A DNA stretch of 64,000 nucleotides from an uncultured delta proteobacterium (GTDB taxonomy: Bacteria; Desulfobacterota; BSN033; UBA1163), in NCBI GenBank assembly GCA_963827685.1, contig CAWHBU010000004.1, forward strand, positions 128,001 through 192,000. The letters are read 5' to 3'. Below, piece after piece: positions 1-64,000 of this stretch. The position numbers and the translations under genes are program-made. Positions within the stretch are counted from its first letter, which is position 1; the number at the start of each line of letters is the position of its first letter. The notes under the pieces are model-generated. The model was not told where the DNA came from, searched no databases, and saw nothing but the letters and a program-made list of their open reading frames with translations.

Positions 1-555
1 GAAAGGGAGGCAGGAGTCCTGGCCTCGGAACTGAAGCTCTCCCGTGCTAAGGATGGCCAGGAGATCGAGATCCGGGAGCAGACCCTGGAGCGTCAGTGTG
101 ATCATGAATATATCGATCAGGTTCGACCTTTTGTGGGGGACTATGAAGTGATCCTTTCGATGGCCTGTGGGGCAGGGATTCAGTATGTGGCAGAGAAATA
201 TCGGACAAAAATTGTTCTTCCTGCAGTCAATACCACCTTTCTTGGGGTCACCTTGGAGCAGGGGGTATGGAGTGAGCGGTGTCAGGGGTGTGGGGAGTGT
301 GTTTTGCATCTGACCGGAGGGGTTTGTCCGATTTCCCGGTGTGCGAAGAGTCTGCTCAATGGGCCTTGTGGGGGATCTTCGAATGGGAAGTGCGAGGTGG
401 ACAAAGATCTGGATTGTGGTTGGCAGTTGATCATAGATAGACTTAAGGAACTAAATCAGTTGGATCGTTATGAGGAGATCATCCCGGTCAAGGATTGGAC
501 GACCTCTCGAGATGGTGGACCGCGTAAAAGGGTCAGGGAAGACTTGAGGCTTTAA
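1..555 (+). CDS. metV: MetV-like methylene-THF reductase small (Zn/FeS) subunit, 5'-truncated by the window edge
   Basis: Frame 1 is open from base 1. Cys-rich motifs (ERQC, ACGAG, CQGCGECVL, CPISRCAKSLLNGPCGG, CGW). Lies upstream of metF. Confidence 0.88.
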   Translation, partial: EREAGVLASELKLSRAKDGQEIEIREQTLERQCDHEYIDQVRPFVGDYEVILSMACGAGIQYVAEKYRTKIVLPAVNTTFLGVTLEQGVWSERCQGCGECVLHLTGGVCPISRCAKSLLNGPCGGSSNGKCEVDKDLDCGWQLIIDRLKELNQLDRYEEIIPVKDWTTSRDGGPRKRVREDLRL

Positions 556-557
556 AG

Positions 558-621
558 AAAGGTTAAGGCCAAGGTTGAGGTTGAGGGAATTTTCTTAACC
601 TCAGCCTAAACCTCAACCTTT
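558..621. repeat. Imperfect hairpin built from AGGTTR / YAACCT 6-mer repeats upstream of the four-helix-bundle gene
   Basis: aaaggttaaggccaaggttgaggttgag ... cttaacctcagcctaaacctcaaccttt. A matching arm recurs at 1012-1040. Confidence 0.8.
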
Positions 622-651
622 ATTTATTAAGGTAGGTTAAGACTAGGGGAG

Positions 652-1023
652 ATGGGATACAAATCATTTGAAGAGATGCCCGTATGGCAAAAAGCCATGG
701 AACTTGCTGTTAAGATCTTTAATTTGACCGAAAATCTTCCGAGAAACGAAGACTATAGCCTGACTTCTCAAATCAGAAAATCGTCATTATCTGTATCGGG
801 TAATATTGCGGAAGGATTTGGAAGAAAACATACGAAGGACAAATTGAATTTCTATTATCATTCTCGGGGATCTTTGGCTGAAACGAAAAGCCATTTGATA
901 TATGGCAGAAAGGTTGGGTACTTTGACAAAAAAGATTTTGAAGATCTATTAATTTTTATTGATGAAATATGGAAGGAATTAAACTCTTTAATCAACTCCT
1001 TAACAAAAAAATCTCAACCTTAA
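652..1023 (+). CDS. Four helix bundle protein (23S rRNA IVP / Avd-like family)
   Basis: Typical motifs: FEEMPVWQKAM, EDYSLTSQIRKSSLSVSGNIAEGFGR, SRGSLAET. 123 aa. Confidence 0.92.
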   Translation: MGYKSFEEMPVWQKAMELAVKIFNLTENLPRNEDYSLTSQIRKSSLSVSGNIAEGFGRKHTKDKLNFYYHSRGSLAETKSHLIYGRKVGYFDKKDFEDLLIFIDEIWKELNSLINSLTKKSQP

Positions 1024-1052
1024 CCTCAGCCTTAACCTTATGATTTTTAGGA

Positions 1053-1985
1053 GTGGAGATGAAGACCAAATCAAACATTGAGCGGATACTGGAGAGTGGT
1101 GGATTTGTGGTGACCTCGGAGTGTGGGCCGCCGAGGGGAGCGGATGCGGAGGTGATCAGGAAGAAGGGGAATCTGCTCAAAGGGGTGGTGGATGCGGTCA
1201 ACGTCACCGACAATCAGACCTCGGTGGTGAGAATGAGCTCCTTTTCTTCATGTATCATCCTCAAAGAGATGGGGTTTGATCCTATCTTGCAGATGGTGTG
1301 TCGGGATCGGAACCGGATAGCGATTCAGAGTGACATCTTGGGGGCAGCAGCTTTGGGGATCAATAACATTCTCTGTCTATCAGGGGATCATCAGAAATTT
1401 GGGGATCATCCGAGGGCAAAGAATGTCTTTGATATGGACTCCATACAACTCATTAATACTGTCAAGATCCTGAGAGATGATGGGAAGTTCTTGGGGGGTG
1501 AGGAAGTAAAGGGGAAACCCATACTCTTCATTGGGGCGGCAGAGAATCCCTTTGCGGATCCCTTTGAGATACGGGCAGCGAGGCTGGGGAAGAAAGTGAA
1601 GGCAGGTTGTGAATTCATCCAGACCCAGTGTATCTACAACATGGAGAGATTTACCAAGTGGATGGAGATGGTGAGGGACAGAGGCCTTCACGAAAGGTGT
1701 GCCATCCTGGCCGGGGTAACCCCCTTCAAGTCGGTGGGGATGGCGAAGTATATGAAGAATTCGGTGCCAGGGATGGATGTGCCGGATGGGATGATCGAGA
1801 GGATGAAAGGGGTGCCGAAGGAGAAGCAGACTGAGGAGGGGATCAAGATTTGTGTGGAGACGATTCAGAAGCTGAGGGAGATACCAGGGGTGCGGGGGAT
1901 TCATATTATGGCGATAGAGTGGGAGGAGAAGGTGGCAGAGATTGCTAAAACTGCAGGACTGCTACCCAGACCCACCTTCTCGTGA
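1053..1985 (+). CDS. metF: Methylenetetrahydrofolate reductase (likely start ATG 1059)
   Basis: VTSECGPPRG, VNVTDN, CRDRNRIAIQSD, LCLSGDH, FIQTQ and HIMAI motifs. Confidence 0.93.
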   Translation: MEMKTKSNIERILESGGFVVTSECGPPRGADAEVIRKKGNLLKGVVDAVNVTDNQTSVVRMSSFSSCIILKEMGFDPILQMVCRDRNRIAIQSDILGAAALGINNILCLSGDHQKFGDHPRAKNVFDMDSIQLINTVKILRDDGKFLGGEEVKGKPILFIGAAENPFADPFEIRAARLGKKVKAGCEFIQTQCIYNMERFTKWMEMVRDRGLHERCAILAGVTPFKSVGMAKYMKNSVPGMDVPDGMIERMKGVPKEKQTEEGIKICVETIQKLREIPGVRGIHIMAIEWEEKVAEIAKTAGLLPRPTFS

Positions 1986-2052
1986 GGCGTGAATCGTGAA
2001 GGGTGAGTCGTTAAAAAAATTACTCCTTACAACTAACCACTTGCGACTTGCG
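1981..2052. repeat. 7-nt-periodic imperfect inverted repeat between metF and hdrCB
   Basis: Left arm cgtgagg/cgtgaat/cgtgaag/ggtgagt; right arm ttactcc/ttacaac/taaccac/ttgcgac. Confidence 0.6.
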
Positions 2053-2069
2053 AGTTAGGGATATCATCC

Positions 2070-3500
2070 ATGGAAATAATGTTGAATACCATTTTTGCTG
2101 AAACTATCCAAAAGGAGACCGGGGAGAATGTCTTTCTCTGCTACCAATGTCAGAAATGCTCCTCAGGTTGTCCGGTGGTAGAGCACTTCGATCTCGCTCC
2201 CAATCAGGTGATGCGGGCGATTCAGTTTGGCCAAAAGGAGATGGTCCTCCATTCGAAAACCATCTGGCTCTGCGCCATGTGTGAGACCTGTGCTACCCGT
2301 TGTCCTCACGACATTAACATCACAAAGATCATGGATGTTTTAAAAATCATGGCCAAGAACGAAAAAATAGAATCAAAGGTTCCTTCTGTTCCACTCTTCT
2401 ATCAGGCGGCCATGAGAGGAATCAAGTGGTTTGGAAGAATGTATGAAGCTGGGTTGATGGGAGAAATCTACTTCCGTCAGATGTTGGCAGGTCAGCTCAA
2501 CTATCAGCAGATTTGGAAAAATGATATGCCAATGGCTTTGAAGATGTTGAAAAATGGAAAGTTGAAGATCTTTCCCACTTTTGAGAGGCCAAAGGTCAAG
2601 GGAAAGACGGCTGAGAAAAAAGATGGCATCGCTTACTTTCCAGGCTGCAGTCTTCATGGTACTTCAAAGGAATACGATCTCTCCACCAAAGCCGTATTCC
2701 ATAAACTCGGAGTCTCCCTCCATGAACCAGAGGGATGGGGATGTTGCGGGACCACACCCACCCATTCCACAAACCATTTTCTTTCGACATTGCTTCCCAT
2801 GAAGAATATCGCTTTGATAAAAGAAGAAGGGTTGGATAATGTCACAACACCCTGTCCTTCCTGTTTTCTCAGGATGCGGGTTGCATTGAGAGAGACCGGC
2901 GAAGACAAGAATTTAAGAGAGAGGGTCAGCCGGGAGATTCCAAACCTTTCCTACAATGGGATGAAGGTTGAACATCTCTTGAACACGATTACAGAAAAAA
3001 TCGGTTACCAACGGGTGGCTTCAAAGGTCGTCCATCCCTTCAAAGGACTTAAAGTGGTTTGCTATTATGGATGCATCATCACCCGTCCTCCAAAAATCAC
3101 AGAAGTGAAAGATTACGAATATCCCACCCAGATGGATCGTTTAATGAAGGCCATTGGAATCACGCCCCTCGACTGGTCTTATAAAACTCGCTGTTGCGGA
3201 GTTTCTCTTGGAATTTCACAACTTCCGATTGCTCTGGAGTTAAGCAGGAAAATTCTTAAGAATGCAAAGGGTGTGGGAGCGGATGCGATCGTTGTGGCTT
3301 GTCCGCTTTGCCATGTCAACTTAGATGCCCGCCAGAAACAGATTGAAGAGGAATATAAAGAGACCTTTCATCTGCCCATTATCTATTTCACCCAGCTAAT
3401 GGGATTAGCCTTCGGCTTGAGGTCAGAAGAATTGGGTCTCGATAAACACTTCGTCGATCCCATCCCCCTTTTAAAGAGGATAGCAGAGGTTTCACCTTAA
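2070..3500 (+). CDS. Heterodisulfide reductase HdrC-HdrB fusion-like protein
   Basis: Two CxxCxxCxxxCP motifs at the N-terminus, then two CCG domains (FPGC..CCG..CPSC; YYGC..CCG..CPLC). Confidence 0.88.
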   Translation: MEIMLNTIFAETIQKETGENVFLCYQCQKCSSGCPVVEHFDLAPNQVMRAIQFGQKEMVLHSKTIWLCAMCETCATRCPHDINITKIMDVLKIMAKNEKIESKVPSVPLFYQAAMRGIKWFGRMYEAGLMGEIYFRQMLAGQLNYQQIWKNDMPMALKMLKNGKLKIFPTFERPKVKGKTAEKKDGIAYFPGCSLHGTSKEYDLSTKAVFHKLGVSLHEPEGWGCCGTTPTHSTNHFLSTLLPMKNIALIKEEGLDNVTTPCPSCFLRMRVALRETGEDKNLRERVSREIPNLSYNGMKVEHLLNTITEKIGYQRVASKVVHPFKGLKVVCYYGCIITRPPKITEVKDYEYPTQMDRLMKAIGITPLDWSYKTRCCGVSLGISQLPIALELSRKILKNAKGVGADAIVVACPLCHVNLDARQKQIEEEYKETFHLPIIYFTQLMGLAFGLRSEELGLDKHFVDPIPLLKRIAEVSP

Positions 3501-3573
3501 AGAGCTCCTTCCAAATTGTAGGTCATTAAATTAAGAGATAAGAATAGAATCTTATCAGGTTGATTTGGGTTGC

Positions 3574-5169
3574 CTATTGGTAGTGGGGAGTTAGTATATT
3601 TGCATCTAAATAGTTTTCTATTATTTCTTTAGCCTCACTAATCCTTTCTTGTGGTATGAGGACGGAGATCTCAATATAAGGGCCGAAAAAATAGAGCAGA
3701 GCCCGGTGATAATAACCTCTCAGGTAGCAAGGAAGACCTTTCTGTTCAAAAAGGCTCTTGACAAGCCCAGCCATTGGAACATCGTGCAACTCGGCGACTT
3801 TTACAAGGTCATTTCCCTTCCTTCTCAGACGAACATCTCCTATAAGGTCCAGTAGTATTGCGACAGCTGTGATTAAAACAGTGCCCCCCATAATGAAAAA
3901 CAAAAATCGAGAGGCAATTTTCGGTATGAAAACAATAAAAGCTAAGTAAAGAGCTCCAACAGGAATGATGGATTCAAGGCTTTTGTCAATATAGCTTTCT
4001 TCATTTTTCCCTGGAGGAGATAGAATTGAAGCGTTCTTGTTTTTCAAAAAAGTGACCATCTCTTTGGGATCGTAAAAGAATGAAACGAAAAGGTAGTAAA
4101 GGAAAATGATAGTAATAGCATAAGCCACATAATACCAAATACCTCCGCCAACAAGAGCTTCGGATAATTTTTGAGAAACTTGATAACCCATCATAGGCGT
4201 AAATGCTAAGATAGTTGTTAGTAGTCCAATCAGCCATTCTCCCCCAGAAGCAGGTATTATCCCTGCAGATGTAAGTTTTAACGGGATATAGGCTTCCGTA
4301 CCATCACTAAATCTGACCGGTATTTTTCTTTTAGTTCTTTCCATGGACACAATGACTGTGACTATGATAATGATCATTGAGACATATAGTAGAAATGATA
4401 CGAGAGAGACAAAATGTTGTTGAAATAAAGAATATATTTGCGGGATGTAAGATAGAATCCCCCGGGCGAATCCTATCAATATCAAAATACTTATGCCGTG
4501 ACCTATTCCTTTTCTCGTAATCAGTTCCGCTATCCATATCGTCAGGAAGGTGCCGGCTGTAAGAGTTAAAGCCGAGATCAGCCGGGAAACCAACCCTGGG
4601 TTTCTTATAATCTTTTCCCCAACTGGTCCAACCATATTTTCAAGCCCTTGAGCCAAAGCGTAACCGTGCAAGAGAGCAAGCAGAAATGTTGCAAAAAGCG
4701 CTATCTCTTTAATCCTTATCCTTCCTACATATCCCTCTCCCCGCCAAGATTTTAGCGGTGGGATAAACAACGATAAGATTTCAACTATTATATAAGCATT
4801 TATATAAGGCATAATACCAAGGGCTAAAATAGAGAATCTTTCAAGAGCTGGTTCATAGCCGAAAAATCTTAGAAAACGATTAAACTGCTCATCGCTAAAA
4901 AACCCACTAAGAGACTGAAGATCGATTCCTGGAACTGGTATTAATACCAAAACTCTATAGAGGAGAATAAAACCGATTGTATAAAGGACTCTTTTGTGAA
5001 GATCAGTGAGAGCGGTTTTTGGAGAAGTCTTCTGGGTATCTCCCTTTTCAGTGACTTCTTCCGAGAGCAGGCTTCCACAATCCGAGCAGTGGGTAATTCC
5101 TTCTCGAAACTCTGCAGGGCGTCCGGTTTTCTTTTTGTGTGGGCATTCAGGATTCAAACAAAAAGCCAT
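3574..5169 (-). CDS. SecY paralog with N-terminal Zn-ribbon and C-terminal DUF2007-like domain
   Basis: SecY motifs (IPVPGID, SILALGIMPYINAYII, WIAELITRKGIGHGISILI, YIPLKL..AGIIP). Extra CxxxxC...CSDC N-terminus and a DUF2007-like C-terminus (AGLVKSLFEQKGLPC...ISVLIP...EAKEII). Confidence 0.8.
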   Translation of the reverse strand: MAFCLNPECPHKKKTGRPAEFREGITHCSDCGSLLSEEVTEKGDTQKTSPKTALTDLHKRVLYTIGFILLYRVLVLIPVPGIDLQSLSGFFSDEQFNRFLRFFGYEPALERFSILALGIMPYINAYIIVEILSLFIPPLKSWRGEGYVGRIRIKEIALFATFLLALLHGYALAQGLENMVGPVGEKIIRNPGLVSRLISALTLTAGTFLTIWIAELITRKGIGHGISILILIGFARGILSYIPQIYSLFQQHFVSLVSFLLYVSMIIIIVTVIVSMERTKRKIPVRFSDGTEAYIPLKLTSAGIIPASGGEWLIGLLTTILAFTPMMGYQVSQKLSEALVGGGIWYYVAYAITIIFLYYLFVSFFYDPKEMVTFLKNKNASILSPPGKNEESYIDKSLESIIPVGALYLAFIVFIPKIASRFLFFIMGGTVLITAVAILLDLIGDVRLRRKGNDLVKVAELHDVPMAGLVKSLFEQKGLPCYLRGYYHRALLYFFGPYIEISVLIPQERISEAKEIIENYLDANILTPHYQ

Positions 5170-5190
5170 CGGTCGAACCTTTCGTTACGC

Positions 5191-6582
5191 TCATCGAATC
5201 TCTAATTTTTTTGCCTGTTTTGGAAGCTTCGATTCTATTTCTTTCATCAGTCTCTGGGCTTCCTTGTGACCTTGTCTTATTTTTAAGACGTTGTTTAGAA
5301 GATCTTTTATCTGGGTATAGTCAAGGAACTCTTGATCCTTTAAATAAAGGGATTTCGCCAACATGAAAGTATAATCAGGATTTTCAGGAGAAAGATAGCA
5401 GGCATTAGCAAATTCAGATTGAGCCTGTAGAATGTTCCCGCGTTGGTAAAACGCTAAGCCCCTTTCATAATGCTTGCTGGCCTGGGGTGGATCCTCAGAC
5501 TTAAGGAATTCTATCGATGATAAAACAGTTAAAATATTGCTCTCATCAAAGTATTTCTTTAATAACAGATACCCACCACCTGTGAATTGATTTTCCTTCC
5601 CTTTGTAGAGAGAAAACCCTCCTGAAAATAGGATGTCTGTTTGTCGCCTTTCCCAAAATCCCCTATAGCCATTCATATGGATTTCTTTTAAATCGATCGG
5701 TTCCCCTATTTTCCGTTGGGTAGAGCGAATAAATGCAACACCTGGATTCCAATTATTTGTTAGCATATATTTTTCGAGATCAAATCTAGAAACATGGCCC
5801 AGCCGTTTTCTAAATTCTTCATCATCACCGTAAGGCAATTCATTTGTTAAATTGACAATTCCTCTGATTTCTTTTCCCTTGTTTCGGAACACAACTCTCC
5901 ATTCCCGGTCCTTTCGTTCGGTTTTATATAAACCTCCTATGATAAATTCCTTTGGTAACAACAGGGAGACATTGAGAATTTCAACTTTCAGATATTTCTC
6001 CGGTGTTTCGGAAAGATTAGATTTCTTCAGGATAGTGACCCGAGGTTTGGCCACATAAAGAGGAATGTTATATTTTAGTTTCATAAATATTGAAAAGAAG
6101 ATCGAATAGAACGAAAACAAAAAAATAATAACGACTAAAAGCGCATGCCAGCTTATGAACTTAAAATGGTAAGATTTGCCAAAGAGAGCCTTCACTCTCT
6201 TTCTTGTGAAAAAAAACAATGTAAGAACGACAAAAAAGAACTGTATGTATATACCATATTGAAATAAGCTAAATATCCCCAAATACAAATATTGAGTAAA
6301 AATAACGACAAGAAATGTCAACATGGCTGCTATGGCGGCATATCTGGCCCAAAATCGTCTCCGAAGCAAGCCATATCCGACGATAATGTTTATTGGAGTC
6401 ATATATAGAGAGATGCCTGTAAGAATAAAGAAATGATTTAGGAAGATTACATTCGGTATTTTGGGGATCGTCAGGATTTTAGGAAGGATATTAACGACAA
6501 TGTCAAACACAGCATAAATAAGTATGAGGATAGAGTAAACCCATAATACAAGAATTTCTTTTCTGCTATTTGTGGGTTCCAT
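5191..6582 (-). CDS. Multi-pass membrane protein with C-terminal TPR-like repeats
   Basis: About 5 hydrophobic segments at the N-terminus; HYERGLAFYQRGN...A...SPENP TPR pattern. Confidence 0.65.
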   Translation of the reverse strand: MEPTNSRKEILVLWVYSILILIYAVFDIVVNILPKILTIPKIPNVIFLNHFFILTGISLYMTPINIIVGYGLLRRRFWARYAAIAAMLTFLVVIFTQYLYLGIFSLFQYGIYIQFFFVVLTLFFFTRKRVKALFGKSYHFKFISWHALLVVIIFLFSFYSIFFSIFMKLKYNIPLYVAKPRVTILKKSNLSETPEKYLKVEILNVSLLLPKEFIIGGLYKTERKDREWRVVFRNKGKEIRGIVNLTNELPYGDDEEFRKRLGHVSRFDLEKYMLTNNWNPGVAFIRSTQRKIGEPIDLKEIHMNGYRGFWERRQTDILFSGGFSLYKGKENQFTGGGYLLLKKYFDESNILTVLSSIEFLKSEDPPQASKHYERGLAFYQRGNILQAQSEFANACYLSPENPDYTFMLAKSLYLKDQEFLDYTQIKDLLNNVLKIRQGHKEAQRLMKEIESKLPKQAKKLEIR

Positions 6583-6731
6583 TTACCTTCTCCATTTTTT
6601 ACGAATGTACCCCGGATGTGATGCAATATATCAAAAACAAAGTCGGTATGCAATTGAGATGCTTATTAATGGAGTGGGCTTTGGGGAGAATGGAAAGTTT
6701 AATCGGTCCTTATATCCTTAACCTTGTATTT

Positions 6732-7925
6732 TTAATTTTTGCGCATCATGTAGCCCACCGCTTTCTCTAATCCATCCAAGGTCAGTTCAAACATGGGAAA
6801 GATCTCCCGGATATGATGGATGGAGCGTGTGTAGGGCCATTCTTCGGCGAGTTTTGGATTGATCCAAGCAGCATGAGGGAAGGTTTTGGCAATAAACTTC
6901 AGCCTCTCATAACTCGGTCTTCCGGATCTCTCTTCAATATGGATGGAACCATCCGTAGACATCAGTTCATAAGGAGCCATGCTCGCATCCCCTACGATGA
7001 CAAACCTTGTTTCCGGGTCAAGGCGGACCAGTTCGTCTACTGAGAATGGTTTGGTATGCCTGGGAGGGTCTTCCCAGAGATAATCGTAGATGGTGTTGTG
7101 AAAATAAAATGTTTTGAGGTCTTTGAACTGAGACCGTGCATAATTAAAGAGGGTTTGGACCAACTCGATATAAGGATCCATGGACCATCCGCCATTGTCA
7201 ATGGCAAGGATTACCTTTAACCGGTCCTTCAGACTCCGGTCAAATACAATCTCAATTTCTCCCGCATTCCTCATGGTCTCATAAATGGTCTTATCAATAT
7301 TCACCCTATCTTTAGGACCGAAAGGAACCATATTCCTCAGTCTTTTGAGGGCCTCTCCCATTTGGGATGCGGTCATTGGTCCTTCCTGGGAGTAGTCACG
7401 ATACCTTCGATCCATGGCCACTTTGACGGCTGACTTATTTCGAGAAACACCACCCACTCTCATTCCACCCGGATGATAACCGGAATGTCCCACAGGAGAA
7501 GTCCCTTTTGTCCCAATCCACTTGTTCCCTCCGTGGTGTGCCCCGGTCTGTTCTTTTAATCGATCAAGAAAGTATTTAAGCAGCTCATCCGGACTCAGCT
7601 TTAACAAATCTTCTTCATTCACCCCAAGGGCTTCTGCTAAGCCTTTAGGATCTTTCAACCACTCATCAAGCAGGCCACGGGCGATCTCGGACAATTCAAT
7701 TTCTTCTGGTTCCTTTAACTCAGCGCCCTCAAACTGATGGGCAAAAACCTGGTCATAAAGATCAAAATATTTTTCACTCTTCACCAGAATCGTGCGGGCC
7801 CCTGTGTAAAAATCATCCAGAGAATTGATCATCCCCATGCTCAAGGCTTTCTGGAGCCTGAGAAAAGAAGTAGGGGTGACTGGAATACCCGCTTTTTTTA
7901 GTAAATAAAAGAAATCGACAAACAT
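6732..7925 (-). CDS. VWA (CoxE-like) domain protein, partner of the MoxR ATPase
   Basis: HHGGNKWIGTKGTSPVGHSG, DNGGWSM (MIDAS-like) and VGDASMAPYEL motifs. Confidence 0.88.
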   Translation of the reverse strand: MFVDFFYLLKKAGIPVTPTSFLRLQKALSMGMINSLDDFYTGARTILVKSEKYFDLYDQVFAHQFEGAELKEPEEIELSEIARGLLDEWLKDPKGLAEALGVNEEDLLKLSPDELLKYFLDRLKEQTGAHHGGNKWIGTKGTSPVGHSGYHPGGMRVGGVSRNKSAVKVAMDRRYRDYSQEGPMTASQMGEALKRLRNMVPFGPKDRVNIDKTIYETMRNAGEIEIVFDRSLKDRLKVILAIDNGGWSMDPYIELVQTLFNYARSQFKDLKTFYFHNTIYDYLWEDPPRHTKPFSVDELVRLDPETRFVIVGDASMAPYELMSTDGSIHIEERSGRPSYERLKFIAKTFPHAAWINPKLAEEWPYTRSIHHIREIFPMFELTLDGLEKAVGYMMRKN

Positions 7926-7950
7926 AAACGAACTCTGTCACATTCCATAA

Positions 7951-7994
7951 AATCCCCCCTCGCCCCCCTTTCGTAAAGGGGGGTTGGGGGGATT
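7951..7994. repeat. GC-rich REP-like palindrome
   Basis: aatcccccctcgcccccctttcgtaaagggggg ttggggggatt forms a stem-loop between the MoxR and VWA genes. Confidence 0.7.
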
Positions 7995-8018
7995 AGTAAT
8001 CTTACACCCTGAATCGTG

Positions 8019-8852
8019 CTACCGCATTCTGGGCAACCACATAATCTGGCTCTTTTTAAACAGAATGCCCAAGAAAGGAACCTCTCCTTTGATCAGATCT
8101 TTCACCCGGAAGTCGGGATCTGACTTTAAGGCTCTAATCCAATTAATCAGCTCCCGGGTAGCAGGTTTCTTCTCAATACCTCTGATTTCTCTGAGTCGGT
8201 AAAAGGTTTTAATGGCGCTATCGAGTAATTCCTTGTCAATATCAGAAAAATGGACATGAACAATCTTTCTCATCATGTCGGGCTCTGGAAAGGCAATGTG
8301 GTGGAAATTACAGCGACCTAAGAATGGATCGGAGAGGTCTTTTTTGGCATTGGAGGTAATAATGATGACTGGCCGTTGTTTCGCCTTGATAGTTTTATCG
8401 ATCTCGATAATATCGAATTCCATCTGGTCCAGCACATCCAGCATATCATCCTGAAAATCAGTATCTGCCTTATCAATCTCGTCAATCAGGAGAACCACTC
8501 TCTGATCAGATACAAAAGACTGTCCGATCTTGCCCATCCGAATGTACTCTTCGATATTGCTCACATCTCTTTTCGAATCACCAAAACGGCTATCGTTCAA
8601 ACGCGTGAGGGTATCGTACTGGTAAAGGGCGTCAATCAGCTTCATGCTCGATTTGACATTGAGAACGATCAGTTTCATACCAGAAGCTTCGGCAATGGCG
8701 TGAGCCAGCATGGTCTTTCCTGTTCCAGGTTCTCCCTTGAGCAGAAGAGGCATTTCCAGCGCCATCGAAATATTGACAATGCTTGCCAGCTCATCATCCA
8801 GCACGTATTTGGAAGCACCCGTAAATTCCTTTTTTTGAGTCTCTTTGTGCAT
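8019..8852 (-). CDS. MoxR-family AAA+ ATPase (possible 1-nt frameshift near the 3' end; alternative stop at 8002)
   Basis: Walker A GEPGTGKT, Walker B LLIDEIDKAD, ITSN and RCNFHHI motifs. Confidence 0.9.
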   Translation of the reverse strand: MHKETQKKEFTGASKYVLDDELASIVNISMALEMPLLLKGEPGTGKTMLAHAIAEASGMKLIVLNVKSSMKLIDALYQYDTLTRLNDSRFGDSKRDVSNIEEYIRMGKIGQSFVSDQRVVLLIDEIDKADTDFQDDMLDVLDQMEFDIIEIDKTIKAKQRPVIIITSNAKKDLSDPFLGRCNFHHIAFPEPDMMRKIVHVHFSDIDKELLDSAIKTFYRLREIRGIEKKPATRELINWIRALKSDPDFRVKDLIKGEVPFLGILFKKSQIMWLPRMR

Positions 8853-9002
8853 ATCTCCACTCCTTCGTCAATCCTATGAGAATTTAGATGATGATATCAT
8901 AACCACTTTGTCATCATGTTTCAATATTAAGTTGATCTTATCGCTCTGGGAATAGACGGATTTTGTGAATTGAAATAGCAATCTATAATTGGGCAGCTTC
9001 TT

Positions 9003-10472
9003 GTGTTGATACCGAAAATCTGTTTAAATTTAGGCTGGAAGAAGTTTTTAAGAGCGATGCGAAATACGTCGTTTCGAGGCACTGAGATGATGAACGGGCG
9101 ATGGTGGGTGACAGTCAATATTTCTATTGGCGTCTATATGTCCACACTGGATGCCAGCATCGTGAATATCTCCCTTCCCACGATCATTCGATCTTTGAAT
9201 ACCCACTTGACAGCCGTGGCCTGGGTGGTGATGGCTTATTTGATCATGATCACGGGATGCCTGCTTGTGGTGGGAAGGCTCTCGGATCTTTTCGGACTGA
9301 GAAGGATCTACCTCTTAGGGTATTTGACCTTCACCATTGGTTCGGCTCTCTGCAGTTTTTCACCCACGATCTATTTTCTGATCGGTTCCAGGATGCTTCA
9401 AGGATTAGGTGCTTCTGCCCTGATGGCCAATGGTCCTGCGATACTGACAACGGCCTATCCAGAACATGAGAGAGGAAAGGCATTGGGAATTTTGGGTTCA
9501 GTCGTCTCAGCAGGTTTCTTAACAGGGCCTATTCTTGGCGGATTTTTGGTTGAACATCTCGGATGGAGATCAATCTTCTTTATCAATCTCCCCATTGGTG
9601 CCATGGGAATCTATCTCTCTTCGAAAGTCCTCGAAAGGGTCGAACCAACAGGTAAACCACGAGTGGATCTCTGGGGAGCCCTTCTGCTCTTTTTCTTCGT
9701 GACCTCTCTTCTCCTTTTCCTTAATCAAATAGGCCAAGGATCAGCTCCTCTCCTATGGGTATGGCTCTTTTTCAGTCTGCTCTGTTTCAGCCTATTTGTC
9801 ATTGTGGAGATCCTATCCCCTTTCCCATTGGTGGATCTCAAACTTTTTAGAAGACGGCTCTTCATCTCGTCTCTCGGAGCAAGCTTTCTATCCTTCTGGA
9901 TGAGTGCTGCCCATAGCTTCGTCATCCCTTTCTTCCTCCAGAATATCCTGGGGTTTTCGCCCTCCAAGGTAGGAATGCTCATCTTCCCCGTCGCCCTCAC
10001 CGTGATGGTCATGGCTCCTCTGGGGGGAAGGTTTTCTGATCGTTTCGGAGTTAGAATCCCGACCACCATGGGTTTGATCCTGACTTCTTTGACCGTCTTT
10101 TCCTTTACCTTTTTGAAGCCAGTGGTAAGAGATTTTGACATTCTATGGAGACAAATTGTTCTTGGCATTGGGATCAGTTTTTTTAATCCGGCCAATAACA
10201 GCGCCATCATCGGTTCTCTGCCCCGTGAGAAGGTGGGCCTGGCCTCAAGTTTTTTGGCCCTTTCGAGAAATTTGGGAATAGTGATTGGAGTTGCCTTTGC
10301 AGAGATGGTCATTGCTTTCAGACTTCCAGTTGTGCAATTGGAAAAAGCAAAGGCAGGTCCTTCTCTGGAAGGCATACAGGATGTTTGGAAACTTGTTTTG
10401 GTCATCGGGCTTACAGCGATCCTCATCTCTTGGGCAAGGGAGAGTAAATCTAATGTCTCTGGAGGGAAATAG
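9003..10472 (+). CDS. DHA2-family MFS transporter (true start probably about 9087)
   Basis: LDASIVNISLP, GRLSDLFG and WRSIFFINLPIG motifs; about 14 TM segments. Confidence 0.9.
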   Translation: MLIPKICLNLGWKKFLRAMRNTSFRGTEMMNGRWWVTVNISIGVYMSTLDASIVNISLPTIIRSLNTHLTAVAWVVMAYLIMITGCLLVVGRLSDLFGLRRIYLLGYLTFTIGSALCSFSPTIYFLIGSRMLQGLGASALMANGPAILTTAYPEHERGKALGILGSVVSAGFLTGPILGGFLVEHLGWRSIFFINLPIGAMGIYLSSKVLERVEPTGKPRVDLWGALLLFFFVTSLLLFLNQIGQGSAPLLWVWLFFSLLCFSLFVIVEILSPFPLVDLKLFRRRLFISSLGASFLSFWMSAAHSFVIPFFLQNILGFSPSKVGMLIFPVALTVMVMAPLGGRFSDRFGVRIPTTMGLILTSLTVFSFTFLKPVVRDFDILWRQIVLGIGISFFNPANNSAIIGSLPREKVGLASSFLALSRNLGIVIGVAFAEMVIAFRLPVVQLEKAKAGPSLEGIQDVWKLVLVIGLTAILISWARESKSNVSGGK

Positions 10473-10566
10473 TCCTAATCCTCCTTTGGAATGGGAAGTC
10501 GAAGGAAGTCAAAGGGTTGACTTTTTGGGGATTTCTTGAAAAAATAAATTTGAATGGAGGCTTTTA

Positions 10567-11292
10567 GTGAAACGTTCAGATGGAAGAGGGTTTAAGGCTC
10601 TAAGGCCTGTAAAAATTACGAGAAATTATTTAAAACATGCGGAGGGGTCTGTCCTCATCCAAATAGGGGATACCAAAGTGATCTGTTCGGCCAGTGTGGA
10701 AGAGAGAGTACCACCTTTTTTAAGAAATACTGGAAAAGGTTGGGTCACCGCAGAATATTCCATGCTCCCCCGTTCAACGCATACCCGTACTTCCAGAGAT
10801 TCACTAACGGGTCGAGGAAGCGGCCGCGCCTTTGAGATTCAAAGGTTGATCGGACGCTCTTTGAGGTCTGTGACCGATCTCAATGCATTCGGGGAAAGGA
10901 CAATCTGGATCGACTGTGATGTGATCCAAGCCGATGGGGGGACAAGGACGGCTTCTATCACAGGGGCTTATGTTGCTTTGGTGGACGCTTTTCGAAAGAT
11001 GGTTAAAAATGGGATGATTGAAAATGTTCCCGTCAAAGATTCAGTCGCTGCCATTAGCGTAGGGAAAGTGGGTGGGGAAGTCCTGTTGGATTTGGATTAT
11101 GAAGAGGATTCCAAAGCCGAAGTGGATATGAACATAGTGATGACTGGTGGAGGGAAGTTTGTAGAAATCCAGGGCACCGCAGAGGGGGGCGTCTTTGCAA
11201 AAAAGGAGATGGATGGGTTGGTGAAGATCGCTCAAAACGGAATTAAGATCCTTACAAGAATCCAGAAAAAGTCTCTGGAAGGGAAAGGATAA
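10567..11292 (+). CDS. rph: Ribonuclease PH
   Basis: [43 protein letters not shown] motifs. Confidence 0.97.
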
Positions 11293-11311
11293 AGTTAATA
11301 TTAGAAAACGA

Positions 11312-11902
11312 TTGGAAGTGGTTGTTGCAACTCGGAACAAGGGGAAAATTAGGGAGATCCGAGAGGCTTTGAAAGGGTTGGGCCTTTGGATCTACACGTT
11401 AAGCGATTTTCCAAATGTCCCTGAAATCGAAGAGAATGGTAAGAGTTTCACTGAAAATGCTCTGAAAAAAGCTCGGTTTTATTCAAAGTACTTTCATAAA
11501 TTGACCATCGCGGATGATTCTGGATTAGAAGTAAATAGCTTGAAAGGCTTGCCTGGGATCTATTCCGCGAGGTACGCTGGAGAAGGGGCATCGAGTCAAG
11601 AGAATAATCAAAAACTCCTAAGGGAGATGCAAGACGTTCCGATTTCGAAAAGAGGAGCGAGATTTAAATGCATCATTGCAGTTGTATCGCCTGACGGAAG
11701 GGAAGCCCTTGCTGAGGGGGCGTGCAGGGGAAGAATTGGATTTGTAGAAAAGGGAAAGAAGGGGTTTGGATATGATCCCCTCTTCATTCCTCCAAATTAT
11801 GGGAAGACGATGGCCGAGCTTTCCCTTGAAGCAAAAAATAGGATTAGCCATCGAGGAAAGGCCTTAAAAAAGATCAGAAGGATAATTCAGTCTTTTTCGT
11901 GA
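11312..11902 (+). CDS. rdgB: Non-canonical purine NTP pyrophosphatase (RdgB/HAM1)
   Basis: ATRNKGK, ADDSGL, PGIYSARY, GFGYDP and SHRG motifs; follows rph. Confidence 0.95.
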   Translation: MEVVVATRNKGKIREIREALKGLGLWIYTLSDFPNVPEIEENGKSFTENALKKARFYSKYFHKLTIADDSGLEVNSLKGLPGIYSARYAGEGASSQENNQKLLREMQDVPISKRGARFKCIIAVVSPDGREALAEGACRGRIGFVEKGKKGFGYDPLFIPPNYGKTMAELSLEAKNRISHRGKALKKIRRIIQSFS

Positions 11903-11954
11903 TTGTGGGCGGTTGTCTCAGCAATAGGGATGTGTTAAATAGGAAGTCAATAAC

Positions 11955-12097
11955 CAAATAGCAAGCACCAAGTACCAAATAATAACCGAAATTGCAATTT
12001 CCCAAAATGCTAATAATATTTACAAACGTATCTTGGTCATTTGGTAATTAAGTAATTGGAATTTGTTTAGAGCTTGGTATTTGGTGATTGGAATTTG
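11955..12097. repeat. Long 7-nt-periodic imperfect inverted repeat immediately 5' of tRNA-Pro
   Basis: Left arm caaatagcaagcaccaagtaccaa...; the right arm reverse-complements to caaattccaatcaccaaataccaa... Confidence 0.75.
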
Positions 12098-12102
12098 AAT
12101 AT

Positions 12103-12180
12103 CGGGGCGTAGCGCAGCCTGGTTAGCGCGCCTGCCTTGGGAGCAGGAGGTCGGCCGTTCAAATCGGCTCGCCCCGACCA
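12103..12180 (+). tRNA. tRNA-Pro (anticodon TGG)
   Basis: Cloverleaf: cggggcg acceptor stem, cctgc-CTTGGGA-gcagg anticodon arm, GTTCAAAT T-loop, encoded CCA. Confidence 0.97.
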
Positions 12181-12288
12181 GTTTTTCAGTTCCTTGCAAA
12201 CCCAATCTAATAAAACCTCGTTCCCTGAGTCTTCCACGTCCATTGAAACTCGATCAATGGTTAAAATGATTTCTTGGGATAGACCATT

Positions 12289-13821
12289 TCACTCAATTTT
12301 TCGAAGACCTCCGAAAGCAGGCAGTAGACCTTTTTCTTTAAGAAGAGATATCATCTTCAACACGTCATCTTTATTATCAAACTTTCCGATCACCACACGA
12401 TACCAGGTCTCTCGGGGTGATACTTTCCGAGGAAGGATCTCTATTTTTTTCCCTCTTAATGCTGGTTCATCGTTGTAAAATTTGGCGGGATCAGGAGTCT
12501 CAAAAGTTCCAGCATGAATTTTAAGAGTATGGTCAAGGGATTGGATGATCAGTAACTCCTCAGTGATATTGGGGATCTTAATTTCCTGGTCAACTATAAT
12601 GAGATGGACATTGGTAATTTTGGGGTTCAACTCTAAGATGAAATCCATAAGAGTTATATTGGCCCTCCCATAATATTTTTGCGTAAGTTGGGAGACGGTT
12701 TCCTCTTTTTTTACGGCCACAACCTCCTTCAGTTTATATTCTCGGCCCATATTGGCAAGAGAGGCAGAAGGTGGAGTAATCTGAGAAAAAGCTGACGTGG
12801 AGGATTCTTCGGTATGGACATGAGGACTTATAATGGATTTGATGCCCCACATTTTGGTAGGTCTTTGGTATGAGTATCTATAGATCAGAAGAAAGAGCCC
12901 TCCGATGAAAAATAAGAATAATAAGATGATAAGGGGAACTTTGTTTAGAAAAAATCTTAATCTGAAGGGGAATGTACGGAATTCATCAATAGGGGTGGGT
13001 GAAGAGGGGGTAATCTTCTGCAGGGTTGGACCTTCTATATCCTTTATCACCTCACGAACGATACTTGCGTCGATCTTATTCTTGGATAGACGGTAACCGG
13101 TCAGGAAAGCATTATCACATAGGGTATTGATAATGCGTGGAATTCCACCGGCATAGTGACAAATCATGGAGATAGCTTCTGGGGTAAACGTTTCAAGGCT
13201 GCTGCTTCCAACCAATCTGAGTCGATGGTCGATATATTCCTTGGACTCTTCTTCGCTTAACGCCTTGATTTGACACCTAACTTTTATCATCTGCTTGAGC
13301 TGTCTTAGACTTCCTAAAGCGAGCTTGTCCTCAAGCTCAGGTTGTCCCACGAAAACGATATTAATTGCCTTCGATTCTAGGTCAGAAAACATCTTGAGTT
13401 CTTCCATCACTTCTTCAGTAAGCTTTTGTGCCTCATCGATGATGATTACCAAGATTTCGTTCTTGGCAGCGATCTGAGTTGAATATTGAATAAGTTGATC
13501 CCAAAGACCTGCCTTGTTTTTCTCGACAGCCCAGAGGTCTAACTCCCGAAGGATCATTCTTAATAAATCATTAAAGGAGACGGTGGTATGAAAAATGAAG
13601 ATAGTCTTCACTTTCACGTCGAAACTATTAAGCAAGGAGTGAATGAGAGTTGTTTTACCTGTCCCCGCTTCGCCAATAATAGAAATTAAGCCTCTTCGTT
13701 CTCTGATCCCATAAATCACGGAGGCCAATGCCTTGCGAAAGCTAGGGGTGAGAAAGATAAATCTGGGGTCAGGAGTTAATTCGAAAGGCTTTTCTGAGAA
13801 AGCATAAAATTCATTATACAT
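12289..13821 (-). CDS. ExeA/GspA-like AAA ATPase with TM helix and C-terminal LysM-like/SPOR-like domains
   Basis: PFELTPDPRF, GEAGTGKTT, IIDEAQ, VGQPEL, GGIPRIINTLCD; C-terminal WYRVVIGKF. Confidence 0.85.
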   Translation of the reverse strand: MYNEFYAFSEKPFELTPDPRFIFLTPSFRKALASVIYGIRERRGLISIIGEAGTGKTTLIHSLLNSFDVKVKTIFIFHTTVSFNDLLRMILRELDLWAVEKNKAGLWDQLIQYSTQIAAKNEILVIIIDEAQKLTEEVMEELKMFSDLESKAINIVFVGQPELEDKLALGSLRQLKQMIKVRCQIKALSEEESKEYIDHRLRLVGSSSLETFTPEAISMICHYAGGIPRIINTLCDNAFLTGYRLSKNKIDASIVREVIKDIEGPTLQKITPSSPTPIDEFRTFPFRLRFFLNKVPLIILLFLFFIGGLFLLIYRYSYQRPTKMWGIKSIISPHVHTEESSTSAFSQITPPSASLANMGREYKLKEVVAVKKEETVSQLTQKYYGRANITLMDFILELNPKITNVHLIIVDQEIKIPNITEELLIIQSLDHTLKIHAGTFETPDPAKFYNDEPALRGKKIEILPRKVSPRETWYRVVIGKFDNKDDVLKMISLLKEKGLLPAFGGLRKIE

Positions 13822-14108
13822 ATGTTACCTAATTATCAATAGAGATGTATCTCAAAGTATTTATCTTCTTTAAAGAAAATAGGGACTGAGTTCGTCCCTG
13901 AATCATTGAAACACAGCATCCACAAGGAAATAATCCAAAAGAAGTTTAACCCTGATTCTGGGATGCTTTCTCGTTTCAACGACGGCAGTTTTAGGTTTTA
14001 ACTTTTCCTCCCCTAAAGGGCTATTAATGGAAGGCTCAATTTTGATAAAAGACTACTAAACAGGAGCAAATAAGTCAACCGAAAGTTTAATGTCCAGTGA
14101 ATAAGTGC

Positions 14109-15554
14109 GAGTCAATACCTTTTTTAGTTGAAATTCGATAATGGCTCCTTGTTGAGTTCATCAGGCCGCCTCCGCCACCTTCGGCATTTCTTGTTTTCCT
14201 CCCTGTCTCGCAATCTCCCTCTGGATAGAAATTCTTAACTGTGGAAGATATCTGTAACCCTTGACCTTTCTAAGTCTCGGCTCAATATCTAAAAGGGCTG
14301 CGGCTAACCACCGATGCTTCTGATCACTATTCTTCCAATAATCGACCTTGTCGGTCTTCTGACCAATGAGCGCCATCAAGGATTCGATACAGTTCGTGGT
14401 TTTAAAGCTGATCCCACATTCTCTAAGGAGTCCCAAACGATGCAGCGTCAAGGTCTCTTCACATCCTTCGTCTAAACTATTGACCGCCGATCGGTTGAGC
14501 AGCTGCAGTTCCTTACGAATCTTTAACAGTCTCTCCTTCGCCCTTTCATAGATGGGCTCCTCATAGGCCTCTTGAAGCTTCCGCCTCATCGAAGCCTGCA
14601 TCGCCTTCGGAAGATAACTCACCACATTCTCCCGCTTGTGCCACTGGCATCGCTGCACCAAGGCTTTATTCCCAAAAACTTCATACACCGCTTTCCTCAA
14701 CCCTTTCGATCCATCAATCACACATAAAAACCCTTCTTCCATCTCTAGCCCACGCTCCAGCAACCCCTGGAGCATTTCCCGGCCAACCCGCTCATTCTCC
14801 GTCCCCGCCTGAATAAATCCTAAAAGAATCTTCTCCCCTTTGACGGTAATCCCCAATACCAAAATCATCTCATCTGCACCAAAACTCTTCCCATCCAGAA
14901 TCAATGCTACAAAATCATACCCCTCCAATCGACGCTCGCAAAGCTCCTTGAGCGCTTTTGCGCTGACTCGAATGTATCGCCTCGAAATCGTCGAACCACT
15001 CAAACCAAAAGCCTCCGGCACCGCTTCCGCACACTCCTCATAGTTCCGACAACTTAATCCATGGAGAACTCGTCTCAATACCCCTTCATCTGCCCCACGA
15101 GGCTCCTGTAACCGCTCATAACTCTTTAACCGTACCTCTTTCCCCCCACGCCTATCTCTCACCCTTGGCACCAAGATCGGAAGCTTCTGATCCGATAGAT
15201 AAACTGACCCCCCTTGGCTCCCCCAACGATCATACCCAGGAACCCCCCGGCGCTTATATCTTTCCCCAGCTAAACTTCTGACTTCTTCCTCCAAAACCTC
15301 CTTCACATGCCACAACCCTACGGGGATCAATGCCTGGATTAACTCTATCTTCATATCCACATCCATCTGCTTCAATCCCCTATCACAAATCTCTTTCACC
15401 CGCGCCCGCCTAACCTTGACACCTCTACCAATCCGTAATATCTTCTCCATCACTGGCTCCTTTCTTGGTGGTTTTTCTTTTTCTTCCCAAAGTAAGAGAT
15501 TACCACCATTTTAGGAGCCACTTCTCAAATTTCAACTAAATTTAGCACACCCTC
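14109..15554 (-). mobile_element. IS256-family insertion sequence, 1446 bp, 8-bp target duplication ATAAGTGC
   Basis: Imperfect terminal IRs (GAG...TTTAGTTGAAATT at both ends). ATAAGTGC at 14101-14108 and 15555-15562. Confidence 0.93.
14161..15453 (-). CDS. IS256-family DDE transposase
   Basis: LILDG, VIDGSKGL, QRCQWHK and TTNCIES motifs. Confidence 0.93.
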   Translation of the reverse strand: MMEKILRIGRGVKVRRARVKEICDRGLKQMDVDMKIELIQALIPVGLWHVKEVLEEEVRSLAGERYKRRGVPGYDRWGSQGGSVYLSDQKLPILVPRVRDRRGGKEVRLKSYERLQEPRGADEGVLRRVLHGLSCRNYEECAEAVPEAFGLSGSTISRRYIRVSAKALKELCERRLEGYDFVALILDGKSFGADEMILVLGITVKGEKILLGFIQAGTENERVGREMLQGLLERGLEMEEGFLCVIDGSKGLRKAVYEVFGNKALVQRCQWHKRENVVSYLPKAMQASMRRKLQEAYEEPIYERAKERLLKIRKELQLLNRSAVNSLDEGCEETLTLHRLGLLRECGISFKTTNCIESLMALIGQKTDKVDYWKNSDQKHRWLAAALLDIEPRLRKVKGYRYLPQLRISIQREIARQGGKQEMPKVAEAA

Positions 15555-15848
15555 ATAAGTGCCCTTTTTCATATATTAAATAGTGGGTGTAAAGGAAGTT
15601 TATGATTTTAAAAATGGGTCAGTAAGTATATTCAAAAGAAAATAAGCCTGCTGAGCTCCTGAGGAAGAGTCTCCCTATTCTTTCTTCCACTATTCGTTAA
15701 AACCTGGACAAAATGTCAAAGAATGAAAAAAATCGGTACTGTTCCGCTAAAATGGAGAAAAGTAAGGTAAGAGGGGGATCATTATAACTTAATAAATTCA
15801 TTAAGTTTAGGAAGCATTTATACCTGCGTGTTCTCAATGGTTTTCAAT

Positions 15849-15864
15849 TGGTATGTTTTTTGCT
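15849..15864 (+). promoter_or_regulatory. Putative sigma-54 (-24/-12) promoter of the sensor kinase operon
   Basis: TGGTATgttttTTGCT gives GG-N10-GC spacing about 70 bp upstream of the ATG. Confidence 0.5.
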
Positions 15865-15936
15865 CAATTTTCACAATAGATGGATTAAGTAAGCGAAATA
15901 AAATTTATTTTTTCCAGACTCGAACGTAATTATAAG

Positions 15937-17871
15937 ATGGAAAACCAGGAAAGAAAAAAAATCATTTTAACGCTAAGATGGACCGCCGTCATTGTCACTT
16001 CTTACCTCATCCTATTTGGTAAAGGGAGGGTGATGGACCTCTATTCAAGTTACATTCTTATTATTGTCTATCTCTTGTCAAATGTTTTACTTACCTTCTT
16101 TCCTAAAACATGGTTCTCAAATTTAAAATTATTCTACCCGTTAGTCCTCTTTGACACTGGAATTGTTTCGTTCGGAATGTATCTTTCTGAGAAGATGACG
16201 ACAGATTTCTATATCGTTTTTTTCTTGATTATCATCTTTGCATCGGTCAGTCGCAATTTTAAACTATTGATGGTCATTGGAGGGATCACTGCACTTCTCT
16301 ACGGGGTTCTCCTCTATTCATGGGGACTTTTAACTAAGGAAGAGGGTAGTAGTTACACCCTTCGGATCCCCTTCATATTCATCATGACGGCTTTCTATGG
16401 GTATATCGTTCAAACCTTAACGAGGGAAAAACGCCAGGAGCTCACTATTTCTGAAGACAAATATCGTGGCCTCTTCGAAAATGCCAACGAGGGGATCATC
16501 CTCTTGAGAAATCCTCAGTTACAAATTGCTGATGTCAACAGAGAAGTCGAGAAGGTGTTAGGTTACACCAAAGGAGAACTTTTTCGAAAGGAGTTCTTTG
16601 ATTTATTCACACCTGAAGAAATAGAGAAAGCAAGAGATTATTTCAAAGAAGTCGCTGAGAAAGGAGAAGGAAGAGCTGACTATCTATCCCTAATAAAGAA
16701 GGATGGATCCTCACTCGAGGTGGACTTTTCCATCAAGAGAATTGATTTAGGGGATGATTCCTTCTATCAGATGATCTTTCGGGATCTGACCGAGCAGAGG
16801 AAGCTTGAAAAGAGAATCAGAGAAAGTAAAAGAAATCTCGAGGCGATTTTCGATGGAATTCGAGATCGGCTCTCCATACAGGCTCCGGATTATCGAATTC
16901 TCCGTGTGAATAGAGCTGTCATTGAAAATTACCAAACCACTTTTGAAAAATTGATCAACCAAAAATGTCACGAGGCTTATTTCCGGAGATCGCAACCCTG
17001 TGAAAGATGTCCAGTCTCAGTGACCATCGAGACCAAACAACCCGCCACCTCTATCATGAAGAGTTCAGAAGATAATACGACCTTGCAAGTCTTCTCTTAT
17101 CCCATTTTGGATGAAAAAGGAAATCTTTTATCGGCCATTGAATATACGAAGGATATTACTGAGGAGCAAAGGTTGCAAGAACAGCTCATCCAATCAGAGA
17201 AGTTGGCAGGAATAGGGATATTGGCCTCCGGTGTGGCGCATGAGATCAATAACCCTCTCAGTGGCATTATCGGGATGGCAGAGATTGCATTGGAGGAGGA
17301 AGATCCTACTAAAAACGAAAGTTATTTAAAGGATATCCTCAGTTGTGCCCAAAGAATCAGTGGGATCGTGAGTGCATTGCGATCCTACTCTCGAGCTGCG
17401 AAAAAAGGAGAATTGGATCTTGTGAATCTCAATGAAGTTCTTGAAGAGACCCTAAAGATGGTTCGCTTAGTGGCCCAAAAGACTCCGGTGGAGGTAATCA
17501 AGAATTTTCAACCTACTGAAAAAATACAGGCTAACATTGGCGAAATTCAGCAAGTCTTTACCAATTTAATTACCAATGCGTTTCAGGCTATGGATGGAAA
17601 AGGTGGAAAATTGATTCTCTCCACTCGATCGGTAGGAGATTGGGTCGAGGTGAAGGTGAGCGATGATGGCATGGGAATTCCTCAGAAATATCTCAATCAA
17701 GTTTTCGATCCATTCTTCACAACCAAAAAACCTGGTGAGGGAACGGGCCTCGGTCTAAATATTGTTTATCGAATCGTGACCAAGTATGAAGGGACAATTG
17801 ACGTGGAGAGCAGAGACCAAATTGGGACAACGTTTACGATTAAATTTCCAATAAGGAGGGCTGAAACATGA
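15937..17871 (+). CDS. Membrane PAS-domain sensor histidine kinase (NtrB-like)
   Basis: N-terminal TM segments, two PAS regions, H-box VAHEINNPL, N-box, DDGMG, F-box FFTTK, GTGLGL. Confidence 0.93.
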   Translation: MENQERKKIILTLRWTAVIVTSYLILFGKGRVMDLYSSYILIIVYLLSNVLLTFFPKTWFSNLKLFYPLVLFDTGIVSFGMYLSEKMTTDFYIVFFLIIIFASVSRNFKLLMVIGGITALLYGVLLYSWGLLTKEEGSSYTLRIPFIFIMTAFYGYIVQTLTREKRQELTISEDKYRGLFENANEGIILLRNPQLQIADVNREVEKVLGYTKGELFRKEFFDLFTPEEIEKARDYFKEVAEKGEGRADYLSLIKKDGSSLEVDFSIKRIDLGDDSFYQMIFRDLTEQRKLEKRIRESKRNLEAIFDGIRDRLSIQAPDYRILRVNRAVIENYQTTFEKLINQKCHEAYFRRSQPCERCPVSVTIETKQPATSIMKSSEDNTTLQVFSYPILDEKGNLLSAIEYTKDITEEQRLQEQLIQSEKLAGIGILASGVAHEINNPLSGIIGMAEIALEEEDPTKNESYLKDILSCAQRISGIVSALRSYSRAAKKGELDLVNLNEVLEETLKMVRLVAQKTPVEVIKNFQPTEKIQANIGEIQQVFTNLITNAFQAMDGKGGKLILSTRSVGDWVEVKVSDDGMGIPQKYLNQVFDPFFTTKKPGEGTGLGLNIVYRIVTKYEGTIDVESRDQIGTTFTIKFPIRRAET

Positions 17872-18257
17872 GCAGGAAGATATTGATCGTGGATGATGAA
17901 GAGGTGATCCGAAAGTTTTTGAAAATCCATCTGACTAAATTGGGTTATGAGGTACAGGAGGCCGCCGATGGGGAGCAAGCCATAGAACAATTGGGAAAAG
18001 ATGATTTTGACCTTCTCATCTGCGATATTCTGATGCCCAAAAAGGACGGATGGGAGGTTATTAAAGAGCTGAAATCGAATCCCAAAACGAAGGCTATGCC
18101 AGTGATTGTTCTAACGGCTAAAAATGAAGATTCAGATATGTTTAAAGGATACGGTCTGGGTGCCAATTATTACATGACCAAGCCCTTCACTAAGGCCCAA
18201 CTCCTCTACGGATTGAAACTCATGTTCAATGAAACTCCAGGAGAGATAAGGGTATAA
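17868..18257 (+). CDS. Single-domain response regulator (CheY-like)
   Basis: ILIVDD, CDILMP, LTA and KPF motifs; ATGA overlap with the kinase. Confidence 0.93.
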   Translation: MSRKILIVDDEEVIRKFLKIHLTKLGYEVQEAADGEQAIEQLGKDDFDLLICDILMPKKDGWEVIKELKSNPKTKAMPVIVLTAKNEDSDMFKGYGLGANYYMTKPFTKAQLLYGLKLMFNETPGEIRV

Positions 18258-18611
18258 GGCCATTGTTATTCAGCCCTTTTCTTAAATAGGCTGGAAGAAC
18301 TCGATCTTGTTCACTTATGAAGCTTCTTCGTTTACCTAGGGATCTTCACTCTGTTACAGAACAATAGCTTCCTACCTCACCGTCAAGGTTTCGTCTGGCA
18401 AAATGTAAAACTTTCCTAACAGACAAAGGCGGAAATTAATAAAAAATGTCTAAAGGAGAAAAGGTCTAAGAAAACCAACTGTTTTCTGAAGAATGTTGAA
18501 TATTTTTATTGACTTATTTTTTGAAGTAATATAAATATGCCTCTGTTCGGACTTATCAAATGTTGTTGAAGCAAAAGCCCATTTTGAGATTGATCAGATA
18601 TTGAAAAAGAA

Positions 18612-19241
18612 GTGAGAGGAGAAAATCCGAGAAGGAGTATTCACTGGGCTTTTGTTAGGGAGGCCGGGGTTTCCAAAATGACCTCGTTCGATTACAAAAA
18701 AGAGAAATTCTCATGGGAACAGGGGGGGCGCTTTAGAATGAAAACCATCGTTTTCGCCATTTTGATTATTAGCCTATTGTTGTTTCCCTTACAAGTTAAA
18801 GCAGACGCACAATTCCAATTCGTTGCTCGTGATCTTTCTGCACCTCATTCATCACCTTCCCGGCTCATCGCAACAGACCAAGAGGTAAGACAGTTTTTTG
18901 ACAACTATATCGAACGATATACGAGAAAGGACATCGATGGATTTCTTTGGCTTTTCTCTTTGAAAGCCGTTCAGAATCAGAAAGATGGGCTGCCTGAGAT
19001 CAGAGAGATGTACAGCAATTTTTTTGATCAGACCCAGACACTCCGTTGTCGCATCGAGGACCGGAAGGTAGAAATTTATGAAAATGCTGTAGAAGTGAAA
19101 GCCCGTTACGAAATTGAGCAAATAGTGAAGAGAAGTGAAGAAAGGAAAGTCTTGAAAGGATGGATACGGTGGGTTTTGGTCAAAGAAGACGGAATTCTCA
19201 AGATCCTTTCCATCGATTATAAACATGAGAAAACCCCTTAA
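18612..19241 (+). CDS. Secreted NTF2/SnoaL-like protein (likely start ATG 18738)
   Basis: Signal peptide MKTIVFAILIISLLLFPLQVKA; YTRKDIDGFL...WVLVKEDGILKI pattern. Confidence 0.65.
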   Translation: MRGENPRRSIHWAFVREAGVSKMTSFDYKKEKFSWEQGGRFRMKTIVFAILIISLLLFPLQVKADAQFQFVARDLSAPHSSPSRLIATDQEVRQFFDNYIERYTRKDIDGFLWLFSLKAVQNQKDGLPEIREMYSNFFDQTQTLRCRIEDRKVEIYENAVEVKARYEIEQIVKRSEERKVLKGWIRWVLVKEDGILKILSIDYKHEKTP

Positions 19242-19249
19242 AGGAAGAA

Positions 19250-19565
19250 GGGCACGGATAGGACTTCATAAAATCATTTTTCTTTTCCCTTATGGTTTTC
19301 ATTTCGGTATACTTTCTTTTTGACAAGGCGTAAGCTTCTCCCACTTGAAATCCGGATAGCCATGGCCATGGAGGAGGCTGATCAATTCATTGATGAATAT
19401 GTAGCTCGGCGAATGAAACTGGATCTCGATCCCTTTAAGGGACTTTTATGAAGAAAGTCATGAAAAATCGAATGCTCCCTTATGCCGATATTCGAAAGGC
19501 TTACCAGAAGGTGGTTGCTTGCAGCCGTTCAATCGTGTACCTTTTAAAGATTTATTCCGGCGTAA
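19250..19565 (+). pseudogene. Degenerate paralog of the upstream SnoaL-like gene
   Basis: Fragments EEADQFIDEYVARRMKLDLDPFKGLL* and NRMLPYADIRKAYQKVV resemble QFFDNYIERYTRKDIDGFL...LPEIREMYSNFF, with a stop and a frameshift. Confidence 0.5.
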
Positions 19566-19951
19566 TTAAACTTCAAATTACAGAGTTAAAACTCTCAAAA
19601 TTCCAAACCTTTTGACTGAATTATTCAGTCAAATTTTCCATTCACTTGAGGGATGGTCTGTTTCTTTAACCCTCTTATGCATCCTCTGGCTGGCCGGATA
19701 GTACCCCGCAATCAAATTTGGGATGAGGGGTACAATATAATGTGATCGTTCATTCCTGGGAAGCTCCATTCTTTTCGCGTGAAGCTTCCATTCTCCAGTC
19801 AGTTCCTGGAAAATCCCTTATGAACAGGAATGTGACTCGTAATCTTCATCATCCTTGAAACTAACAGCACCGTAGGTACGTCCGCGCAATACTTCAATGA
19901 CAAAATTACTCAATAACTTAAGGAGCTTAAATCCAGCCGACTAATTTCGCC

Positions 19952-19980
19952 TTGACGAAAACTCAAAGAAGTCGTATATT
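19952..19980 (+). promoter_or_regulatory. Sigma-70 promoter of tRNA-Arg
   Basis: TTGACG-17 bp-TATATT, 10 bp before the tRNA. Confidence 0.7.
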
Positions 19981-19990
19981 TAGCAATTAA

Positions 19991-20067
19991 GCGCCTGTAG
20001 CTCAGATGGATAGAGCTACGGACTTCTAATCCGTGGGTCGGGGGTTCGAATCCCTCCAGGCGCGCCA
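19991..20067 (+). tRNA. tRNA-Arg (anticodon TCT); integration site of the adjacent element
   Basis: gcgcctg acceptor stem, acgga-CTTCTAA-tccgt anticodon arm, GGTTCGAATCC, CCA end. Confidence 0.97.
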
Positions 20068-20073
20068 AAGATT

Positions 20074-21189
20074 TCAAGCACTTGCAATGGTGCTTGTTCC
20101 AATAGAATCCGGGTTTCCCACTATTTTCCCACTATTGAGAGCCAACTTTTCCGCTTGCTTCCTTTGGTATTCAATATCCGACCCAATGTAAAAGCCTTCC
20201 GTTGTCTTGACCGTGGTATGCCTAAGTTGATCCTTGATCGCTAAGGCCGGTACTCCCTTCAAGTGCATCAAAGAGGCTGTGGTATGTCTCAATTCTTTCC
20301 ATGAGTAAAGTTTCGTGTCGATCCCTAAAGACCTCAACACTTTCCTAAAGGGCTTAAATATGTTCCAATGGTCGTATGGAGTGCCATCAGGCTTAGAGAA
20401 TACCCATTCCCCAGGCTTAGAAAACCCTTGGAAGAGGTCTATTAGCTCTCTTTGCAGAACAACCATTTGACCTCTACCAGTGGAATCCTTGAGGGTTTTG
20501 GAAGAGGGGAGATAGATCACTCCGCTATTAAAGTCAACCCGTTCCCATCTAAGGCCCCTGAGTTCGGATTCTCTCATTCCCGTGTAATAGGCTGTCAGGA
20601 TCATCGGTCTAAGCCATTCAGGAGAGGCTTCAAGAATCTTCTCAATTTGTTCCTCAGTGAAGAAGTTTCTAAGGCCCTTTTTCTCAGGATAGAGCAGACC
20701 GCTTTTTGTCGTGGACGGAAATGGGTTCGATTCCATTAATTCACGCCCTACGGCAAAATTAAAGAGTCTCCGTAGGCCAGCCAGGGTCCGATTAACATGG
20801 GCCTCGGTAACCGGTTCTCCACCACGTTGTTTAGGAGTTGATTTAACTTGGTCCCTGAATGCGAAGAGGTCTTTTCGGGTGATCTGTGATAACTTGCGTC
20901 CACTGAAAAAATTCAGATAGACAGATCCCTTGCCCAAGATATATTCCTTCTGATCGCCTTCTCTTCGGTAGAGTTCCATCAGCTCATCAAAGCTGATTCT
21001 CTCTTGCCTCTCCATCACTTCATAACGACCGCCCTTGATTCTTTTTTCTCTATCTATTTTCTCTTTAAGTGCCATGGAAAGTTTAGGCCCCACCGCTTTC
21101 TCATGCTTCTTTGAATGCTCGTAATAGGTGATGTAATAGATTTCACCCACCTTGTAGATACCCTTATGCTTAGTCTTCTCACGTTTCAT
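20074..21189 (-). CDS. Tyrosine integrase
   Basis: N-terminal arm-binding region; YYTGMRESEL, ELRHT, LRHTTVKTTEGFY. Stop codon is 6 bp from the tRNA end. Confidence 0.92.
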   Translation of the reverse strand: MKREKTKHKGIYKVGEIYYITYYEHSKKHEKAVGPKLSMALKEKIDREKRIKGGRYEVMERQERISFDELMELYRREGDQKEYILGKGSVYLNFFSGRKLSQITRKDLFAFRDQVKSTPKQRGGEPVTEAHVNRTLAGLRRLFNFAVGRELMESNPFPSTTKSGLLYPEKKGLRNFFTEEQIEKILEASPEWLRPMILTAYYTGMRESELRGLRWERVDFNSGVIYLPSSKTLKDSTGRGQMVVLQRELIDLFQGFSKPGEWVFSKPDGTPYDHWNIFKPFRKVLRSLGIDTKLYSWKELRHTTASLMHLKGVPALAIKDQLRHTTVKTTEGFYIGSDIEYQRKQAEKLALNSGKIVGNPDSIGTSTIASA

Positions 21190-21243
21190 ACTTCCTCCTA
21201 ACCGTTAGCGAAACGACTCACCCCCTTTCCTTTCCAAATTGGT

Positions 21244-21543
21244 TTATGCTTTCCCTGCCTTCTCCCAATCGAGTTCATATTCTGGAGGCTTTGCTTCCCC
21301 GGAATTAGCCAATGCCCCAATGATTAGGATGCTATATTTCATTTCATCCAGTCTCAAAGTGGCTGCTTTCTTTTTCAATAATTCAATCTCAGCTTCGATC
21401 CGCTGCCTTTCCAATGGATCGAAGGTCTTGATCAACCCCCTTTCCCTTCTTCTGACCTTCGACTTTAGATTCGTTATCTGTCTTTTCAACTCTTCGGTTT
21501 CAGCGATCAACCTCTTCAATTTCAGATTCATATTACTATTCAC
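21244..21543 (-). CDS. Hypothetical coiled-coil protein
   Basis: 99-aa ORF overlapping the upstream RHH stop; co-oriented with int. Confidence 0.55.
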   Translation of the reverse strand: MNSNMNLKLKRLIAETEELKRQITNLKSKVRRRERGLIKTFDPLERQRIEAEIELLKKKAATLRLDEMKYSILIIGALANSGEAKPPEYELDWEKAGKA

Positions 21544-21689
21544 CTTTTGCCCTTCTTCTCAAATCTCTCCCAATACTCATCGATCGCTCGTCTCAAAATC
21601 TCAGAAGCGGAAAGCCCGGTTTTCTTCGACATCGCTTTAAGCCTCTTCACCTGAATCTCTGCCAAATAAAAGTTAGCTCTTATGGCCAT
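21540..21689 (-). CDS. CopG-like ribbon-helix-helix protein (49 aa)
   Basis: MAIRANFYLAEIQVKRLKAMSKKTGLSASEILRRAIDEY; AGGAG RBS upstream. Confidence 0.8.
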   Translation of the reverse strand: MAIRANFYLAEIQVKRLKAMSKKTGLSASEILRRAIDEYWERFEKKGKR

Positions 21690-21727
21690 CGTTCTTGCTC
21701 CTCCTATCTCGGGTTCTCCAGGTCGGG

Positions 21728-21997
21728 TTACTTCTCGCTCGGGATCAGGAGCCACTCCTCCCTCACCAGCTCCCACGCAATGTCGTGGGCTTCGTTCTCC
21801 TTCAGCCCGTTCTCCAGGAGTCGGCTCTTTGCGTTCTGGTAAGCTTGCAGGGTATTCCTCGCAGCGTTGTCCAGGGCCTCTTCGAGGTTCCCTTCCTCCT
21901 GGAGGCCCCGGAACTGCTTCGGGCAGTGTTCCTTCAAGTGCTTCCGGCCTAACTCCTTCAACTCTTTCTCGCTCGGCGGGTTCGAGATCATGTTCAA
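21728..21997 (-). CDS. Small helical MGE protein (weakly TnpV-like)
   Basis: GRKHLKEHCPKQFRGLQEEGNL...AWELVREEWL; directly downstream of a consensus promoter. Confidence 0.55.
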   Translation of the reverse strand: MNMISNPPSEKELKELGRKHLKEHCPKQFRGLQEEGNLEEALDNAARNTLQAYQNAKSRLLENGLKENEAHDIAWELVREEWLLIPSEK

Positions 21998-22019
21998 CCT
22001 CTTTCACTATTTTGTGTCC

Positions 22020-22129
22020 ATTATACACACACTCCAAAAAGTTTGTCAACCTTTTTCTTTGTCCTCACTCGTCTCGAAACTTTCTTCCTGAAACTTTCGC
22101 TTGACCAATTTCCATTGAATGTGTATATT
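22020..22129. promoter_or_regulatory. Divergent sigma-70 promoters
   Basis: Minus strand TTGACA-18-TATAAT (22049-22020); plus strand TTGACC-17-TATATT (22101-22129). Confidence 0.7.
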
Positions 22130-22182
22130 CTAACCAATAATCGAGGGAGAGGAATGTTTCTTCATTCTGTTCCCTGCGAATT

Positions 22183-22608
22183 GTGCCAGAGGTGAGCATG
22201 GCGACCGAGACAAATCAGACCGGTGCTGCTTCGTACATGTGGTGGCGTTCCAAAGCTGTCCAGGCGGTTCATTCCCCTCTGGGCTTTTTCGTTCTGGCGC
22301 TGCTGATCGTCGAGGCATTTCTTTCCGGAACAGGCACGTGGTTCGGGTTGCCGGAACCATGGAAGATTGCAGCCATCGGTGTCGGAGTCATACTGTTTCT
22401 TATCGTTTTTGGCACGGTGGTGTGGCTCGTCATCCGATATCCGCAGAATCTGGTGTTCAGTGAGGAATCACACATTCAATTCGCGGCCATGAAGATATTC
22501 GGCTCCGAAAAACGTCTCATTACCGGTCGAGACCTTGAAGCGTTACCAAATCAGCCGACACCTAATCCGGCGGTAGGTCAGCTTCCTGGGTCCGGCCAGG
22601 AGAGTTGA
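22183..22608 (+). CDS. Two-TM membrane protein (likely start ATG 22198)
   Basis: PLGFFVLALLIVEAFL and IGVGVILFLIVFGTVVWLVI hydrophobic helices. Confidence 0.65.
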   Translation: MPEVSMATETNQTGAASYMWWRSKAVQAVHSPLGFFVLALLIVEAFLSGTGTWFGLPEPWKIAAIGVGVILFLIVFGTVVWLVIRYPQNLVFSEESHIQFAAMKIFGSEKRLITGRDLEALPNQPTPNPAVGQLPGSGQES

Positions 22609-22611
22609 ACA

Positions 22612-22905
22612 ATGCCGCTGCTGTATCCTTACGCATACATCATCTGCTACGACTTGTACCAACCTTTCGGCCTGTACGAGCCATTCTTCGAGGAACTGAA
22701 ACGATCATACCGCTGGTGGCGCTACATGAACTCGACATGGGTCGTGCTTCGATATGAGGCACTTGTGGAGCTTGCTCCTAAACTTCGCCTACTGATCTTT
22801 GAAGGCGATCGTCTGCTTATCCAGCCGGCGAAGGGGCCTTCTGATGGGTGGCTCCCGAAGGACGCATGGGAATGGCTTAAAGAAAACGTTCCGAACGAGT
22901 GGTGA
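22612..22905 (+). CDS. Small ferredoxin-fold (Cas2/VapD-like) protein
   Basis: YIICYDL...YEPFFEELK..WWRYMNSTWVV...GWL...WEWL pattern; 3 bp after the upstream stop. Confidence 0.6.
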   Translation: MPLLYPYAYIICYDLYQPFGLYEPFFEELKRSYRWWRYMNSTWVVLRYEALVELAPKLRLLIFEGDRLLIQPAKGPSDGWLPKDAWEWLKENVPNEW

Positions 22906-23100
22906 GTGTTAGAACAGTATCGCTGTAGGAGTAATCTTCAAAAAAAGAAATCAATATTCAATTGTCAAAGAGCAAGGCCAGAAAGGGCTCTTCCCTCTAA
23001 TCTTTAGGGTTCTGGTAGTGGGAAAACAGTGGGAAGGCTTCAAAGCCCTTTGAATATTCAAGGGATTTTTTCGGCTTATGGATAACAAATGCCTGAGCCT

Positions 23101-23289
23101 TCATCTCACAACCTGTCTTTTTTCTACCCTGGATCTCACAAGGTAAGCCTCAACGTCAGACAATCGAAACCGGATCACCTTCCCCATCTTATAACAGGGT
23201 AAGAGTCCCCTCTTAACCATGATGTAAGGCCATGGTTTAGATACCTTCAGGAGTCTCGATAATTCTTTTGGACTAAGTAGCTCCTCCAA
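23101..23289 (-). CDS. Excisionase-family HTH protein
   Basis: LLSPKELSRLLKVSK...GLLPCYKMGKVIRFRLSDVEAYL. Confidence 0.88.
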   Translation of the reverse strand: MEELLSPKELSRLLKVSKPWPYIMVKRGLLPCYKMGKVIRFRLSDVEAYLVRSRVEKRQVVR

Positions 23290-23573
23290 CTTCTACCCTG
23301 TCTCCTCTATTCTTTGTGAACGTAGAGCCTGATAATCTGCCCCTTATGCTTGACCTGGTAGGCTTCTTGCCCCACCTGCATCCTGTAAAGTTCAACCCCG
23401 CTGAACGTGCTTATGGGGTTCGTGCACCTTCTTTCTGAAAAGTGTAGTTTTATGTAGTTTTGTTAACCCCCTCACATCCCACTTTTTGCAAAAATTGCTA
23501 ATCCGAAAGCTTAACTTTTCTCAACTTTTGTTAACCCCTTTATCCTGATGATCTCATCAAAACATTCATTTCC

Positions 23574-23942
23574 TCAAAGTCTCGGTTTTAGAACGGGATA
23601 AGGCCATAAATCCGAATCCTCCGATCCAATCTGCCTCTGTCTCCGCTCTATTTCCTGCAGAGACTGACGATCCCCGTGTTCCAACCAGACCAGGTAGGCA
23701 TCGACGCCGCCCTGCATCTGAAAAAGCTCTCTCTTAAACATGTACTCAAGAATGGGCTCGAATTTCGTCCTTTTTCGCCATCCCTTGACCCGGCAAGAGG
23801 TGGGGGTGCCCCCATAAGCCACCCGGGCAGCTGCTGTGGCATTAAAAGCAGACTTGAAATACTCCCGGATCCACACCTTCTCCCTCTCAGTGAATTTCCA
23901 TTTCGGCTTGTGCGTCTCTCTCTCCAAGGTTGCCCCCTCCAT
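23574..23942 (-). CDS. Terminase small subunit-like HTH protein
   Basis: FTEREKVWIREYFKSAFNATAAARVAY matches the TerS N-terminal LT.KQ..F..EY...NATQAA..AGY pattern. Confidence 0.65.
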   Translation of the reverse strand: MEGATLERETHKPKWKFTEREKVWIREYFKSAFNATAAARVAYGGTPTSCRVKGWRKRTKFEPILEYMFKRELFQMQGGVDAYLVWLEHGDRQSLQEIERRQRQIGSEDSDLWPYPVLKPRL

Positions 23943-23983
23943 CTAACTCTTGTCGTTAAACGTTCAACCGCTTCTGTTAAACG

Positions 23984-24187
23984 TTATTGCTTCCTGCTTG
24001 CCTTCTCTTCGCCCGTAATCACTCCCCATCCTGCTACGATGCAGTCCATGAGGAATTCCGTAAGAGTCATCCCTCGCTTTCTGGATTCCTCTTGGAGCCT
24101 TTTCTTTATGAACGGCCGAACCCTAACTCCAATCGTCGTTGACCTCGTTTCGTCTGCCTCATCCATCGTTTGCTCCTTCATTTCCAC
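23984..24187 (-). CDS. RHH-like small DNA-binding protein
   Basis: TIGVRVRPFIKKRLQEESRKRGMTLTEFLMDCI. Confidence 0.6.
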   Translation of the reverse strand: MEMKEQTMDEADETRSTTIGVRVRPFIKKRLQEESRKRGMTLTEFLMDCIVAGWGVITGEEKASRKQ

Positions 24188-24471
24188 TCGATTCCCATCC
24201 CTTTTCTGTTCCGGAATCCTTGCCCATATCCGGCCAGGATTCTATCAATCTGGTCATGGTTCGTGAGCTTGTCCATCCTCGACTCTACCCGAGACCCTTA
24301 TGTCTTGATTTATGTCGGGAAGACGATTTCAGCTTCGGTTGCCGAAATCATACCCGTGAGTCCCCCCTTTCTGAGATTGCCTTTAGGGCAAGATCATTTC
24401 AATTCCCTCGTTCGTTACGCCGCTTGCACTTGATTGCAACATCTGCCTATCCAACCGCTCCAAATTCTCCC

Positions 24472-25782
24472 TCAAACGCCAGATCCACCCTTTTCCCTGC
24501 TCACGGCAGTCGGCGGCACTACAGGTCCAAGTTCCCCATCTTTTTGGGGTTGTTCAAATCGGCGGTGCCCTCCCCGGTAATCCCCCAAATCCAACATCCT
24601 CAACGCCTCTTGATCTGGCAGTCTTCCATCAACCGTCATGATCGCCAACCTCTCTAACTGCGTTTCATCGAATCGTTGGAGCCATTCCTTTGGAAAGGGT
24701 CTTATTATGGTCTCTGTGAGCTTCTCTCTTGGGAGGGAAAGGATTTTATTGGGCAACCCTGCCTCTATCCATGCCCGGATGTTTGTCCCCTTCTGGAATG
24801 CCTCTGAAGGATCTTTCCCCACAGGGACCGGCCAGCGCTTCACCTTCGCCCCGTATGTTTCGGACCAAAACCCCCAGCTTGCCTCTGCCCCGGCCCTATC
24901 GAAGTCAAGGCAATTCAGAATCAACCCGGCCTCCTTAAGCAGTCGATTCGTGTCCTCATCGGGTCTTATCGTCACACTTCCCAAAGCTATGGTTCCGATC
25001 AAGTCACCGGCCTCTTGTGAGATCAGCAAGCCATCAAGTTCACTTTCAACAATGACAAAGGATCCCAAGTCAGGATTAAACATCATCGGTTTTGTGTCAC
25101 TTCCGGGTACGATGTAATAACGCAGTTCACCTTTTGCCCGCCGTATCCTCAGCCTTAAGACCCGGTCTTTCTCCATCAAGGGAATCACAAGTCCCTCCGG
25201 AAGCCACAACTTCTTAGCCCTTCCACGTTCATCCATTGCAGGGTCGAGGCCCCATGTTTCCCGGTCCCCATATTGACCTTTGGGATTCCAACCCAAAGCC
25301 GCTGTCCGAATCGTCTCATCTCGAAGCCCCCGGCCATGCAGGAAGGAAAGAACATCGCTACTACGCCATAGCGATTCAATGGATTCTTTGAGAAAGGTTT
25401 CCGCTTTTCCCTGCCACTTGAGGGAGGGTGAGAGTTTCTCTTCTCGTTCATGGCGAACCATATTTGACTGCTTAAGGATAGATTCTCCCCCTAACTCTTC
25501 GACCGCTTCCCGGAAGGACAGACCTCGGCTCTCTCTCAGATAATCAATGGCGTCCCCGTGCTTCCCGCAACCCCGGCACCAATACCGCCCGCCATCCTCA
25601 TTCGGCCATACTCGGAAACGGTCACGGCCGCCACACCACGGGCAGGGTCCGGCCCATTCTCCCCCGTGGGTTCTTGCTACACGTCTTAGCCGGACATTAG
25701 CCTGGAGCAGTTCAAGAAGTGTCATCCTCAATTCCAGATCCTTAACTGTCACCACAGTTGCCACCACTTTGTTAGGTGACAA
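24472..25782 (-). CDS. Zinc-finger + TOPRIM primase (P4-alpha/DnaG-like N-terminus)
   Basis: GPCPWCGGRDRF..YWCRGCGKHGDAIDYL; TOPRIM IVESELD and LDFDRAG; KDPSE. Confidence 0.85.
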   Translation of the reverse strand: MSPNKVVATVVTVKDLELRMTLLELLQANVRLRRVARTHGGEWAGPCPWCGGRDRFRVWPNEDGGRYWCRGCGKHGDAIDYLRESRGLSFREAVEELGGESILKQSNMVRHEREEKLSPSLKWQGKAETFLKESIESLWRSSDVLSFLHGRGLRDETIRTAALGWNPKGQYGDRETWGLDPAMDERGRAKKLWLPEGLVIPLMEKDRVLRLRIRRAKGELRYYIVPGSDTKPMMFNPDLGSFVIVESELDGLLISQEAGDLIGTIALGSVTIRPDEDTNRLLKEAGLILNCLDFDRAGAEASWGFWSETYGAKVKRWPVPVGKDPSEAFQKGTNIRAWIEAGLPNKILSLPREKLTETIIRPFPKEWLQRFDETQLERLAIMTVDGRLPDQEALRMLDLGDYRGGHRRFEQPQKDGELGPVVPPTAVSREKGGSGV

Positions 25783-25984
25783 GATTCCTTTTAAATTCTT
25801 TCGAGTTGTCCTACATTGCCACCGCTTCTATAGAGGTAGAGAGGTTTATTAATAATGATTTCCCCACCCCACCCCATCCTTATTTATATATATTTCTGAT
25901 CAGCCAATTGAAATCATTATGAAACATACCTCAAATGTCTCCCCAAACAATGTGGTGACAATATTGGTGACACTCGATTCAAGG

Positions 25985-27274
25985 TCATTCGCCTTCCTGC
26001 CCTTGATTCAAGTAAAATGTATTTTTTTTGAACAAGATCTCCTTATCTCCAATCAAACCTTGAGTTGCCATCTTCCAATAATAGGTCCCATACCGGTCTT
26101 TGTGACATTTCCTTTCGAGCTCTCGCTTTGTCAGCGTTCCGTTTGCCAAGGCACCTTTTATGGAGCATTCAATTTTGGCTATCAGAGTTTCTCCGTCTAT
26201 CGGATCAATGATTCTTCGAATATCTTTTTGCCAGTCAAGAAGATCGATCACTTTTTGAACAACACCAACCGTAATGCGTTCCTGCTTTTCATTCGCCGCG
26301 AGAAGGATGAGGAGTCGGTGCCCGTAGGTGTCGAGCCTCTTGGATACTTTCGATTGCTCCTGGGAGAGATACCATGACTCAAAAAGTTTATCGGCATCGT
26401 CATCTATCGGCAGCTCATAGGTGCCGTCTTTGGCAAGGGACTCAATCCAGACCAGAATATCTTGGAGATCATTTCTTAACGGTGCCTTTTCGGCGTCTGG
26501 GATTTTTCTTGGAATGGCAAATTTTCTCTCCGTAGATCCGATGATTACAAAGAGCCTGTTTATGAAACCGATGTCCAGGAAGGCGGGAGTCCACATTCTC
26601 TGATAAGTTTCCAAAGTTGAGGCACCTAAAAGAGAAAGGTAAACGTCATCCAGAGAGATGCTATTTTTCTTAGTCGAAGAATGGAATACATTTGACTCAA
26701 ATAGAGAACACACGCACTGTAATAAGATCGAGCCTTCGATTTGGGCCTTATTTACGAATGATTTCAATTCGTCGTATACAAGTAAGATGGGTGAACCAGA
26801 GAATTTAGTCGCAAGCCCCTCGGCACTTCCGAGCCCTTGGCAGAGGTCGATCTTAAATACCGAATTATTTATCGTCTGCAAACATTGAATGAAGAAATTT
26901 ACCACTTGGCGTATTGCCTCGCTCTTCCGATCATCTGCGCTTCTTCCAACGAGAATCATATATAGCCTTGGCTGTGGGTGAATCTGGCTTTTAATGGTTA
27001 TCCTGTGAGCGATCAGAGCTCCCAAAATAGTAAGATAAACCATTGCCAAAAATTCCCACGCTGATTCGAGATAAGAGGAGTAAACGTCTGCAAAACGGCC
27101 AGCTGCACCACCTATTGCATTGACCGGAAACTCAGATTTGTGTGAGGGGGTTACGTGTTTGCGGTTCGATTTTCTATTGATCTGTTCAGCCTCGACCCGC
27201 TCCGTCACAAGCCGGGCGATCTCCCTGGGATCACTCAATTGAGGTATCTGTCTCATCCGTGGACTCCATCTCAA
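25985..27274 (-). CDS. DUF3987/YfjI-like replication ATPase
   Basis: PRLYMILVGRSADDRKS, SAEGL, VYDEL, LSLLGAST and GFINRLF motifs. Confidence 0.75.
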   Translation of the reverse strand: MRWSPRMRQIPQLSDPREIARLVTERVEAEQINRKSNRKHVTPSHKSEFPVNAIGGAAGRFADVYSSYLESAWEFLAMVYLTILGALIAHRITIKSQIHPQPRLYMILVGRSADDRKSEAIRQVVNFFIQCLQTINNSVFKIDLCQGLGSAEGLATKFSGSPILLVYDELKSFVNKAQIEGSILLQCVCSLFESNVFHSSTKKNSISLDDVYLSLLGASTLETYQRMWTPAFLDIGFINRLFVIIGSTERKFAIPRKIPDAEKAPLRNDLQDILVWIESLAKDGTYELPIDDDADKLFESWYLSQEQSKVSKRLDTYGHRLLILLAANEKQERITVGVVQKVIDLLDWQKDIRRIIDPIDGETLIAKIECSIKGALANGTLTKRELERKCHKDRYGTYYWKMATQGLIGDKEILFKKNTFYLNQGQEGE

Positions 27275-27464
27275 AACACCCCTCTGGATTAAGGCCCAAA
27301 ATCTTCCCTACTGCAAGTACCCTTGGGTCATTTGGCTTCACCTTTTCAATGCCGCAAATCAACTTTGACAGGGTTGAGGGGTTGAGGCCTGCCTGCCAAG
27401 CTATCTTGTACGAACGTTGGTCACCGAGTTTAAGGGCTTCAATAAACCTTCGAGAGACCTTCAT
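27231..27464 (-). CDS. XRE/Cro-like HTH protein
   Basis: YKIAWQAGLNPSTLSKLICG; GGAGG RBS. Confidence 0.8.
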   Translation of the reverse strand: MKVSRRFIEALKLGDQRSYKIAWQAGLNPSTLSKLICGIEKVKPNDPRVLAVGKILGLNPEGCFEMESTDETDTSIE

Positions 27465-27509
27465 TTGGACTTACCTCCAAAGAATTCTTATTAGCTGTTA
27501 ATGATTAAG

Positions 27510-27550
27510 TGGTACTTCTGACGTACCAATTTGGTACTTTTGGCGTACCA
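27510..27550. promoter_or_regulatory. Tandem palindromic operators TGGTAC-N7-GTACCA (two copies, 22-bp period)
   Basis: tggtacttctgacgtacca (27510-27528) and tggtacttttggcgtacca (27532-27550), upstream of the replication operon. Confidence 0.75.
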
Positions 27551-27597
27551 TTCGAGGAGAAAGTTAGATTAGATTGACAGCTTCAAGGGAATATAAA

Positions 27598-28800
27598 CTA
27601 AAGATCGGAATTCCAATGGAGGTCAACAGGAGGGATGTATAAACAAGTATGACCTAAAGCCACATATTTTTTAAGATGATCTGCCAAGCCGGGATGATGT
27701 TGCTTTATGTGGGTTATGGCTCTATTAATTGCGTTTTTAACAGAACTTCTTGCTTTGTCGTTGCTCTTAGTAAAAGAATCCGATAGCTCATTTAGAATCA
27801 TATTCTTTTCTTCTATCGCTCTTGAACGTTCATCCTTCGGTGATTCTTTTTCGTCTATTATTTCATTAAGTTCCTTAATTCTTTTTCTAAATGTATCTTT
27901 CCTTTGTTCGTTCTTAGCTTTTTCCTTGTGATCAAGTTTTTCAACGAGATGCCCGGGAGACCTCGATTTGGTAAGGCTGAGCTCTTCTAACTGGTCTTTG
28001 GACATTTTGTTCAGCGGATCTGCTTCCCGTGAGATTTGGGATGTCCGAATAAATTCTGTAGCGGGTGTGCTCCGGTAAGGATTCTCTACCAAATATTTTA
28101 TGTAGTCCATTCCAATTAAATGCTTGATGGTGCTAACCGCTTTCCCATCGAAAGAGACCTCCCAGAAGTCTCCTTCTTTCCGAAAGATGTTCCCTTTCGA
28201 AATAGGTCTATCCGTTTCTTCTCTTACCTCCAAGTGCTTTGGTGTTGTTTGGGTACGAAGAAGGGTAAACTCTACGTCAATCACCTCACGAGCTTTCTGC
28301 AGGGCATACTTAACGTAGCTTTGAAATAAATCTTCAATTTTAGTAAGTCCCAACTCCTCTGGGTTGTAATCTTTCCTCCATGAACTAAGTTTGCGTTCGA
28401 CCTCACCGACAAACACAGGTAGACGCTGGGTGTAATCCGAATAATTGAAAAACTTAAGAATAAACTTCTTTACCGCCTTCTGCAAATTCTCATCAGCATC
28501 CACCTTGGGAAGGACCTCGAGAGCCGTTGCTATCATTGATTTAGCTTTGTTCATGATCAGCATTGCAGTTATGTACGGAAAGGACTCAATCTGGGCTCTG
28601 TGGTGTATATGAGTGGTATCAACAGCCAAAGTAGCGGTGAAATACGGGGCGGGATCAAGTTCGGCATATATATGGCCCCGGTCGCCAAGCCAAGCCGCTT
28701 CAACCTCTTCATCAACGAGCCTGAGCTTCGCCTTTATCGCTTTACTTACTGGGGTCTCATTTCGTTCCATTTTCGTCACCTCCTGCGTGACCTCCTGCAA
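27598..28800 (-). CDS. Putative transcriptional regulator (likely start ATG 28770)
   Basis: C-terminal half has FRKEGDFWEVSFDG..GMDYIKYLVENP and KARSSVKNAINRAITHI..HHPGLADHL..G..CLY, a pattern seen in regulator C-termini. AGGAGG RBS before 28770. Confidence 0.55.
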   Translation of the reverse strand: MQEVTQEVTKMERNETPVSKAIKAKLRLVDEEVEAAWLGDRGHIYAELDPAPYFTATLAVDTTHIHHRAQIESFPYITAMLIMNKAKSMIATALEVLPKVDADENLQKAVKKFILKFFNYSDYTQRLPVFVGEVERKLSSWRKDYNPEELGLTKIEDLFQSYVKYALQKAREVIDVEFTLLRTQTTPKHLEVREETDRPISKGNIFRKEGDFWEVSFDGKAVSTIKHLIGMDYIKYLVENPYRSTPATEFIRTSQISREADPLNKMSKDQLEELSLTKSRSPGHLVEKLDHKEKAKNEQRKDTFRKRIKELNEIIDEKESPKDERSRAIEEKNMILNELSDSFTKSNDKARSSVKNAINRAITHIKQHHPGLADHLKKYVALGHTCLYIPPVDLHWNSDL

Positions 28801-29529
28801 AAAAGAATCGGGGGAAACCGGCAGGAGTCCGGCTTGTCGGGGAGCTCTCCCTATCCCCCAAGAGTCACATTACTCCATTTTGCTCGAAAATCCAATATGG
28901 AAACTACCGGGAGAAGAAGTACAGAGGGAAGGTTATGAACGGAGGCCGGGGGCCTTAAACAGATTCGACCGGGGATGTTTCTCTATCCACCCACCCGATT
29001 GATGCACACCTGGACACCTGAAAAAAAAGACATCCAAAGCTCTATGTTGGCCCTCCTTTAGCGCCTCGTCTCGGATGTTTACTTGGCAAACCCGAAAGAA
29101 TCACTTCCTCCGTGACAGGGTATGAAAGAGGGGCACTGGGCCTTCTAAACCTTGTGGAAGCGAAAGGAGGAATTACGTGAACAAGGACACTCCGAAGCCG
29201 GTATCACCAAAATCATTGAAAAGGTTAGAGCACGCATTGACACAAAACATTTGTTCAGTTTCCTATTATAATGATTTGTGTAATTCAACATCATCGTTCC
29301 ATCCTTATTGCTAAGAACGCCATTGCCGTAATCTTTTTTAAAACGCTCTTCGGGCCGTTTACCACACCGTTCTCGTAACTCATCTCCTTCTTTGATTGGG
29401 GCTGCATAGCTGCCACCTTATGCCAAGCCGCCTCTCTGCTTCGGCAATGAACCCGTCTTAAAACATCCGCTGAGTAGCACTTGGTTTTTTCATAGGTTTA
29501 TCTCCTATTAGGTAAATGACACATCCCCC

Positions 29530-29880
29530 TCACTTCCACTCCCATGCCCATTTTATAATCTTCCACCCAACCTTAAGAATGGTGATCCCCAAAAATAAGA
29601 TTATCCCCAAGACAACCAAAACAACGATCGCATAAAAAAGTCCTTTGAGAATCCCTGCAATAATATCATCAATATCCCATCCCCGGGTTGATTGAATAGT
29701 ATCGGAAGACGGATACACAGGGGACAGATCACTTCCTTGAGTTTCATCCATGCCCCTTGATTTTTCTTTTAGCTTACCACACACATTGCAGAAACCTCTC
29801 TGGTCTATGGTTCCGATACAGCAATCATCGTCACACAAAATGCGTTCGGCTTCTTCCTGCTCCATTTCGTTGACCTTCAT
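29530..29880 (-). CDS. Small membrane protein with Cys cluster
   Basis: LCDDDCCIGTI...CNVCGK plus a C-terminal TM helix. Confidence 0.6.
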   Translation of the reverse strand: MKVNEMEQEEAERILCDDDCCIGTIDQRGFCNVCGKLKEKSRGMDETQGSDLSPVYPSSDTIQSTRGWDIDDIIAGILKGLFYAIVVLVVLGIILFLGITILKVGWKIIKWAWEWK

Positions 29881-29922
29881 GCCAAGTTACAAAACCTTTC
29901 ATTTTGACTCGCTTGCGCTATG

Positions 29923-30906
29923 TCAGTTCATCAGCGGTTTGAGGATTTCAGGAATCTGTTCACGCCATTCCAGTTTTTCTTGGACATCCCGGCGTTCTTT
30001 GGCCAACCAAGCGAGAATTTGGGCCACGTCAAAGAGGTTCTTGCTCTTGGACGGAGAACCAGGGACTTGGCGTACCTGTTTGGTTTCAATGGTGGTAGGT
30101 GTCTGGCCCTTGTATTGACCGACAATCTCAACGTCATAGCCCGTGCCAGCGATATGGAATGTGCGAGTTGCTGCCTTGAAGCCCCATTGGTCCCTTACAT
30201 CCTTCTCTACCCACCTTACAACGGCTTCAGGCGAAACGCGCTGTTCGCGCCACTCACGGAAGTTCTCTTTTTCGGTTTTAGCCCTTTCGAGTCCCGATGA
30301 GAGAACCGAGCCCACATCGCCAAGGTTCAGATCTCCCATGTGCCGGCGGCATATCTGCGCCTCCGTCACACCGATCACAAGGCCGTTGCTGCACACAAAT
30401 CGAAACCAACCCATCATGGCCCGGAAACGAGTACTGCCGTCCACGGAATTAATGATCTCAAGCCGCATGGCGAGCTCGTGCCCGTCACCAGGGTCGAACG
30501 CATACTTCGGTGGCAGGTATAGGCTAAGGGCCATTCGCTCACCATATTCGGTGAGGGTGAGATCGACCCCCACGCACTCGGGTTCAATTCCAAATTGCCT
30601 CATAACCTCTTTCGCTGTCTCAACGACTTCGGCGTGTTTTACGAGGACGTAGTCCTTCGAAACGATGTTAATCGGGACGGAGGCCCATTCCGTTCCGAAG
30701 GGTTTTCTGATGATCATATCGAGGCGAGCATTGGCGAGGCTTGGTTGGTTGGCTCGATCTCCAAGAGCGAAGTCCTGTCGATCAAAATCCGGTATGTGTT
30801 GGGGAATGTCCGCGAGGGACCCTTTATGAAATCTGACTGGTGAGTTGAGCCACTTTTGATCTTGACCAATGGGGAGAATCATTTGCTGTTGCCTCATAGG
30901 CATCAC
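29923..30906 (-). CDS. DUF932/DUF945-family MGE protein
   Basis: VSKDYVLVKH, INSVDGS and FRFVCSNGLV motifs. Confidence 0.8.
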   Translation of the reverse strand: MMPMRQQQMILPIGQDQKWLNSPVRFHKGSLADIPQHIPDFDRQDFALGDRANQPSLANARLDMIIRKPFGTEWASVPINIVSKDYVLVKHAEVVETAKEVMRQFGIEPECVGVDLTLTEYGERMALSLYLPPKYAFDPGDGHELAMRLEIINSVDGSTRFRAMMGWFRFVCSNGLVIGVTEAQICRRHMGDLNLGDVGSVLSSGLERAKTEKENFREWREQRVSPEAVVRWVEKDVRDQWGFKAATRTFHIAGTGYDVEIVGQYKGQTPTTIETKQVRQVPGSPSKSKNLFDVAQILAWLAKERRDVQEKLEWREQIPEILKPLMN

Positions 30907-31119
30907 CTCCTATTTTCCCCTTCCTATGCATACGTCCGAATGTTGTCCGTGCTCATGCCAATTCTTTGTATAAACCGATGCCAATTTCTTGTCGTAAATT
31001 ATCAGCAGATTCCCAGAATTATTCTCCTCAGCAGCCTTGTGAAATTAAAAGACCCTACCAATTATCCCAATAATACAAATACTAAGACTTAAAGTCAATT
31101 TATTAATAATAATGACTCT

Positions 31120-31512
31120 ATGTCGCTGTTAAATACCCTACAATTGAAATATCCTCTCCTCCAAAAAGGAGTGGATATGGCCAATATTAAGAAGAAGCTC
31201 GGAATTAGACTATTTCAGTTGAGAAATGAAGCCGGTCTTACCCAAGCTGAACTTGCTGAAAAAGCTGATCTTAGCATTGACTCAATAAGTAGGATAGAAA
31301 GAGGAGAAAGGGCTCCGTCATTAGAATCGTTGGAAAACATTGCTTCAGCCCTGGGGGTTGAACCAATGGAATGCTTTAACTTTAATGGAAAGGAAATTGC
31401 AATACTGGCTGAAGGATCACCAGAAACCTTGGAATTGTGGAACCTCTTGAAGAGTAAAAAGCGAGACCAAATCAAAAAAATACATGATATCGCTAAGATT
31501 TTATTACGTTAG
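31120..31512 (+). CDS. XRE-family HTH regulator, controller (C)-protein-like (likely start ATG 31177)
   Basis: LGIRLFQLRNEAGLTQAELAEKADLS..SISRIERGERAPSLESLENIASAL; AAGGAG RBS. Confidence 0.88.
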   Translation: MSLLNTLQLKYPLLQKGVDMANIKKKLGIRLFQLRNEAGLTQAELAEKADLSIDSISRIERGERAPSLESLENIASALGVEPMECFNFNGKEIAILAEGSPETLELWNLLKSKKRDQIKKIHDIAKILLR

Positions 31513-31569
31513 TTAGACAAGTGGAGTCACCCATAAGTCGGCCTCACTATCCTCCTCTCTTTTCCCTCT

Positions 31570-31728
31570 TCATCCCCGATCCACCACCCTTACCATCTCC
31601 AAAAATTCCTCCTTGGTAAATACCCCCTTCTCCACAAGCAACCTGGTGAGGGCTCCCTGTTGGACAACCTGGGACATGAGGAGTTCTTCAAAGGAAACGA
31701 TTTGCTTAGGGTCAATGGCGGTTGCCAT
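31570..31728 (-). CDS. Small hypothetical protein (52 aa; not in the ORF track)
   Basis: Translated by hand: MATAIDPKQIVSFEELLMSQVVQQGALTRLLVEKGVFTKEEFLEMVRVVDRG; AGGA RBS. Confidence 0.6.
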   Translation of the reverse strand: MATAIDPKQIVSFEELLMSQVVQQGALTRLLVEKGVFTKEEFLEMVRVVDRG

Positions 31729-31769
31729 GAGACTTCCTGTGAAAGATTTACAAACCTTGTTCTAAAGAT

Positions 31770-32456
31770 CTAAATCCAATGCATTGTATATCTTGAATAA
31801 TTATACTCATCTATTCTTTTCAGAAGTGACCTATCATCGGGGTTAGGGGCATAATTCCTAACATGCCATGCCATGATTTTCATTTTCTTACAGAATCTAA
31901 AATACGGGTCATCGGCAGAATCGGAAAAATAGAAACAATCATATTTAAAAGCTATGTTTGAGTCCCAAAGGGGAAGGAAATTGGGGGCAAAAAGGCAAAG
32001 AGCCTTGGCAACGGAAACAGGACTCTTTCGACCATCTCGTTGCCGTTTCAGCGCTTCATTGAACCTATTAAATAAACCTTTTATTGTGTGCTCATCAACA
32101 TCTGACAATTCCTCAATATTTTTGTTTTTTAAATCGCTCAAAACAGCCAAATCGGTGCTTATGCAGCTAACCAATCCGTCAAAAGCATAATTGGAATAAA
32201 GATAATTCCATCCCCGGATTATAATGCCAACGCCCTTAGCCATGTTCTCAGGGTTGCCCCAGTTCTCCGAGACAACTCCTAAGGCCTCAAAATAAATCGG
32301 CCCTCTATTTTCCCGGTGATTGTACAATTCATACCCTTTGCGGAATTCCTCATAATCTGGAATGTGAAAATCTATATCGGCATCCATAATTGACTCACCT
32401 TCCCCCTCGCACATAGACCTCCGAATGCCTCTCATGCTCCAACCAATTCTTTGCAT
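31770..32456 (-). CDS. Hypothetical protein with an HhH-glycosylase-like motif (likely start 32387)
   Basis: SPVSVAKALCLFAPNFLPLWDSNI and C-terminal LKRIDEY; RBS overlaps the end of the PLD gene. Confidence 0.5.
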   Translation of the reverse strand: MQRIGWSMRGIRRSMCEGEGESIMDADIDFHIPDYEEFRKGYELYNHRENRGPIYFEALGVVSENWGNPENMAKGVGIIIRGWNYLYSNYAFDGLVSCISTDLAVLSDLKNKNIEELSDVDEHTIKGLFNRFNEALKRQRDGRKSPVSVAKALCLFAPNFLPLWDSNIAFKYDCFYFSDSADDPYFRFCKKMKIMAWHVRNYAPNPDDRSLLKRIDEYNYSRYTMHWI

Positions 32457-32991
32457 AGAGCGAAGCCAATTTCTTGTCTTTGATCACAAGAAGATTTTCT
32501 GCATTCTTTTCTTCGGCAGCCTTTGTGAAATTAAAAGACCCGGTAATCACGGTCTCCCCATCGATAATCATCACCTTGTTGTGGGCTATGGCGTGTTTAG
32601 CATCTATCTTGACAGGGATCCCTTGGTTATAGAGAAAAGTGGCTGATGAATACTTTTGTGTCCTTTGGCTCTTGTCCAGGACAACTTCCACCTTCACTCC
32701 TCTCTTATGGGCATTCAACAGTGCTTTGGCGATGGGAGCGGATGTGAAGGAGTAGGCTTGGACAAGGATGGTGGTTTGGGCTTTGTTCAACTCTTTTATG
32801 ATGGCTTCGGTCGCACCCCCTTTGGGGGAGAAATAGACTTCCCAGGTGCAGGTGGTGGGTTTTTCTTGGGGGAGGGTGATGGAGGGAGATAATATGCACC
32901 AAAGGGTAATGGTAAAGAGCGTAAGTAAAGCGGTTATTCGATTCATTCGGTTCCTACTTGTTTCTTTATCTGATTGCGGAATCGTAACCAA
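32395..32991 (-). CDS. Secreted phospholipase-D-family (Nuc-like) nuclease
   Basis: Signal peptide; YFSP, AYSFTS, single HKD motif HNKVMIIDGETVITGSFNFT, NAENL. Confidence 0.9.
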   Translation of the reverse strand: MVTIPQSDKETSRNRMNRITALLTLFTITLWCILSPSITLPQEKPTTCTWEVYFSPKGGATEAIIKELNKAQTTILVQAYSFTSAPIAKALLNAHKRGVKVEVVLDKSQRTQKYSSATFLYNQGIPVKIDAKHAIAHNKVMIIDGETVITGSFNFTKAAEEKNAENLLVIKDKKLASLYAKNWLEHERHSEVYVRGGR

Positions 32992-33073
32992 AACATAAGA
33001 CTGAGGTGAGGCTGTGGTCAGCCAGTGGCTCTTCAGTCCAATCGGTTAAGAGTGGGGACTTATAGATACACAA

Positions 33074-34444
33074 TCAGCCGTGAAAGCGTTCTTGTAACCA
33101 ATCAGTCAGTTGGGGTCCTTCCAATTTTCTCGTCGTGTTACCTTCCCGAACGTACACCTCTCCATCGAAATGCACAACTCCAGGTTTTGCTACCGGTGGC
33201 ACATCAACTGCGCAAATGACCGAGTTATTCCAAGGCTCAAATCTGACATAGACTTTGCCCAAAAGGATTGGATGAAAGAGGGAGGAGCAAAGCAAATCTC
33301 GCAGTTTCTGTTCAAAACCGTCCCTATTTTTTTTCTTGCATAACCGGAAGTCTCTTTCAATACCTTTTATTTCACGCTTGTCAGAGACTCCGATGAACAA
33401 CGTGCCACCAGATGAATTCAAGAAAGCTGCAACAGTTCTGAGAGCAGACTTGAGCACAATTTGACTCGATGCGTTCGTATTCACGTCAATCTCTAAAGTC
33501 TCCTTGAACTCAATTGTTTGGCACTCGCCTCTCTTCAAACCATCTTCAATTGAAATCTGGTATTTACGCTTCTTCCTCTCATTAGAAATGAAGTACCAAC
33601 TTAACAATAGAATCACCGTCACCCATGACAAAAATGCAATGATAAAATTGAATCGCTTTAGCACTTGCAATGCCTCTCGTTGAGGAGAAAAATTGAGAGG
33701 GACTAAGATTGTGCCTACCGTTTTGTTGGAATGATCAGTAATCGGTGTCACCAGAATTAGATACTCCTTTCCCTCGATCTTTCTTTCCTGAACTGGGGTT
33801 GCAACTAATTTTGACAAATTGATTCTGTCAAGTTCCAAGGGTATCCCACCCCAATGCATTCTTAGATTCCCATGAGCATCAAATACTGCGTAATCCACTA
33901 TATTATCAGTTTCCCTCGTCGGTAGTTTCGTAGCCTGTTCTACGTTCAATTTGTTAAACTTCTTCGCATTTGTAGCGAGTGTTTCATCATCTTCTTTCAG
34001 GTTTTTCGGGTCTGCAATCCCCAAGACTATCGAGCCATCTTTAATCTTTTTAAGTAGAAGTCGCCATTTCTCACCAGCAAATGTGGTCACAGTTGTGAAC
34101 TTCGAAGGTTCTAAGCTCATTAGGAGCCTCGGGGAAGGGATGAGGCCAGGAATAAAGCCTTCTATATCTATGACAACACCGTTTTCAGCAATCACATAGT
34201 ATCTCGGAACTGGAAATGAAGCGTCACGATATTTCTTCAAATCCCAATGGTCAACGTACAACACAGCGTCTTTGACTTCCTTGGTCCAATCATTGAGTTG
34301 TGAAAGAGCAGTCTTCTTTGCTTGATTCTCGACAAATACGTATTGGACAATGGCAACAGCTGAGAAGAACAATGCGGAAAACAGCAGAACCCAAAGTATC
34401 TGCTTATGAGTCTCTTTCAAGTTTAGCTTTGAAAGTATTCCCAC
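33074..34444 (-). CDS. 2-TM extracytoplasmic (Cache-like) sensor fused to a cytoplasmic Schlafen/AlbA_2 domain
   Basis: TM1, about 225-aa loop ending GKEYLILVTPITDHSNKTVGTILV, TM2, then GECQTIEFKET...TVAAFLNSSGGTLFIGVSD...GIERD...YVREGNTT. Confidence 0.82.
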   Translation of the reverse strand: MGILSKLNLKETHKQILWVLLFSALFFSAVAIVQYVFVENQAKKTALSQLNDWTKEVKDAVLYVDHWDLKKYRDASFPVPRYYVIAENGVVIDIEGFIPGLIPSPRLLMSLEPSKFTTVTTFAGEKWRLLLKKIKDGSIVLGIADPKNLKEDDETLATNAKKFNKLNVEQATKLPTRETDNIVDYAVFDAHGNLRMHWGGIPLELDRINLSKLVATPVQERKIEGKEYLILVTPITDHSNKTVGTILVPLNFSPQREALQVLKRFNFIIAFLSWVTVILLLSWYFISNERKKRKYQISIEDGLKRGECQTIEFKETLEIDVNTNASSQIVLKSALRTVAAFLNSSGGTLFIGVSDKREIKGIERDFRLCKKKNRDGFEQKLRDLLCSSLFHPILLGKVYVRFEPWNNSVICAVDVPPVAKPGVVHFDGEVYVREGNTTRKLEGPQLTDWLQERFHG

Positions 34445-34469
34445 CTCTTGTGCCCTCCGTAATTACCTT

Positions 34470-34578
34470 ATTCTCTGCAATATCCCTGGCGATTATGTCT
34501 GGTGGCGGAGGTTTTCCGAGTCCTCAAGGTTTTCATCTTTCAGCCAGAATATATCGGGGCTTACCTCGTCCCTCTGCT
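34470..34578 (-). pseudogene. Relic C-terminus of a second, different HsdM
   Basis: Minus strand reads RDEVSPDIFWLKDENLEDSENL/PPDIIARDIAEN (one frameshift), the typical HsdM LDIFWLKDESL...LP.P tail. Confidence 0.7.
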
Positions 34579-34590
34579 CCGACCGGAGTT

Positions 34591-37500
34591 TTATACCCCC
34601 ACATATACGCTTCGCCCCTCTCCATAGTAGCTCTCAAAAATATGCTGATACACGGCGTTGCATTTCTGAGTATAAATTTCCCGGGTGAATACCCGAGGCA
34701 GTTCATCCAGTTTATCCTCGACGGCCACACGGACAGCCGCTCGTGTCGCCTGTGTTTTCCGCCAGTCGAGAACCAATTTTTCCCGTTTCAGCGTCTCCAA
34801 CAGTTCACGGGCGATGCTTTTGACTTGCCCCTCTTCCTTCTTGGTGAGTTTCATCTCGGGCTTGGTGATGAGGTCAAACACCGCCAGTTCTTCCTCGGAC
34901 AGCCCCTCCGAAACCCCCCGTTTCTCCTCTTCTTGCAGTTCGTTTACAAACTTGAGCAGTCGCTCAAAGAACTCCTCTAAGTTGGCCGCACCCTGATTGT
35001 ATTCGTCGATCATCTGTTGGAATTTCTCCAAGTAGTCCACCCGGGTCTTGTTCAGTCGCACCATCTTTTCCAAAGCAGAATTGATGGCCCCACGGAGTTT
35101 TTCAATCTCCATGCGCCTCCGTTCTTTGGCAAACTCCTTCTTGAGAGCCTTAAAATCAATCTCGCTGAGGTCGATCAGTTTTTTCTTCCCATCGGGGGTC
35201 GATGATCCCAGAATGACATACCCTTTGGCTGTGATGTTCTCGTCCAACAGATCCTCTACCTCTTCCATGATCTTGGATACATCGGCCTCGGGCTGAAGAG
35301 CCTCTATTTTCAGTTGGATGACCCGGAACAGGGCACAAACAGGGACAAACTCGTTGGCCTCGGGGTCGGGGAGTATGGCCTTGAAGATACGGTTGACAGT
35401 ATTGGAGAGGTTGATAAACCGCTTTTTGGTGGTGTCGTTGACCAAAACTACGTCAACGGCCTCATCCAGTAACTTCACCCGCTCGAACCCTTTTGCGGCG
35501 ATGATGGGTTCCACCTTGACGCTTGTTTCCTTGAGAAACTGGACAGTCTGAGCGATGGCCGTTTTGAGCATGGCGACGAGTTCCGCCTTCTCTTTGACCG
35601 GTTCTTCTCCGGGTTTCACCCCTCCGCCCGAACCCGAACCATAGATCGCCAAGGCCCTTTGAAGGTTACGAAATACCCCCACGTAGTCAACGATAAGCCC
35701 GTTCACCTTGTCCTTAAAGACCCGGTTGGCCCGGGCGATGGTCTGCATCAATGTGTGGTTCCGCATTGGCTTGTCAAGGTAGATGGCGGAACAGGATGGG
35801 ACATCGAACCCGGTCATCCACATGGCGCAGACAAACACCAACCGGAACAGATCATCAGGGTCTTTGAATTTGGTGTCCAGATCCTCCTTCACCATTCGTT
35901 GGCGATGAGGGACGATGTCCACGCCCTTCTTTTTCAACTCGGCAACTTCATTCTGAGACGAGGAAACCACGACCGCCATGTCTGTTTCCCGCATATAGGA
36001 AATCTTTTTCTCCACGTCCTGTCGTCCCGGCCCTTCCAGTTTGTTTATCTGCTTTGTCAGTCGTTGGATCTTCTGCTTCCAGTATTTCTGCACCTTGTCA
36101 TACATCTTCACGGCGGTGGCTTTATCAATGCTCACAACCATGCCCTTACCGAGTTGTCCCCGCTCGGTGAAGTGTTCGACGATGTCCTCGGCGATCTTTT
36201 CCAAGCGATCTTCCCGGGTGATAAGGTGATATTCCCGGGAAAATTCCCTTTCCAACTTCTTCTCTTGGGCCTCGTCAAGCTCTGCCTCTTCCAACAGCCG
36301 ATCCATCCCCTCCTTGAAAGCTCTCTCGTCCTTTAATTGAAGTTCAGGGATACGATTTTCATAGTAGAGCGGCACCGTGGCTCCGTCGTCCACGGACTGT
36401 TTGAAGTTGTAGATAGAAACATACTCACCAAATACCTCCCGAGTCTTTTCCTCTCCTATGATGAGTGGCGTTCCGGTGAAGGCGAGGAATGACGCTTTGG
36501 GAAGGGCGTTTCTCATGTTCAGGGCGAGGGTGTCATATTGGCTCCGGTGTGCCTCATCGGTGATGACGATAATGTCCTCCCTCTGCGATAGGACAGGATG
36601 GGGACTGCCATCCTCGGTGCGAAATTTGTGGATCAGGGTGAAAACGAACCGGTGATCCTCGGTGAGGAGGCGCCGGAGGTCTTTTGAACTTTCGGCTTGA
36701 CAATGGCCTTCCGTGATTACCCCGGCATTTGCAAAGGTCTTGTAGATCTGGTCGTCCAGTTCCTGCCGGTCGGTAACGACGACGAATGTCCAGTTCCCCG
36801 GCACTTTCCGCAAGACCTTCTGGGAGAAGAAAATCATGGAAATGGACTTGCCGCTTCCCTGCGTATGCCAGAACACACCCAAACGGCCCTTGCGGTTCTT
36901 GATTTCTTGCAGGGCAGCCATGGCGTTTTCCACCCCAAGATACTGGTGGTTCTTGGGCACAATCTTGACTATCCCGCCCCGGACTTCCATGAACAGGAGA
37001 AAGTTCTCCAAGATGTCCAGAAACCGGATTGGCTCGCAAGTCCCTCGGAGAACGGTTTCAAGGGAGATGACTCCTTCTTCCCCCTCGCTGTTGATTTTCT
37101 TCCAGTCATTGAAGTGGCCCCAGTCGGATGTGATGCTTCCAACCTTAGCCTCACTTCCATTGGAGAGGATGATGAAGGCATTGAACCAGAAGAGTTGCGG
37201 GATGGTGTCCTTGTAGTCTGTCAGATTTCCCGTGAAGGCTGTTTGAATCTGTTTGTGGCTTGCCTTGAGTTCGACAAACAGGAGCGGGATGCCGTTGACG
37301 AATCCCACGAGGTCGGCCCGCCTCTTATACATTTCCCCCACGAGCCAAAACTGGGAAACCAAGAGAAAATCATTGTTGGCGTGGTTGTCCCAATCTACGA
37401 GCCTGACAGTTTCAACCTTCTCCCCACCTCCTTCCGGGTCGGGAATATGGACTTTGACGCCGTTTCGCAGAAGTTGGTATATCTCCCGATTGGCGGCAGG

Positions 37501-37770
37501 CATACTGAGCCGAGAACGGTCACGAGTCAATTCCTCAAACATAAGATTATTTGCTTCGGGAGGGAGGTCGGGGTTCAGACGCTTGAAAGCAATACGAAGG
37601 CGGGATTGGAGGATAATTTCGGATTGATTATCCCGGCCAAGAGTACCGGAAGGGCCAAGAATTTCATGCAGGGCGTTGATATGACCCCATCCCAATTTTT
37701 TAAGCATTTCGATGGCGGGCAGTTCAATGAGTTCTTGCTCGGAATACGAATAGCTGCCTTTGAGTGTCAT
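34591..37770 (-). CDS. hsdR: Type I restriction enzyme R subunit
   Basis: RADLVGFVNGIPLLFVELK nuclease motif, HTQGSGKS, DEAHRSQ, FTGTP, MQTIARANR. Confidence 0.97.
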   Translation of the reverse strand: MTLKGSYSYSEQELIELPAIEMLKKLGWGHINALHEILGPSGTLGRDNQSEIILQSRLRIAFKRLNPDLPPEANNLMFEELTRDRSRLSMPAANREIYQLLRNGVKVHIPDPEGGGEKVETVRLVDWDNHANNDFLLVSQFWLVGEMYKRRADLVGFVNGIPLLFVELKASHKQIQTAFTGNLTDYKDTIPQLFWFNAFIILSNGSEAKVGSITSDWGHFNDWKKINSEGEEGVISLETVLRGTCEPIRFLDILENFLLFMEVRGGIVKIVPKNHQYLGVENAMAALQEIKNRKGRLGVFWHTQGSGKSISMIFFSQKVLRKVPGNWTFVVVTDRQELDDQIYKTFANAGVITEGHCQAESSKDLRRLLTEDHRFVFTLIHKFRTEDGSPHPVLSQREDIIVITDEAHRSQYDTLALNMRNALPKASFLAFTGTPLIIGEEKTREVFGEYVSIYNFKQSVDDGATVPLYYENRIPELQLKDERAFKEGMDRLLEEAELDEAQEKKLEREFSREYHLITREDRLEKIAEDIVEHFTERGQLGKGMVVSIDKATAVKMYDKVQKYWKQKIQRLTKQINKLEGPGRQDVEKKISYMRETDMAVVVSSSQNEVAELKKKGVDIVPHRQRMVKEDLDTKFKDPDDLFRLVFVCAMWMTGFDVPSCSAIYLDKPMRNHTLMQTIARANRVFKDKVNGLIVDYVGVFRNLQRALAIYGSGSGGGVKPGEEPVKEKAELVAMLKTAIAQTVQFLKETSVKVEPIIAAKGFERVKLLDEAVDVVLVNDTTKKRFINLSNTVNRIFKAILPDPEANEFVPVCALFRVIQLKIEALQPEADVSKIMEEVEDLLDENITAKGYVILGSSTPDGKKKLIDLSEIDFKALKKEFAKERRRMEIEKLRGAINSALEKMVRLNKTRVDYLEKFQQMIDEYNQGAANLEEFFERLLKFVNELQEEEKRGVSEGLSEEELAVFDLITKPEMKLTKKEEGQVKSIARELLETLKREKLVLDWRKTQATRAAVRVAVEDKLDELPRVFTREIYTQKCNAVYQHIFESYYGEGRSVYVGV

Positions 37771-38969
37771 GCGTTGGCCTCGGCAATAGCGATATCCAGT
37801 TCTGAAACGTCCAGTTCGTCGGAGATGAGTTTGGGGAGGAGAAGATCACGGGTTTGGCGGAGGATACGATTTTTCTTACCAAGAACAGCGAGTTGTTCAG
37901 CGATTGGCAAACATATTTTCTCAAACCGGACAAGGTGTCCCTTCGGAGGATAAAGGCATTCAATCCTTTCCATATCACCTTTAGTTACGGCCTTAAAAAT
38001 TGTCCCTCCGCCCATGATGTCCTCTTCCGTGAAGATTTCTTTGAGTTGATGGAAAGCAAAACATTGGTAACCATCCAAGTTTCGGATCGCAGACAGACCC
38101 CTACCAATAATAATCTTGTGGTCAGTAAGGTTTAACCTTCCTACCGGTGCCCTAACGCTGAAAAGAATATCCCCTGCTTCTGCAATCCTACCGGCAAACG
38201 TGCAATATACCCGTGTTGTCGGGAACCGTTCTCCGAAGTCAGTAACACCTTGATGGAATGGAAGCCCTTCACCATTGGTGTTGTAAAATTCTGATTTCGG
38301 AGATTGCCCCATAAGAATAGAGCAAACATCACTCAAGTGTTTTACCTCCCATCCCTCCGGTATCTTTCCCAAGGACGAATCCACCATCTTGACTTTCTGG
38401 TGGCCGGGGAAGCGGAACTTTACGAACCACTCCCGGTAGAGGGTCTGGGCTATCTCCTCCAATATCTTGATGCGCCGGAGATTGTTCTCGATCAGATCGT
38501 CGTAGGCAGAGAGAATAGAGGCGATTTTATCTTGCGTCTGTCCATCCGAAGGGATGAGCAAAAGGAGGCTATTTAGGTCAGCCTTGTTTACTGCTCCAAA
38601 GACGGCCCCGCTTTCAGCAGCATGAATATTTTCAACGTTGGCCTTTAATAAGTAAAAAATAAACCGCCCCGATCTATTTGGCCGAATTGCACATAGACCT
38701 CGACCAATGCAGCACTCTTCGGTGGCGAGGTTCAAAGCACCAACAGGCGCTCGGACACTCATAAGAATGTCCCGGGGAAGAGCAATCTTGGATGGTAGTG
38801 AGCAATAGGTCGAGGGAGAGGGATGTAATTCTCCGAAATCTCGGTTACCTTGGAAAAAAGGCAGACCATCTCCTCGGTTATTGTAATATTCTGATTTTGG
38901 AGACTGGCCCATAATGATCGTTGCCAGATCTCCAAGCCTCTTTTGCTCCCAAGATGTGGCCATCACCAA
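37767..38969 (-). CDS. hsdS: Type I R-M specificity subunit
   Basis: Two TRDs separated by the conserved [16 protein letters not shown]...FVKFRF and IPEGW regions; [12 protein letters not shown] tail. Confidence 0.95.
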
Positions 38970-40516
38970 CCTTCGATAATTTTCGGGATATTCTCTGCAA
39001 TCCTTTCCTCCAACTCCCTCGCTTTAACGTTCAGGACTTCCAACTCCTCGTTCAACTCCTGCAATCGCTCCTTAAAGTCGAAGTCATCTGCCTCTCCCTC
39101 GGTCACTCCTACATAGCGTCCGGGGTTCAAGCTCCATCCTTGAGCCTCAATTTCCTTAATGGCGGCCACCTTGCATAATCCGGGGACATCTGCATACTTT
39201 CCCTTCGGGAACTTTTCAGCCATCAACTTGGCGCTCTCGTGATGATTCTCATGCTTCTCCCCTCGGTAAAGCCGAACGATATTGGCAAGAAACTCAATCT
39301 GCTCGGGTTTAAAGTCCCTATGGGCACGATCAATCTGGTTGTAGATGTGCCGAGCATCGAGGAACAGCACCTTGTCCTGTCTGTCAGTCCCCTTCTTTGC
39401 TCGGTCGAGGAACCAGAGCATACATGGCAGGGTAACGGTGTAGAACATATTCGGCCCCACCGCTACCATCACGTCCACCGCCCGGTCTTGGATAAGTTTT
39501 TTGCGGATTTCCAATTCAGAGGCCCGGGCGTCTGCCGCCGAGTTTGCCATGACGAAACCGGCTCTGCCCTTCTTGCTCAAGGCACTGTAAAAAATCTGTA
39601 TCCAGAGGTAATTGGCGTTATCGACCTTGGGCAAACCAAGAGGGAAGCGAGGATCGTCTTTGAGGCGGTCTTTATCTACTCGGTCAACATTGAACGGAGG
39701 ATTGGCGAGGACAAAGTCGAATTTCCCCGGACTGGTGTGTAGATCTTCATAGTAGGTGTTTCCCTGTCGGATGTCCCCTGCAAGTCCGTGGACGGCAAGG
39801 TTCATTTTATTGAGGCGACCGGTTTCCGCCACCCGCTCCTGCCCGTAGATGCTGATCTCCGCACTCGGGTTCTTCTTGTGCTCCTCAACGAAATGAGCGC
39901 TCTGGACGAACATACCACCTGACCCACAGGCTGGGTCGAAGATGCGGCCATGAAAGGGTTCCAATATCTCGACGATGAGTTTAACTATTGCTGTCGGAGT
40001 GAAGAACTCCCCCCCCTTTTGTCCTTCAGCCATGGCGAACTTGCCAAGGAAATATTCATAAATTTTTCCGAAAGCGTCTCCTTCAATGTCCATGGGGATG
40101 GAAGCCATGATCTTCAGGAGTTCCACCAAGGATGAGTTTTCCAGCCGGTTGTAGGTCTTAGGCAGGACGTCCTTCAGATCAGGATTCTCCGCTTCGATAG
40201 CCTTCATTGCATCGTTGATTGCCTGCCCGATATTTGCTCCCTCGGGTTTCTGAAGGAGTTTCTGGAAGCGGGCGGTTTCAGGAAGGTAGAGAACACCTTT
40301 TGCTTGATAGTCGGACTTCCCGATCTGTCGGCGTCCTGTCCCCTTGCCCTCCAGTTCCTTCTGGGCGGCGGCGAACTTTTGGTCAGCGTAGCGAAGGAAG
40401 ATAAGACCAAGAACGGGGATTGAATATTCCGAGGATTTGAGTTTGGAGTTCGCCCTCAGTTCGTCGGCGGCATCCCAAAGACGTTTTTCAATCTGGTTGT
40501 TATTCCCAACAGCCAT
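38963..40516 (-). CDS. hsdM: Type I R-M N6-adenine methyltransferase
   Basis: [23 protein letters not shown] and ANPPF motifs. Confidence 0.97.
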
Positions 40517-40988
40517 ATTATCTCCTTCAAAGATTTTTGACGGTTACACACTTTTATTTTGAGATTAAAAGGGAGGCTTCAGTTTGAATAGGAGTTTACT
40601 AAATCAGGAACGGGGTGTCAATGAGAATTGAAGGGCAAGGAAATCCTGTTCTACAAATGTTTAGCGAGCTTTATTTAATTCTTATTCGAAATTTCCAATT
40701 TATTTCACGATGATTTTTTATCACCCAAATTCGGTGAGGATCGACCTTCGAAAACCCCTTTGATATCCGCTTTAGGTCATTCCCTTTGGGTGATAAAAGA
40801 GACACAAATATTACCCAAATTTCGGCTCTCGGCTCTGATTCAGACGGAATAATCAAGCGGGGTTGAACTGTTGCAAATACAAGGCGGATTGTTCATTTTG
40901 CGAAAGCAAAATTACTTATATTTGAAAGCTCATAAAGTCTTAATAACCAAATTATTGTAGCCCTCTGACAATTAATCTTTAGGGCAGC

Positions 40989-41660
40989 CTATTTGAAGTA
41001 CATCTTTACAACAGCCCCGTAGACGAGCAACCCAATCCCCCCTAATGCCATTATGCAAAGGGCAAAGAGAAACCAAAAAAACCCATCGCGCTTTCGTTGG
41101 TACGCCGGCAGTTCGCTTCCCAGGAATTCTGTCTCAAGGTTCACTGGGGGATACCGTCTTAACCGAGGAAATGGCCACTCCCACCAATCGGGATCGTCTA
41201 CCATTGGATAACGGTCATAGACACCGACCGAAAATTTTCCATATGGCCTGAGTGCAATAGTTAGAAGATCCTGGGCTTGCTGTCTGATCAATCTGATGCT
41301 GTCATAGAAATTCTTGTACCTGGATACTCCAACATAAGCACCTAAGACCGCCCCAAAAAACACGCTCAGACTTCCATAGCGTTTCCCTTTAATATGGATA
41401 AGTACCTTCAAGCCAAACAGTGACTCAAGCGCCCGAGGTAGGGTACCCGTCAAGGTCTGGGTGACCAAATCCTCGATAAGTTGTCTCTCTTTGCTATCCT
41501 CACTGATGCGGCGGCTCTCGATATTGCTGTCCTCCTGTGGAGAGTATTCCACTTTCGCTTCAAGAATTGCCTCTCTTTTTTGCAGTAGCATCTCTCTTCC
41601 CTCCGGCTGCATAGCTTTAAAGAACAGCAGATTGCAAAACTGCTGATTGAGATAATCCAT
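40989..41660 (-). CDS. Hypothetical protein with a C-terminal TM anchor
   Basis: 223-aa ORF; FFWFLFALCIMALGGIGLLVYGAVV at the end. Confidence 0.6.
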   Translation of the reverse strand: MDYLNQQFCNLLFFKAMQPEGREMLLQKREAILEAKVEYSPQEDSNIESRRISEDSKERQLIEDLVTQTLTGTLPRALESLFGLKVLIHIKGKRYGSLSVFFGAVLGAYVGVSRYKNFYDSIRLIRQQAQDLLTIALRPYGKFSVGVYDRYPMVDDPDWWEWPFPRLRRYPPVNLETEFLGSELPAYQRKRDGFFWFLFALCIMALGGIGLLVYGAVVKMYFK

Positions 41661-41851
41661 TGAGATGATGTTTATGGAACGATTGTAATATACACATTTT
41701 CCAAACTTATTGGAAGCAAAAAGTTTAGGGAAAAATCCTTACAGAACGCGTTGCCCTCGAACGAACAATCTCGTTTGCATCAACTCTTCAAAGCCCAATT
41801 CAGAAGTCTTCGAATGTCAACGGAATTCCTTCTGTTAGAGTCGCCGTCTTC

Positions 41852-42007
41852 TCAACTCCCAAATTGCAGACTCCTGATCGCCTCCACCTTCCGGTCATCT
41901 GTGGTGTGGAGATACCTTTCTGTGGTGCGAATATGAGAATGGCCCATGAGGGCCTGGACGGTTTTAAGATCCGCTTCTCTATCCAAAAGGATTGTGGCAA
42001 AGGTGTG
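41852..42007 (-). pseudogene. 3' fragment (51 aa) of a tyrosine recombinase paralogous to 44548-45156
   Basis: HTFATILLDREADLKTVQALMGHSHIRTTERYLHTTDDRKVEAIRSLQFGS*, nearly identical in protein to the intact copy. Confidence 0.9.
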
Positions 42008-42119
42008 AAGGATAACGTGAACAGAAGTGTACTAAATCAGGAACGGGGTGTCAATGGGAATTGAGAGCGGGTGAAAAAGGTCTTGGCATTCCCCAACCTT
42101 TCTGGGATAATACTAAAAT

Positions 42120-42770
42120 ATGACAAATTTGAGTTTCTCAAAGAAAACAATCCAAAATACCTTGAAGAAAAAGGCTGTCATTTTGATAACAATGCTGGAG
42201 AAAGTTCTTTATTGGATAATCATCCCGTTAGCATTTGTGCTGATAATTTATCACTGGTTGTTTTCTGGTGCGACTACAGGCCGTGAAATAGCCTCTTTTT
42301 ATGCTTCTCTTGCCACGATGATAGGAGTTATTTGGGCAATCATAAATGTTAGGAGAGCATTATCAATTAGGAAAAAGGAATTAATCGGTAAGCTCTATGA
42401 GAGATTCTTGGAGAAGAGTGTGTATGAGCTTTATGAAAAAATAAAAAATCAGGACGATTTCGAATTGACTGATAAAAATAAAAGGGCATTGAATAAGATG
42501 TTAACCCTTTTCGATGAGGTTGACTACTTCAAAACACAAAAATTATTTGGGGATGAAATCTGGGAATATATTGCCTGTGAACTCGTCAATTTATCTTGTC
42601 ATAAAAAAGTTAGGGCTTTTTTGAAGGAGAATAGAAAAAAATATCCAAAGCCAAAAAATAAGTACCAAGAAGATATGATGCCATTCACTGGCTTTGAGGC
42701 ATTGGTTAACGAACTACCTGAAGATTATTGGTTTAGAGACAGACCAAATCGTGAAGAAAATAACGATTAA
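42120..42770 (+). CDS. 2-TM protein with a DUF4760-like helical domain
   Basis: Two hydrophobic segments; LNKMLTLFDEVDYFKTQKLF pattern; visibly AT-rich. Confidence 0.5.
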   Translation: MTNLSFSKKTIQNTLKKKAVILITMLEKVLYWIIIPLAFVLIIYHWLFSGATTGREIASFYASLATMIGVIWAIINVRRALSIRKKELIGKLYERFLEKSVYELYEKIKNQDDFELTDKNKRALNKMLTLFDEVDYFKTQKLFGDEIWEYIACELVNLSCHKKVRAFLKENRKKYPKPKNKYQEDMMPFTGFEALVNELPEDYWFRDRPNREENND

Positions 42771-42778
42771 ATTATAAA

Positions 42779-43351
42779 TTGCAGGCTAATAATTTTTATG
42801 CGAGAGGAACAATGAAAAGTAAAGCCAAAGTACCACGTGATACTGTAATTGACGCCATTGACATTCTGAATGACCTGATGGGTGAAATCATGAACGGTGT
42901 GGACGTATACAAACACTATGTCGAATGTTACAAGACTGGAATAGTCACTGATGATGATATGGCGGGAGCATCGAGACTCTGTTTCACGAGCATGATTCTG
43001 GCATTGAATAAGGTTAGAGAATTCAACAGGAGATACCTTCAAATTGTTCCACAGGGGGTTCACCGTGCTGCACTGACTCAACTGCAAGAGACGATAGTGG
43101 CAAGGGGCATACCGGAATTTCGTGACCATTGCATAGGCCACATTTGGAATCAGAAGACGAACCAGCCACTGAAACATTCAGAGGTCATGAAGCGGTTGTC
43201 GGTAATCGTTGAAGAAAATGTAATGGCTTTCGTGAACTGGCTTCATGGCACGGGAAGCGGTGGCAACACCGTAGTGGGAGTTCTTGAATCAATTCGTGAT
43301 ACACTCAAGGAGGAATACTCTGTGATGGTATCTGAGGTAATAAATAGGTGA
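42779..43351 (+). CDS. HEPN-domain (AbiU2-like) protein
   Basis: Helical protein with the R-x5-H motif FRDHCIGH preceded by MILALNKV. Confidence 0.65.
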   Translation: MQANNFYARGTMKSKAKVPRDTVIDAIDILNDLMGEIMNGVDVYKHYVECYKTGIVTDDDMAGASRLCFTSMILALNKVREFNRRYLQIVPQGVHRAALTQLQETIVARGIPEFRDHCIGHIWNQKTNQPLKHSEVMKRLSVIVEENVMAFVNWLHGTGSGGNTVVGVLESIRDTLKEEYSVMVSEVINR

Positions 43352-43532
43352 AGTTTGCCTCTGTCAGATTAAGTGTCCTGACCAGTATTTGAGTTGACGA
43401 ACAGTGTCAGGACAAACCTCATCCTCCAATTTCGCCCCACATCCTTCTGAGATACATGATCCCTTTTGACTTTTTTGGACAATAGTTTACTTGACCCATC
43501 CTCACTATCATGCAATATACTGAGGGTATGTC

Positions 43533-44429
43533 GTGATATCAAACTTCAACGTACCGTTTGTGAAGGACATTCGAGAAGCCCACAGAAAGGAGGTTTTAAT
43601 TAGAGTGCTTAGCGTTTACGCCGATGACAGCACGGACGAAGAGCAAAGGAGAGTATTCGCTCTTGCTGGGGTTATGGGAACAAAAGAGGAGTGGAACGAA
43701 CTTGAACATAAATGGGCAGCTCGTACCGGGGGAGTGCCATTTCATGCAACGGATTGTGAATCTGGATGGGGCGTTTATAGAGACATTCCAGAAGAAGAAA
43801 GAAGGGCACTATACAAGGATTTGACGAATTTATTGGCGGGAACTAATATGCTGGGCTATGGTATAGCCATCGACTTAGTAGCTCACAGCGACGTTATGAA
43901 AGATCCTGCCAAAGATGCTCCATATTTCTTTTGTTTTCATCAAGTTATAGCTCAGTTTATAATGCGTACACGCCAAATGATTCCGCAACAAAAGGTAAAG
44001 TTTACTTTCGATATCAATCAAAAAGTGAGATACAACGTCGGAGTTCTTTATGATTGGTTAACAAAGCACGAGGAATATAAAGACGTCACATCGTATGTAG
44101 ATCGGGAGATATCTTTTGAGACAAGGAAAATCGTAGGTATTCAAGTAGTTGATTTATTCGCTTTTGAAACTATGAAACGGCTTGATAATACCATAGGTCC
44201 AACCAGACGGTCCAAAAGAGTGTCCCTTGAGGTTTTGCAGAATACAGGAAGATTTCAGGTGCAATGTATGAGAAAAACTGATTTTGAATCCTTTAGAAGT
44301 CATTTTAGTGAACAACGGATCTCAACAGACAATAAACAATATAAGGAATGGCTTTCAAAGAACCATTGCATTGATACTACTGAAAATAGAACCCGATACC
44401 TCATGTATCTTGACAAACAAAAACGATAG
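43533..44429 (+). CDS. DUF3800-family RNase-H-fold protein
   Basis: VYADDS..VFALAG, FHATDC and GIQVVDLFAF (QxxD) motifs. Confidence 0.75.
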   Translation: MISNFNVPFVKDIREAHRKEVLIRVLSVYADDSTDEEQRRVFALAGVMGTKEEWNELEHKWAARTGGVPFHATDCESGWGVYRDIPEEERRALYKDLTNLLAGTNMLGYGIAIDLVAHSDVMKDPAKDAPYFFCFHQVIAQFIMRTRQMIPQQKVKFTFDINQKVRYNVGVLYDWLTKHEEYKDVTSYVDREISFETRKIVGIQVVDLFAFETMKRLDNTIGPTRRSKRVSLEVLQNTGRFQVQCMRKTDFESFRSHFSEQRISTDNKQYKEWLSKNHCIDTTENRTRYLMYLDKQKR

Positions 44430-44547
44430 GTGACAAAGAAAAAATGGTTATATACTTGAAGAATCTAATAAACACACACAGATTATAGAAAAAAAAACGA
44501 CATTATGATTCCAAAGACAAAAATGGGGGTCAGGCAATCCCCAACTC

Positions 44548-45156
44548 TCAATGGTATTGAGACACCCCAAATTGCAGACTCCGAATCGCTTCCACTTTTC
44601 GGTCATCGGTGCTGTGAAGATACCTTTCCGTGGTGCGAATATGAGAATGACCCATTAGGGCCTGGACGGTTCTAAGATCATTTCCCTTATCCAGGAGAGT
44701 CGTGGCAAAGGTATGCCGCATGACGTGGGGATGGATTCTCTTTTGGATCAGAGCCCTCTTTGCCGCTGACTTGATGAGGTAGTCAACGGCCTTGGGAGTC
44801 AAGCCCTTTTCCTCGTAGGGTCCATGCTTCCCCAATGTCTGAAAGAGCGGATGAGTCGGTTCTATGACATTCCCGATGGTCTTTAGGTAATCCTTGATGG
44901 CGAGAAGAGTCTCACCCTTGAGGGGAATGCGCCGGAATCTCTTTCCCTTACCGATGACATCAATGACTGCTTGGTTCCGGTATGTTTTGAGATCCTCGAC
45001 CTTCAGACTGCAAATTTCGGCTTTTCTTAACCCGGCTGCGAGAAGGGTAAGCAGAATGGCGTAATCACGTTTGCCTTGTGGAGTCCGTCGATCAGGGACC
45101 CTGAGCATGGCTTGGGCTTCTTCCTCGGTCAAAAATTCAGTCTCTTTCTTTTTCAT
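44548..45156 (-). CDS. Short (catalytic-domain-only) tyrosine recombinase
   Basis: RDYAIL..GLRKAEI, GKGKRFR, HPHVMRHTFAT, MGHS..TTERY. 202 aa, no core-binding domain. Confidence 0.92.
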   Translation of the reverse strand: MKKKETEFLTEEEAQAMLRVPDRRTPQGKRDYAILLTLLAAGLRKAEICSLKVEDLKTYRNQAVIDVIGKGKRFRRIPLKGETLLAIKDYLKTIGNVIEPTHPLFQTLGKHGPYEEKGLTPKAVDYLIKSAAKRALIQKRIHPHVMRHTFATTLLDKGNDLRTVQALMGHSHIRTTERYLHSTDDRKVEAIRSLQFGVSQYH

Positions 45157-45274
45157 GGTCCAACCTCCTTCCTGGTTGAATGATTTTCGGTTTGATGGTA
45201 GATTTACTTCGAGTGGGCATCATCCCGTTCCTTCCAGCCATGAGGTAGCCGCCTTATGGCTTTGGGATGAAGGC

Positions 45275-45988
45275 TCACTCACTTCTTTCTCTGATCAGCT
45301 TTGCGACTGCCTCACGGATTAAATCTCCTACCTCTCTACCTTCGGTATGCGCTATTTTTCCCAATTTTTCTTTAATATCCCGTCTCAATTCCACCGTTAA
45401 AGCATCCAGGGCTTCAGCGTAAGGAGGAACCTTGGAGAGAGGGGGATTCTTCTTCCCCTGGACCAAAGCAGAAAGGTATTTCTCATGGCTTTCATCGAGA
45501 TAGCGGAAGTGCAACTGTCTCCAATCCCTGCCTGTAATATCCTGTCCAGTTAGTCCTTTAACCCATCGCTCTTGGTACAGAGGCTTAAAAGGCTTGAAAT
45601 AAATGGGAGCATATTTTTCGCGCTCATTTTCAATGCTGTCTATTACACTATGTCCCCACAATGTGAGGCTAAGATCTAATTCAGGATAAACGAAGTAAAC
45701 AGGCATTCCTTTAAAGACGAAACGCCACTTCCCTTTTACATTTCCCCAAAAATACTTTTTGCATAAGACTTGTTCCCAACACCAAGCATTTGGGTCCAAT
45801 GGATAGTTTTCAGGCTCACCTTTGCAATTACCGCTTTCATCTTCTTCTATTGGATTTCCCTTGTTTATATAAAGCCCTCCCTCCCTGCATTTGAAGCATT
45901 TAATGTCACTGAGAGGTTTGACACATCGACCCGCCCATTCCTGGTTATTGAAAACCGTCCTTATTACTAATCCTTTCTTCTCGATCAT
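45275..45988 (-). CDS. Unknown N-terminal domain fused to a C-terminal RHH-like DNA-binding domain (237 aa)
   Basis: Start at MIEKKG with a GAGGG RBS and a TTGACA-17-TATATT promoter at about 46025-46065; C-terminal LTVELRRDIKEKL...VGDLIREAV. Confidence 0.65.
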   Translation of the reverse strand: MIEKKGLVIRTVFNNQEWAGRCVKPLSDIKCFKCREGGLYINKGNPIEEDESGNCKGEPENYPLDPNAWCWEQVLCKKYFWGNVKGKWRFVFKGMPVYFVYPELDLSLTLWGHSVIDSIENEREKYAPIYFKPFKPLYQERWVKGLTGQDITGRDWRQLHFRYLDESHEKYLSALVQGKKNPPLSKVPPYAEALDALTVELRRDIKEKLGKIAHTEGREVGDLIREAVAKLIRERSE

Positions 45989-46445
45989 ACATTCCCTCTT
46001 ACACAAGATCAGATTAGTTATTATTAGTTTAAAACTAATATATACTAACATAACACTAATGTCAAGAGTTTTTTTCACGGCGAGGGTAAATGCGTGTCGA
46101 GTGGAAACCCTGGGAATCTTGTTTAACAGAAATACCCGACATGAAGTCGCTGAGGTATTGGGTCTTAGGATGGTTACTGATTTCAGATTGATGGACGAAT
46201 GAGCAATGATGCGGATCGGTGGGGAGCCTCCCCCCAAATTTTCGGCTTCGACCCCTCCCCCGGTGTCGGGGGAGACCCCGAACATCAAGACCAGACGAGC
46301 CAATTTGAGACTCTCCCTTGCACAGGATGACACCCCTTCGCAAAATTTTTTTGCCAAAGATAGGATTTTCTGTTGACCTGCCCCCCGAAAACCGGTCCAG
46401 GGGATGAGTTAGAATAGGACTGGAAATGAGTATGGGGAGGTAGGG

Positions 46446-46724
46446 ATGAAGAAGAAGGGGTTTAGTGCAGAACAAATCATCGGGAAGCTGAGAGAGGCAG
46501 AGGTTCTTCTGGGTCAGGGGAGCACAGTGGGCGAAGTGAGCCGCAAGCTCGGGATTACGGAACAGACCTATTATCGTTGGAGACGGGAGTATGGAGGGAT
46601 GCGGGTGGAACAGGCCCGAAGGCTCAAGGAGCTGGAGAAGGAGAACGGGAGGCTCAAGAGACTGGTGGCCGATCTGACTCTGGACAATGCGATTCTTAAG
46701 GAGGTAACCCGGGGAAACTTCTGA
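46446..46724 (+). CDS. IS3 OrfA
   Basis: [14 protein letters not shown]...[19 protein letters not shown]; ends in the slippery sequence GGGAAAC. Confidence 0.93.
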
Positions 46725-46747
46725 GCCCGTCACGGAGGCGGAAGGCG

Positions 46748-47587
46748 GTGATGTGGGTTTGGGAAAGCCTTCGGATCTCCCAACGGCGGGCATGCAGGGT
46801 GCTAGGGCAGGCTCGATCGACTCAACGTCAGGAGGTAGGCGTTTCAGGTGAAGAAGAGAGGTTGGTGGCTAGAATAATCGCCTTGGCTACTCAGTATGGT
46901 CGGTATGGGTATCGGAGGATTACGGCTCTGTTGAGGGCGGAGGGGTGGCGGGTGAACCATAAGCGGGTTGAGAGGATCTGGAGGCAGGAGGGGTTAAAGG
47001 TACCCCAGAAGCAGCCCAAGAGGGGGAGGTTATGGCTCAATGAGGGCTCCTGCATCCGGCTGAGGCCCGAGCGGAAAAACCATGTCTGGAGTTATGACCT
47101 AATGGCAGCACGGACCCAGGACGGGAGGGCTTTTCGAATTCTGACCATCCTGGATGAATATACGAGAGAATCTTTAAACATCACGGTGTCGAGAAGAATC
47201 ACGTCTCAAGAGGTGATTTATCAGCTGGCGGAGTTATTTCTTGAGAGAGGGATCCCGGAGCATATTCGTTCGGACAATGGGCCGGAGTTTACGGCGAGGG
47301 CGATCCGGCAGTGGCTAAGGGATCTTGGAGTAAAGACCTTGTACATTGAGCCTGGGAGTCCTTGGGAGAATGGGTACATTGAATCCTTTAACGGGAAGTT
47401 AAGGGACGAACTTCTCAACCTGGAAATCTTCACAACGCTCTTTGAGGCTCAGGTGCTGATCGAAAACTGGAGGAAGGACTACAATCAGATCAGACCTCAC
47501 AGTGCGTTGGGTTACCGACCTCCTGCACCTGAGGCTATTATGCCGAGCTATGGTTCAACAAGTCTAACTCTGAGTGTGGTACAATGA
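46748..47587 (+). CDS. IS3 OrfB (DDE; fused to OrfA by -1 frameshift)
   Basis: [42 protein letters not shown] motifs. Confidence 0.93.
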
Positions 47588-48054
47588 TTGGGGGCTGGTC
47601 AGCCTTTCCACCGGGTTCCAGACCTGGAATGCACTCGCTATACTGCAACATTACTGCAGGCCATATGTATGAACGTTAACCTACGAAAAAGTATTGAGGT
47701 GAAATTTCTCAAGGTTTAGGGCTAGAATGACGCATATCCTCGCAGTCAGGGACTTTTTAAGAAGCAATTTCTCCCAAGTTATCTTGGAGAGTCCTTGGCG
47801 ACCTGGCTCCTGAAGGGAACTGGGGAGATTCAGAGAAATACAGTAGTCACCCATACTTAGGAAGATTGTAACTATCCGAACTGATCACATGGAGTCCTGC
47901 CCGTTAAGATTTAGCAAATCGAGATTGCCCATTCGTTCCAGGGCGATTCTCTTAATCACCTAAGGGATTGGTTCCCCGGGGATATTTGTTCCTAACACGA
48001 TCCCTAAAAATATTTTTGAACAACTTCAAAAAAACACAAACTTCAAAAAAACAC

Positions 48055-48102
48055 TTGACAAGACAATATCATTTTGGTAGTAAATAAATCGAGCGCTTGT
48101 TT
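48055..48102 (+). promoter_or_regulatory. tetR promoter with a probable operator
   Basis: TTGACA at 48055, -10-like TAGTAA 17 bp later, and an imperfect palindrome aaatcgagcgcttgttt at 48086-48102. Confidence 0.55.
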
Positions 48103-48131
48103 TAAATACTTCTGAAACTTAACCAGGCGCT

Positions 48132-48800
48132 ATGAAAAAAGTGGCTAAACCGCTAATGCCAAAGAACACAACCAATGAGCGCCCTGAACACCTGATTAAT
48201 GCTCCAGCAAAGAATACCGATCTAATTCAAAAGAAGCATCAGCTGATCGTGGACGGCGCATGCAAGGTGTTTTTCAAGAAGGGATACCATCCAACGACCA
48301 TCCGTGATATAGCCCACGCCTGTGCTATGTCTATGGGGCAACTCTACCACTATATCTCTTCTAAAGATGATGTGTTGTACTTGGTTCACAAACATATGCA
48401 AAACATGTGGTATGAATACTTGAAAAACTCAGCTTATGAAGAAGAAAAGGATCCAGGAAAAAAGTTATTACGGGCTCTTAATGAAACCTTAAAATTCATG
48501 ACTGAGAATAGAAGGCTAATCCAATTTATTTATTCCGAAAGTAAATATTTAGATAGGAAGCATCTGCAGGCAGTTCTAGAAATGGACAGGAAAAATGTGA
48601 TTGGATTCTGGCACGAGATTCTACAGGAGGTAATGCAAGAAAAGTCAATTAAGGGCGACGGGAATTTCTTAGCCAGCCTAATTACTTACCTATGTGTATT
48701 TATGCCCTTGAGGGGGTGGACTCTTAAGGGTATGTCATTTAAGCAGGAGAAAGCATACCTAGTGGACTTTATTTTCAATGGGTTGGGTGTCATTCGATAA
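48132..48800 (+). CDS. TetR/AcrR-family regulator
   Basis: FFKKGYHPTTIRDIAHACAMSMGQLYHYISSKDDVL. Confidence 0.92.
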   Translation: MKKVAKPLMPKNTTNERPEHLINAPAKNTDLIQKKHQLIVDGACKVFFKKGYHPTTIRDIAHACAMSMGQLYHYISSKDDVLYLVHKHMQNMWYEYLKNSAYEEEKDPGKKLLRALNETLKFMTENRRLIQFIYSESKYLDRKHLQAVLEMDRKNVIGFWHEILQEVMQEKSIKGDGNFLASLITYLCVFMPLRGWTLKGMSFKQEKAYLVDFIFNGLGVIR

Positions 48801-48959
48801 TGCACATTTTTGTAAAATTATTTATCTAAAAGGCTAGCAATATGAATGTCCTACGATTGGTGTACAAATACAAAATTTCTGAGATAGATTTCAACTAGTG
48901 ATTGATTAAATTACTCTGTGAACCTGTTGAATGGCCGTTCGGGAAGGGTACAGGGTGAT

Positions 48960-49480
48960 ATCGCTGGGCAAGGCAGCCATCTCAACAGGAAGCTAGCAGA
49001 GACATCGGCAAGCCCATTGCCATAGGTTTGGTACGTGGGGAGCTGATGTCGGTGTTGTGGCGTGAGCCGAGTTAGAAAGCAAGGATTTACCTGGGATGAG
49101 ATATCACACTGCGGGAGAGATAAAAACTTTGGGCCGAGAAGCCTTGTTTGCAAAATGCGATGTGACCGACGAAACGGATGTAATTGAAATGGCTTAGAAA
49201 ACGATTGGTAAGCTTGGGCATATGGGTATGCTTGTCACTAATGCAGCGTTACCGTTGCCTGACCTATACTGGAATCACCACTTAGGCAATGCGAATTAGT
49301 AATAAGGGGTAATTTAGTGGGAGGTTTTCTTTCTTCAAAGGCGGTATTGCCGCAAATGATTAAGCAAAAGGGCAGGAGTATCATGAATATCTCTTCTCTG
49401 GCGGCTGATGAGAGAGACGAGGGGACTGGTAGTACGGGTTTAGCTTATGTATCTAAGGCGGGGCTTGGCCGCTTTACTTT
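48960..49480 (+). pseudogene. Degenerate short-chain dehydrogenase (SDR)
   Basis: Broken fragments GKAAI.TG/SRDIGKPIA, KCDVTDE, LVTNAA, VLPQMIKQ..SIMNISS, AY-SKAG, with stops and frameshifts. Confidence 0.8.
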
Positions 49481-49524
49481 GTGTCAAGATTTATATGTTT
49501 TAGAGGTTCCGAAGGAGGACAGTA

Positions 49525-51048
49525 ATGGGAGTCCACGATTTTAATGTGTACAATCTTATCAAACGTAATGGCCGAATTATTGGCGAACGAATTGCTCTAA
49601 TATCTGGGAATCAAAGGATAAGTCACTTGGAATTTTTGGAGAAGGTTAATCAATTGGCCTTTGGACTTCTACGCATAGGGGTTGGAAAAGGTGACCGTAT
49701 TGGTATCCTTGCTCATAATTGCTTAGAGTTTTTTTATCTATGCGGGGCAGTGGCTAAAATAGGTGCCATCATGTTGCCTATCAACTGGCGTCTCAATCCA
49801 GAAGAAATTAAATATATTATCTCCGACGGAGTTCCAAGAGTTCTGTTTGTGGATTCTGAGTTTGAGGGTATGGTACGGTCTTTCATTTCTGATTTCAGAT
49901 TTGTTGAAAAGGTCTATGCTACGGACAAAGGCGGAGAAAGTTTTGAAAATTTCAATAGCTTAATGGAAAATGATGGGGCTTGTTCAAAGATAGATGTTTG
50001 CCCCGACGATAGCTATGTTATTATTCATACTGCCGCGGTTCATGGAAGACCCCGTGGGGCTACCCTTACTCACCAAAATATAATTCTATTTAACTTGCAG
50101 CAAATGTACTATTGGCATTTGACAAAGGAAGATGTCCATATGGCTCTACTACCATTATTTCACATAGGTGGGCTTGGTATAGCTTTGAGCGTTGGGCAGG
50201 CCGGAGGCACAAACATTATTTTGCCCAAATTTGATTCCGACTTGGCTCTCAAACATATTGAAGAAGAGAAGGTTACTATTTTGGGTGATTTTCCCCCTAT
50301 CCTTAAGAACTTACTTGACAGAGCGCAAGAAACTGACCGTAATCTTTCCAGCCTGAGAATCGTTGCTGGATTGGATCATCCCGATACAGTTAGGCGACTT
50401 GAAAAAATGACTGAAGCTATTTTTTGGACAGGCTATGGTCAAACGGAAACTTCGGGTGTTTTTACCTATGCTCCTTACTTTGAGAGGCTCGGTTCTGCTG
50501 GAACTCAGAGTTTCTTAACTGACATTGAGATAGTCGATGCCTGCGGTAATATTTTAGGGGTAGAGAGAACAGGCGAAATAGTAGTTCGCGGAATGACCGT
50601 ATTCAGGGGTTATTGGAATCTCGAAAGAGATACTGAATATACCTTTCGTGATGGCTGGCATCATACGGGTGACGTGGGTTACCTGGATAAACAAGGGTAT
50701 CTTTGGTATAAGGGCAGAACACCTATCAAGGAATTGATCAAATCGGGTGGAGAAAACGTATATCCAGCTGAGGTAGAAAAAGTGATCTTACAACATCCCT
50801 CTGTAGAGGAGACTGCAGTAATCGGCATCCCTGATTCCCAATGGGGCGAGGCTATTAAGGCAATCTGTGTTTTGAAAAAGGGGGAGGCACTTACAGAAGT
50901 AGAGCTAATCGAATTTGTGGCAGGTCGAATTGCCCGATTTAAGAAACCTAAGTATGTTGTTTTTGTTTCGAATCTACCAAAAACTGAGGACGGATTCATC
51001 AATCTCGAAAAAGTTAAGGCAGATTACGGCGGAACTTACTCGGTATAA
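49525..51048 (+). CDS. AMP-dependent acyl-CoA ligase
   Basis: HTAAVHGRPRG variant P-loop, YGQTE, HTGD, IKSGGENVYPAEVE. Confidence 0.92.
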   Translation: MGVHDFNVYNLIKRNGRIIGERIALISGNQRISHLEFLEKVNQLAFGLLRIGVGKGDRIGILAHNCLEFFYLCGAVAKIGAIMLPINWRLNPEEIKYIISDGVPRVLFVDSEFEGMVRSFISDFRFVEKVYATDKGGESFENFNSLMENDGACSKIDVCPDDSYVIIHTAAVHGRPRGATLTHQNIILFNLQQMYYWHLTKEDVHMALLPLFHIGGLGIALSVGQAGGTNIILPKFDSDLALKHIEEEKVTILGDFPPILKNLLDRAQETDRNLSSLRIVAGLDHPDTVRRLEKMTEAIFWTGYGQTETSGVFTYAPYFERLGSAGTQSFLTDIEIVDACGNILGVERTGEIVVRGMTVFRGYWNLERDTEYTFRDGWHHTGDVGYLDKQGYLWYKGRTPIKELIKSGGENVYPAEVEKVILQHPSVEETAVIGIPDSQWGEAIKAICVLKKGEALTEVELIEFVAGRIARFKKPKYVVFVSNLPKTEDGFINLEKVKADYGGTYSV

Positions 51049-51210
51049 GATTTGACTTAAAAACTTTTCCAATACCATTAAGGCGTAAAATTCTCAAGCG
51101 GAAGACAGAAATAAATAGAGTGAAGCCCAGTAGCCGTCAGTATGATTTCAAGAATTCGGCGGCAAATCTTTTATATTGTTACATTATTGTACAAAATAAC
51201 TCGAATTTAG

Positions 51211-51470
51211 GTAAGCCACTGGTTTTACCAGGGCGACTTGATAAGGTTTGACCGTTCAGCATCACATCCTCCCGTGACTTGATGAGAGAAGCAAACGGAA
51301 CAGGAGAATATGATGGAAGATAGTTTTCAGGAGTATCGAAACTTATCCATGCGAAATGGGATTGCAAATAGCATGTGGTGTTTATCCCAGAGGAGAGACA
51401 ACAAGCGCTCTTTGGGCAGGCACGACGCCACTTTGCTGAAATATTTCATACCTTAACGCAACAAATCACT
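51211..51470 (+). pseudogene. IS200/IS605 tnpA relic with left-end hairpin
   Basis: EYRNL../KWDCK*HVVFIP..RQQALFGQARRHFAEIFH matches the TnpA N-terminus. Confidence 0.8.
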
Positions 51471-51597
51471 ATTGTAAAGATATTACCGAGATACTACCTT
51501 AGGAGAGGAGGTGGTAGCTTTCTGGTGAGGCCTTGGGTCCCGCAACGCGCTTGGGGAGATTAGTAGCCAAGCTAAAAATCACTTTAGGAGGTGAATT

Positions 51598-51768
51598 ATG
51601 GTTATTGTCAACGAAGAAGTATGTGCCGCGTGCGGCCAGTGTGTAATTGTGTGTGCAGTGGAAGCAATCAAGGGGTGGGGAATACCTATAATAGATGATG
51701 AAAAATGTACTGAGTGTGGCCTGTGTGTCGAATATTGCCCAGTTGATGCATTGGAGGTGAAACAATGA
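51598..51768 (+). CDS. 2x[4Fe-4S] ferredoxin (56 aa; not in the ORF track)
   Basis: [24 protein letters not shown]...[16 protein letters not shown]; AGGAGG RBS; ATGA overlap with the next gene. Confidence 0.93.
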
Positions 51769-53068
51769 AATCAGCAAGATATGATGTGGTAATTATAGGC
51801 TCAGGCATGGGAGGTTTAAGCGCTGCTGCTCTACTTTCCCATTTAGGGTACAGAATTATTGTGGCTGAAAAACAACCAATTATCGGTGGAAGAAATTCTA
51901 CTATAGATCATAAAGGTTTTAAGATTTCTACGGGGGCAATGGGTCAAGAGCTAGTACTCGGGGATATTGTCTTTAAGGAGGTTGGAGCTCCTTTCAATGT
52001 TAAAGTACCGCGACCAAATAGCGTTTACTATATCAATGGGAAAGTACATGAGGTGCCTGAGAAAGGAAAACTCCGTGCGGCACTTACCATAGCAAGTGGC
52101 CCAGAGGAGGCAAACAAGATAATGAAGGTTCTTCGACGTGCCATTCAATGGCAGGAGCCATCCGATTCCATGTCGTTTCGTGAATGGATGCTCCAATATA
52201 CCCAGAACGAGAAGGCTTTAGGGGTATTCCGCGGAAGTTGGGATACCAATGTATGGTGCGCTGGTGAGCTCATCCGAGAACTTAGGACATTGGGACCAAT
52301 GCCTTACGGTTACGCGGTTGGTGGTAATATAGCCATAATGGAATCGCTGGCTAATGTAGTGCAAGCGAACGGTGGCGAAGTCTGGACACGTTGCCGAGCG
52401 AAGCAGATCTTAGTAGAAGACGGGGTAGTCAAGGGAGTGATAATAGAGCGAAGAGAAAACAAAGACGAGGTGCAGATAGCTTGTGGTGCAGTGATCAGCA
52501 ATGCTGGACCCAAAAAAACGGTAGAACTAGCCGGTAGCGAGAACTTCGATAAGGGATACATCAGAGAAGTGCGAGAAACCCTTAAACCTTTTCATTGGCT
52601 CGCATTTCAGATTTCTTCCAACAGGCCTTTGGTTGAACACGAAGGGATCGGGTTTGTAACTGACGCACGCAGGGTAAATTGGATTGTCTGTCCTACTATT
52701 CTGTGTCCGGAGTTAGCTCCCTTAGGAAAACACTTGCTATATGTAGGTTCATGGCTACCACCGAGCCCCCCTACGATCTGAAGAAAGAGCTCGAGTTGAG
52801 TCTGCTTGATTTAAGAGAACTTGTAAAAGGTTATGAAAAATACGGTGGGGAAATCTTACACGTGGGTTATTGGTTAAAAGGGTGGCCAATGGCTCACACT
52901 TGTGCCGGTCATTACTTTTATCAGAAGACATCAGTTGAGAACCTATATAATGTGGGTGACGGTGCAGTTCCGCCTGGACACATAGCAGGCCTCGAGGGTT
53001 GTGCTATGAGTGCCAGAGTGGTCGTTGAGGATTTGAAAAAACGGATGAAACCAAGTGAAAATTTTTAA
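51765..53068 (+). pseudogene. Phytoene-dehydrogenase-like FAD oxidoreductase split by a 1-nt frameshift at about 52760
   Basis: GSGMGG Rossmann motif at the start. The C-terminus (EPPYDL...LYNVGD...GLEGCAMS) continues in another frame. Confidence 0.8.
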
Positions 53069-53168
53069 TGTATCACAACAAACAGGAGAGGTATATGAAC
53101 AAAAACAACGGCCATTTACCTTGGCTGCACTTGTTCCCCTGAAGTGAAACCTTGAAGGGAGGAATACG

Positions 53169-53669
53169 ATGGACAAGATAGAAATCCCAACGTTGGATTG
53201 GTATGAAAGGTACAAGAGAATCTTAGATGTCCTAAATTCAATGGGAGAAGGTCTTATGAAATACCTCACTGAAAGTTTTGGTAAAGATGAGGGTATGAAG
53301 ATATATGCTGAACAGATTGAGCCACAACAGCCCATTGTAGCGGGTAGAAAGTTGGTCGAAAAACTAGGCTTAAAACCGGATATTGAAGGAGCACTTAAGC
53401 TGGTTGGTGTTTATACCCGAGAGGTTTGGGGGTTTGGGGATGATAGGTTCACGGAGATAAGGCGTGAAACACCAAACAAAGGTACCTTGACCATTCGACG
53501 CTGCAAAGGTTGGGAAACGATTTTTAAGCCAAACGGATGGGATTGTGCGCCAGGTTGCCTTAATGAATATCAAGAGCTTGTTAAAATATTGTCACCAGAA
53601 TTTAAGGCCGAATTGTCAAAGTGTCTTGCCAGAGGCGATGGTTTCTGTGAAGTTACAGTAGAGACTTAA
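53169..53669 (+). CDS. V4R / ATC-hydrolase-like small protein
   Basis: IRRC...C..GC...KCLARGDGFCEV motif. Confidence 0.7.
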   Translation: MDKIEIPTLDWYERYKRILDVLNSMGEGLMKYLTESFGKDEGMKIYAEQIEPQQPIVAGRKLVEKLGLKPDIEGALKLVGVYTREVWGFGDDRFTEIRRETPNKGTLTIRRCKGWETIFKPNGWDCAPGCLNEYQELVKILSPEFKAELSKCLARGDGFCEVTVET

Positions 53670-53822
53670 ACAGTCTTAAGAACTCTTCTCGCAAACCTGT
53701 TGAGAAATTAATGCCGTTGAGTTTCGCACACACGGCTGTTATTCATGAGAGATTCCAGTTTTTTAGAACGCATACTTGATTCTGACGAAATGAATGTAAT
53801 CCCCATAAATACCTCTAAAAAT

Positions 53823-53890
53823 GTCATTCCTGCGAAAGCAGGAATCCATAAGCTCCTGACATAACTGGATTCCCGCTTCAGCGGAGTGAC
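53823..53890. repeat. REP-like palindromic element
   Basis: gtcattcctgcgaaagcaggaatcca...tggattcccgcttcagcggagtgac. Confidence 0.8.
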
Positions 53891-53893
53891 GAA

Positions 53894-55375
53894 TTGGAAA
53901 TTATTAGAGGTTCCCTTATGAGAGAAAGAAGTCAACCAAACAAGTACATGGAGCTTAGAAAACTTCTCCATCCAGAGTCCGTTGCTCTCATCGGGGTTCC
54001 AAGAGGTTCGAAACAGGGTAGTATCTTCTTAAGAGCCATGCTGGATTGTGATTTTCCAGGAAAATTGTTTCTTATCAATCCTTGGGCTGAGAAAATAAAT
54101 GGCTTAAAAGCCTACCCTAGCGTGAAAGCTGTAGAAGACTCGATCTATATGGCTATTTTGCTAGTTCCAAACACCGAGACACCTCAAGTATTGGAAGAAT
54201 GTGCAGAAAAAGGAGTAAAAATTGCTGTCCTTTATTCTGCAGGATATTCCGAACTGGGTACGAAAGAAGGCCAAGCACTGGAGAAGCATATTCTAGACAT
54301 TGCTCGATCTAGAGGTATTAGGCTCATTGGACCCAATTGTATGGGAATCTACTCACCGAAGGCACATCTGTCTAATTTTCCAGGGTTATCAAAAAATCAA
54401 GGGAAAATGGGCTTAATCTCCCAGAGTGGATCATTAACCAATGCACTGCGCAAATTAATGCCAAGGAGAGAAATGTTCTTTAGTATGGCCATTAGCACTG
54501 GCAATGAGGTTGATTTGAAAAGCACAGATTTTCTGGGATATTTCGGTCATGATAATCACACCAAGTTGATTGCCCTATATCTCGAAGGTATTAAAGATGG
54601 TCGAGGATTTTACAATGTCCTAAAAGAGACGACCCTTAGAAAACCTGTCATTATTTGGAAGACTGGGGCCACCGAAATGGGCGAGCGGGCAATCTCCTCA
54701 CATACAGGGAGCATGACAGGTTCTATTGAAATGTGGAAATCTGTTTTTCGACAGTGCGGAGTTACAACGGTGGTTGGAATTGAAGAATTTATCGACGCGG
54801 TCACAGCCTTCTACGTCTTTCCGGAGGGCCTCAGTAGTAGGATAGGGATTGTCTCTGGGCCTGGAGGCCTAGCGGTATCGGCTGCCGAGGCTTGCCATAG
54901 GGTTGGGCTTCAACTGGCCAATTTGAAGCAGGAAACGCAAATGGCTCTAAAATTACTTATTCCCGTCACCGGTACGAGTGTCAAGAACCCTGTGGATTTA
55001 GGCCTTTCAGCCTCGCTGGATATCAACCTCTTTGGAAAGGTAGCAGAGACCGTCGGAAGGGACTCAGAAGTTGATGCGATAATGATCATCGTGGCAATCA
55101 CTCCAGAACAAAATAGGGCTTTTCCAGAGGTCCTGTCAAAGCCCCATAATGTTGTTAGAAAGCCTTTCGTAATGGTTTCTTTACCCGGTTTTGGCGTGGA
55201 ACGGATTGGACGGTTGTTCCAACAAGGGATCCCCGTTTTTGATTCGGTTGAACGGGCAGCCAATGCTTATGCAAAGGTGTTACGGTATCAAAATTGGCTT
55301 AAGAGTCGAAAAGAAACTGGGGAGCAAATGGTTGTAAAGGAGGAAATCTCCGATGAAGAATCATGGCGACATTAA
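53894..55375 (+). CDS. ADP-forming acyl-CoA synthetase, alpha (CoA-binding) subunit
   Basis: HPESVALIG, RLIGPNCMG, ISQSG, GNEVD, YLEG, SHTGS and NPVD motifs. Confidence 0.9.
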   Translation: MEIIRGSLMRERSQPNKYMELRKLLHPESVALIGVPRGSKQGSIFLRAMLDCDFPGKLFLINPWAEKINGLKAYPSVKAVEDSIYMAILLVPNTETPQVLEECAEKGVKIAVLYSAGYSELGTKEGQALEKHILDIARSRGIRLIGPNCMGIYSPKAHLSNFPGLSKNQGKMGLISQSGSLTNALRKLMPRREMFFSMAISTGNEVDLKSTDFLGYFGHDNHTKLIALYLEGIKDGRGFYNVLKETTLRKPVIIWKTGATEMGERAISSHTGSMTGSIEMWKSVFRQCGVTTVVGIEEFIDAVTAFYVFPEGLSSRIGIVSGPGGLAVSAAEACHRVGLQLANLKQETQMALKLLIPVTGTSVKNPVDLGLSASLDINLFGKVAETVGRDSEVDAIMIIVAITPEQNRAFPEVLSKPHNVVRKPFVMVSLPGFGVERIGRLFQQGIPVFDSVERAANAYAKVLRYQNWLKSRKETGEQMVVKEEISDEESWRH

Positions 55376-56180
55376 GTTAAAAATCGTAGACCTTTCTTTA
55401 GCTTTTGGCAAAGTGTCAGCCCTTAATAAAGTTACCATGGAGATTCGGGAAGGGGAGATCACGGCTATTATTGGCCCAAATGGAGCGGGCAAAACTAGCT
55501 TGCTAAACTGTATTAATGGATTCTATCACCCTCAAGAAGGCAAGATCTACTTTGAGGGGAGGAAAATCACCCATCTGTCACCCCATATTATTGCCAGGCT
55601 TGGCATTGCCAGGACATTCCAAAATATTTTGCTCTACAGAGGGCTCAGTACTCTTGACAACTTGATGGCAGCACGACAAGGATTCATTCACTCCAACCTC
55701 TTCTCTTGTGCAATCTATTTTGGTTGGGCACAGAAACAGGAGATTGCTCATCGCGAGGTAGTAGAGGATATCATCGATTTTTTGGAGATCAAGCCTATTA
55801 GGAAAAAAGTAGTCGCTGTACTACCTTATGGGTTGAGAAAACGTGTCGAATTAGGCAGAGCTCTGGCTCTTGAGCCAAAATTGCTTCTCCTGGATGAACC
55901 AATGGCTGGGATGAATGTGGAAGAGAAAGAAGACATGGCACGATTCATTCTCGATCTGTTCGAGGGCCAAGGTTCGATCTACCGCACCTCTTCATCTCTG
56001 AGGAATGGGGTAAAAACCATTATCCTTATCGAACACGATATGGGTGTAGTAATGGACATAGCAGATCGGGTGGTAGTTCTTGATTTTGGACAGAAAATTG
56101 CAGAGGGCACTCCAGACGAAGTCAAACGAGATTCTGCTGTCATTAAGGCTTATCTGGGTGAGGAGGCGAAGAAATATTGA
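55353..56180 (+). CDS. Branched-chain-type ABC transporter ATPase (LivG-like)
   Basis: GPNGAGKT, ARTFQN, LLDEP, IEHDM, AYLG. Confidence 0.92.
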   Translation: MKNHGDIKLKIVDLSLAFGKVSALNKVTMEIREGEITAIIGPNGAGKTSLLNCINGFYHPQEGKIYFEGRKITHLSPHIIARLGIARTFQNILLYRGLSTLDNLMAARQGFIHSNLFSCAIYFGWAQKQEIAHREVVEDIIDFLEIKPIRKKVVAVLPYGLRKRVELGRALALEPKLLLLDEPMAGMNVEEKEDMARFILDLFEGQGSIYRTSSSLRNGVKTIILIEHDMGVVMDIADRVVVLDFGQKIAEGTPDEVKRDSAVIKAYLGEEAKKY

Positions 56181-56980
56181 GGCAACCTCCAATAATTCGA
56201 ATTTCGAGGTTTAGAATTTCGTCAAATTGAATTTACCGAGAATATTAAACAGGAAAACATACTTTTCGATATGATTCTTATAACCATAGTAGTTCTGACC
56301 ATTCTTCCTTGTCCAGCGGACATCCGCATCCTTCTGTCGCTTCTTCTGTTCACTCCAGTCTTCTGGGACGTCTGCTTGTTTGGTTCGCTTATTCTCTTCG
56401 GGACTATTCCTCTGCTTCGTTACGGGAACAATGCTGGCATCTACAATCTGTCCTTTACGGGGCGAGTAGCCTTGTTCGCAAAGATACGCTTCAAATTGGT
56501 CAAAGGCTTTGTCAATCACCCCGGCCTCGGTCAAGTGCTCCCGAAACAACCAATTGGTCTTGGGGTCCGGAACGTTATCTCCCAAAGAACGATCCAAGAA
56601 TCATATAAACGAGAAACGATCCCGAATGTGAAACTCGGCCTGCTCGTCCGAAAGATTCTACAGCGATTGGAGAATCAGAACCTCGAACATCAATACGACC
56701 TTAAAAGGTTTCCGACCCGCACTGGATTTGAGTTCTTTGTTTCGCACAACTTCCAGGATAGGAAGAATCAGTTTTTAGTCCACTTTTGTCTGAATGCTGG
56801 GGAGCGAATCGTCCCCATTATCCAGCTGCTTGAAACGAATTTGCCAATGCAACAAACCGGTCTACATCATCATGGGTCAGATGCTTCTTTGAGAGAATGT
56901 TTTATCGTGAATTAACTGCAAACCGTTACATAACATATGTATAAATATCTGGACGAAAAAAGTTAATTTTTAGAGGGATC
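56181..56980 (-). pseudogene. IS5-family element relic, truncated, with several in-frame stops
   Basis: AGRKPF..MFEVLILQSL*NLSD, DRFSF, VPD..T.WLFRE, IVDASIV, DADVRWTRKN..YYGYKNH; degenerate IRs. Confidence 0.85.
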
Positions 56981-56985
56981 CTTAA

Positions 56986-58878
56986 ATGAGTAATGACACA
57001 ATCCCGAAAATTCTTGCCGAGAATTGCCAGAAATGGGGTGATAAATGTGCCATGCGGAATAAGGATCGTGGTGTCTGGCAAGAATACACATGGAAAGATG
57101 TATATGAGAAAGTGAAGAATATATCTCTCGGCCTTATGGCGCTCGGACTAACGAGAAGGGAGAAAGTGGTTATCATTGGAGATAACGTGGCAGAGTGGTT
57201 CTGGGCTATGTTTGCCACTCAAGCAGCGGGAGGAATCAGCGTAGGGATATTCGTTGATGCAGTTCCTCAGGAGGTTAAATATATTACCAATCATTCGGAC
57301 GCCAAATTCGCTATCGTTGCGGATCAAGAGCAAACTGACAAATTTCTTCAGATCAAGTCAGAGGTTTCTCAATTGAAGAGGATCATTTATTGGGATGCCA
57401 AAGGACTCGCTCACTATGATGATTCATTGTTGATGGACTTTGAACAACTTATGCGAGTAGGTCAGGAGTATGGGAGAAAACATCTGGGGATTTATGAAGA
57501 CAGCGTTACAGAAGGCAAAGGGGAGGATATTTGTGCTTGCTATTATACCTCTGGGACGAGCGGATTGCCCAAAGGTGCGATGGTTACCTCCAATGCGATC
57601 ATCGCCTCTGTCAACGCTTTCATTGTGAAGGCGGAAATAGGTCAGAAGGATGAATTTGTCTCCTGTTTCCCTGCAGCGTGGATAGGAGATACCCTTTTTT
57701 CGACGATACCACACCTGGTTTCCGGTGCAAAACTGAATTTTCCAGAGGAGCCCGAGACCCTCCAAGAGGACTTAAGGGAGATTGGTCCTCATGTTGTAGC
57801 CTATAGTCCCAAACAATGGGAGAGTCTGTCAGCCCTTACCGAGTTTAAGATATTGGATGGTGGAGCCTTGCAGAGGTTTTTCTATAATCTCTTTCTCCCA
57901 ATTGGATTTAAAAGGGCCGCTTTTAAGTCAACCGGAGCGAAACCAAACATGATATGGCGATTAATTTTTCTTTTGGGTGACCTACTTGTGTTCGATCGCA
58001 TCTTAGACAAATTGGGACTTCTATATGTTAGGATACCCATTACTGGAAGTGCTGCAATGAGTAAGGAGACCTTTAGATTTTGGCGAGCCCTGGGGTTAGA
58101 ACTCAGACAAGTTTACGCGAGCACAGAGACAGGGTTTGTCAGTGGACACGATAAGGGTGATGTCAAAGATGAAACCATTGGAAAGATAGCCTCAGGAGTA
58201 AGGGTAAAAATCAGCGATCAAGGAGAGATCCTAGTGAGCGGACCTGGCTTATTTTGTGCTTACTACAAGGATTCTGAAAAGACAAAAGAGGTTCTCAAGG
58301 ACGGATGGTTTCATACGGGAGACGCAGGGTATATCCGGGAGGATGGACACCTAGTTTTCCTCGATAGGCTCGCGGACCTTAGAGAACTGAGGAGTGGGCA
58401 AAAATATGCTCCTCAGTATATCGAAGGTCTTCTTAGAGCAAGTCCTTACGTTAAAGATGCTTTGGCCATTGGAAATAAGGAAAATGCATATATCTCCATC
58501 ATCATCAATATTAACTTTGATAACGTGGGGAAGTGGGCTGAAGCCCACCATATCTCTTATACTACTTTTGCTGATCTATCACAGAAAAAGGAAATCGCAG
58601 GTCTCATCAAGAAGGATATAGACAGGGTTAATAAGATACTCGTGGATCCAATAAAGATTAAAAAGTACGTCCTTCTACACAAGGAATTTGACGCAGATGA
58701 AGCTGAATTAACCAGAACAAGGAAGTTGAGAAGAGAATTTATGGAGAAAAGGTATTCAGATCTAATTGAGGCTATATATACTGAAAAGGAAGAAGTTCCT
58801 GTCGAAGCTGATGTGAAGTACCAGGATGGTAGAACCAGTAAGATAAAAACTGCAATTAAAATTGTGAAATCCGGGTGA
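56986..58878 (+). CDS. Long-chain acyl-CoA synthetase embedded in the ABC operon
   Basis: YTSGTSGLPKG, YASTE, HTGDAG and ELTRTRKLRR motifs. Confidence 0.92.
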   Translation: MSNDTIPKILAENCQKWGDKCAMRNKDRGVWQEYTWKDVYEKVKNISLGLMALGLTRREKVVIIGDNVAEWFWAMFATQAAGGISVGIFVDAVPQEVKYITNHSDAKFAIVADQEQTDKFLQIKSEVSQLKRIIYWDAKGLAHYDDSLLMDFEQLMRVGQEYGRKHLGIYEDSVTEGKGEDICACYYTSGTSGLPKGAMVTSNAIIASVNAFIVKAEIGQKDEFVSCFPAAWIGDTLFSTIPHLVSGAKLNFPEEPETLQEDLREIGPHVVAYSPKQWESLSALTEFKILDGGALQRFFYNLFLPIGFKRAAFKSTGAKPNMIWRLIFLLGDLLVFDRILDKLGLLYVRIPITGSAAMSKETFRFWRALGLELRQVYASTETGFVSGHDKGDVKDETIGKIASGVRVKISDQGEILVSGPGLFCAYYKDSEKTKEVLKDGWFHTGDAGYIREDGHLVFLDRLADLRELRSGQKYAPQYIEGLLRASPYVKDALAIGNKENAYISIIININFDNVGKWAEAHHISYTTFADLSQKKEIAGLIKKDIDRVNKILVDPIKIKKYVLLHKEFDADEAELTRTRKLRREFMEKRYSDLIEAIYTEKEEVPVEADVKYQDGRTSKIKTAIKIVKSG

Positions 58879-58881
58879 AGC

Positions 58882-59757
58882 ATGATTACATTCATAGAAC
58901 TCTTTTTGAACGGCGTGATGAGCGGTACAGTTTATGGTTTGGTGGCCATTGGGTTTACCTTGATTTACAAATCATCGGGTGTTCTGAACCTGGCCCAAGG
59001 CGAGATGGTGATGATAGGAGCCTACCTGTGTTGGGCTTTCATGAATCAGTTGCATCTCCCGTTTTGGATAAGCATTCTCACTTTAATGATTCTTACAGGT
59101 GCTTTAGGGTTCGGATTTGAGCGATTTCCATTGCGTCCACTGACTGGACAACCAATTCTTTCGCTCATCATGGTCACCCTAGCCATTTCGATGTTTTTGA
59201 AGGCTATTGTAGTTGCCCTGTGGGGGTCACTTCCTGCTTTGGCGATGCCCGAGTTCATTCCGAGGCGGCCCCTCGTAGTCATGAATATTAAACTTTCCCA
59301 AGAACTTTTGTGGATGTCTGTAATCAGTCTGGCATTGACCAGCATGTTCTCCCTTTTTTTCCACCATACAAAAACGGGACTGAATATGAAGGCTGTCTCA
59401 GATGGGCCCGAGATTGTGCAGAGTTTAGGGATAAATGTGTTTTTTATCATTGCGGTGGTCTGGGGTATTTCGAGTATTGTTTCCGCAGTGGGCGGCGTCT
59501 TGTTGGGGTCGATGAAATCTGTCGGCTTTGGGTTGTCTATAATAGGACTGAAGGCCCTCCCAGCGGCACTCATCGGTGGATTAGATTCTATTCCGGGTGC
59601 CCTCATTGGCGGTGTTATTGTTGGTGTGGCTGAAATCATGGTAGGTCACTACATAGGTTTTGGCCTGAAGGATGTGGCTCCTTTCTTATTGCTATTGGTC
59701 ATGATACTGATCAAGCCCTATGGACTTTTTGGTCTAAAAAGAATTGAGAGGATATAG
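58882..59757 (+). CDS. ABC permease (LivH-like)
   Basis: YGLVAIGFTLIYK, NLAQGE, GGLDSIPGA, KPYGLFG. Confidence 0.92.
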   Translation: MITFIELFLNGVMSGTVYGLVAIGFTLIYKSSGVLNLAQGEMVMIGAYLCWAFMNQLHLPFWISILTLMILTGALGFGFERFPLRPLTGQPILSLIMVTLAISMFLKAIVVALWGSLPALAMPEFIPRRPLVVMNIKLSQELLWMSVISLALTSMFSLFFHHTKTGLNMKAVSDGPEIVQSLGINVFFIIAVVWGISSIVSAVGGVLLGSMKSVGFGLSIIGLKALPAALIGGLDSIPGALIGGVIVGVAEIMVGHYIGFGLKDVAPFLLLLVMILIKPYGLFGLKRIERI

Positions 59758-59760
59758 AAA

Positions 59761-60825
59761 ATGGGCATCGATCTGCCTTGTGGTACATTCAATCGAACTT
59801 ATAAGGAAGATATGGCGATCGTTCGGACGAGAGCCCGTTGGGCCTTGCTAATCGGGTTTCTTCTTTTCTTATCTATTATCCCACCGTTTTTTCTAGGCCG
59901 GCAAATCATTGCCATGATCAATACTACAGCCTTCATTGTTATAGCCGTCCATGGACTCAATATCGTGACAGGATACTGTGGACAGGTCCACCTAGGGCAG
60001 GCGGCATTCTTGGCAGTGGGGGGCTACACCTCTGCAATCTTGGCTACGAAGCTTCACCTCCCTTTCTATCTCTGCTTGCCCATAGCAGGCCTTGCATCTG
60101 CCTTTATTGGAATAATTTTCGCGTTGCCCGCAGTTCGAGTAAAGGGGTTGTACCTCGCCCTGACATCGCTGGCGGCGCAGTTTATCATTATATACATCAT
60201 CCAGACCCCAGCGGCCTCCTTGACGAATGGCGTGTATTCGCTCCGAGTGCCTCCGGCCGAAATTGGTCCTATAGTCTTCGATACAGAAAGGAAAATTTAT
60301 TTCTTGATAATGATTGTAGCTATCCTTATGACTTTTTTGGCCAAGAACTTGGCTCGTACCAAGATTGGAAGAAACTTCGTTGCCATCAGGGACAACGATC
60401 TGGCTGCTGAGGTAATGGGAATTAATATCTTTCAGTATAAAGTCCTCGCATTTGCCATTTGTTCCTTTTATGCAGGTATTTCCGGTTCTTTATATGCTTA
60501 CTCGGCCGGAGTAATTACAACGGATTACTTTTCCTTAATGGATTCAATATGGTATGTAGGCATGCTAGTCACAGGCGGAATGGGTAGTGTATTGGGTCCG
60601 ATTTTTGGCACAATCTTCATAAGGTTCATCACTGAAGGAACAACAGCCCTTGCTCCAACCTTGACGCAAGCCTTCCCAGCAATGGGAGAAGGCGCCTTTT
60701 CCTCGCTGAGTGAGTTAATCTTTGCCCTGGCTATCGCTTTCTTTCTTATCTTCGAGCCTAGGGGATTAGCCCATGGATGGGAAATTTTTAAGAATTCCTA
60801 TCGTCTCTGGCCGTTTTCTTATTGA
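59761..60825 (+). CDS. ABC permease (LivM-like)
   Basis: GLNIVTGYCGQ..LGQAAF, AIRDNDLAAE, GGMGS, EPRGL. Confidence 0.92.
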   Translation: MGIDLPCGTFNRTYKEDMAIVRTRARWALLIGFLLFLSIIPPFFLGRQIIAMINTTAFIVIAVHGLNIVTGYCGQVHLGQAAFLAVGGYTSAILATKLHLPFYLCLPIAGLASAFIGIIFALPAVRVKGLYLALTSLAAQFIIIYIIQTPAASLTNGVYSLRVPPAEIGPIVFDTERKIYFLIMIVAILMTFLAKNLARTKIGRNFVAIRDNDLAAEVMGINIFQYKVLAFAICSFYAGISGSLYAYSAGVITTDYFSLMDSIWYVGMLVTGGMGSVLGPIFGTIFIRFITEGTTALAPTLTQAFPAMGEGAFSSLSELIFALAIAFFLIFEPRGLAHGWEIFKNSYRLWPFSY

Positions 60826-60884
60826 AAGGAGGTGGTTAGGAAAAGGATTAAGAGGGAATCCAGATCTAATTGTGGAATTAAAGA

Positions 60885-62165
60885 TTGAGTAAAAATACTA
60901 TTCAAGGAGGAAAAGAGATGAAAACTTCTAGAATGACAATTTCATTTTCGATAATCTTGTTTGCATTTTCGCTCATCGTTGAACCTGTGTGGGCACAGGT
61001 GAAACCTGCACCCTCGGGGGCTGTGATCAATATCCTTTCATGCCCTGATATTACTGGAAGGGCTCGTGACATGGTCTATCAAATCCATTGGGGAGTGCAG
61101 GCTTGGTTTGATTACCTAAATGAAGAGAAGGGCGGAATAGATGGTGTTCCTATTAACGTGTTTGTGGCGGATGGAAAATATGATGTTACTGTGATTAAGA
61201 GCATTTATAAGAGATATGTTAATCAAGTTCTTACGATGACTTTTGTAGGACAGTCGGTAGCTTATGATGCGCTTTTGTATGATTTCCAGAAAGATAAGAT
61301 GCCAGTCTTTGCCTTTTGTGGTGGGAGTGATGGTTTCGTCTACCCCCCGAGTTGGGTATATACGGCCCAGCCGGGCACAGCTGACAAGTGCGGACTTCTC
61401 TGCGAATGGATTATGAAAAACTGGAAGGAAAGTCGAAAACCTAAGCTAGCTCTTCTTTTGGGCAATTACCCGGCAGGCAGGTTTCCTGAAAAAGGCATTC
61501 CTTTTTATAAAAACCTTGGTGTTGACGTCGTGGCCGTAGAATATGTTCCCTTTCAACCCCAAAGTACAGTAGACCAACTGCTGAAGATCCGAGATACCAA
61601 GGCGGATTTCATTTTTGATACCCTCACCATTGACATGCTAAGGGTGGCTCTAGGGGACGCAGCGAGAATGGGGTGGAAATTGGGGAAAGATATCACGTGG
61701 GTTTCATTCTATACCAACGGTATCACCTTGAAGGAAGTCGTCCCGAAAGAGCAGTATGATGGATTTATTGGTTTTGAAGATGCACTCGACTGGTATACCC
61801 AGGAGAACTGGAGAGTGAGAAAGTTGACTGAGTATTACCGGAAGCGTTACAAAACTGACAAATATTTACCACAAGGAGGTCACGGAGGTGCGCTGAGTGC
61901 AATGATGGCGGAGGAGGCGTTGAGGCTGGCGATGAGGAAAGTTGGATATTCCAATCTCACGCCAGAAATACTTAGAGAAGAGGGATATTGCAAAATCAAA
62001 AACTACGAGACTGATGGTTATTCGCTACCGATAACGATTACCAAGGATGAACCTGCTAACCGTGGCGTGAGGATGGTGCGGTGTCACAAAGATAAGAACC
62101 CAAGTGTTATCATACCATTTACTAAAGCTCCTTGGGTATTTAAATGGGTCGACGAACATAAGTAG
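60885..62165 (+). CDS. ABC substrate-binding protein (LivJ-like; likely start ATG 60918)
   Basis: Signal peptide; DITG, NEEKGGIDG, DGKY motifs. Confidence 0.88.
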   Translation: MSKNTIQGGKEMKTSRMTISFSIILFAFSLIVEPVWAQVKPAPSGAVINILSCPDITGRARDMVYQIHWGVQAWFDYLNEEKGGIDGVPINVFVADGKYDVTVIKSIYKRYVNQVLTMTFVGQSVAYDALLYDFQKDKMPVFAFCGGSDGFVYPPSWVYTAQPGTADKCGLLCEWIMKNWKESRKPKLALLLGNYPAGRFPEKGIPFYKNLGVDVVAVEYVPFQPQSTVDQLLKIRDTKADFIFDTLTIDMLRVALGDAARMGWKLGKDITWVSFYTNGITLKEVVPKEQYDGFIGFEDALDWYTQENWRVRKLTEYYRKRYKTDKYLPQGGHGGALSAMMAEEALRLAMRKVGYSNLTPEILREEGYCKIKNYETDGYSLPITITKDEPANRGVRMVRCHKDKNPSVIIPFTKAPWVFKWVDEHK

Positions 62166-62193
62166 ATGAACAAAACAGCAACGGGTTAGAAAG

Positions 62194-62979
62194 ATGCTGA
62201 AATTAAACAATATTGAAGTCAATTACCTGAACGTCATCCTTGTCCTGAGAGGTGTTTCGCTTGAGGTTTCTAGAGGTTCGATTGTAGCCCTTCTTGGGGC
62301 CAATGGAGCTGGAAAAACAACCACACTGAAGGCCATTTCAGGACTCCTTCATATCGAAGAAGGGAGGGTGACAAGAGGCAATATTACTTTCAACGACCAT
62401 CAAATAGACAAATTGAGCCCCCAAGCAATTGCTAAGTTGGGTATCATTCAGGTGCTGGAAGGACGAAAGGTCTTGGAACATCTAACAGCTGAGGAGAATC
62501 TGCGTGTCGGGGGAAGCATCCACGGGGATGTAAAGAAGAGTCTACAAATGGTGTATGATTATTTCCCTACTCTTAAACATCTCAAGGATGCAACAAGTGG
62601 TTATCTATCCGGGGGCGAGCAACAAATGCTGGTGATGGGCAGGGCACTGATGGGACATCCAAAACTCATGCTTCTGGACGAACCTTCTTTAGGCCTTGCC
62701 CCTCTCGTGGTAAAAGAAATTTATAGGGCCATTCGAAGAATCAATCAGGAAGAAAAGACCTCAATTCTTATTGTGGAACAGAACGCATCGATTGCATTGA
62801 ATATCGCTCGCTATGGATACGTACTTGAAAATGGAAGGGTGGTACTCGATGGCCCTGCTGAGCACTTAATCAATAATGAAGATGTTAAAGAGTTCTACCT
62901 TGGTCTCACCGAAATAGGGAAGAAAAAGAGCTATCGTGAGGTAAAGCATTATAAAAGAAGGAAAAGATGGTTAGGGTAG
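62194..62979 (+). CDS. ABC ATPase (LivF-like)
   Basis: GANGAGKTT, LSGGEQQM, LDEPSLGLAP, VEQN. Confidence 0.93.
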   Translation: MLKLNNIEVNYLNVILVLRGVSLEVSRGSIVALLGANGAGKTTTLKAISGLLHIEEGRVTRGNITFNDHQIDKLSPQAIAKLGIIQVLEGRKVLEHLTAEENLRVGGSIHGDVKKSLQMVYDYFPTLKHLKDATSGYLSGGEQQMLVMGRALMGHPKLMLLDEPSLGLAPLVVKEIYRAIRRINQEEKTSILIVEQNASIALNIARYGYVLENGRVVLDGPAEHLINNEDVKEFYLGLTEIGKKKSYREVKHYKRRKRWLG

Positions 62980-63252
62980 GGTGCGGGCGCAGCGGCAAAG
63001 GATAATCTTAAATTTAGGTCCAAACCCCTATGTTAGCGAGGGCGCCACGAAAGATGAAAATTCTTAAACCATAACGTCATCCATCATAACCTTCCTGCAG
63101 AAGGAAGAAGGTCGTTAACTTTGGTGGTCACACCCCGATGTCAAAACTGACTTGGGTAGATTGGAAGCACCACGAATTGTTGTCCACATGGGGAGCAGAG
63201 CATGTTAAATTTTTCAATCGTGATCCACCCTTTTCCAGAAAGGACATCTTAG

Positions 63253-63600
63253 ATGGACCCCATTCTTGAAAGGTGTTGTAGGATCCATGTCCAGAAGAAA
63301 ACCATGACCGTTTGTCCTATGATTGGGGAACCTAACGAGAAAGCCAAAAAGACTGTTAAAGCGTTTACCATCATGGCCCGAGTTCTTTTAGCCTGGTAAG
63401 GATTGGTTGGAGAGTCAAGGTTGCACTCATGTCGCTCTGGGGAGCACCGGAGTCTACTGGAAGCCTATGTTAAACATCTTGGAAGAAGGGCATGGAAGTG
63501 ATTCTGACTAATGCCAGAGATATCAAAAATGTCCCCGTTGAAAAACCGATGCCAAGGACTGTGAGTGAATTACCCAGCCTCTTCAGCATAGTTTCATCAA
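63253..63600 (+). pseudogene. IS110-family transposase relic (N-terminal DEDD domain)
   Basis: MDPILERCC, HVQKKT, WLESQGCTHVAL.STGVYWKP, NARDIKNVP, with frameshifts. Confidence 0.85.
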
Positions 63601-63605
63601 GGTTG

Positions 63606-63775
63606 GCGTAGTGTCTCAGTGACGGCTTTCCAATGATTGACCTTCTCCAGGATCTGACTGACTTTCTTGGTCCATACAAAAGGTATTGGATTTTGGTTAT
63701 TTAATCGAACGAACTCTTTGATCGCGGCAACTAAGTCTGGAACACTGTTGAAGACGCCTCGGCGGATCCTTATTA
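63606..63775 (-). pseudogene. IS630-family transposase C-terminal relic
   Basis: RIRRGVFNSVPDLVAAIKEFVRLNNQNPIPFVWTKKVSQILEKV. Confidence 0.8.
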
Positions 63776-64000
63776 CAGAGGGTGTATGATCTCATGGCTG
63801 TACGGCGGGTCTTAAACCAAGAGATCGTTTGTTTCTTAAGCCCTTTGGTATTTTTGATCCGAAAAGGAGTGACCTTGGTCTGCACATGCGTTAGGTTCAA
63901 GACCGGTACGTTTCAACATGGGACGCCAATTGGATAGTTTACAATCATTTTCCATGTATGGATGTGGGGCCTAAGTCAGGTTTAGGGACAGGTGATCATG

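Follow-up and report, generated by a model that had tools for sequence, protein, structure and literature searches.

A predicted membrane receptor with a Schlafen nuclease domain beside a type I restriction-modification operon in an uncultured delta proteobacterium

The receptor-Schlafen gene and its genomic island

The window, by which we mean the whole 64,000-nucleotide stretch of DNA that was analysed, carries on its reverse strand a gene for a 456-aa protein, and this gene is the sole long reading frame at 33074-34444 (Table 1). The protein consists, in this order, of a first transmembrane helix (TM1), an extracytoplasmic domain of about 225 aa, a second transmembrane helix (TM2), a linker of about 20 residues and a SLFN_AlbA_2 domain. 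Directly upstream and in the same orientation are the hsdM, hsdS and hsdR genes of a type I restriction-modification (R-M) system, and this hsdR is the sole HSDR_N match in the 5.2-Mb genome. On the downstream side lies a gene for a PLD-family Nuc/NucT-like nuclease, which is also found directly downstream of the homologue at locus L084.

Table 1. Features of the receptor-Schlafen gene, its protein and its surroundings, in window coordinates
Feature	Coordinates	Strand	Details
tRNA-Arg(TCT)	19991..20067	+	synteny with two same-genus genomes stops exactly at its 3' end
Tyrosine integrase	20074..21189	-	left edge of island
PLD-family Nuc/NucT-like nuclease	32395..32991	-	N-terminal signal-peptide-like segment
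TM-sensor-TM-Schlafen gene	33074-34444	-	456 aa; GTG start, GGAGGG 8 nt upstream
Single-lobe Schlafen/AlbA_2 domain	33077..33544	-	residues 301-456; Pfam and Foldseek
Catalytic motif E307-x4-E312-x-K314	33503..33526	-	invariant in 36/36 homologues
Basic juxtamembrane linker	33545..33583	-	residues 288-300
TM2	33584..33652	-	about residues 265-287; hydropathy and AF2; runs on from last sensor helix
Extracytoplasmic sensor domain	33653..34330	-	residues 39-264; long helix and two alpha/beta modules (AF2)
TM1	34331..34399	-	about residues 16-38; hydropathy and helix in AF2 model
hsdR (type I restriction subunit)	34591..37770	-	Pfam
hsdS	37767..38969	-	Pfam
hsdM	38963..40516	-	Pfam

The original prediction had placed the gene downstream of hsdR, in the same orientation, within a mobile island. 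This is borne out by the tRNA-Arg gene, the adjoining integrase and the break in synteny. The island DNA that holds the receptor-Schlafen gene is unmatched in the two same-genus genomes, and in a comparison with five same-genus genomes, the right flank (47600-52800) showed synteny with none of them. A search for a right-border copy of the tRNA-Arg 3' end found none within 3 mismatches. In a promoter and terminator scan of 31500-35000, the counts were no higher than in shuffled sequences.

Kyte-Doolittle values above 1.6 (19-residue windows) are confined to residues 14-39 and 261-287 of the protein. Lys-rich stretches precede TM1 and follow TM2 (NERKKRK), which indicates an N-in, loop-out, C-in topology. 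The AF2 model of the entire protein has a pLDDT of 89.9, and an entire-chain Foldseek search also matched models of two-TM receptors (WalK, E=6.5e-5; McpB, E=3e-4). Thus, the receptor-like layout expected from the letters, with two TM helices around an extracytoplasmic loop, was recovered by both hydropathy and structure prediction. A homodimer prediction for the full protein scored 0.45 and one control 0.30, and it is given no weight for or against oligomerisation.

Sensor histidine kinases carry HisKA and HATPase_c domains, often together with HAMP, following TM2. In the present protein, Pfam gave no match to HisKA, HATPase or HAMP even at E<=1, and TM2 is followed, after a gap of only about 20 residues, by the Schlafen domain and not by HisKA/HATPase_c. 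A histidine kinase was therefore ruled out, and the earlier statement that no kinase or HAMP domain is visible proved correct. We also considered a gene-call artefact, which is ruled out by the high-confidence fold and the existence of 36 full-length homologues. None of the PADLOC and NCBIfam models matches the protein.

The full-length protein was not found among 40 relatives, nor in any named or cultured organism in the collections searched. Eleven records of a plasmid collection matched, all of them in the Schlafen domain only (0/11 full length). When the sensor profile was applied to viral contigs, there were 116 matches to one peptide pattern, none of which was confirmed. A phage gene was also considered and set aside, as no viral contig in this one-pattern search was a confirmed match to the sensor.

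The Schlafen domain and its catalytic residues

The C-terminal domain matches Pfam PF04326 (SLFN_AlbA_2) over residues 307-441 with E=2.6e-20 and a score of 73.5 bits (cut-off 25.3). The same Pfam family is matched by all 36 family members, whose loci span about six phyla according to their MAG labels. The motif E307-CQTI-E312-F-K314 is identical in all 36 aligned homologues, and so is D375. In Foldseek, the domain reached a probability of 1.00 to 3lmm, to SLFN5/11/12/13/14 and to SAMD9. The motif E307-x4-E312-x-K314 aligns with PESQSIEFK of SLFN11, and in the HMM alignment to pig SLFN11, which is a correspondence by alignment only, D375 falls opposite an Asp at chain positions 251-252 that we take to be the third catalytic acidic residue of SLFN11/13. 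Human SLFN11 and SLFN13 are tRNases that combine a two-lobed Schlafen with a helicase domain; the fold and the catalytic residues of the window protein match theirs, whereas it has one lobe per chain.

Among prokaryotic Schlafens, the catalytic motif has been described as E-x4-(E/D)-x-K (PMC13056530). A biochemically studied reference is CbCash, a Schlafen-Csx15 protein that acts as a cA4-activated tRNase (PDB 9ylu). Its triad E17/D22/K24, which was proven for tRNA cleavage, corresponds to E307/E312/K314 (PMC13462974), and CbCash itself weakly matches the profile of the receptor-Schlafen family (E=0.0092). It differs from the window protein in being soluble, in responding to a cytoplasmic cyclic oligoadenylate signal and in forming filaments, with no membrane part (PMC13462974). 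The prediction of an AlbA_2/Schlafen core that keeps the acidic residues of E-x4-EFK is thus upheld by the Pfam match, the invariance of the motif and the SLFN11 alignment. The intact catalytic residues support, at the level of sequence, the assignment of the protein as a putative RNase.

We also considered the possibility that AlbA_2 serves for binding to DNA or RNA and not for cleavage, so that the protein would be a membrane-tethered nucleic-acid-binding regulator. The names given to relatives in their source records ('AlbA family DNA-binding domain', 'Putative DNA-binding domain') point in this direction, some mammalian Schlafens are reported to be without catalytic residues (PMC13462974), and a minority of the sensor family described below has an uncharacterised tail of about 150 aa that could bind DNA. 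However, E307, E312, K314 and D375 occupy positions matching those proven to be catalytic, and their invariance throughout the family makes a binding-only regulator very improbable.

The connection between membrane and nuclease is also conserved. In a wider set of 74 family proteins, chosen by possession of the E-x4-E-x-K pattern, 59 have a linker of 20-22 residues between TM2 and the first catalytic Glu. At the DNA level, the end of TM2, the linker and the catalytic motif are the parts most conserved between alleles (85-95%, three loci compared).

An exchangeable outer sensor domain

The AF2 model of the sensor has a pLDDT of 92.6 and a pTM of 0.87. The original prediction had described this domain as two similar halves. 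Both half-motifs are present, YYVIAENGVVIDIEGFIPG at residues 82-100 and YAVFDAHGNLRMHWGGIP at 184-201, and in the model each begins the beta-hairpin of one alpha/beta module, but the pairing of the two halves by hhalign is weak (P=0.011, probability 3.9%).

The end of the domain had further been described as a Cache-type strand, an assignment that was not established. The strand YLILVTPITD...VGTILV (residues 228-249) lies within an sCache_3_3 match at 219-254 that is itself below threshold (12.4 bits against a cut-off of 28.8 for the window protein, P0001). Cache-clan Pfam matches at E<=1 occur in eight of 36 members, the best at 0.031 and none above cut-off. The sub-threshold matches are to sCache_3_3, sCache_3_2, dCache_1, Cache_WalK and ArlS_N, and the best Cache match in the wider sensor family is one of 25.1 bits to Cache_WalK (cut-off 27) in the distant relative P0226. 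Foldseek with the sensor model alone returned no match at E<=1e-3. Its list of weaker matches is dominated by dCache ligand-binding domains and led by a WalK model, DosP, PctA, McpB and Tlp3, with TM-scores of 0.15-0.27, and single modules matched 8py0, 4hi4 and 3vol with probabilities of 0.84-0.89. In ESM features, the neighbours of the sensor are sCache_3_2/3_3, Stimulus_sens_1 and dCache_3 (0.90-0.94). By hhalign, comparison with 16 sCache_3_3 proteins, which come from related genomes and are of low diversity, gave probabilities of 2-8% over 21 columns. The proposed check by AlphaFold and profiles yielded confident AF2 folds for the sensor and for the entire protein, and a Cache assignment below thresholds.

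In its layout, the sensor resembles the Cache/PDC sensors of WalK, ArlS, PctA and Tlp3 in having a long N-terminal helix followed by alpha/beta modules between TM helices. Unlike Cache/PDC histidine kinases and chemoreceptors, it stays below the Pfam gathering thresholds, and no HAMP or kinase domain accompanies it. These observations weakly suggest that the outer domain is Cache-like.

A profile built on the outer domain alone retrieved 361 protein clusters (50% identity) at E<=1e-3, and thereby defines a receptor sensor family, as yet unnamed, with at least three outputs. Among the 150 clusters listed of these 361, the sensor is followed by 150 aa or more in 69. Of these long-tailed listed matches, a Schlafen domain is present in 50 and a class III nucleotide cyclase in 15, assignments that for all 50 Schlafens and for eight of the 15 cyclases rest on HMMs built in this analysis. 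The cyclase was found by Pfam in all seven proteins scanned, each time as Guanylate_cyc (P0136, P0152, P0156, P0171, P0196, P0209 and P0229), and the HMM built from these seven found the eight others. Three of the 69 have the uncharacterised tail mentioned above, a shorter version of which (138 aa) occurs in P0226, and one is a frameshifted call. In P0139 the order is reversed, with a Ser/Thr kinase (Pkinase) at the N-terminus and the TM-flanked sensor at the C-terminus. The residues E125-x-W127 and G199-x2-P202 are retained across every output type. The tree of the family is a quick one, and its deep branches are weak.

The sensor thus sits between two TM helices of signalling proteins with swappable outputs. 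Given that it occurs on Schlafen, cyclase and kinase proteins, the loop is a genuine exchangeable receptor sensor module, and the cyclase and kinase sister proteins confirm the earlier view of it as the sensor of a receptor. With receptor class III adenylate/guanylate cyclases and receptor Ser/Thr kinases, the window protein shares the sensor family and the TM1-sensor-TM2 arrangement; what sets it apart is its nuclease output, where they have an enzyme that makes a second messenger or phosphorylates. As side observations, Pfam labels also indicate receiver-domain-Schlafen fusions (P0057, P0059) and fusions of AlbA_2 to an HsdR domain (P0080, P0081), and other predicted membrane Schlafens comprise a 2TM type with bPH, a second 2TM family with a loop of about 300 aa, a 3TM type and a 7TM type.

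The mean column identity is 0.40-0.44 for the sensor versus 0.48 for the nuclease. Sensor and nuclease are therefore about equally conserved, as would be expected if the cue were a conserved one more than if it were a phage-specific protein; the phage-sensing domain of pSlfn5, unlike this sensor, has been reported to be variable (PMC13056530). That cyclase receptors share the sensor is compatible with general signalling and with defence alike. In the case of general signalling, an environmental or envelope-stress ligand would trigger RNA cleavage that slows growth or remodels translation, and Schlafen would be one more output domain besides cyclases and kinases. The cyclase and kinase proteins, the conservation of the sensor across distant members, where it is not hypervariable, and the receiver-domain fusions all agree with this explanation, which is weighed below against the gene neighbourhoods.

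Linkage to type I restriction-modification and a possible defence role

The original prediction had proposed a survey of homologue neighbourhoods for linkage to defence. The counts given here refer to 15 distinct loci, which represent a minority of the Schlafen-linked clusters. Both hsdM and hsdR occur in the available flanks at seven loci (the window, L081/82, L083, L001, L085, L008 and L091), and the R-M genes beside homologues represent five or more different type I systems. L005 has an HsdR-like gene alone. At the seven others there is no R-M gene, and four of these (L003, L004, L006 and L007) have metabolic, cell-division or LexA neighbours and look like housekeeping surroundings.

Between the window and L081/82, DNA similarity is limited to 34453-33050, that is, to the borders of the gene, and the HsdR proteins are 32% identical. 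The best explanation of these data is that the gene is an accessory cassette that has come to lie next to type I R-M systems again and again.

PrrC and RloC consist of an N-terminal ABC-type NTPase domain and a C-terminal PrrC nuclease domain. As in PrrC/EcoprrI and RloC, a putative tRNA-cutting enzyme here accompanies a type I R-M locus, and this arrangement points to a back-up for restriction (PMC1484252, PMC3458546). Unlike these proteins, the window protein has a nuclease of unrelated fold (Schlafen), no ABC-type NTPase domain and a membrane sensor, and its linkage to R-M is not obligatory. The resemblance raises the question of whether the nuclease could be kept latent on the restriction complex and freed by a phage anti-restriction protein, the membrane part only positioning it; PrrC, a tRNA-Lys anticodon nuclease held latent by EcoprrI, is the precedent (PMC1484252). 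The gene lies directly 3' of hsdR or within the operon at four loci (the window, L081/82, L001 and L091), its start overlaps the hsdS stop at L091, no terminator-like site was found on its strand between hsdR and the gene in the window, and the AlbA_2-HsdR fusions would also be in keeping with such a guard. However, roughly half of the family lacks R-M genes in its vicinity, so the receptor-Schlafen protein must be able to act alone. There is also no NTPase regulatory domain of the PrrC kind, and a conserved 225-aa outer domain that is common to cyclase receptors is hard to explain as an anchor. A guard of this type is therefore quite unlikely in our judgement.

The housekeeping-type surroundings at the four loci named above also suit general signal transduction. 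Against it stand the recurrent linkage to type I R-M systems with cassette-like borders and the location of the window copy in an integrase-bearing island unmatched in relatives. In addition, the prokaryotic Schlafens tested in three studies all acted in phage defence (PMC13056530, PMC13462974, PMC13552941). We consider a role outside immunity rather improbable.

We prefer to explain the protein as a membrane Schlafen RNase that is gated by a signal and serves in defence, and judge the chances for and against this to be evenly balanced. The protein would be a receptor-type prokaryotic Schlafen, a two-pass inner-membrane protein that is probably oligomeric, with a two-module extracytoplasmic sensor that is probably Cache/PAS-like. 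The sensor may detect a conserved periplasmic or envelope cue, and the signal would reach the first strand of the cytoplasmic single-lobe Schlafen by way of TM2 and the short linker, whose length is fixed. As each chain has a single lobe, the active-site cleft probably needs oligomerisation. Activation would probably consist in an altered pairing or exposure of the Schlafen lobes, upon which tRNA or another RNA would be cut and translation would halt. In CbCash, activation is a re-arrangement of Schlafen domains held by the sensor dimer (PMC13462974), and prokaryotic Schlafens have been shown to be tRNases activated by phage (PMC13056530, PMC13462974). Beside the R-M system, the protein would most likely serve as a second layer of phage defence, of the abortive or dormancy type.

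The window protein is similar to pSlfn proteins such as RorSlfn5, which joins Schlafen to an Ig-like sensor, in combining a single-lobe E-x4-(E/D)-x-K nuclease and a sensor in one chain, and in its defence-island location (PMC13056530). Unlike in RorSlfn5, which recognises a phage tail assembly chaperone in the cytoplasm (PMC13056530), the Schlafen domain of the window protein forms the C-terminus, and its two TM helices enclose a sensor that is extracytoplasmic. The words transmembrane, membrane, periplasm and Cache are absent from the main text of that study, whose Supplementary Table 2 (55 architectures and 558 unannotated clusters) may include the present family.

A bolder form of the preferred explanation is an 'outside-in' bacterial immune receptor, in which an extracytoplasmic danger cue, before or independent of genome entry, would directly switch on a Schlafen tRNase. 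Damage to the envelope at the time of adsorption or injection could be such a cue, as could fragments of the cell wall or a compound from lysed neighbours. We regard this form as rather unlikely. The phage-sensing parts of prokaryotic Schlafens have been described as cytoplasmic (PMC13056530, PMC13462974), and a defence-type RNase on an outward sensor introduces the question of which signal outside the cytoplasm reports infection. The cyclase-linked sister proteins could be ready-made reporters for finding the ligand.

The present locus adds a Schlafen case to the PrrC theme of tRNA nucleases that travel with type I restriction systems. If the outside-in receptor is true, it would allow a pre-emptive or community-level shutdown of translation, and would be a one-protein counterpart of the chain that leads from an extracellular alarm signal to Schlafen in animals. 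More broadly, Schlafen would then count among the regular output domains that membrane receptors use.

Architecture and nuclease domain of the receptor-Schlafen protein

The receptor-Schlafen gene is the sole long frame across its interval, and starts with a GTG codon, with GGAGGG 8 nt before it, to give a product of 456 residues. Residues 14-39 and 261-287 are the only hydropathy windows above 1.6, and Lys/Arg-rich runs lie before TM1 and after TM2. Therefore, both termini are predicted to be cytoplasmic and residues ~39-264 to face outward. The only above-threshold Pfam match was SLFN_AlbA_2 at residues 307-441 (E=2.6e-20; 73.5 bits against a cut-off of 25.3). TM1, the outer region, TM2 and the Schlafen core all lie where the original prediction had placed them. 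It had also seen no kinase or HAMP domain, and Pfam indeed returned no HisKA, HATPase_c or HAMP match. Neither PADLOC nor NCBIfam had a model for the protein.

A word-indexed search yielded 83 relatives at E<=1e-3, and the 36 full-length ones (25-88% identical) were aligned end to end. The invariant nuclease positions are E307, E312, F313, K314, the LN-x2-GGTL-x2-G block, D365, D375, R433 and G435, which confirms that the acidic residues of the E-x4-EFK motif are retained, as had been claimed. The family profile matched the PDB chains of SLFN11 (6.4e-7), SLFN5, SLFN14, SLFN12 and SLFN13 and, weakly, prokaryotic CbCash (0.0092), whose E17/D22/K24 triad has a proven role in cutting tRNA (PMC13462974). 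The profile alignment pairs GE-x4-EFK with PESQSIEFK of SLFN11, and D375 with the third acidic residue of that protein. In the AF2 model computed with the family alignment (pLDDT 89.9), the C-terminal domain matched 3lmm, SLFN5/11/12/13/14 and SAMD9 with a Foldseek probability of 1.00, and the whole chain matched integrative models of the two-TM receptors WalK (6.5e-5) and McpB (3e-4). The protein has one Schlafen lobe, whereas the human enzymes have two.

In 59 of 74 proteins, 20-22 residues separate the end of TM2 from the first catalytic Glu (overall range 15-25), and the end of TM2, the linker and the catalytic motif form the most conserved DNA between alleles (85-95% in the three loci compared). 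The catalytic strand opens the Schlafen domain, so that displacement or rotation of TM2 would bear almost directly on this strand, or on lobe pairing.

The outer domain and its exchanged outputs

The sensor is conserved to the same degree as the nuclease, with W67, G89, G137, L156, F163, G199, G200 and P202 invariant in the 36 full-length homologues. Modelled alone (pLDDT 92.6, pTM 0.87), it comprises a long helix, a five-stranded module, two helices, a beta-beta-alpha-beta-beta-beta second module and a last helix that continues into TM2. The two similar halves noted earlier fall one in each module, and the mutual resemblance of the modules is weak (hhalign, P=0.011).

A Cache-type loop had also been proposed. 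The outer domain alone gave no Foldseek match at E<=1e-3; the weaker list (E 0.01-0.06, TM 0.15-0.27) is headed by the WalK model, DosP PAS, and the dCache of PctA, McpB, Tlp3, Mlp37 and CtaA, and single modules reached probabilities of 0.84-0.89. Sub-threshold Pfam matches were to sCache_3_3 in eight of the 36 members and to ArlS_N in three, while Cache_WalK nearly reached its cut-off in a distant member of the sensor family (25.1 vs 27 bits). The ESM feature neighbours were sCache_3_2/3_3, Stimulus_sens_1 and dCache_3 clusters (0.90-0.94), and hhalign runs against 16 genuine sCache_3_3 proteins of related genomes gave probabilities of only 2-8%, over the last hairpin. The Cache evidence points in one direction throughout, with each item below threshold. 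The Cache assignment is probable.

The deciding comparison was a search of 1.84 billion representatives with an outer-domain-only profile, whose 21 input sequences were translated from the window and the loci holding homologues. It matched 361 clusters at E<=1e-3, of which 245 also passed E<=1e-10; these clusters are at 50% identity, and the family has had no name so far. Among the 150 matches listed, 69 proteins continue for at least 150 residues past the sensor. The output in these listed matches is a Schlafen domain in 50 of the 69 (by our own HMM) and a class III nucleotide cyclase in 15 (including P0136, P0152, P0156, P0171, P0196, P0209 and P0229); three have a ~150-aa tail without an assigned domain, and one is a frameshifted call. 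All seven cyclase proteins scanned matched Pfam Guanylate_cyc (1e-20 to 6e-32), and eight more were assigned by an HMM built from those seven. P0226 has a similar unassigned tail of 138 aa, and the four such tails scanned had no Pfam match (proteins with unassigned tails: P0224, P0226, P0230 and P0231). In P0139, a Ser/Thr kinase is followed by TM, sensor and TM. The E125-x-W127 and G199-x2-P202 signatures are kept in all output classes.

A quick tree, weakly supported at depth, confines the cyclase-linked sensors to one half, together with six Schlafen-linked sensors including that of the window, and the kinase-linked sensor of P0139 groups within a clade of Schlafen-linked sensors (SH-aLRT 100 and 96). 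Therefore, outputs have been swapped on one sensor family. Such exchange is the hallmark of a signalling input domain, and the outer domain is a genuine receptor module. The receptor reading of the original prediction is strengthened by the occurrence of the same sensor family on cyclases and one kinase.

The mobile island and restriction-modification neighbours

Complete domain sets of hsdM, hsdS and hsdR lie upstream of the receptor-Schlafen gene on the same strand, in agreement with its predicted position downstream of hsdR, and the 5.2-Mb genome gave no HSDR_N match other than this hsdR. A PLD gene follows the receptor gene, and past it is a 228-aa ORF without an assigned function. The block sits after a tRNA-Arg gene and a tyrosine integrase, and further contains a primase-like gene, DUF932, an HTH gene, a second integrase fragment and an IS. 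In two same-genus genomes, collinearity extends through the last tRNA-Arg base, and beyond it they matched nothing in the window. Searches of 40 relatives, 14 of them same-genus, did not recover the full-length protein; two of these relatives gave weak Schlafen-only matches.

Coordinates of features in the window and in loci holding homologues
Feature	Sequence	Position	Strand	Remark
Receptor-Schlafen gene	window	33074-34444	-	
PLD-family Nuc/NucT/DrmC-like nuclease gene	window	32395-32991	-	signal-peptide-like N-terminus
Partial copy of PLD gene 3' end	window	30915-31038		71% identical to 32400-32523, 1.4 kb off; just upstream of DUF932 gene
47-nt direct repeat	window	40585-40631; 42018-42064		91%; either side of 223-aa membrane ORF by hsdM
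162-nt repeat	window	41858-42019; 44566-44727		83%; doubles part of 202-aa integrase ORF
AAA_22 ATPase gene	window	12289-13821	-	510 aa; outside island
PLD gene after homologue	L084	3751-4332		
Second partial PLD copy	L084	5718-5880		
Small ORFs around homologue	L084	176-10664	one	~14 ORFs
YgjP-like metallopeptidase gene	L001	9629-9928		
YgjP-like metallopeptidase gene	L088	225-650		
YgjP-like metallopeptidase gene	L008	19547-19807		
Second Schlafen protein, P0088	L186 (source-genome contig C2)	6341-7543	-	400 aa

A PLD gene also follows the homologue in L084 and was not seen in the other loci; a periplasmic PLD nuclease and the periplasmic sensor next to it may constitute a two-gene module. 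The partial PLD copies look like scars of cassette insertion or recombination, and the 47-nt and 162-nt repeats suggest nested insertions in the island. The small ORFs of L084 resemble a cassette array; the short spacers between them contain repeats also present in the window. The AAA_22 ATPase ends in a SPOR (peptidoglycan-binding) domain and matches a Schlafen group 3 helicase weakly, and its gene adjoins a Mutator-family transposase. P0088 combines an AlbA_2 domain at its N-terminus (E=6.4e-18) with a C-terminal part without an assigned domain, and has no TM segment.

We surveyed 15 distinct neighbourhoods from GTDB genomes and metagenomes, with duplicates merged and with the too-short contigs L086, L087, L092, L095-L098, L104 and L108, as well as L088, left out. 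Seven contain hsdM and hsdR (the window, L081/82, L083, L001, L085, L008 and L091); these genes lie downstream of the homologue in L008, and in L091 the homologue start overlaps the hsdS stop. L005/93/94 has only an EcoEI-type HsdR-like gene. The R-M proteins of the homologue loci are 25-41% identical to those of the window, and therefore represent at least five different R-M systems. The receptor of L081/82 is 76% identical, and DNA similarity there is limited to 34453-33050, essentially the gene alone, while the final 68 HsdR residues in L083 are 98.5% identical, compared with 73% for the receptor. These mismatches indicate that the gene and R-M systems have been reshuffled, yet meet repeatedly.

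YgjP-like genes occur in L088, upstream of the homologue at the contig end, and beside the R-M loci in L001 and L008. Such a gene separates the receptor gene from hsdR in L001 and from the contig end in L088.

However, seven neighbourhoods have no R-M gene. Their neighbours are TPR, AAA_25 and integrase genes (L002), metabolic genes and a response regulator (L003 and L004), LexA, mraZ/mraW, PBP and acetyl-CoA synthetase (L006), an amidase and a BRCT protein (L007), the PLD gene and many small co-directional ORFs (L084), and unknowns (L090). A defence role of the protein is probable, with the R-M-free neighbourhoods and the equal conservation of sensor and nuclease counting against it. L003 and L004 are two contigs of one Desulfobaccales MAG, which carries two diverged receptor-Schlafen copies, neither in a defence-looking neighbourhood.

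Relation to other Schlafen proteins

Prokaryotic Schlafens are established phage-defence tRNases with varied fused sensors (PMC13056530, PMC13462974 and PMC13552941). The first describes 5,930 proteins in 55 architectures, with 17.2% unannotated fusions and 69.6% near defence genes, and the second reports Schlafen clusters linked to R-M; PrrC/EcoprrI is the classical tRNA nuclease linked to R-M (PMC1484252). P0080 and P0081 (730-739 aa) have AlbA_2 fused to type I restriction R-subunit domain 3, which is a direct physical tie of Schlafen domains to HsdR-type proteins.

The words 'transmembrane', 'membrane', 'periplasm' and 'Cache' are absent from the main text of PMC13056530, as is 'transmembrane' from PMC13462974. 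No membrane-receptor Schlafen was described in the literature searched, and the supplementary tables of the Schlafen surveys may list the family. Other C-terminal Schlafen proteins are apparently membrane-anchored (P0052-55/58/61, P0063/66/73, P0065-72, P0078 and P0060; TM by hydropathy only). The anchored layouts among the partial matches are 2TM with bPH_2 (Pfam label), a second 2TM family with a ~300-aa loop, 3TM (279 aa) and 7TM (415 aa), and two receiver-domain-Schlafen fusions were found (P0057/59; Pfam labels). These predicted layouts suggest that Schlafen domains are used more widely as receptor outputs. The present work defines a new sensor family and adds a variant to the prokaryotic Schlafen effectors.
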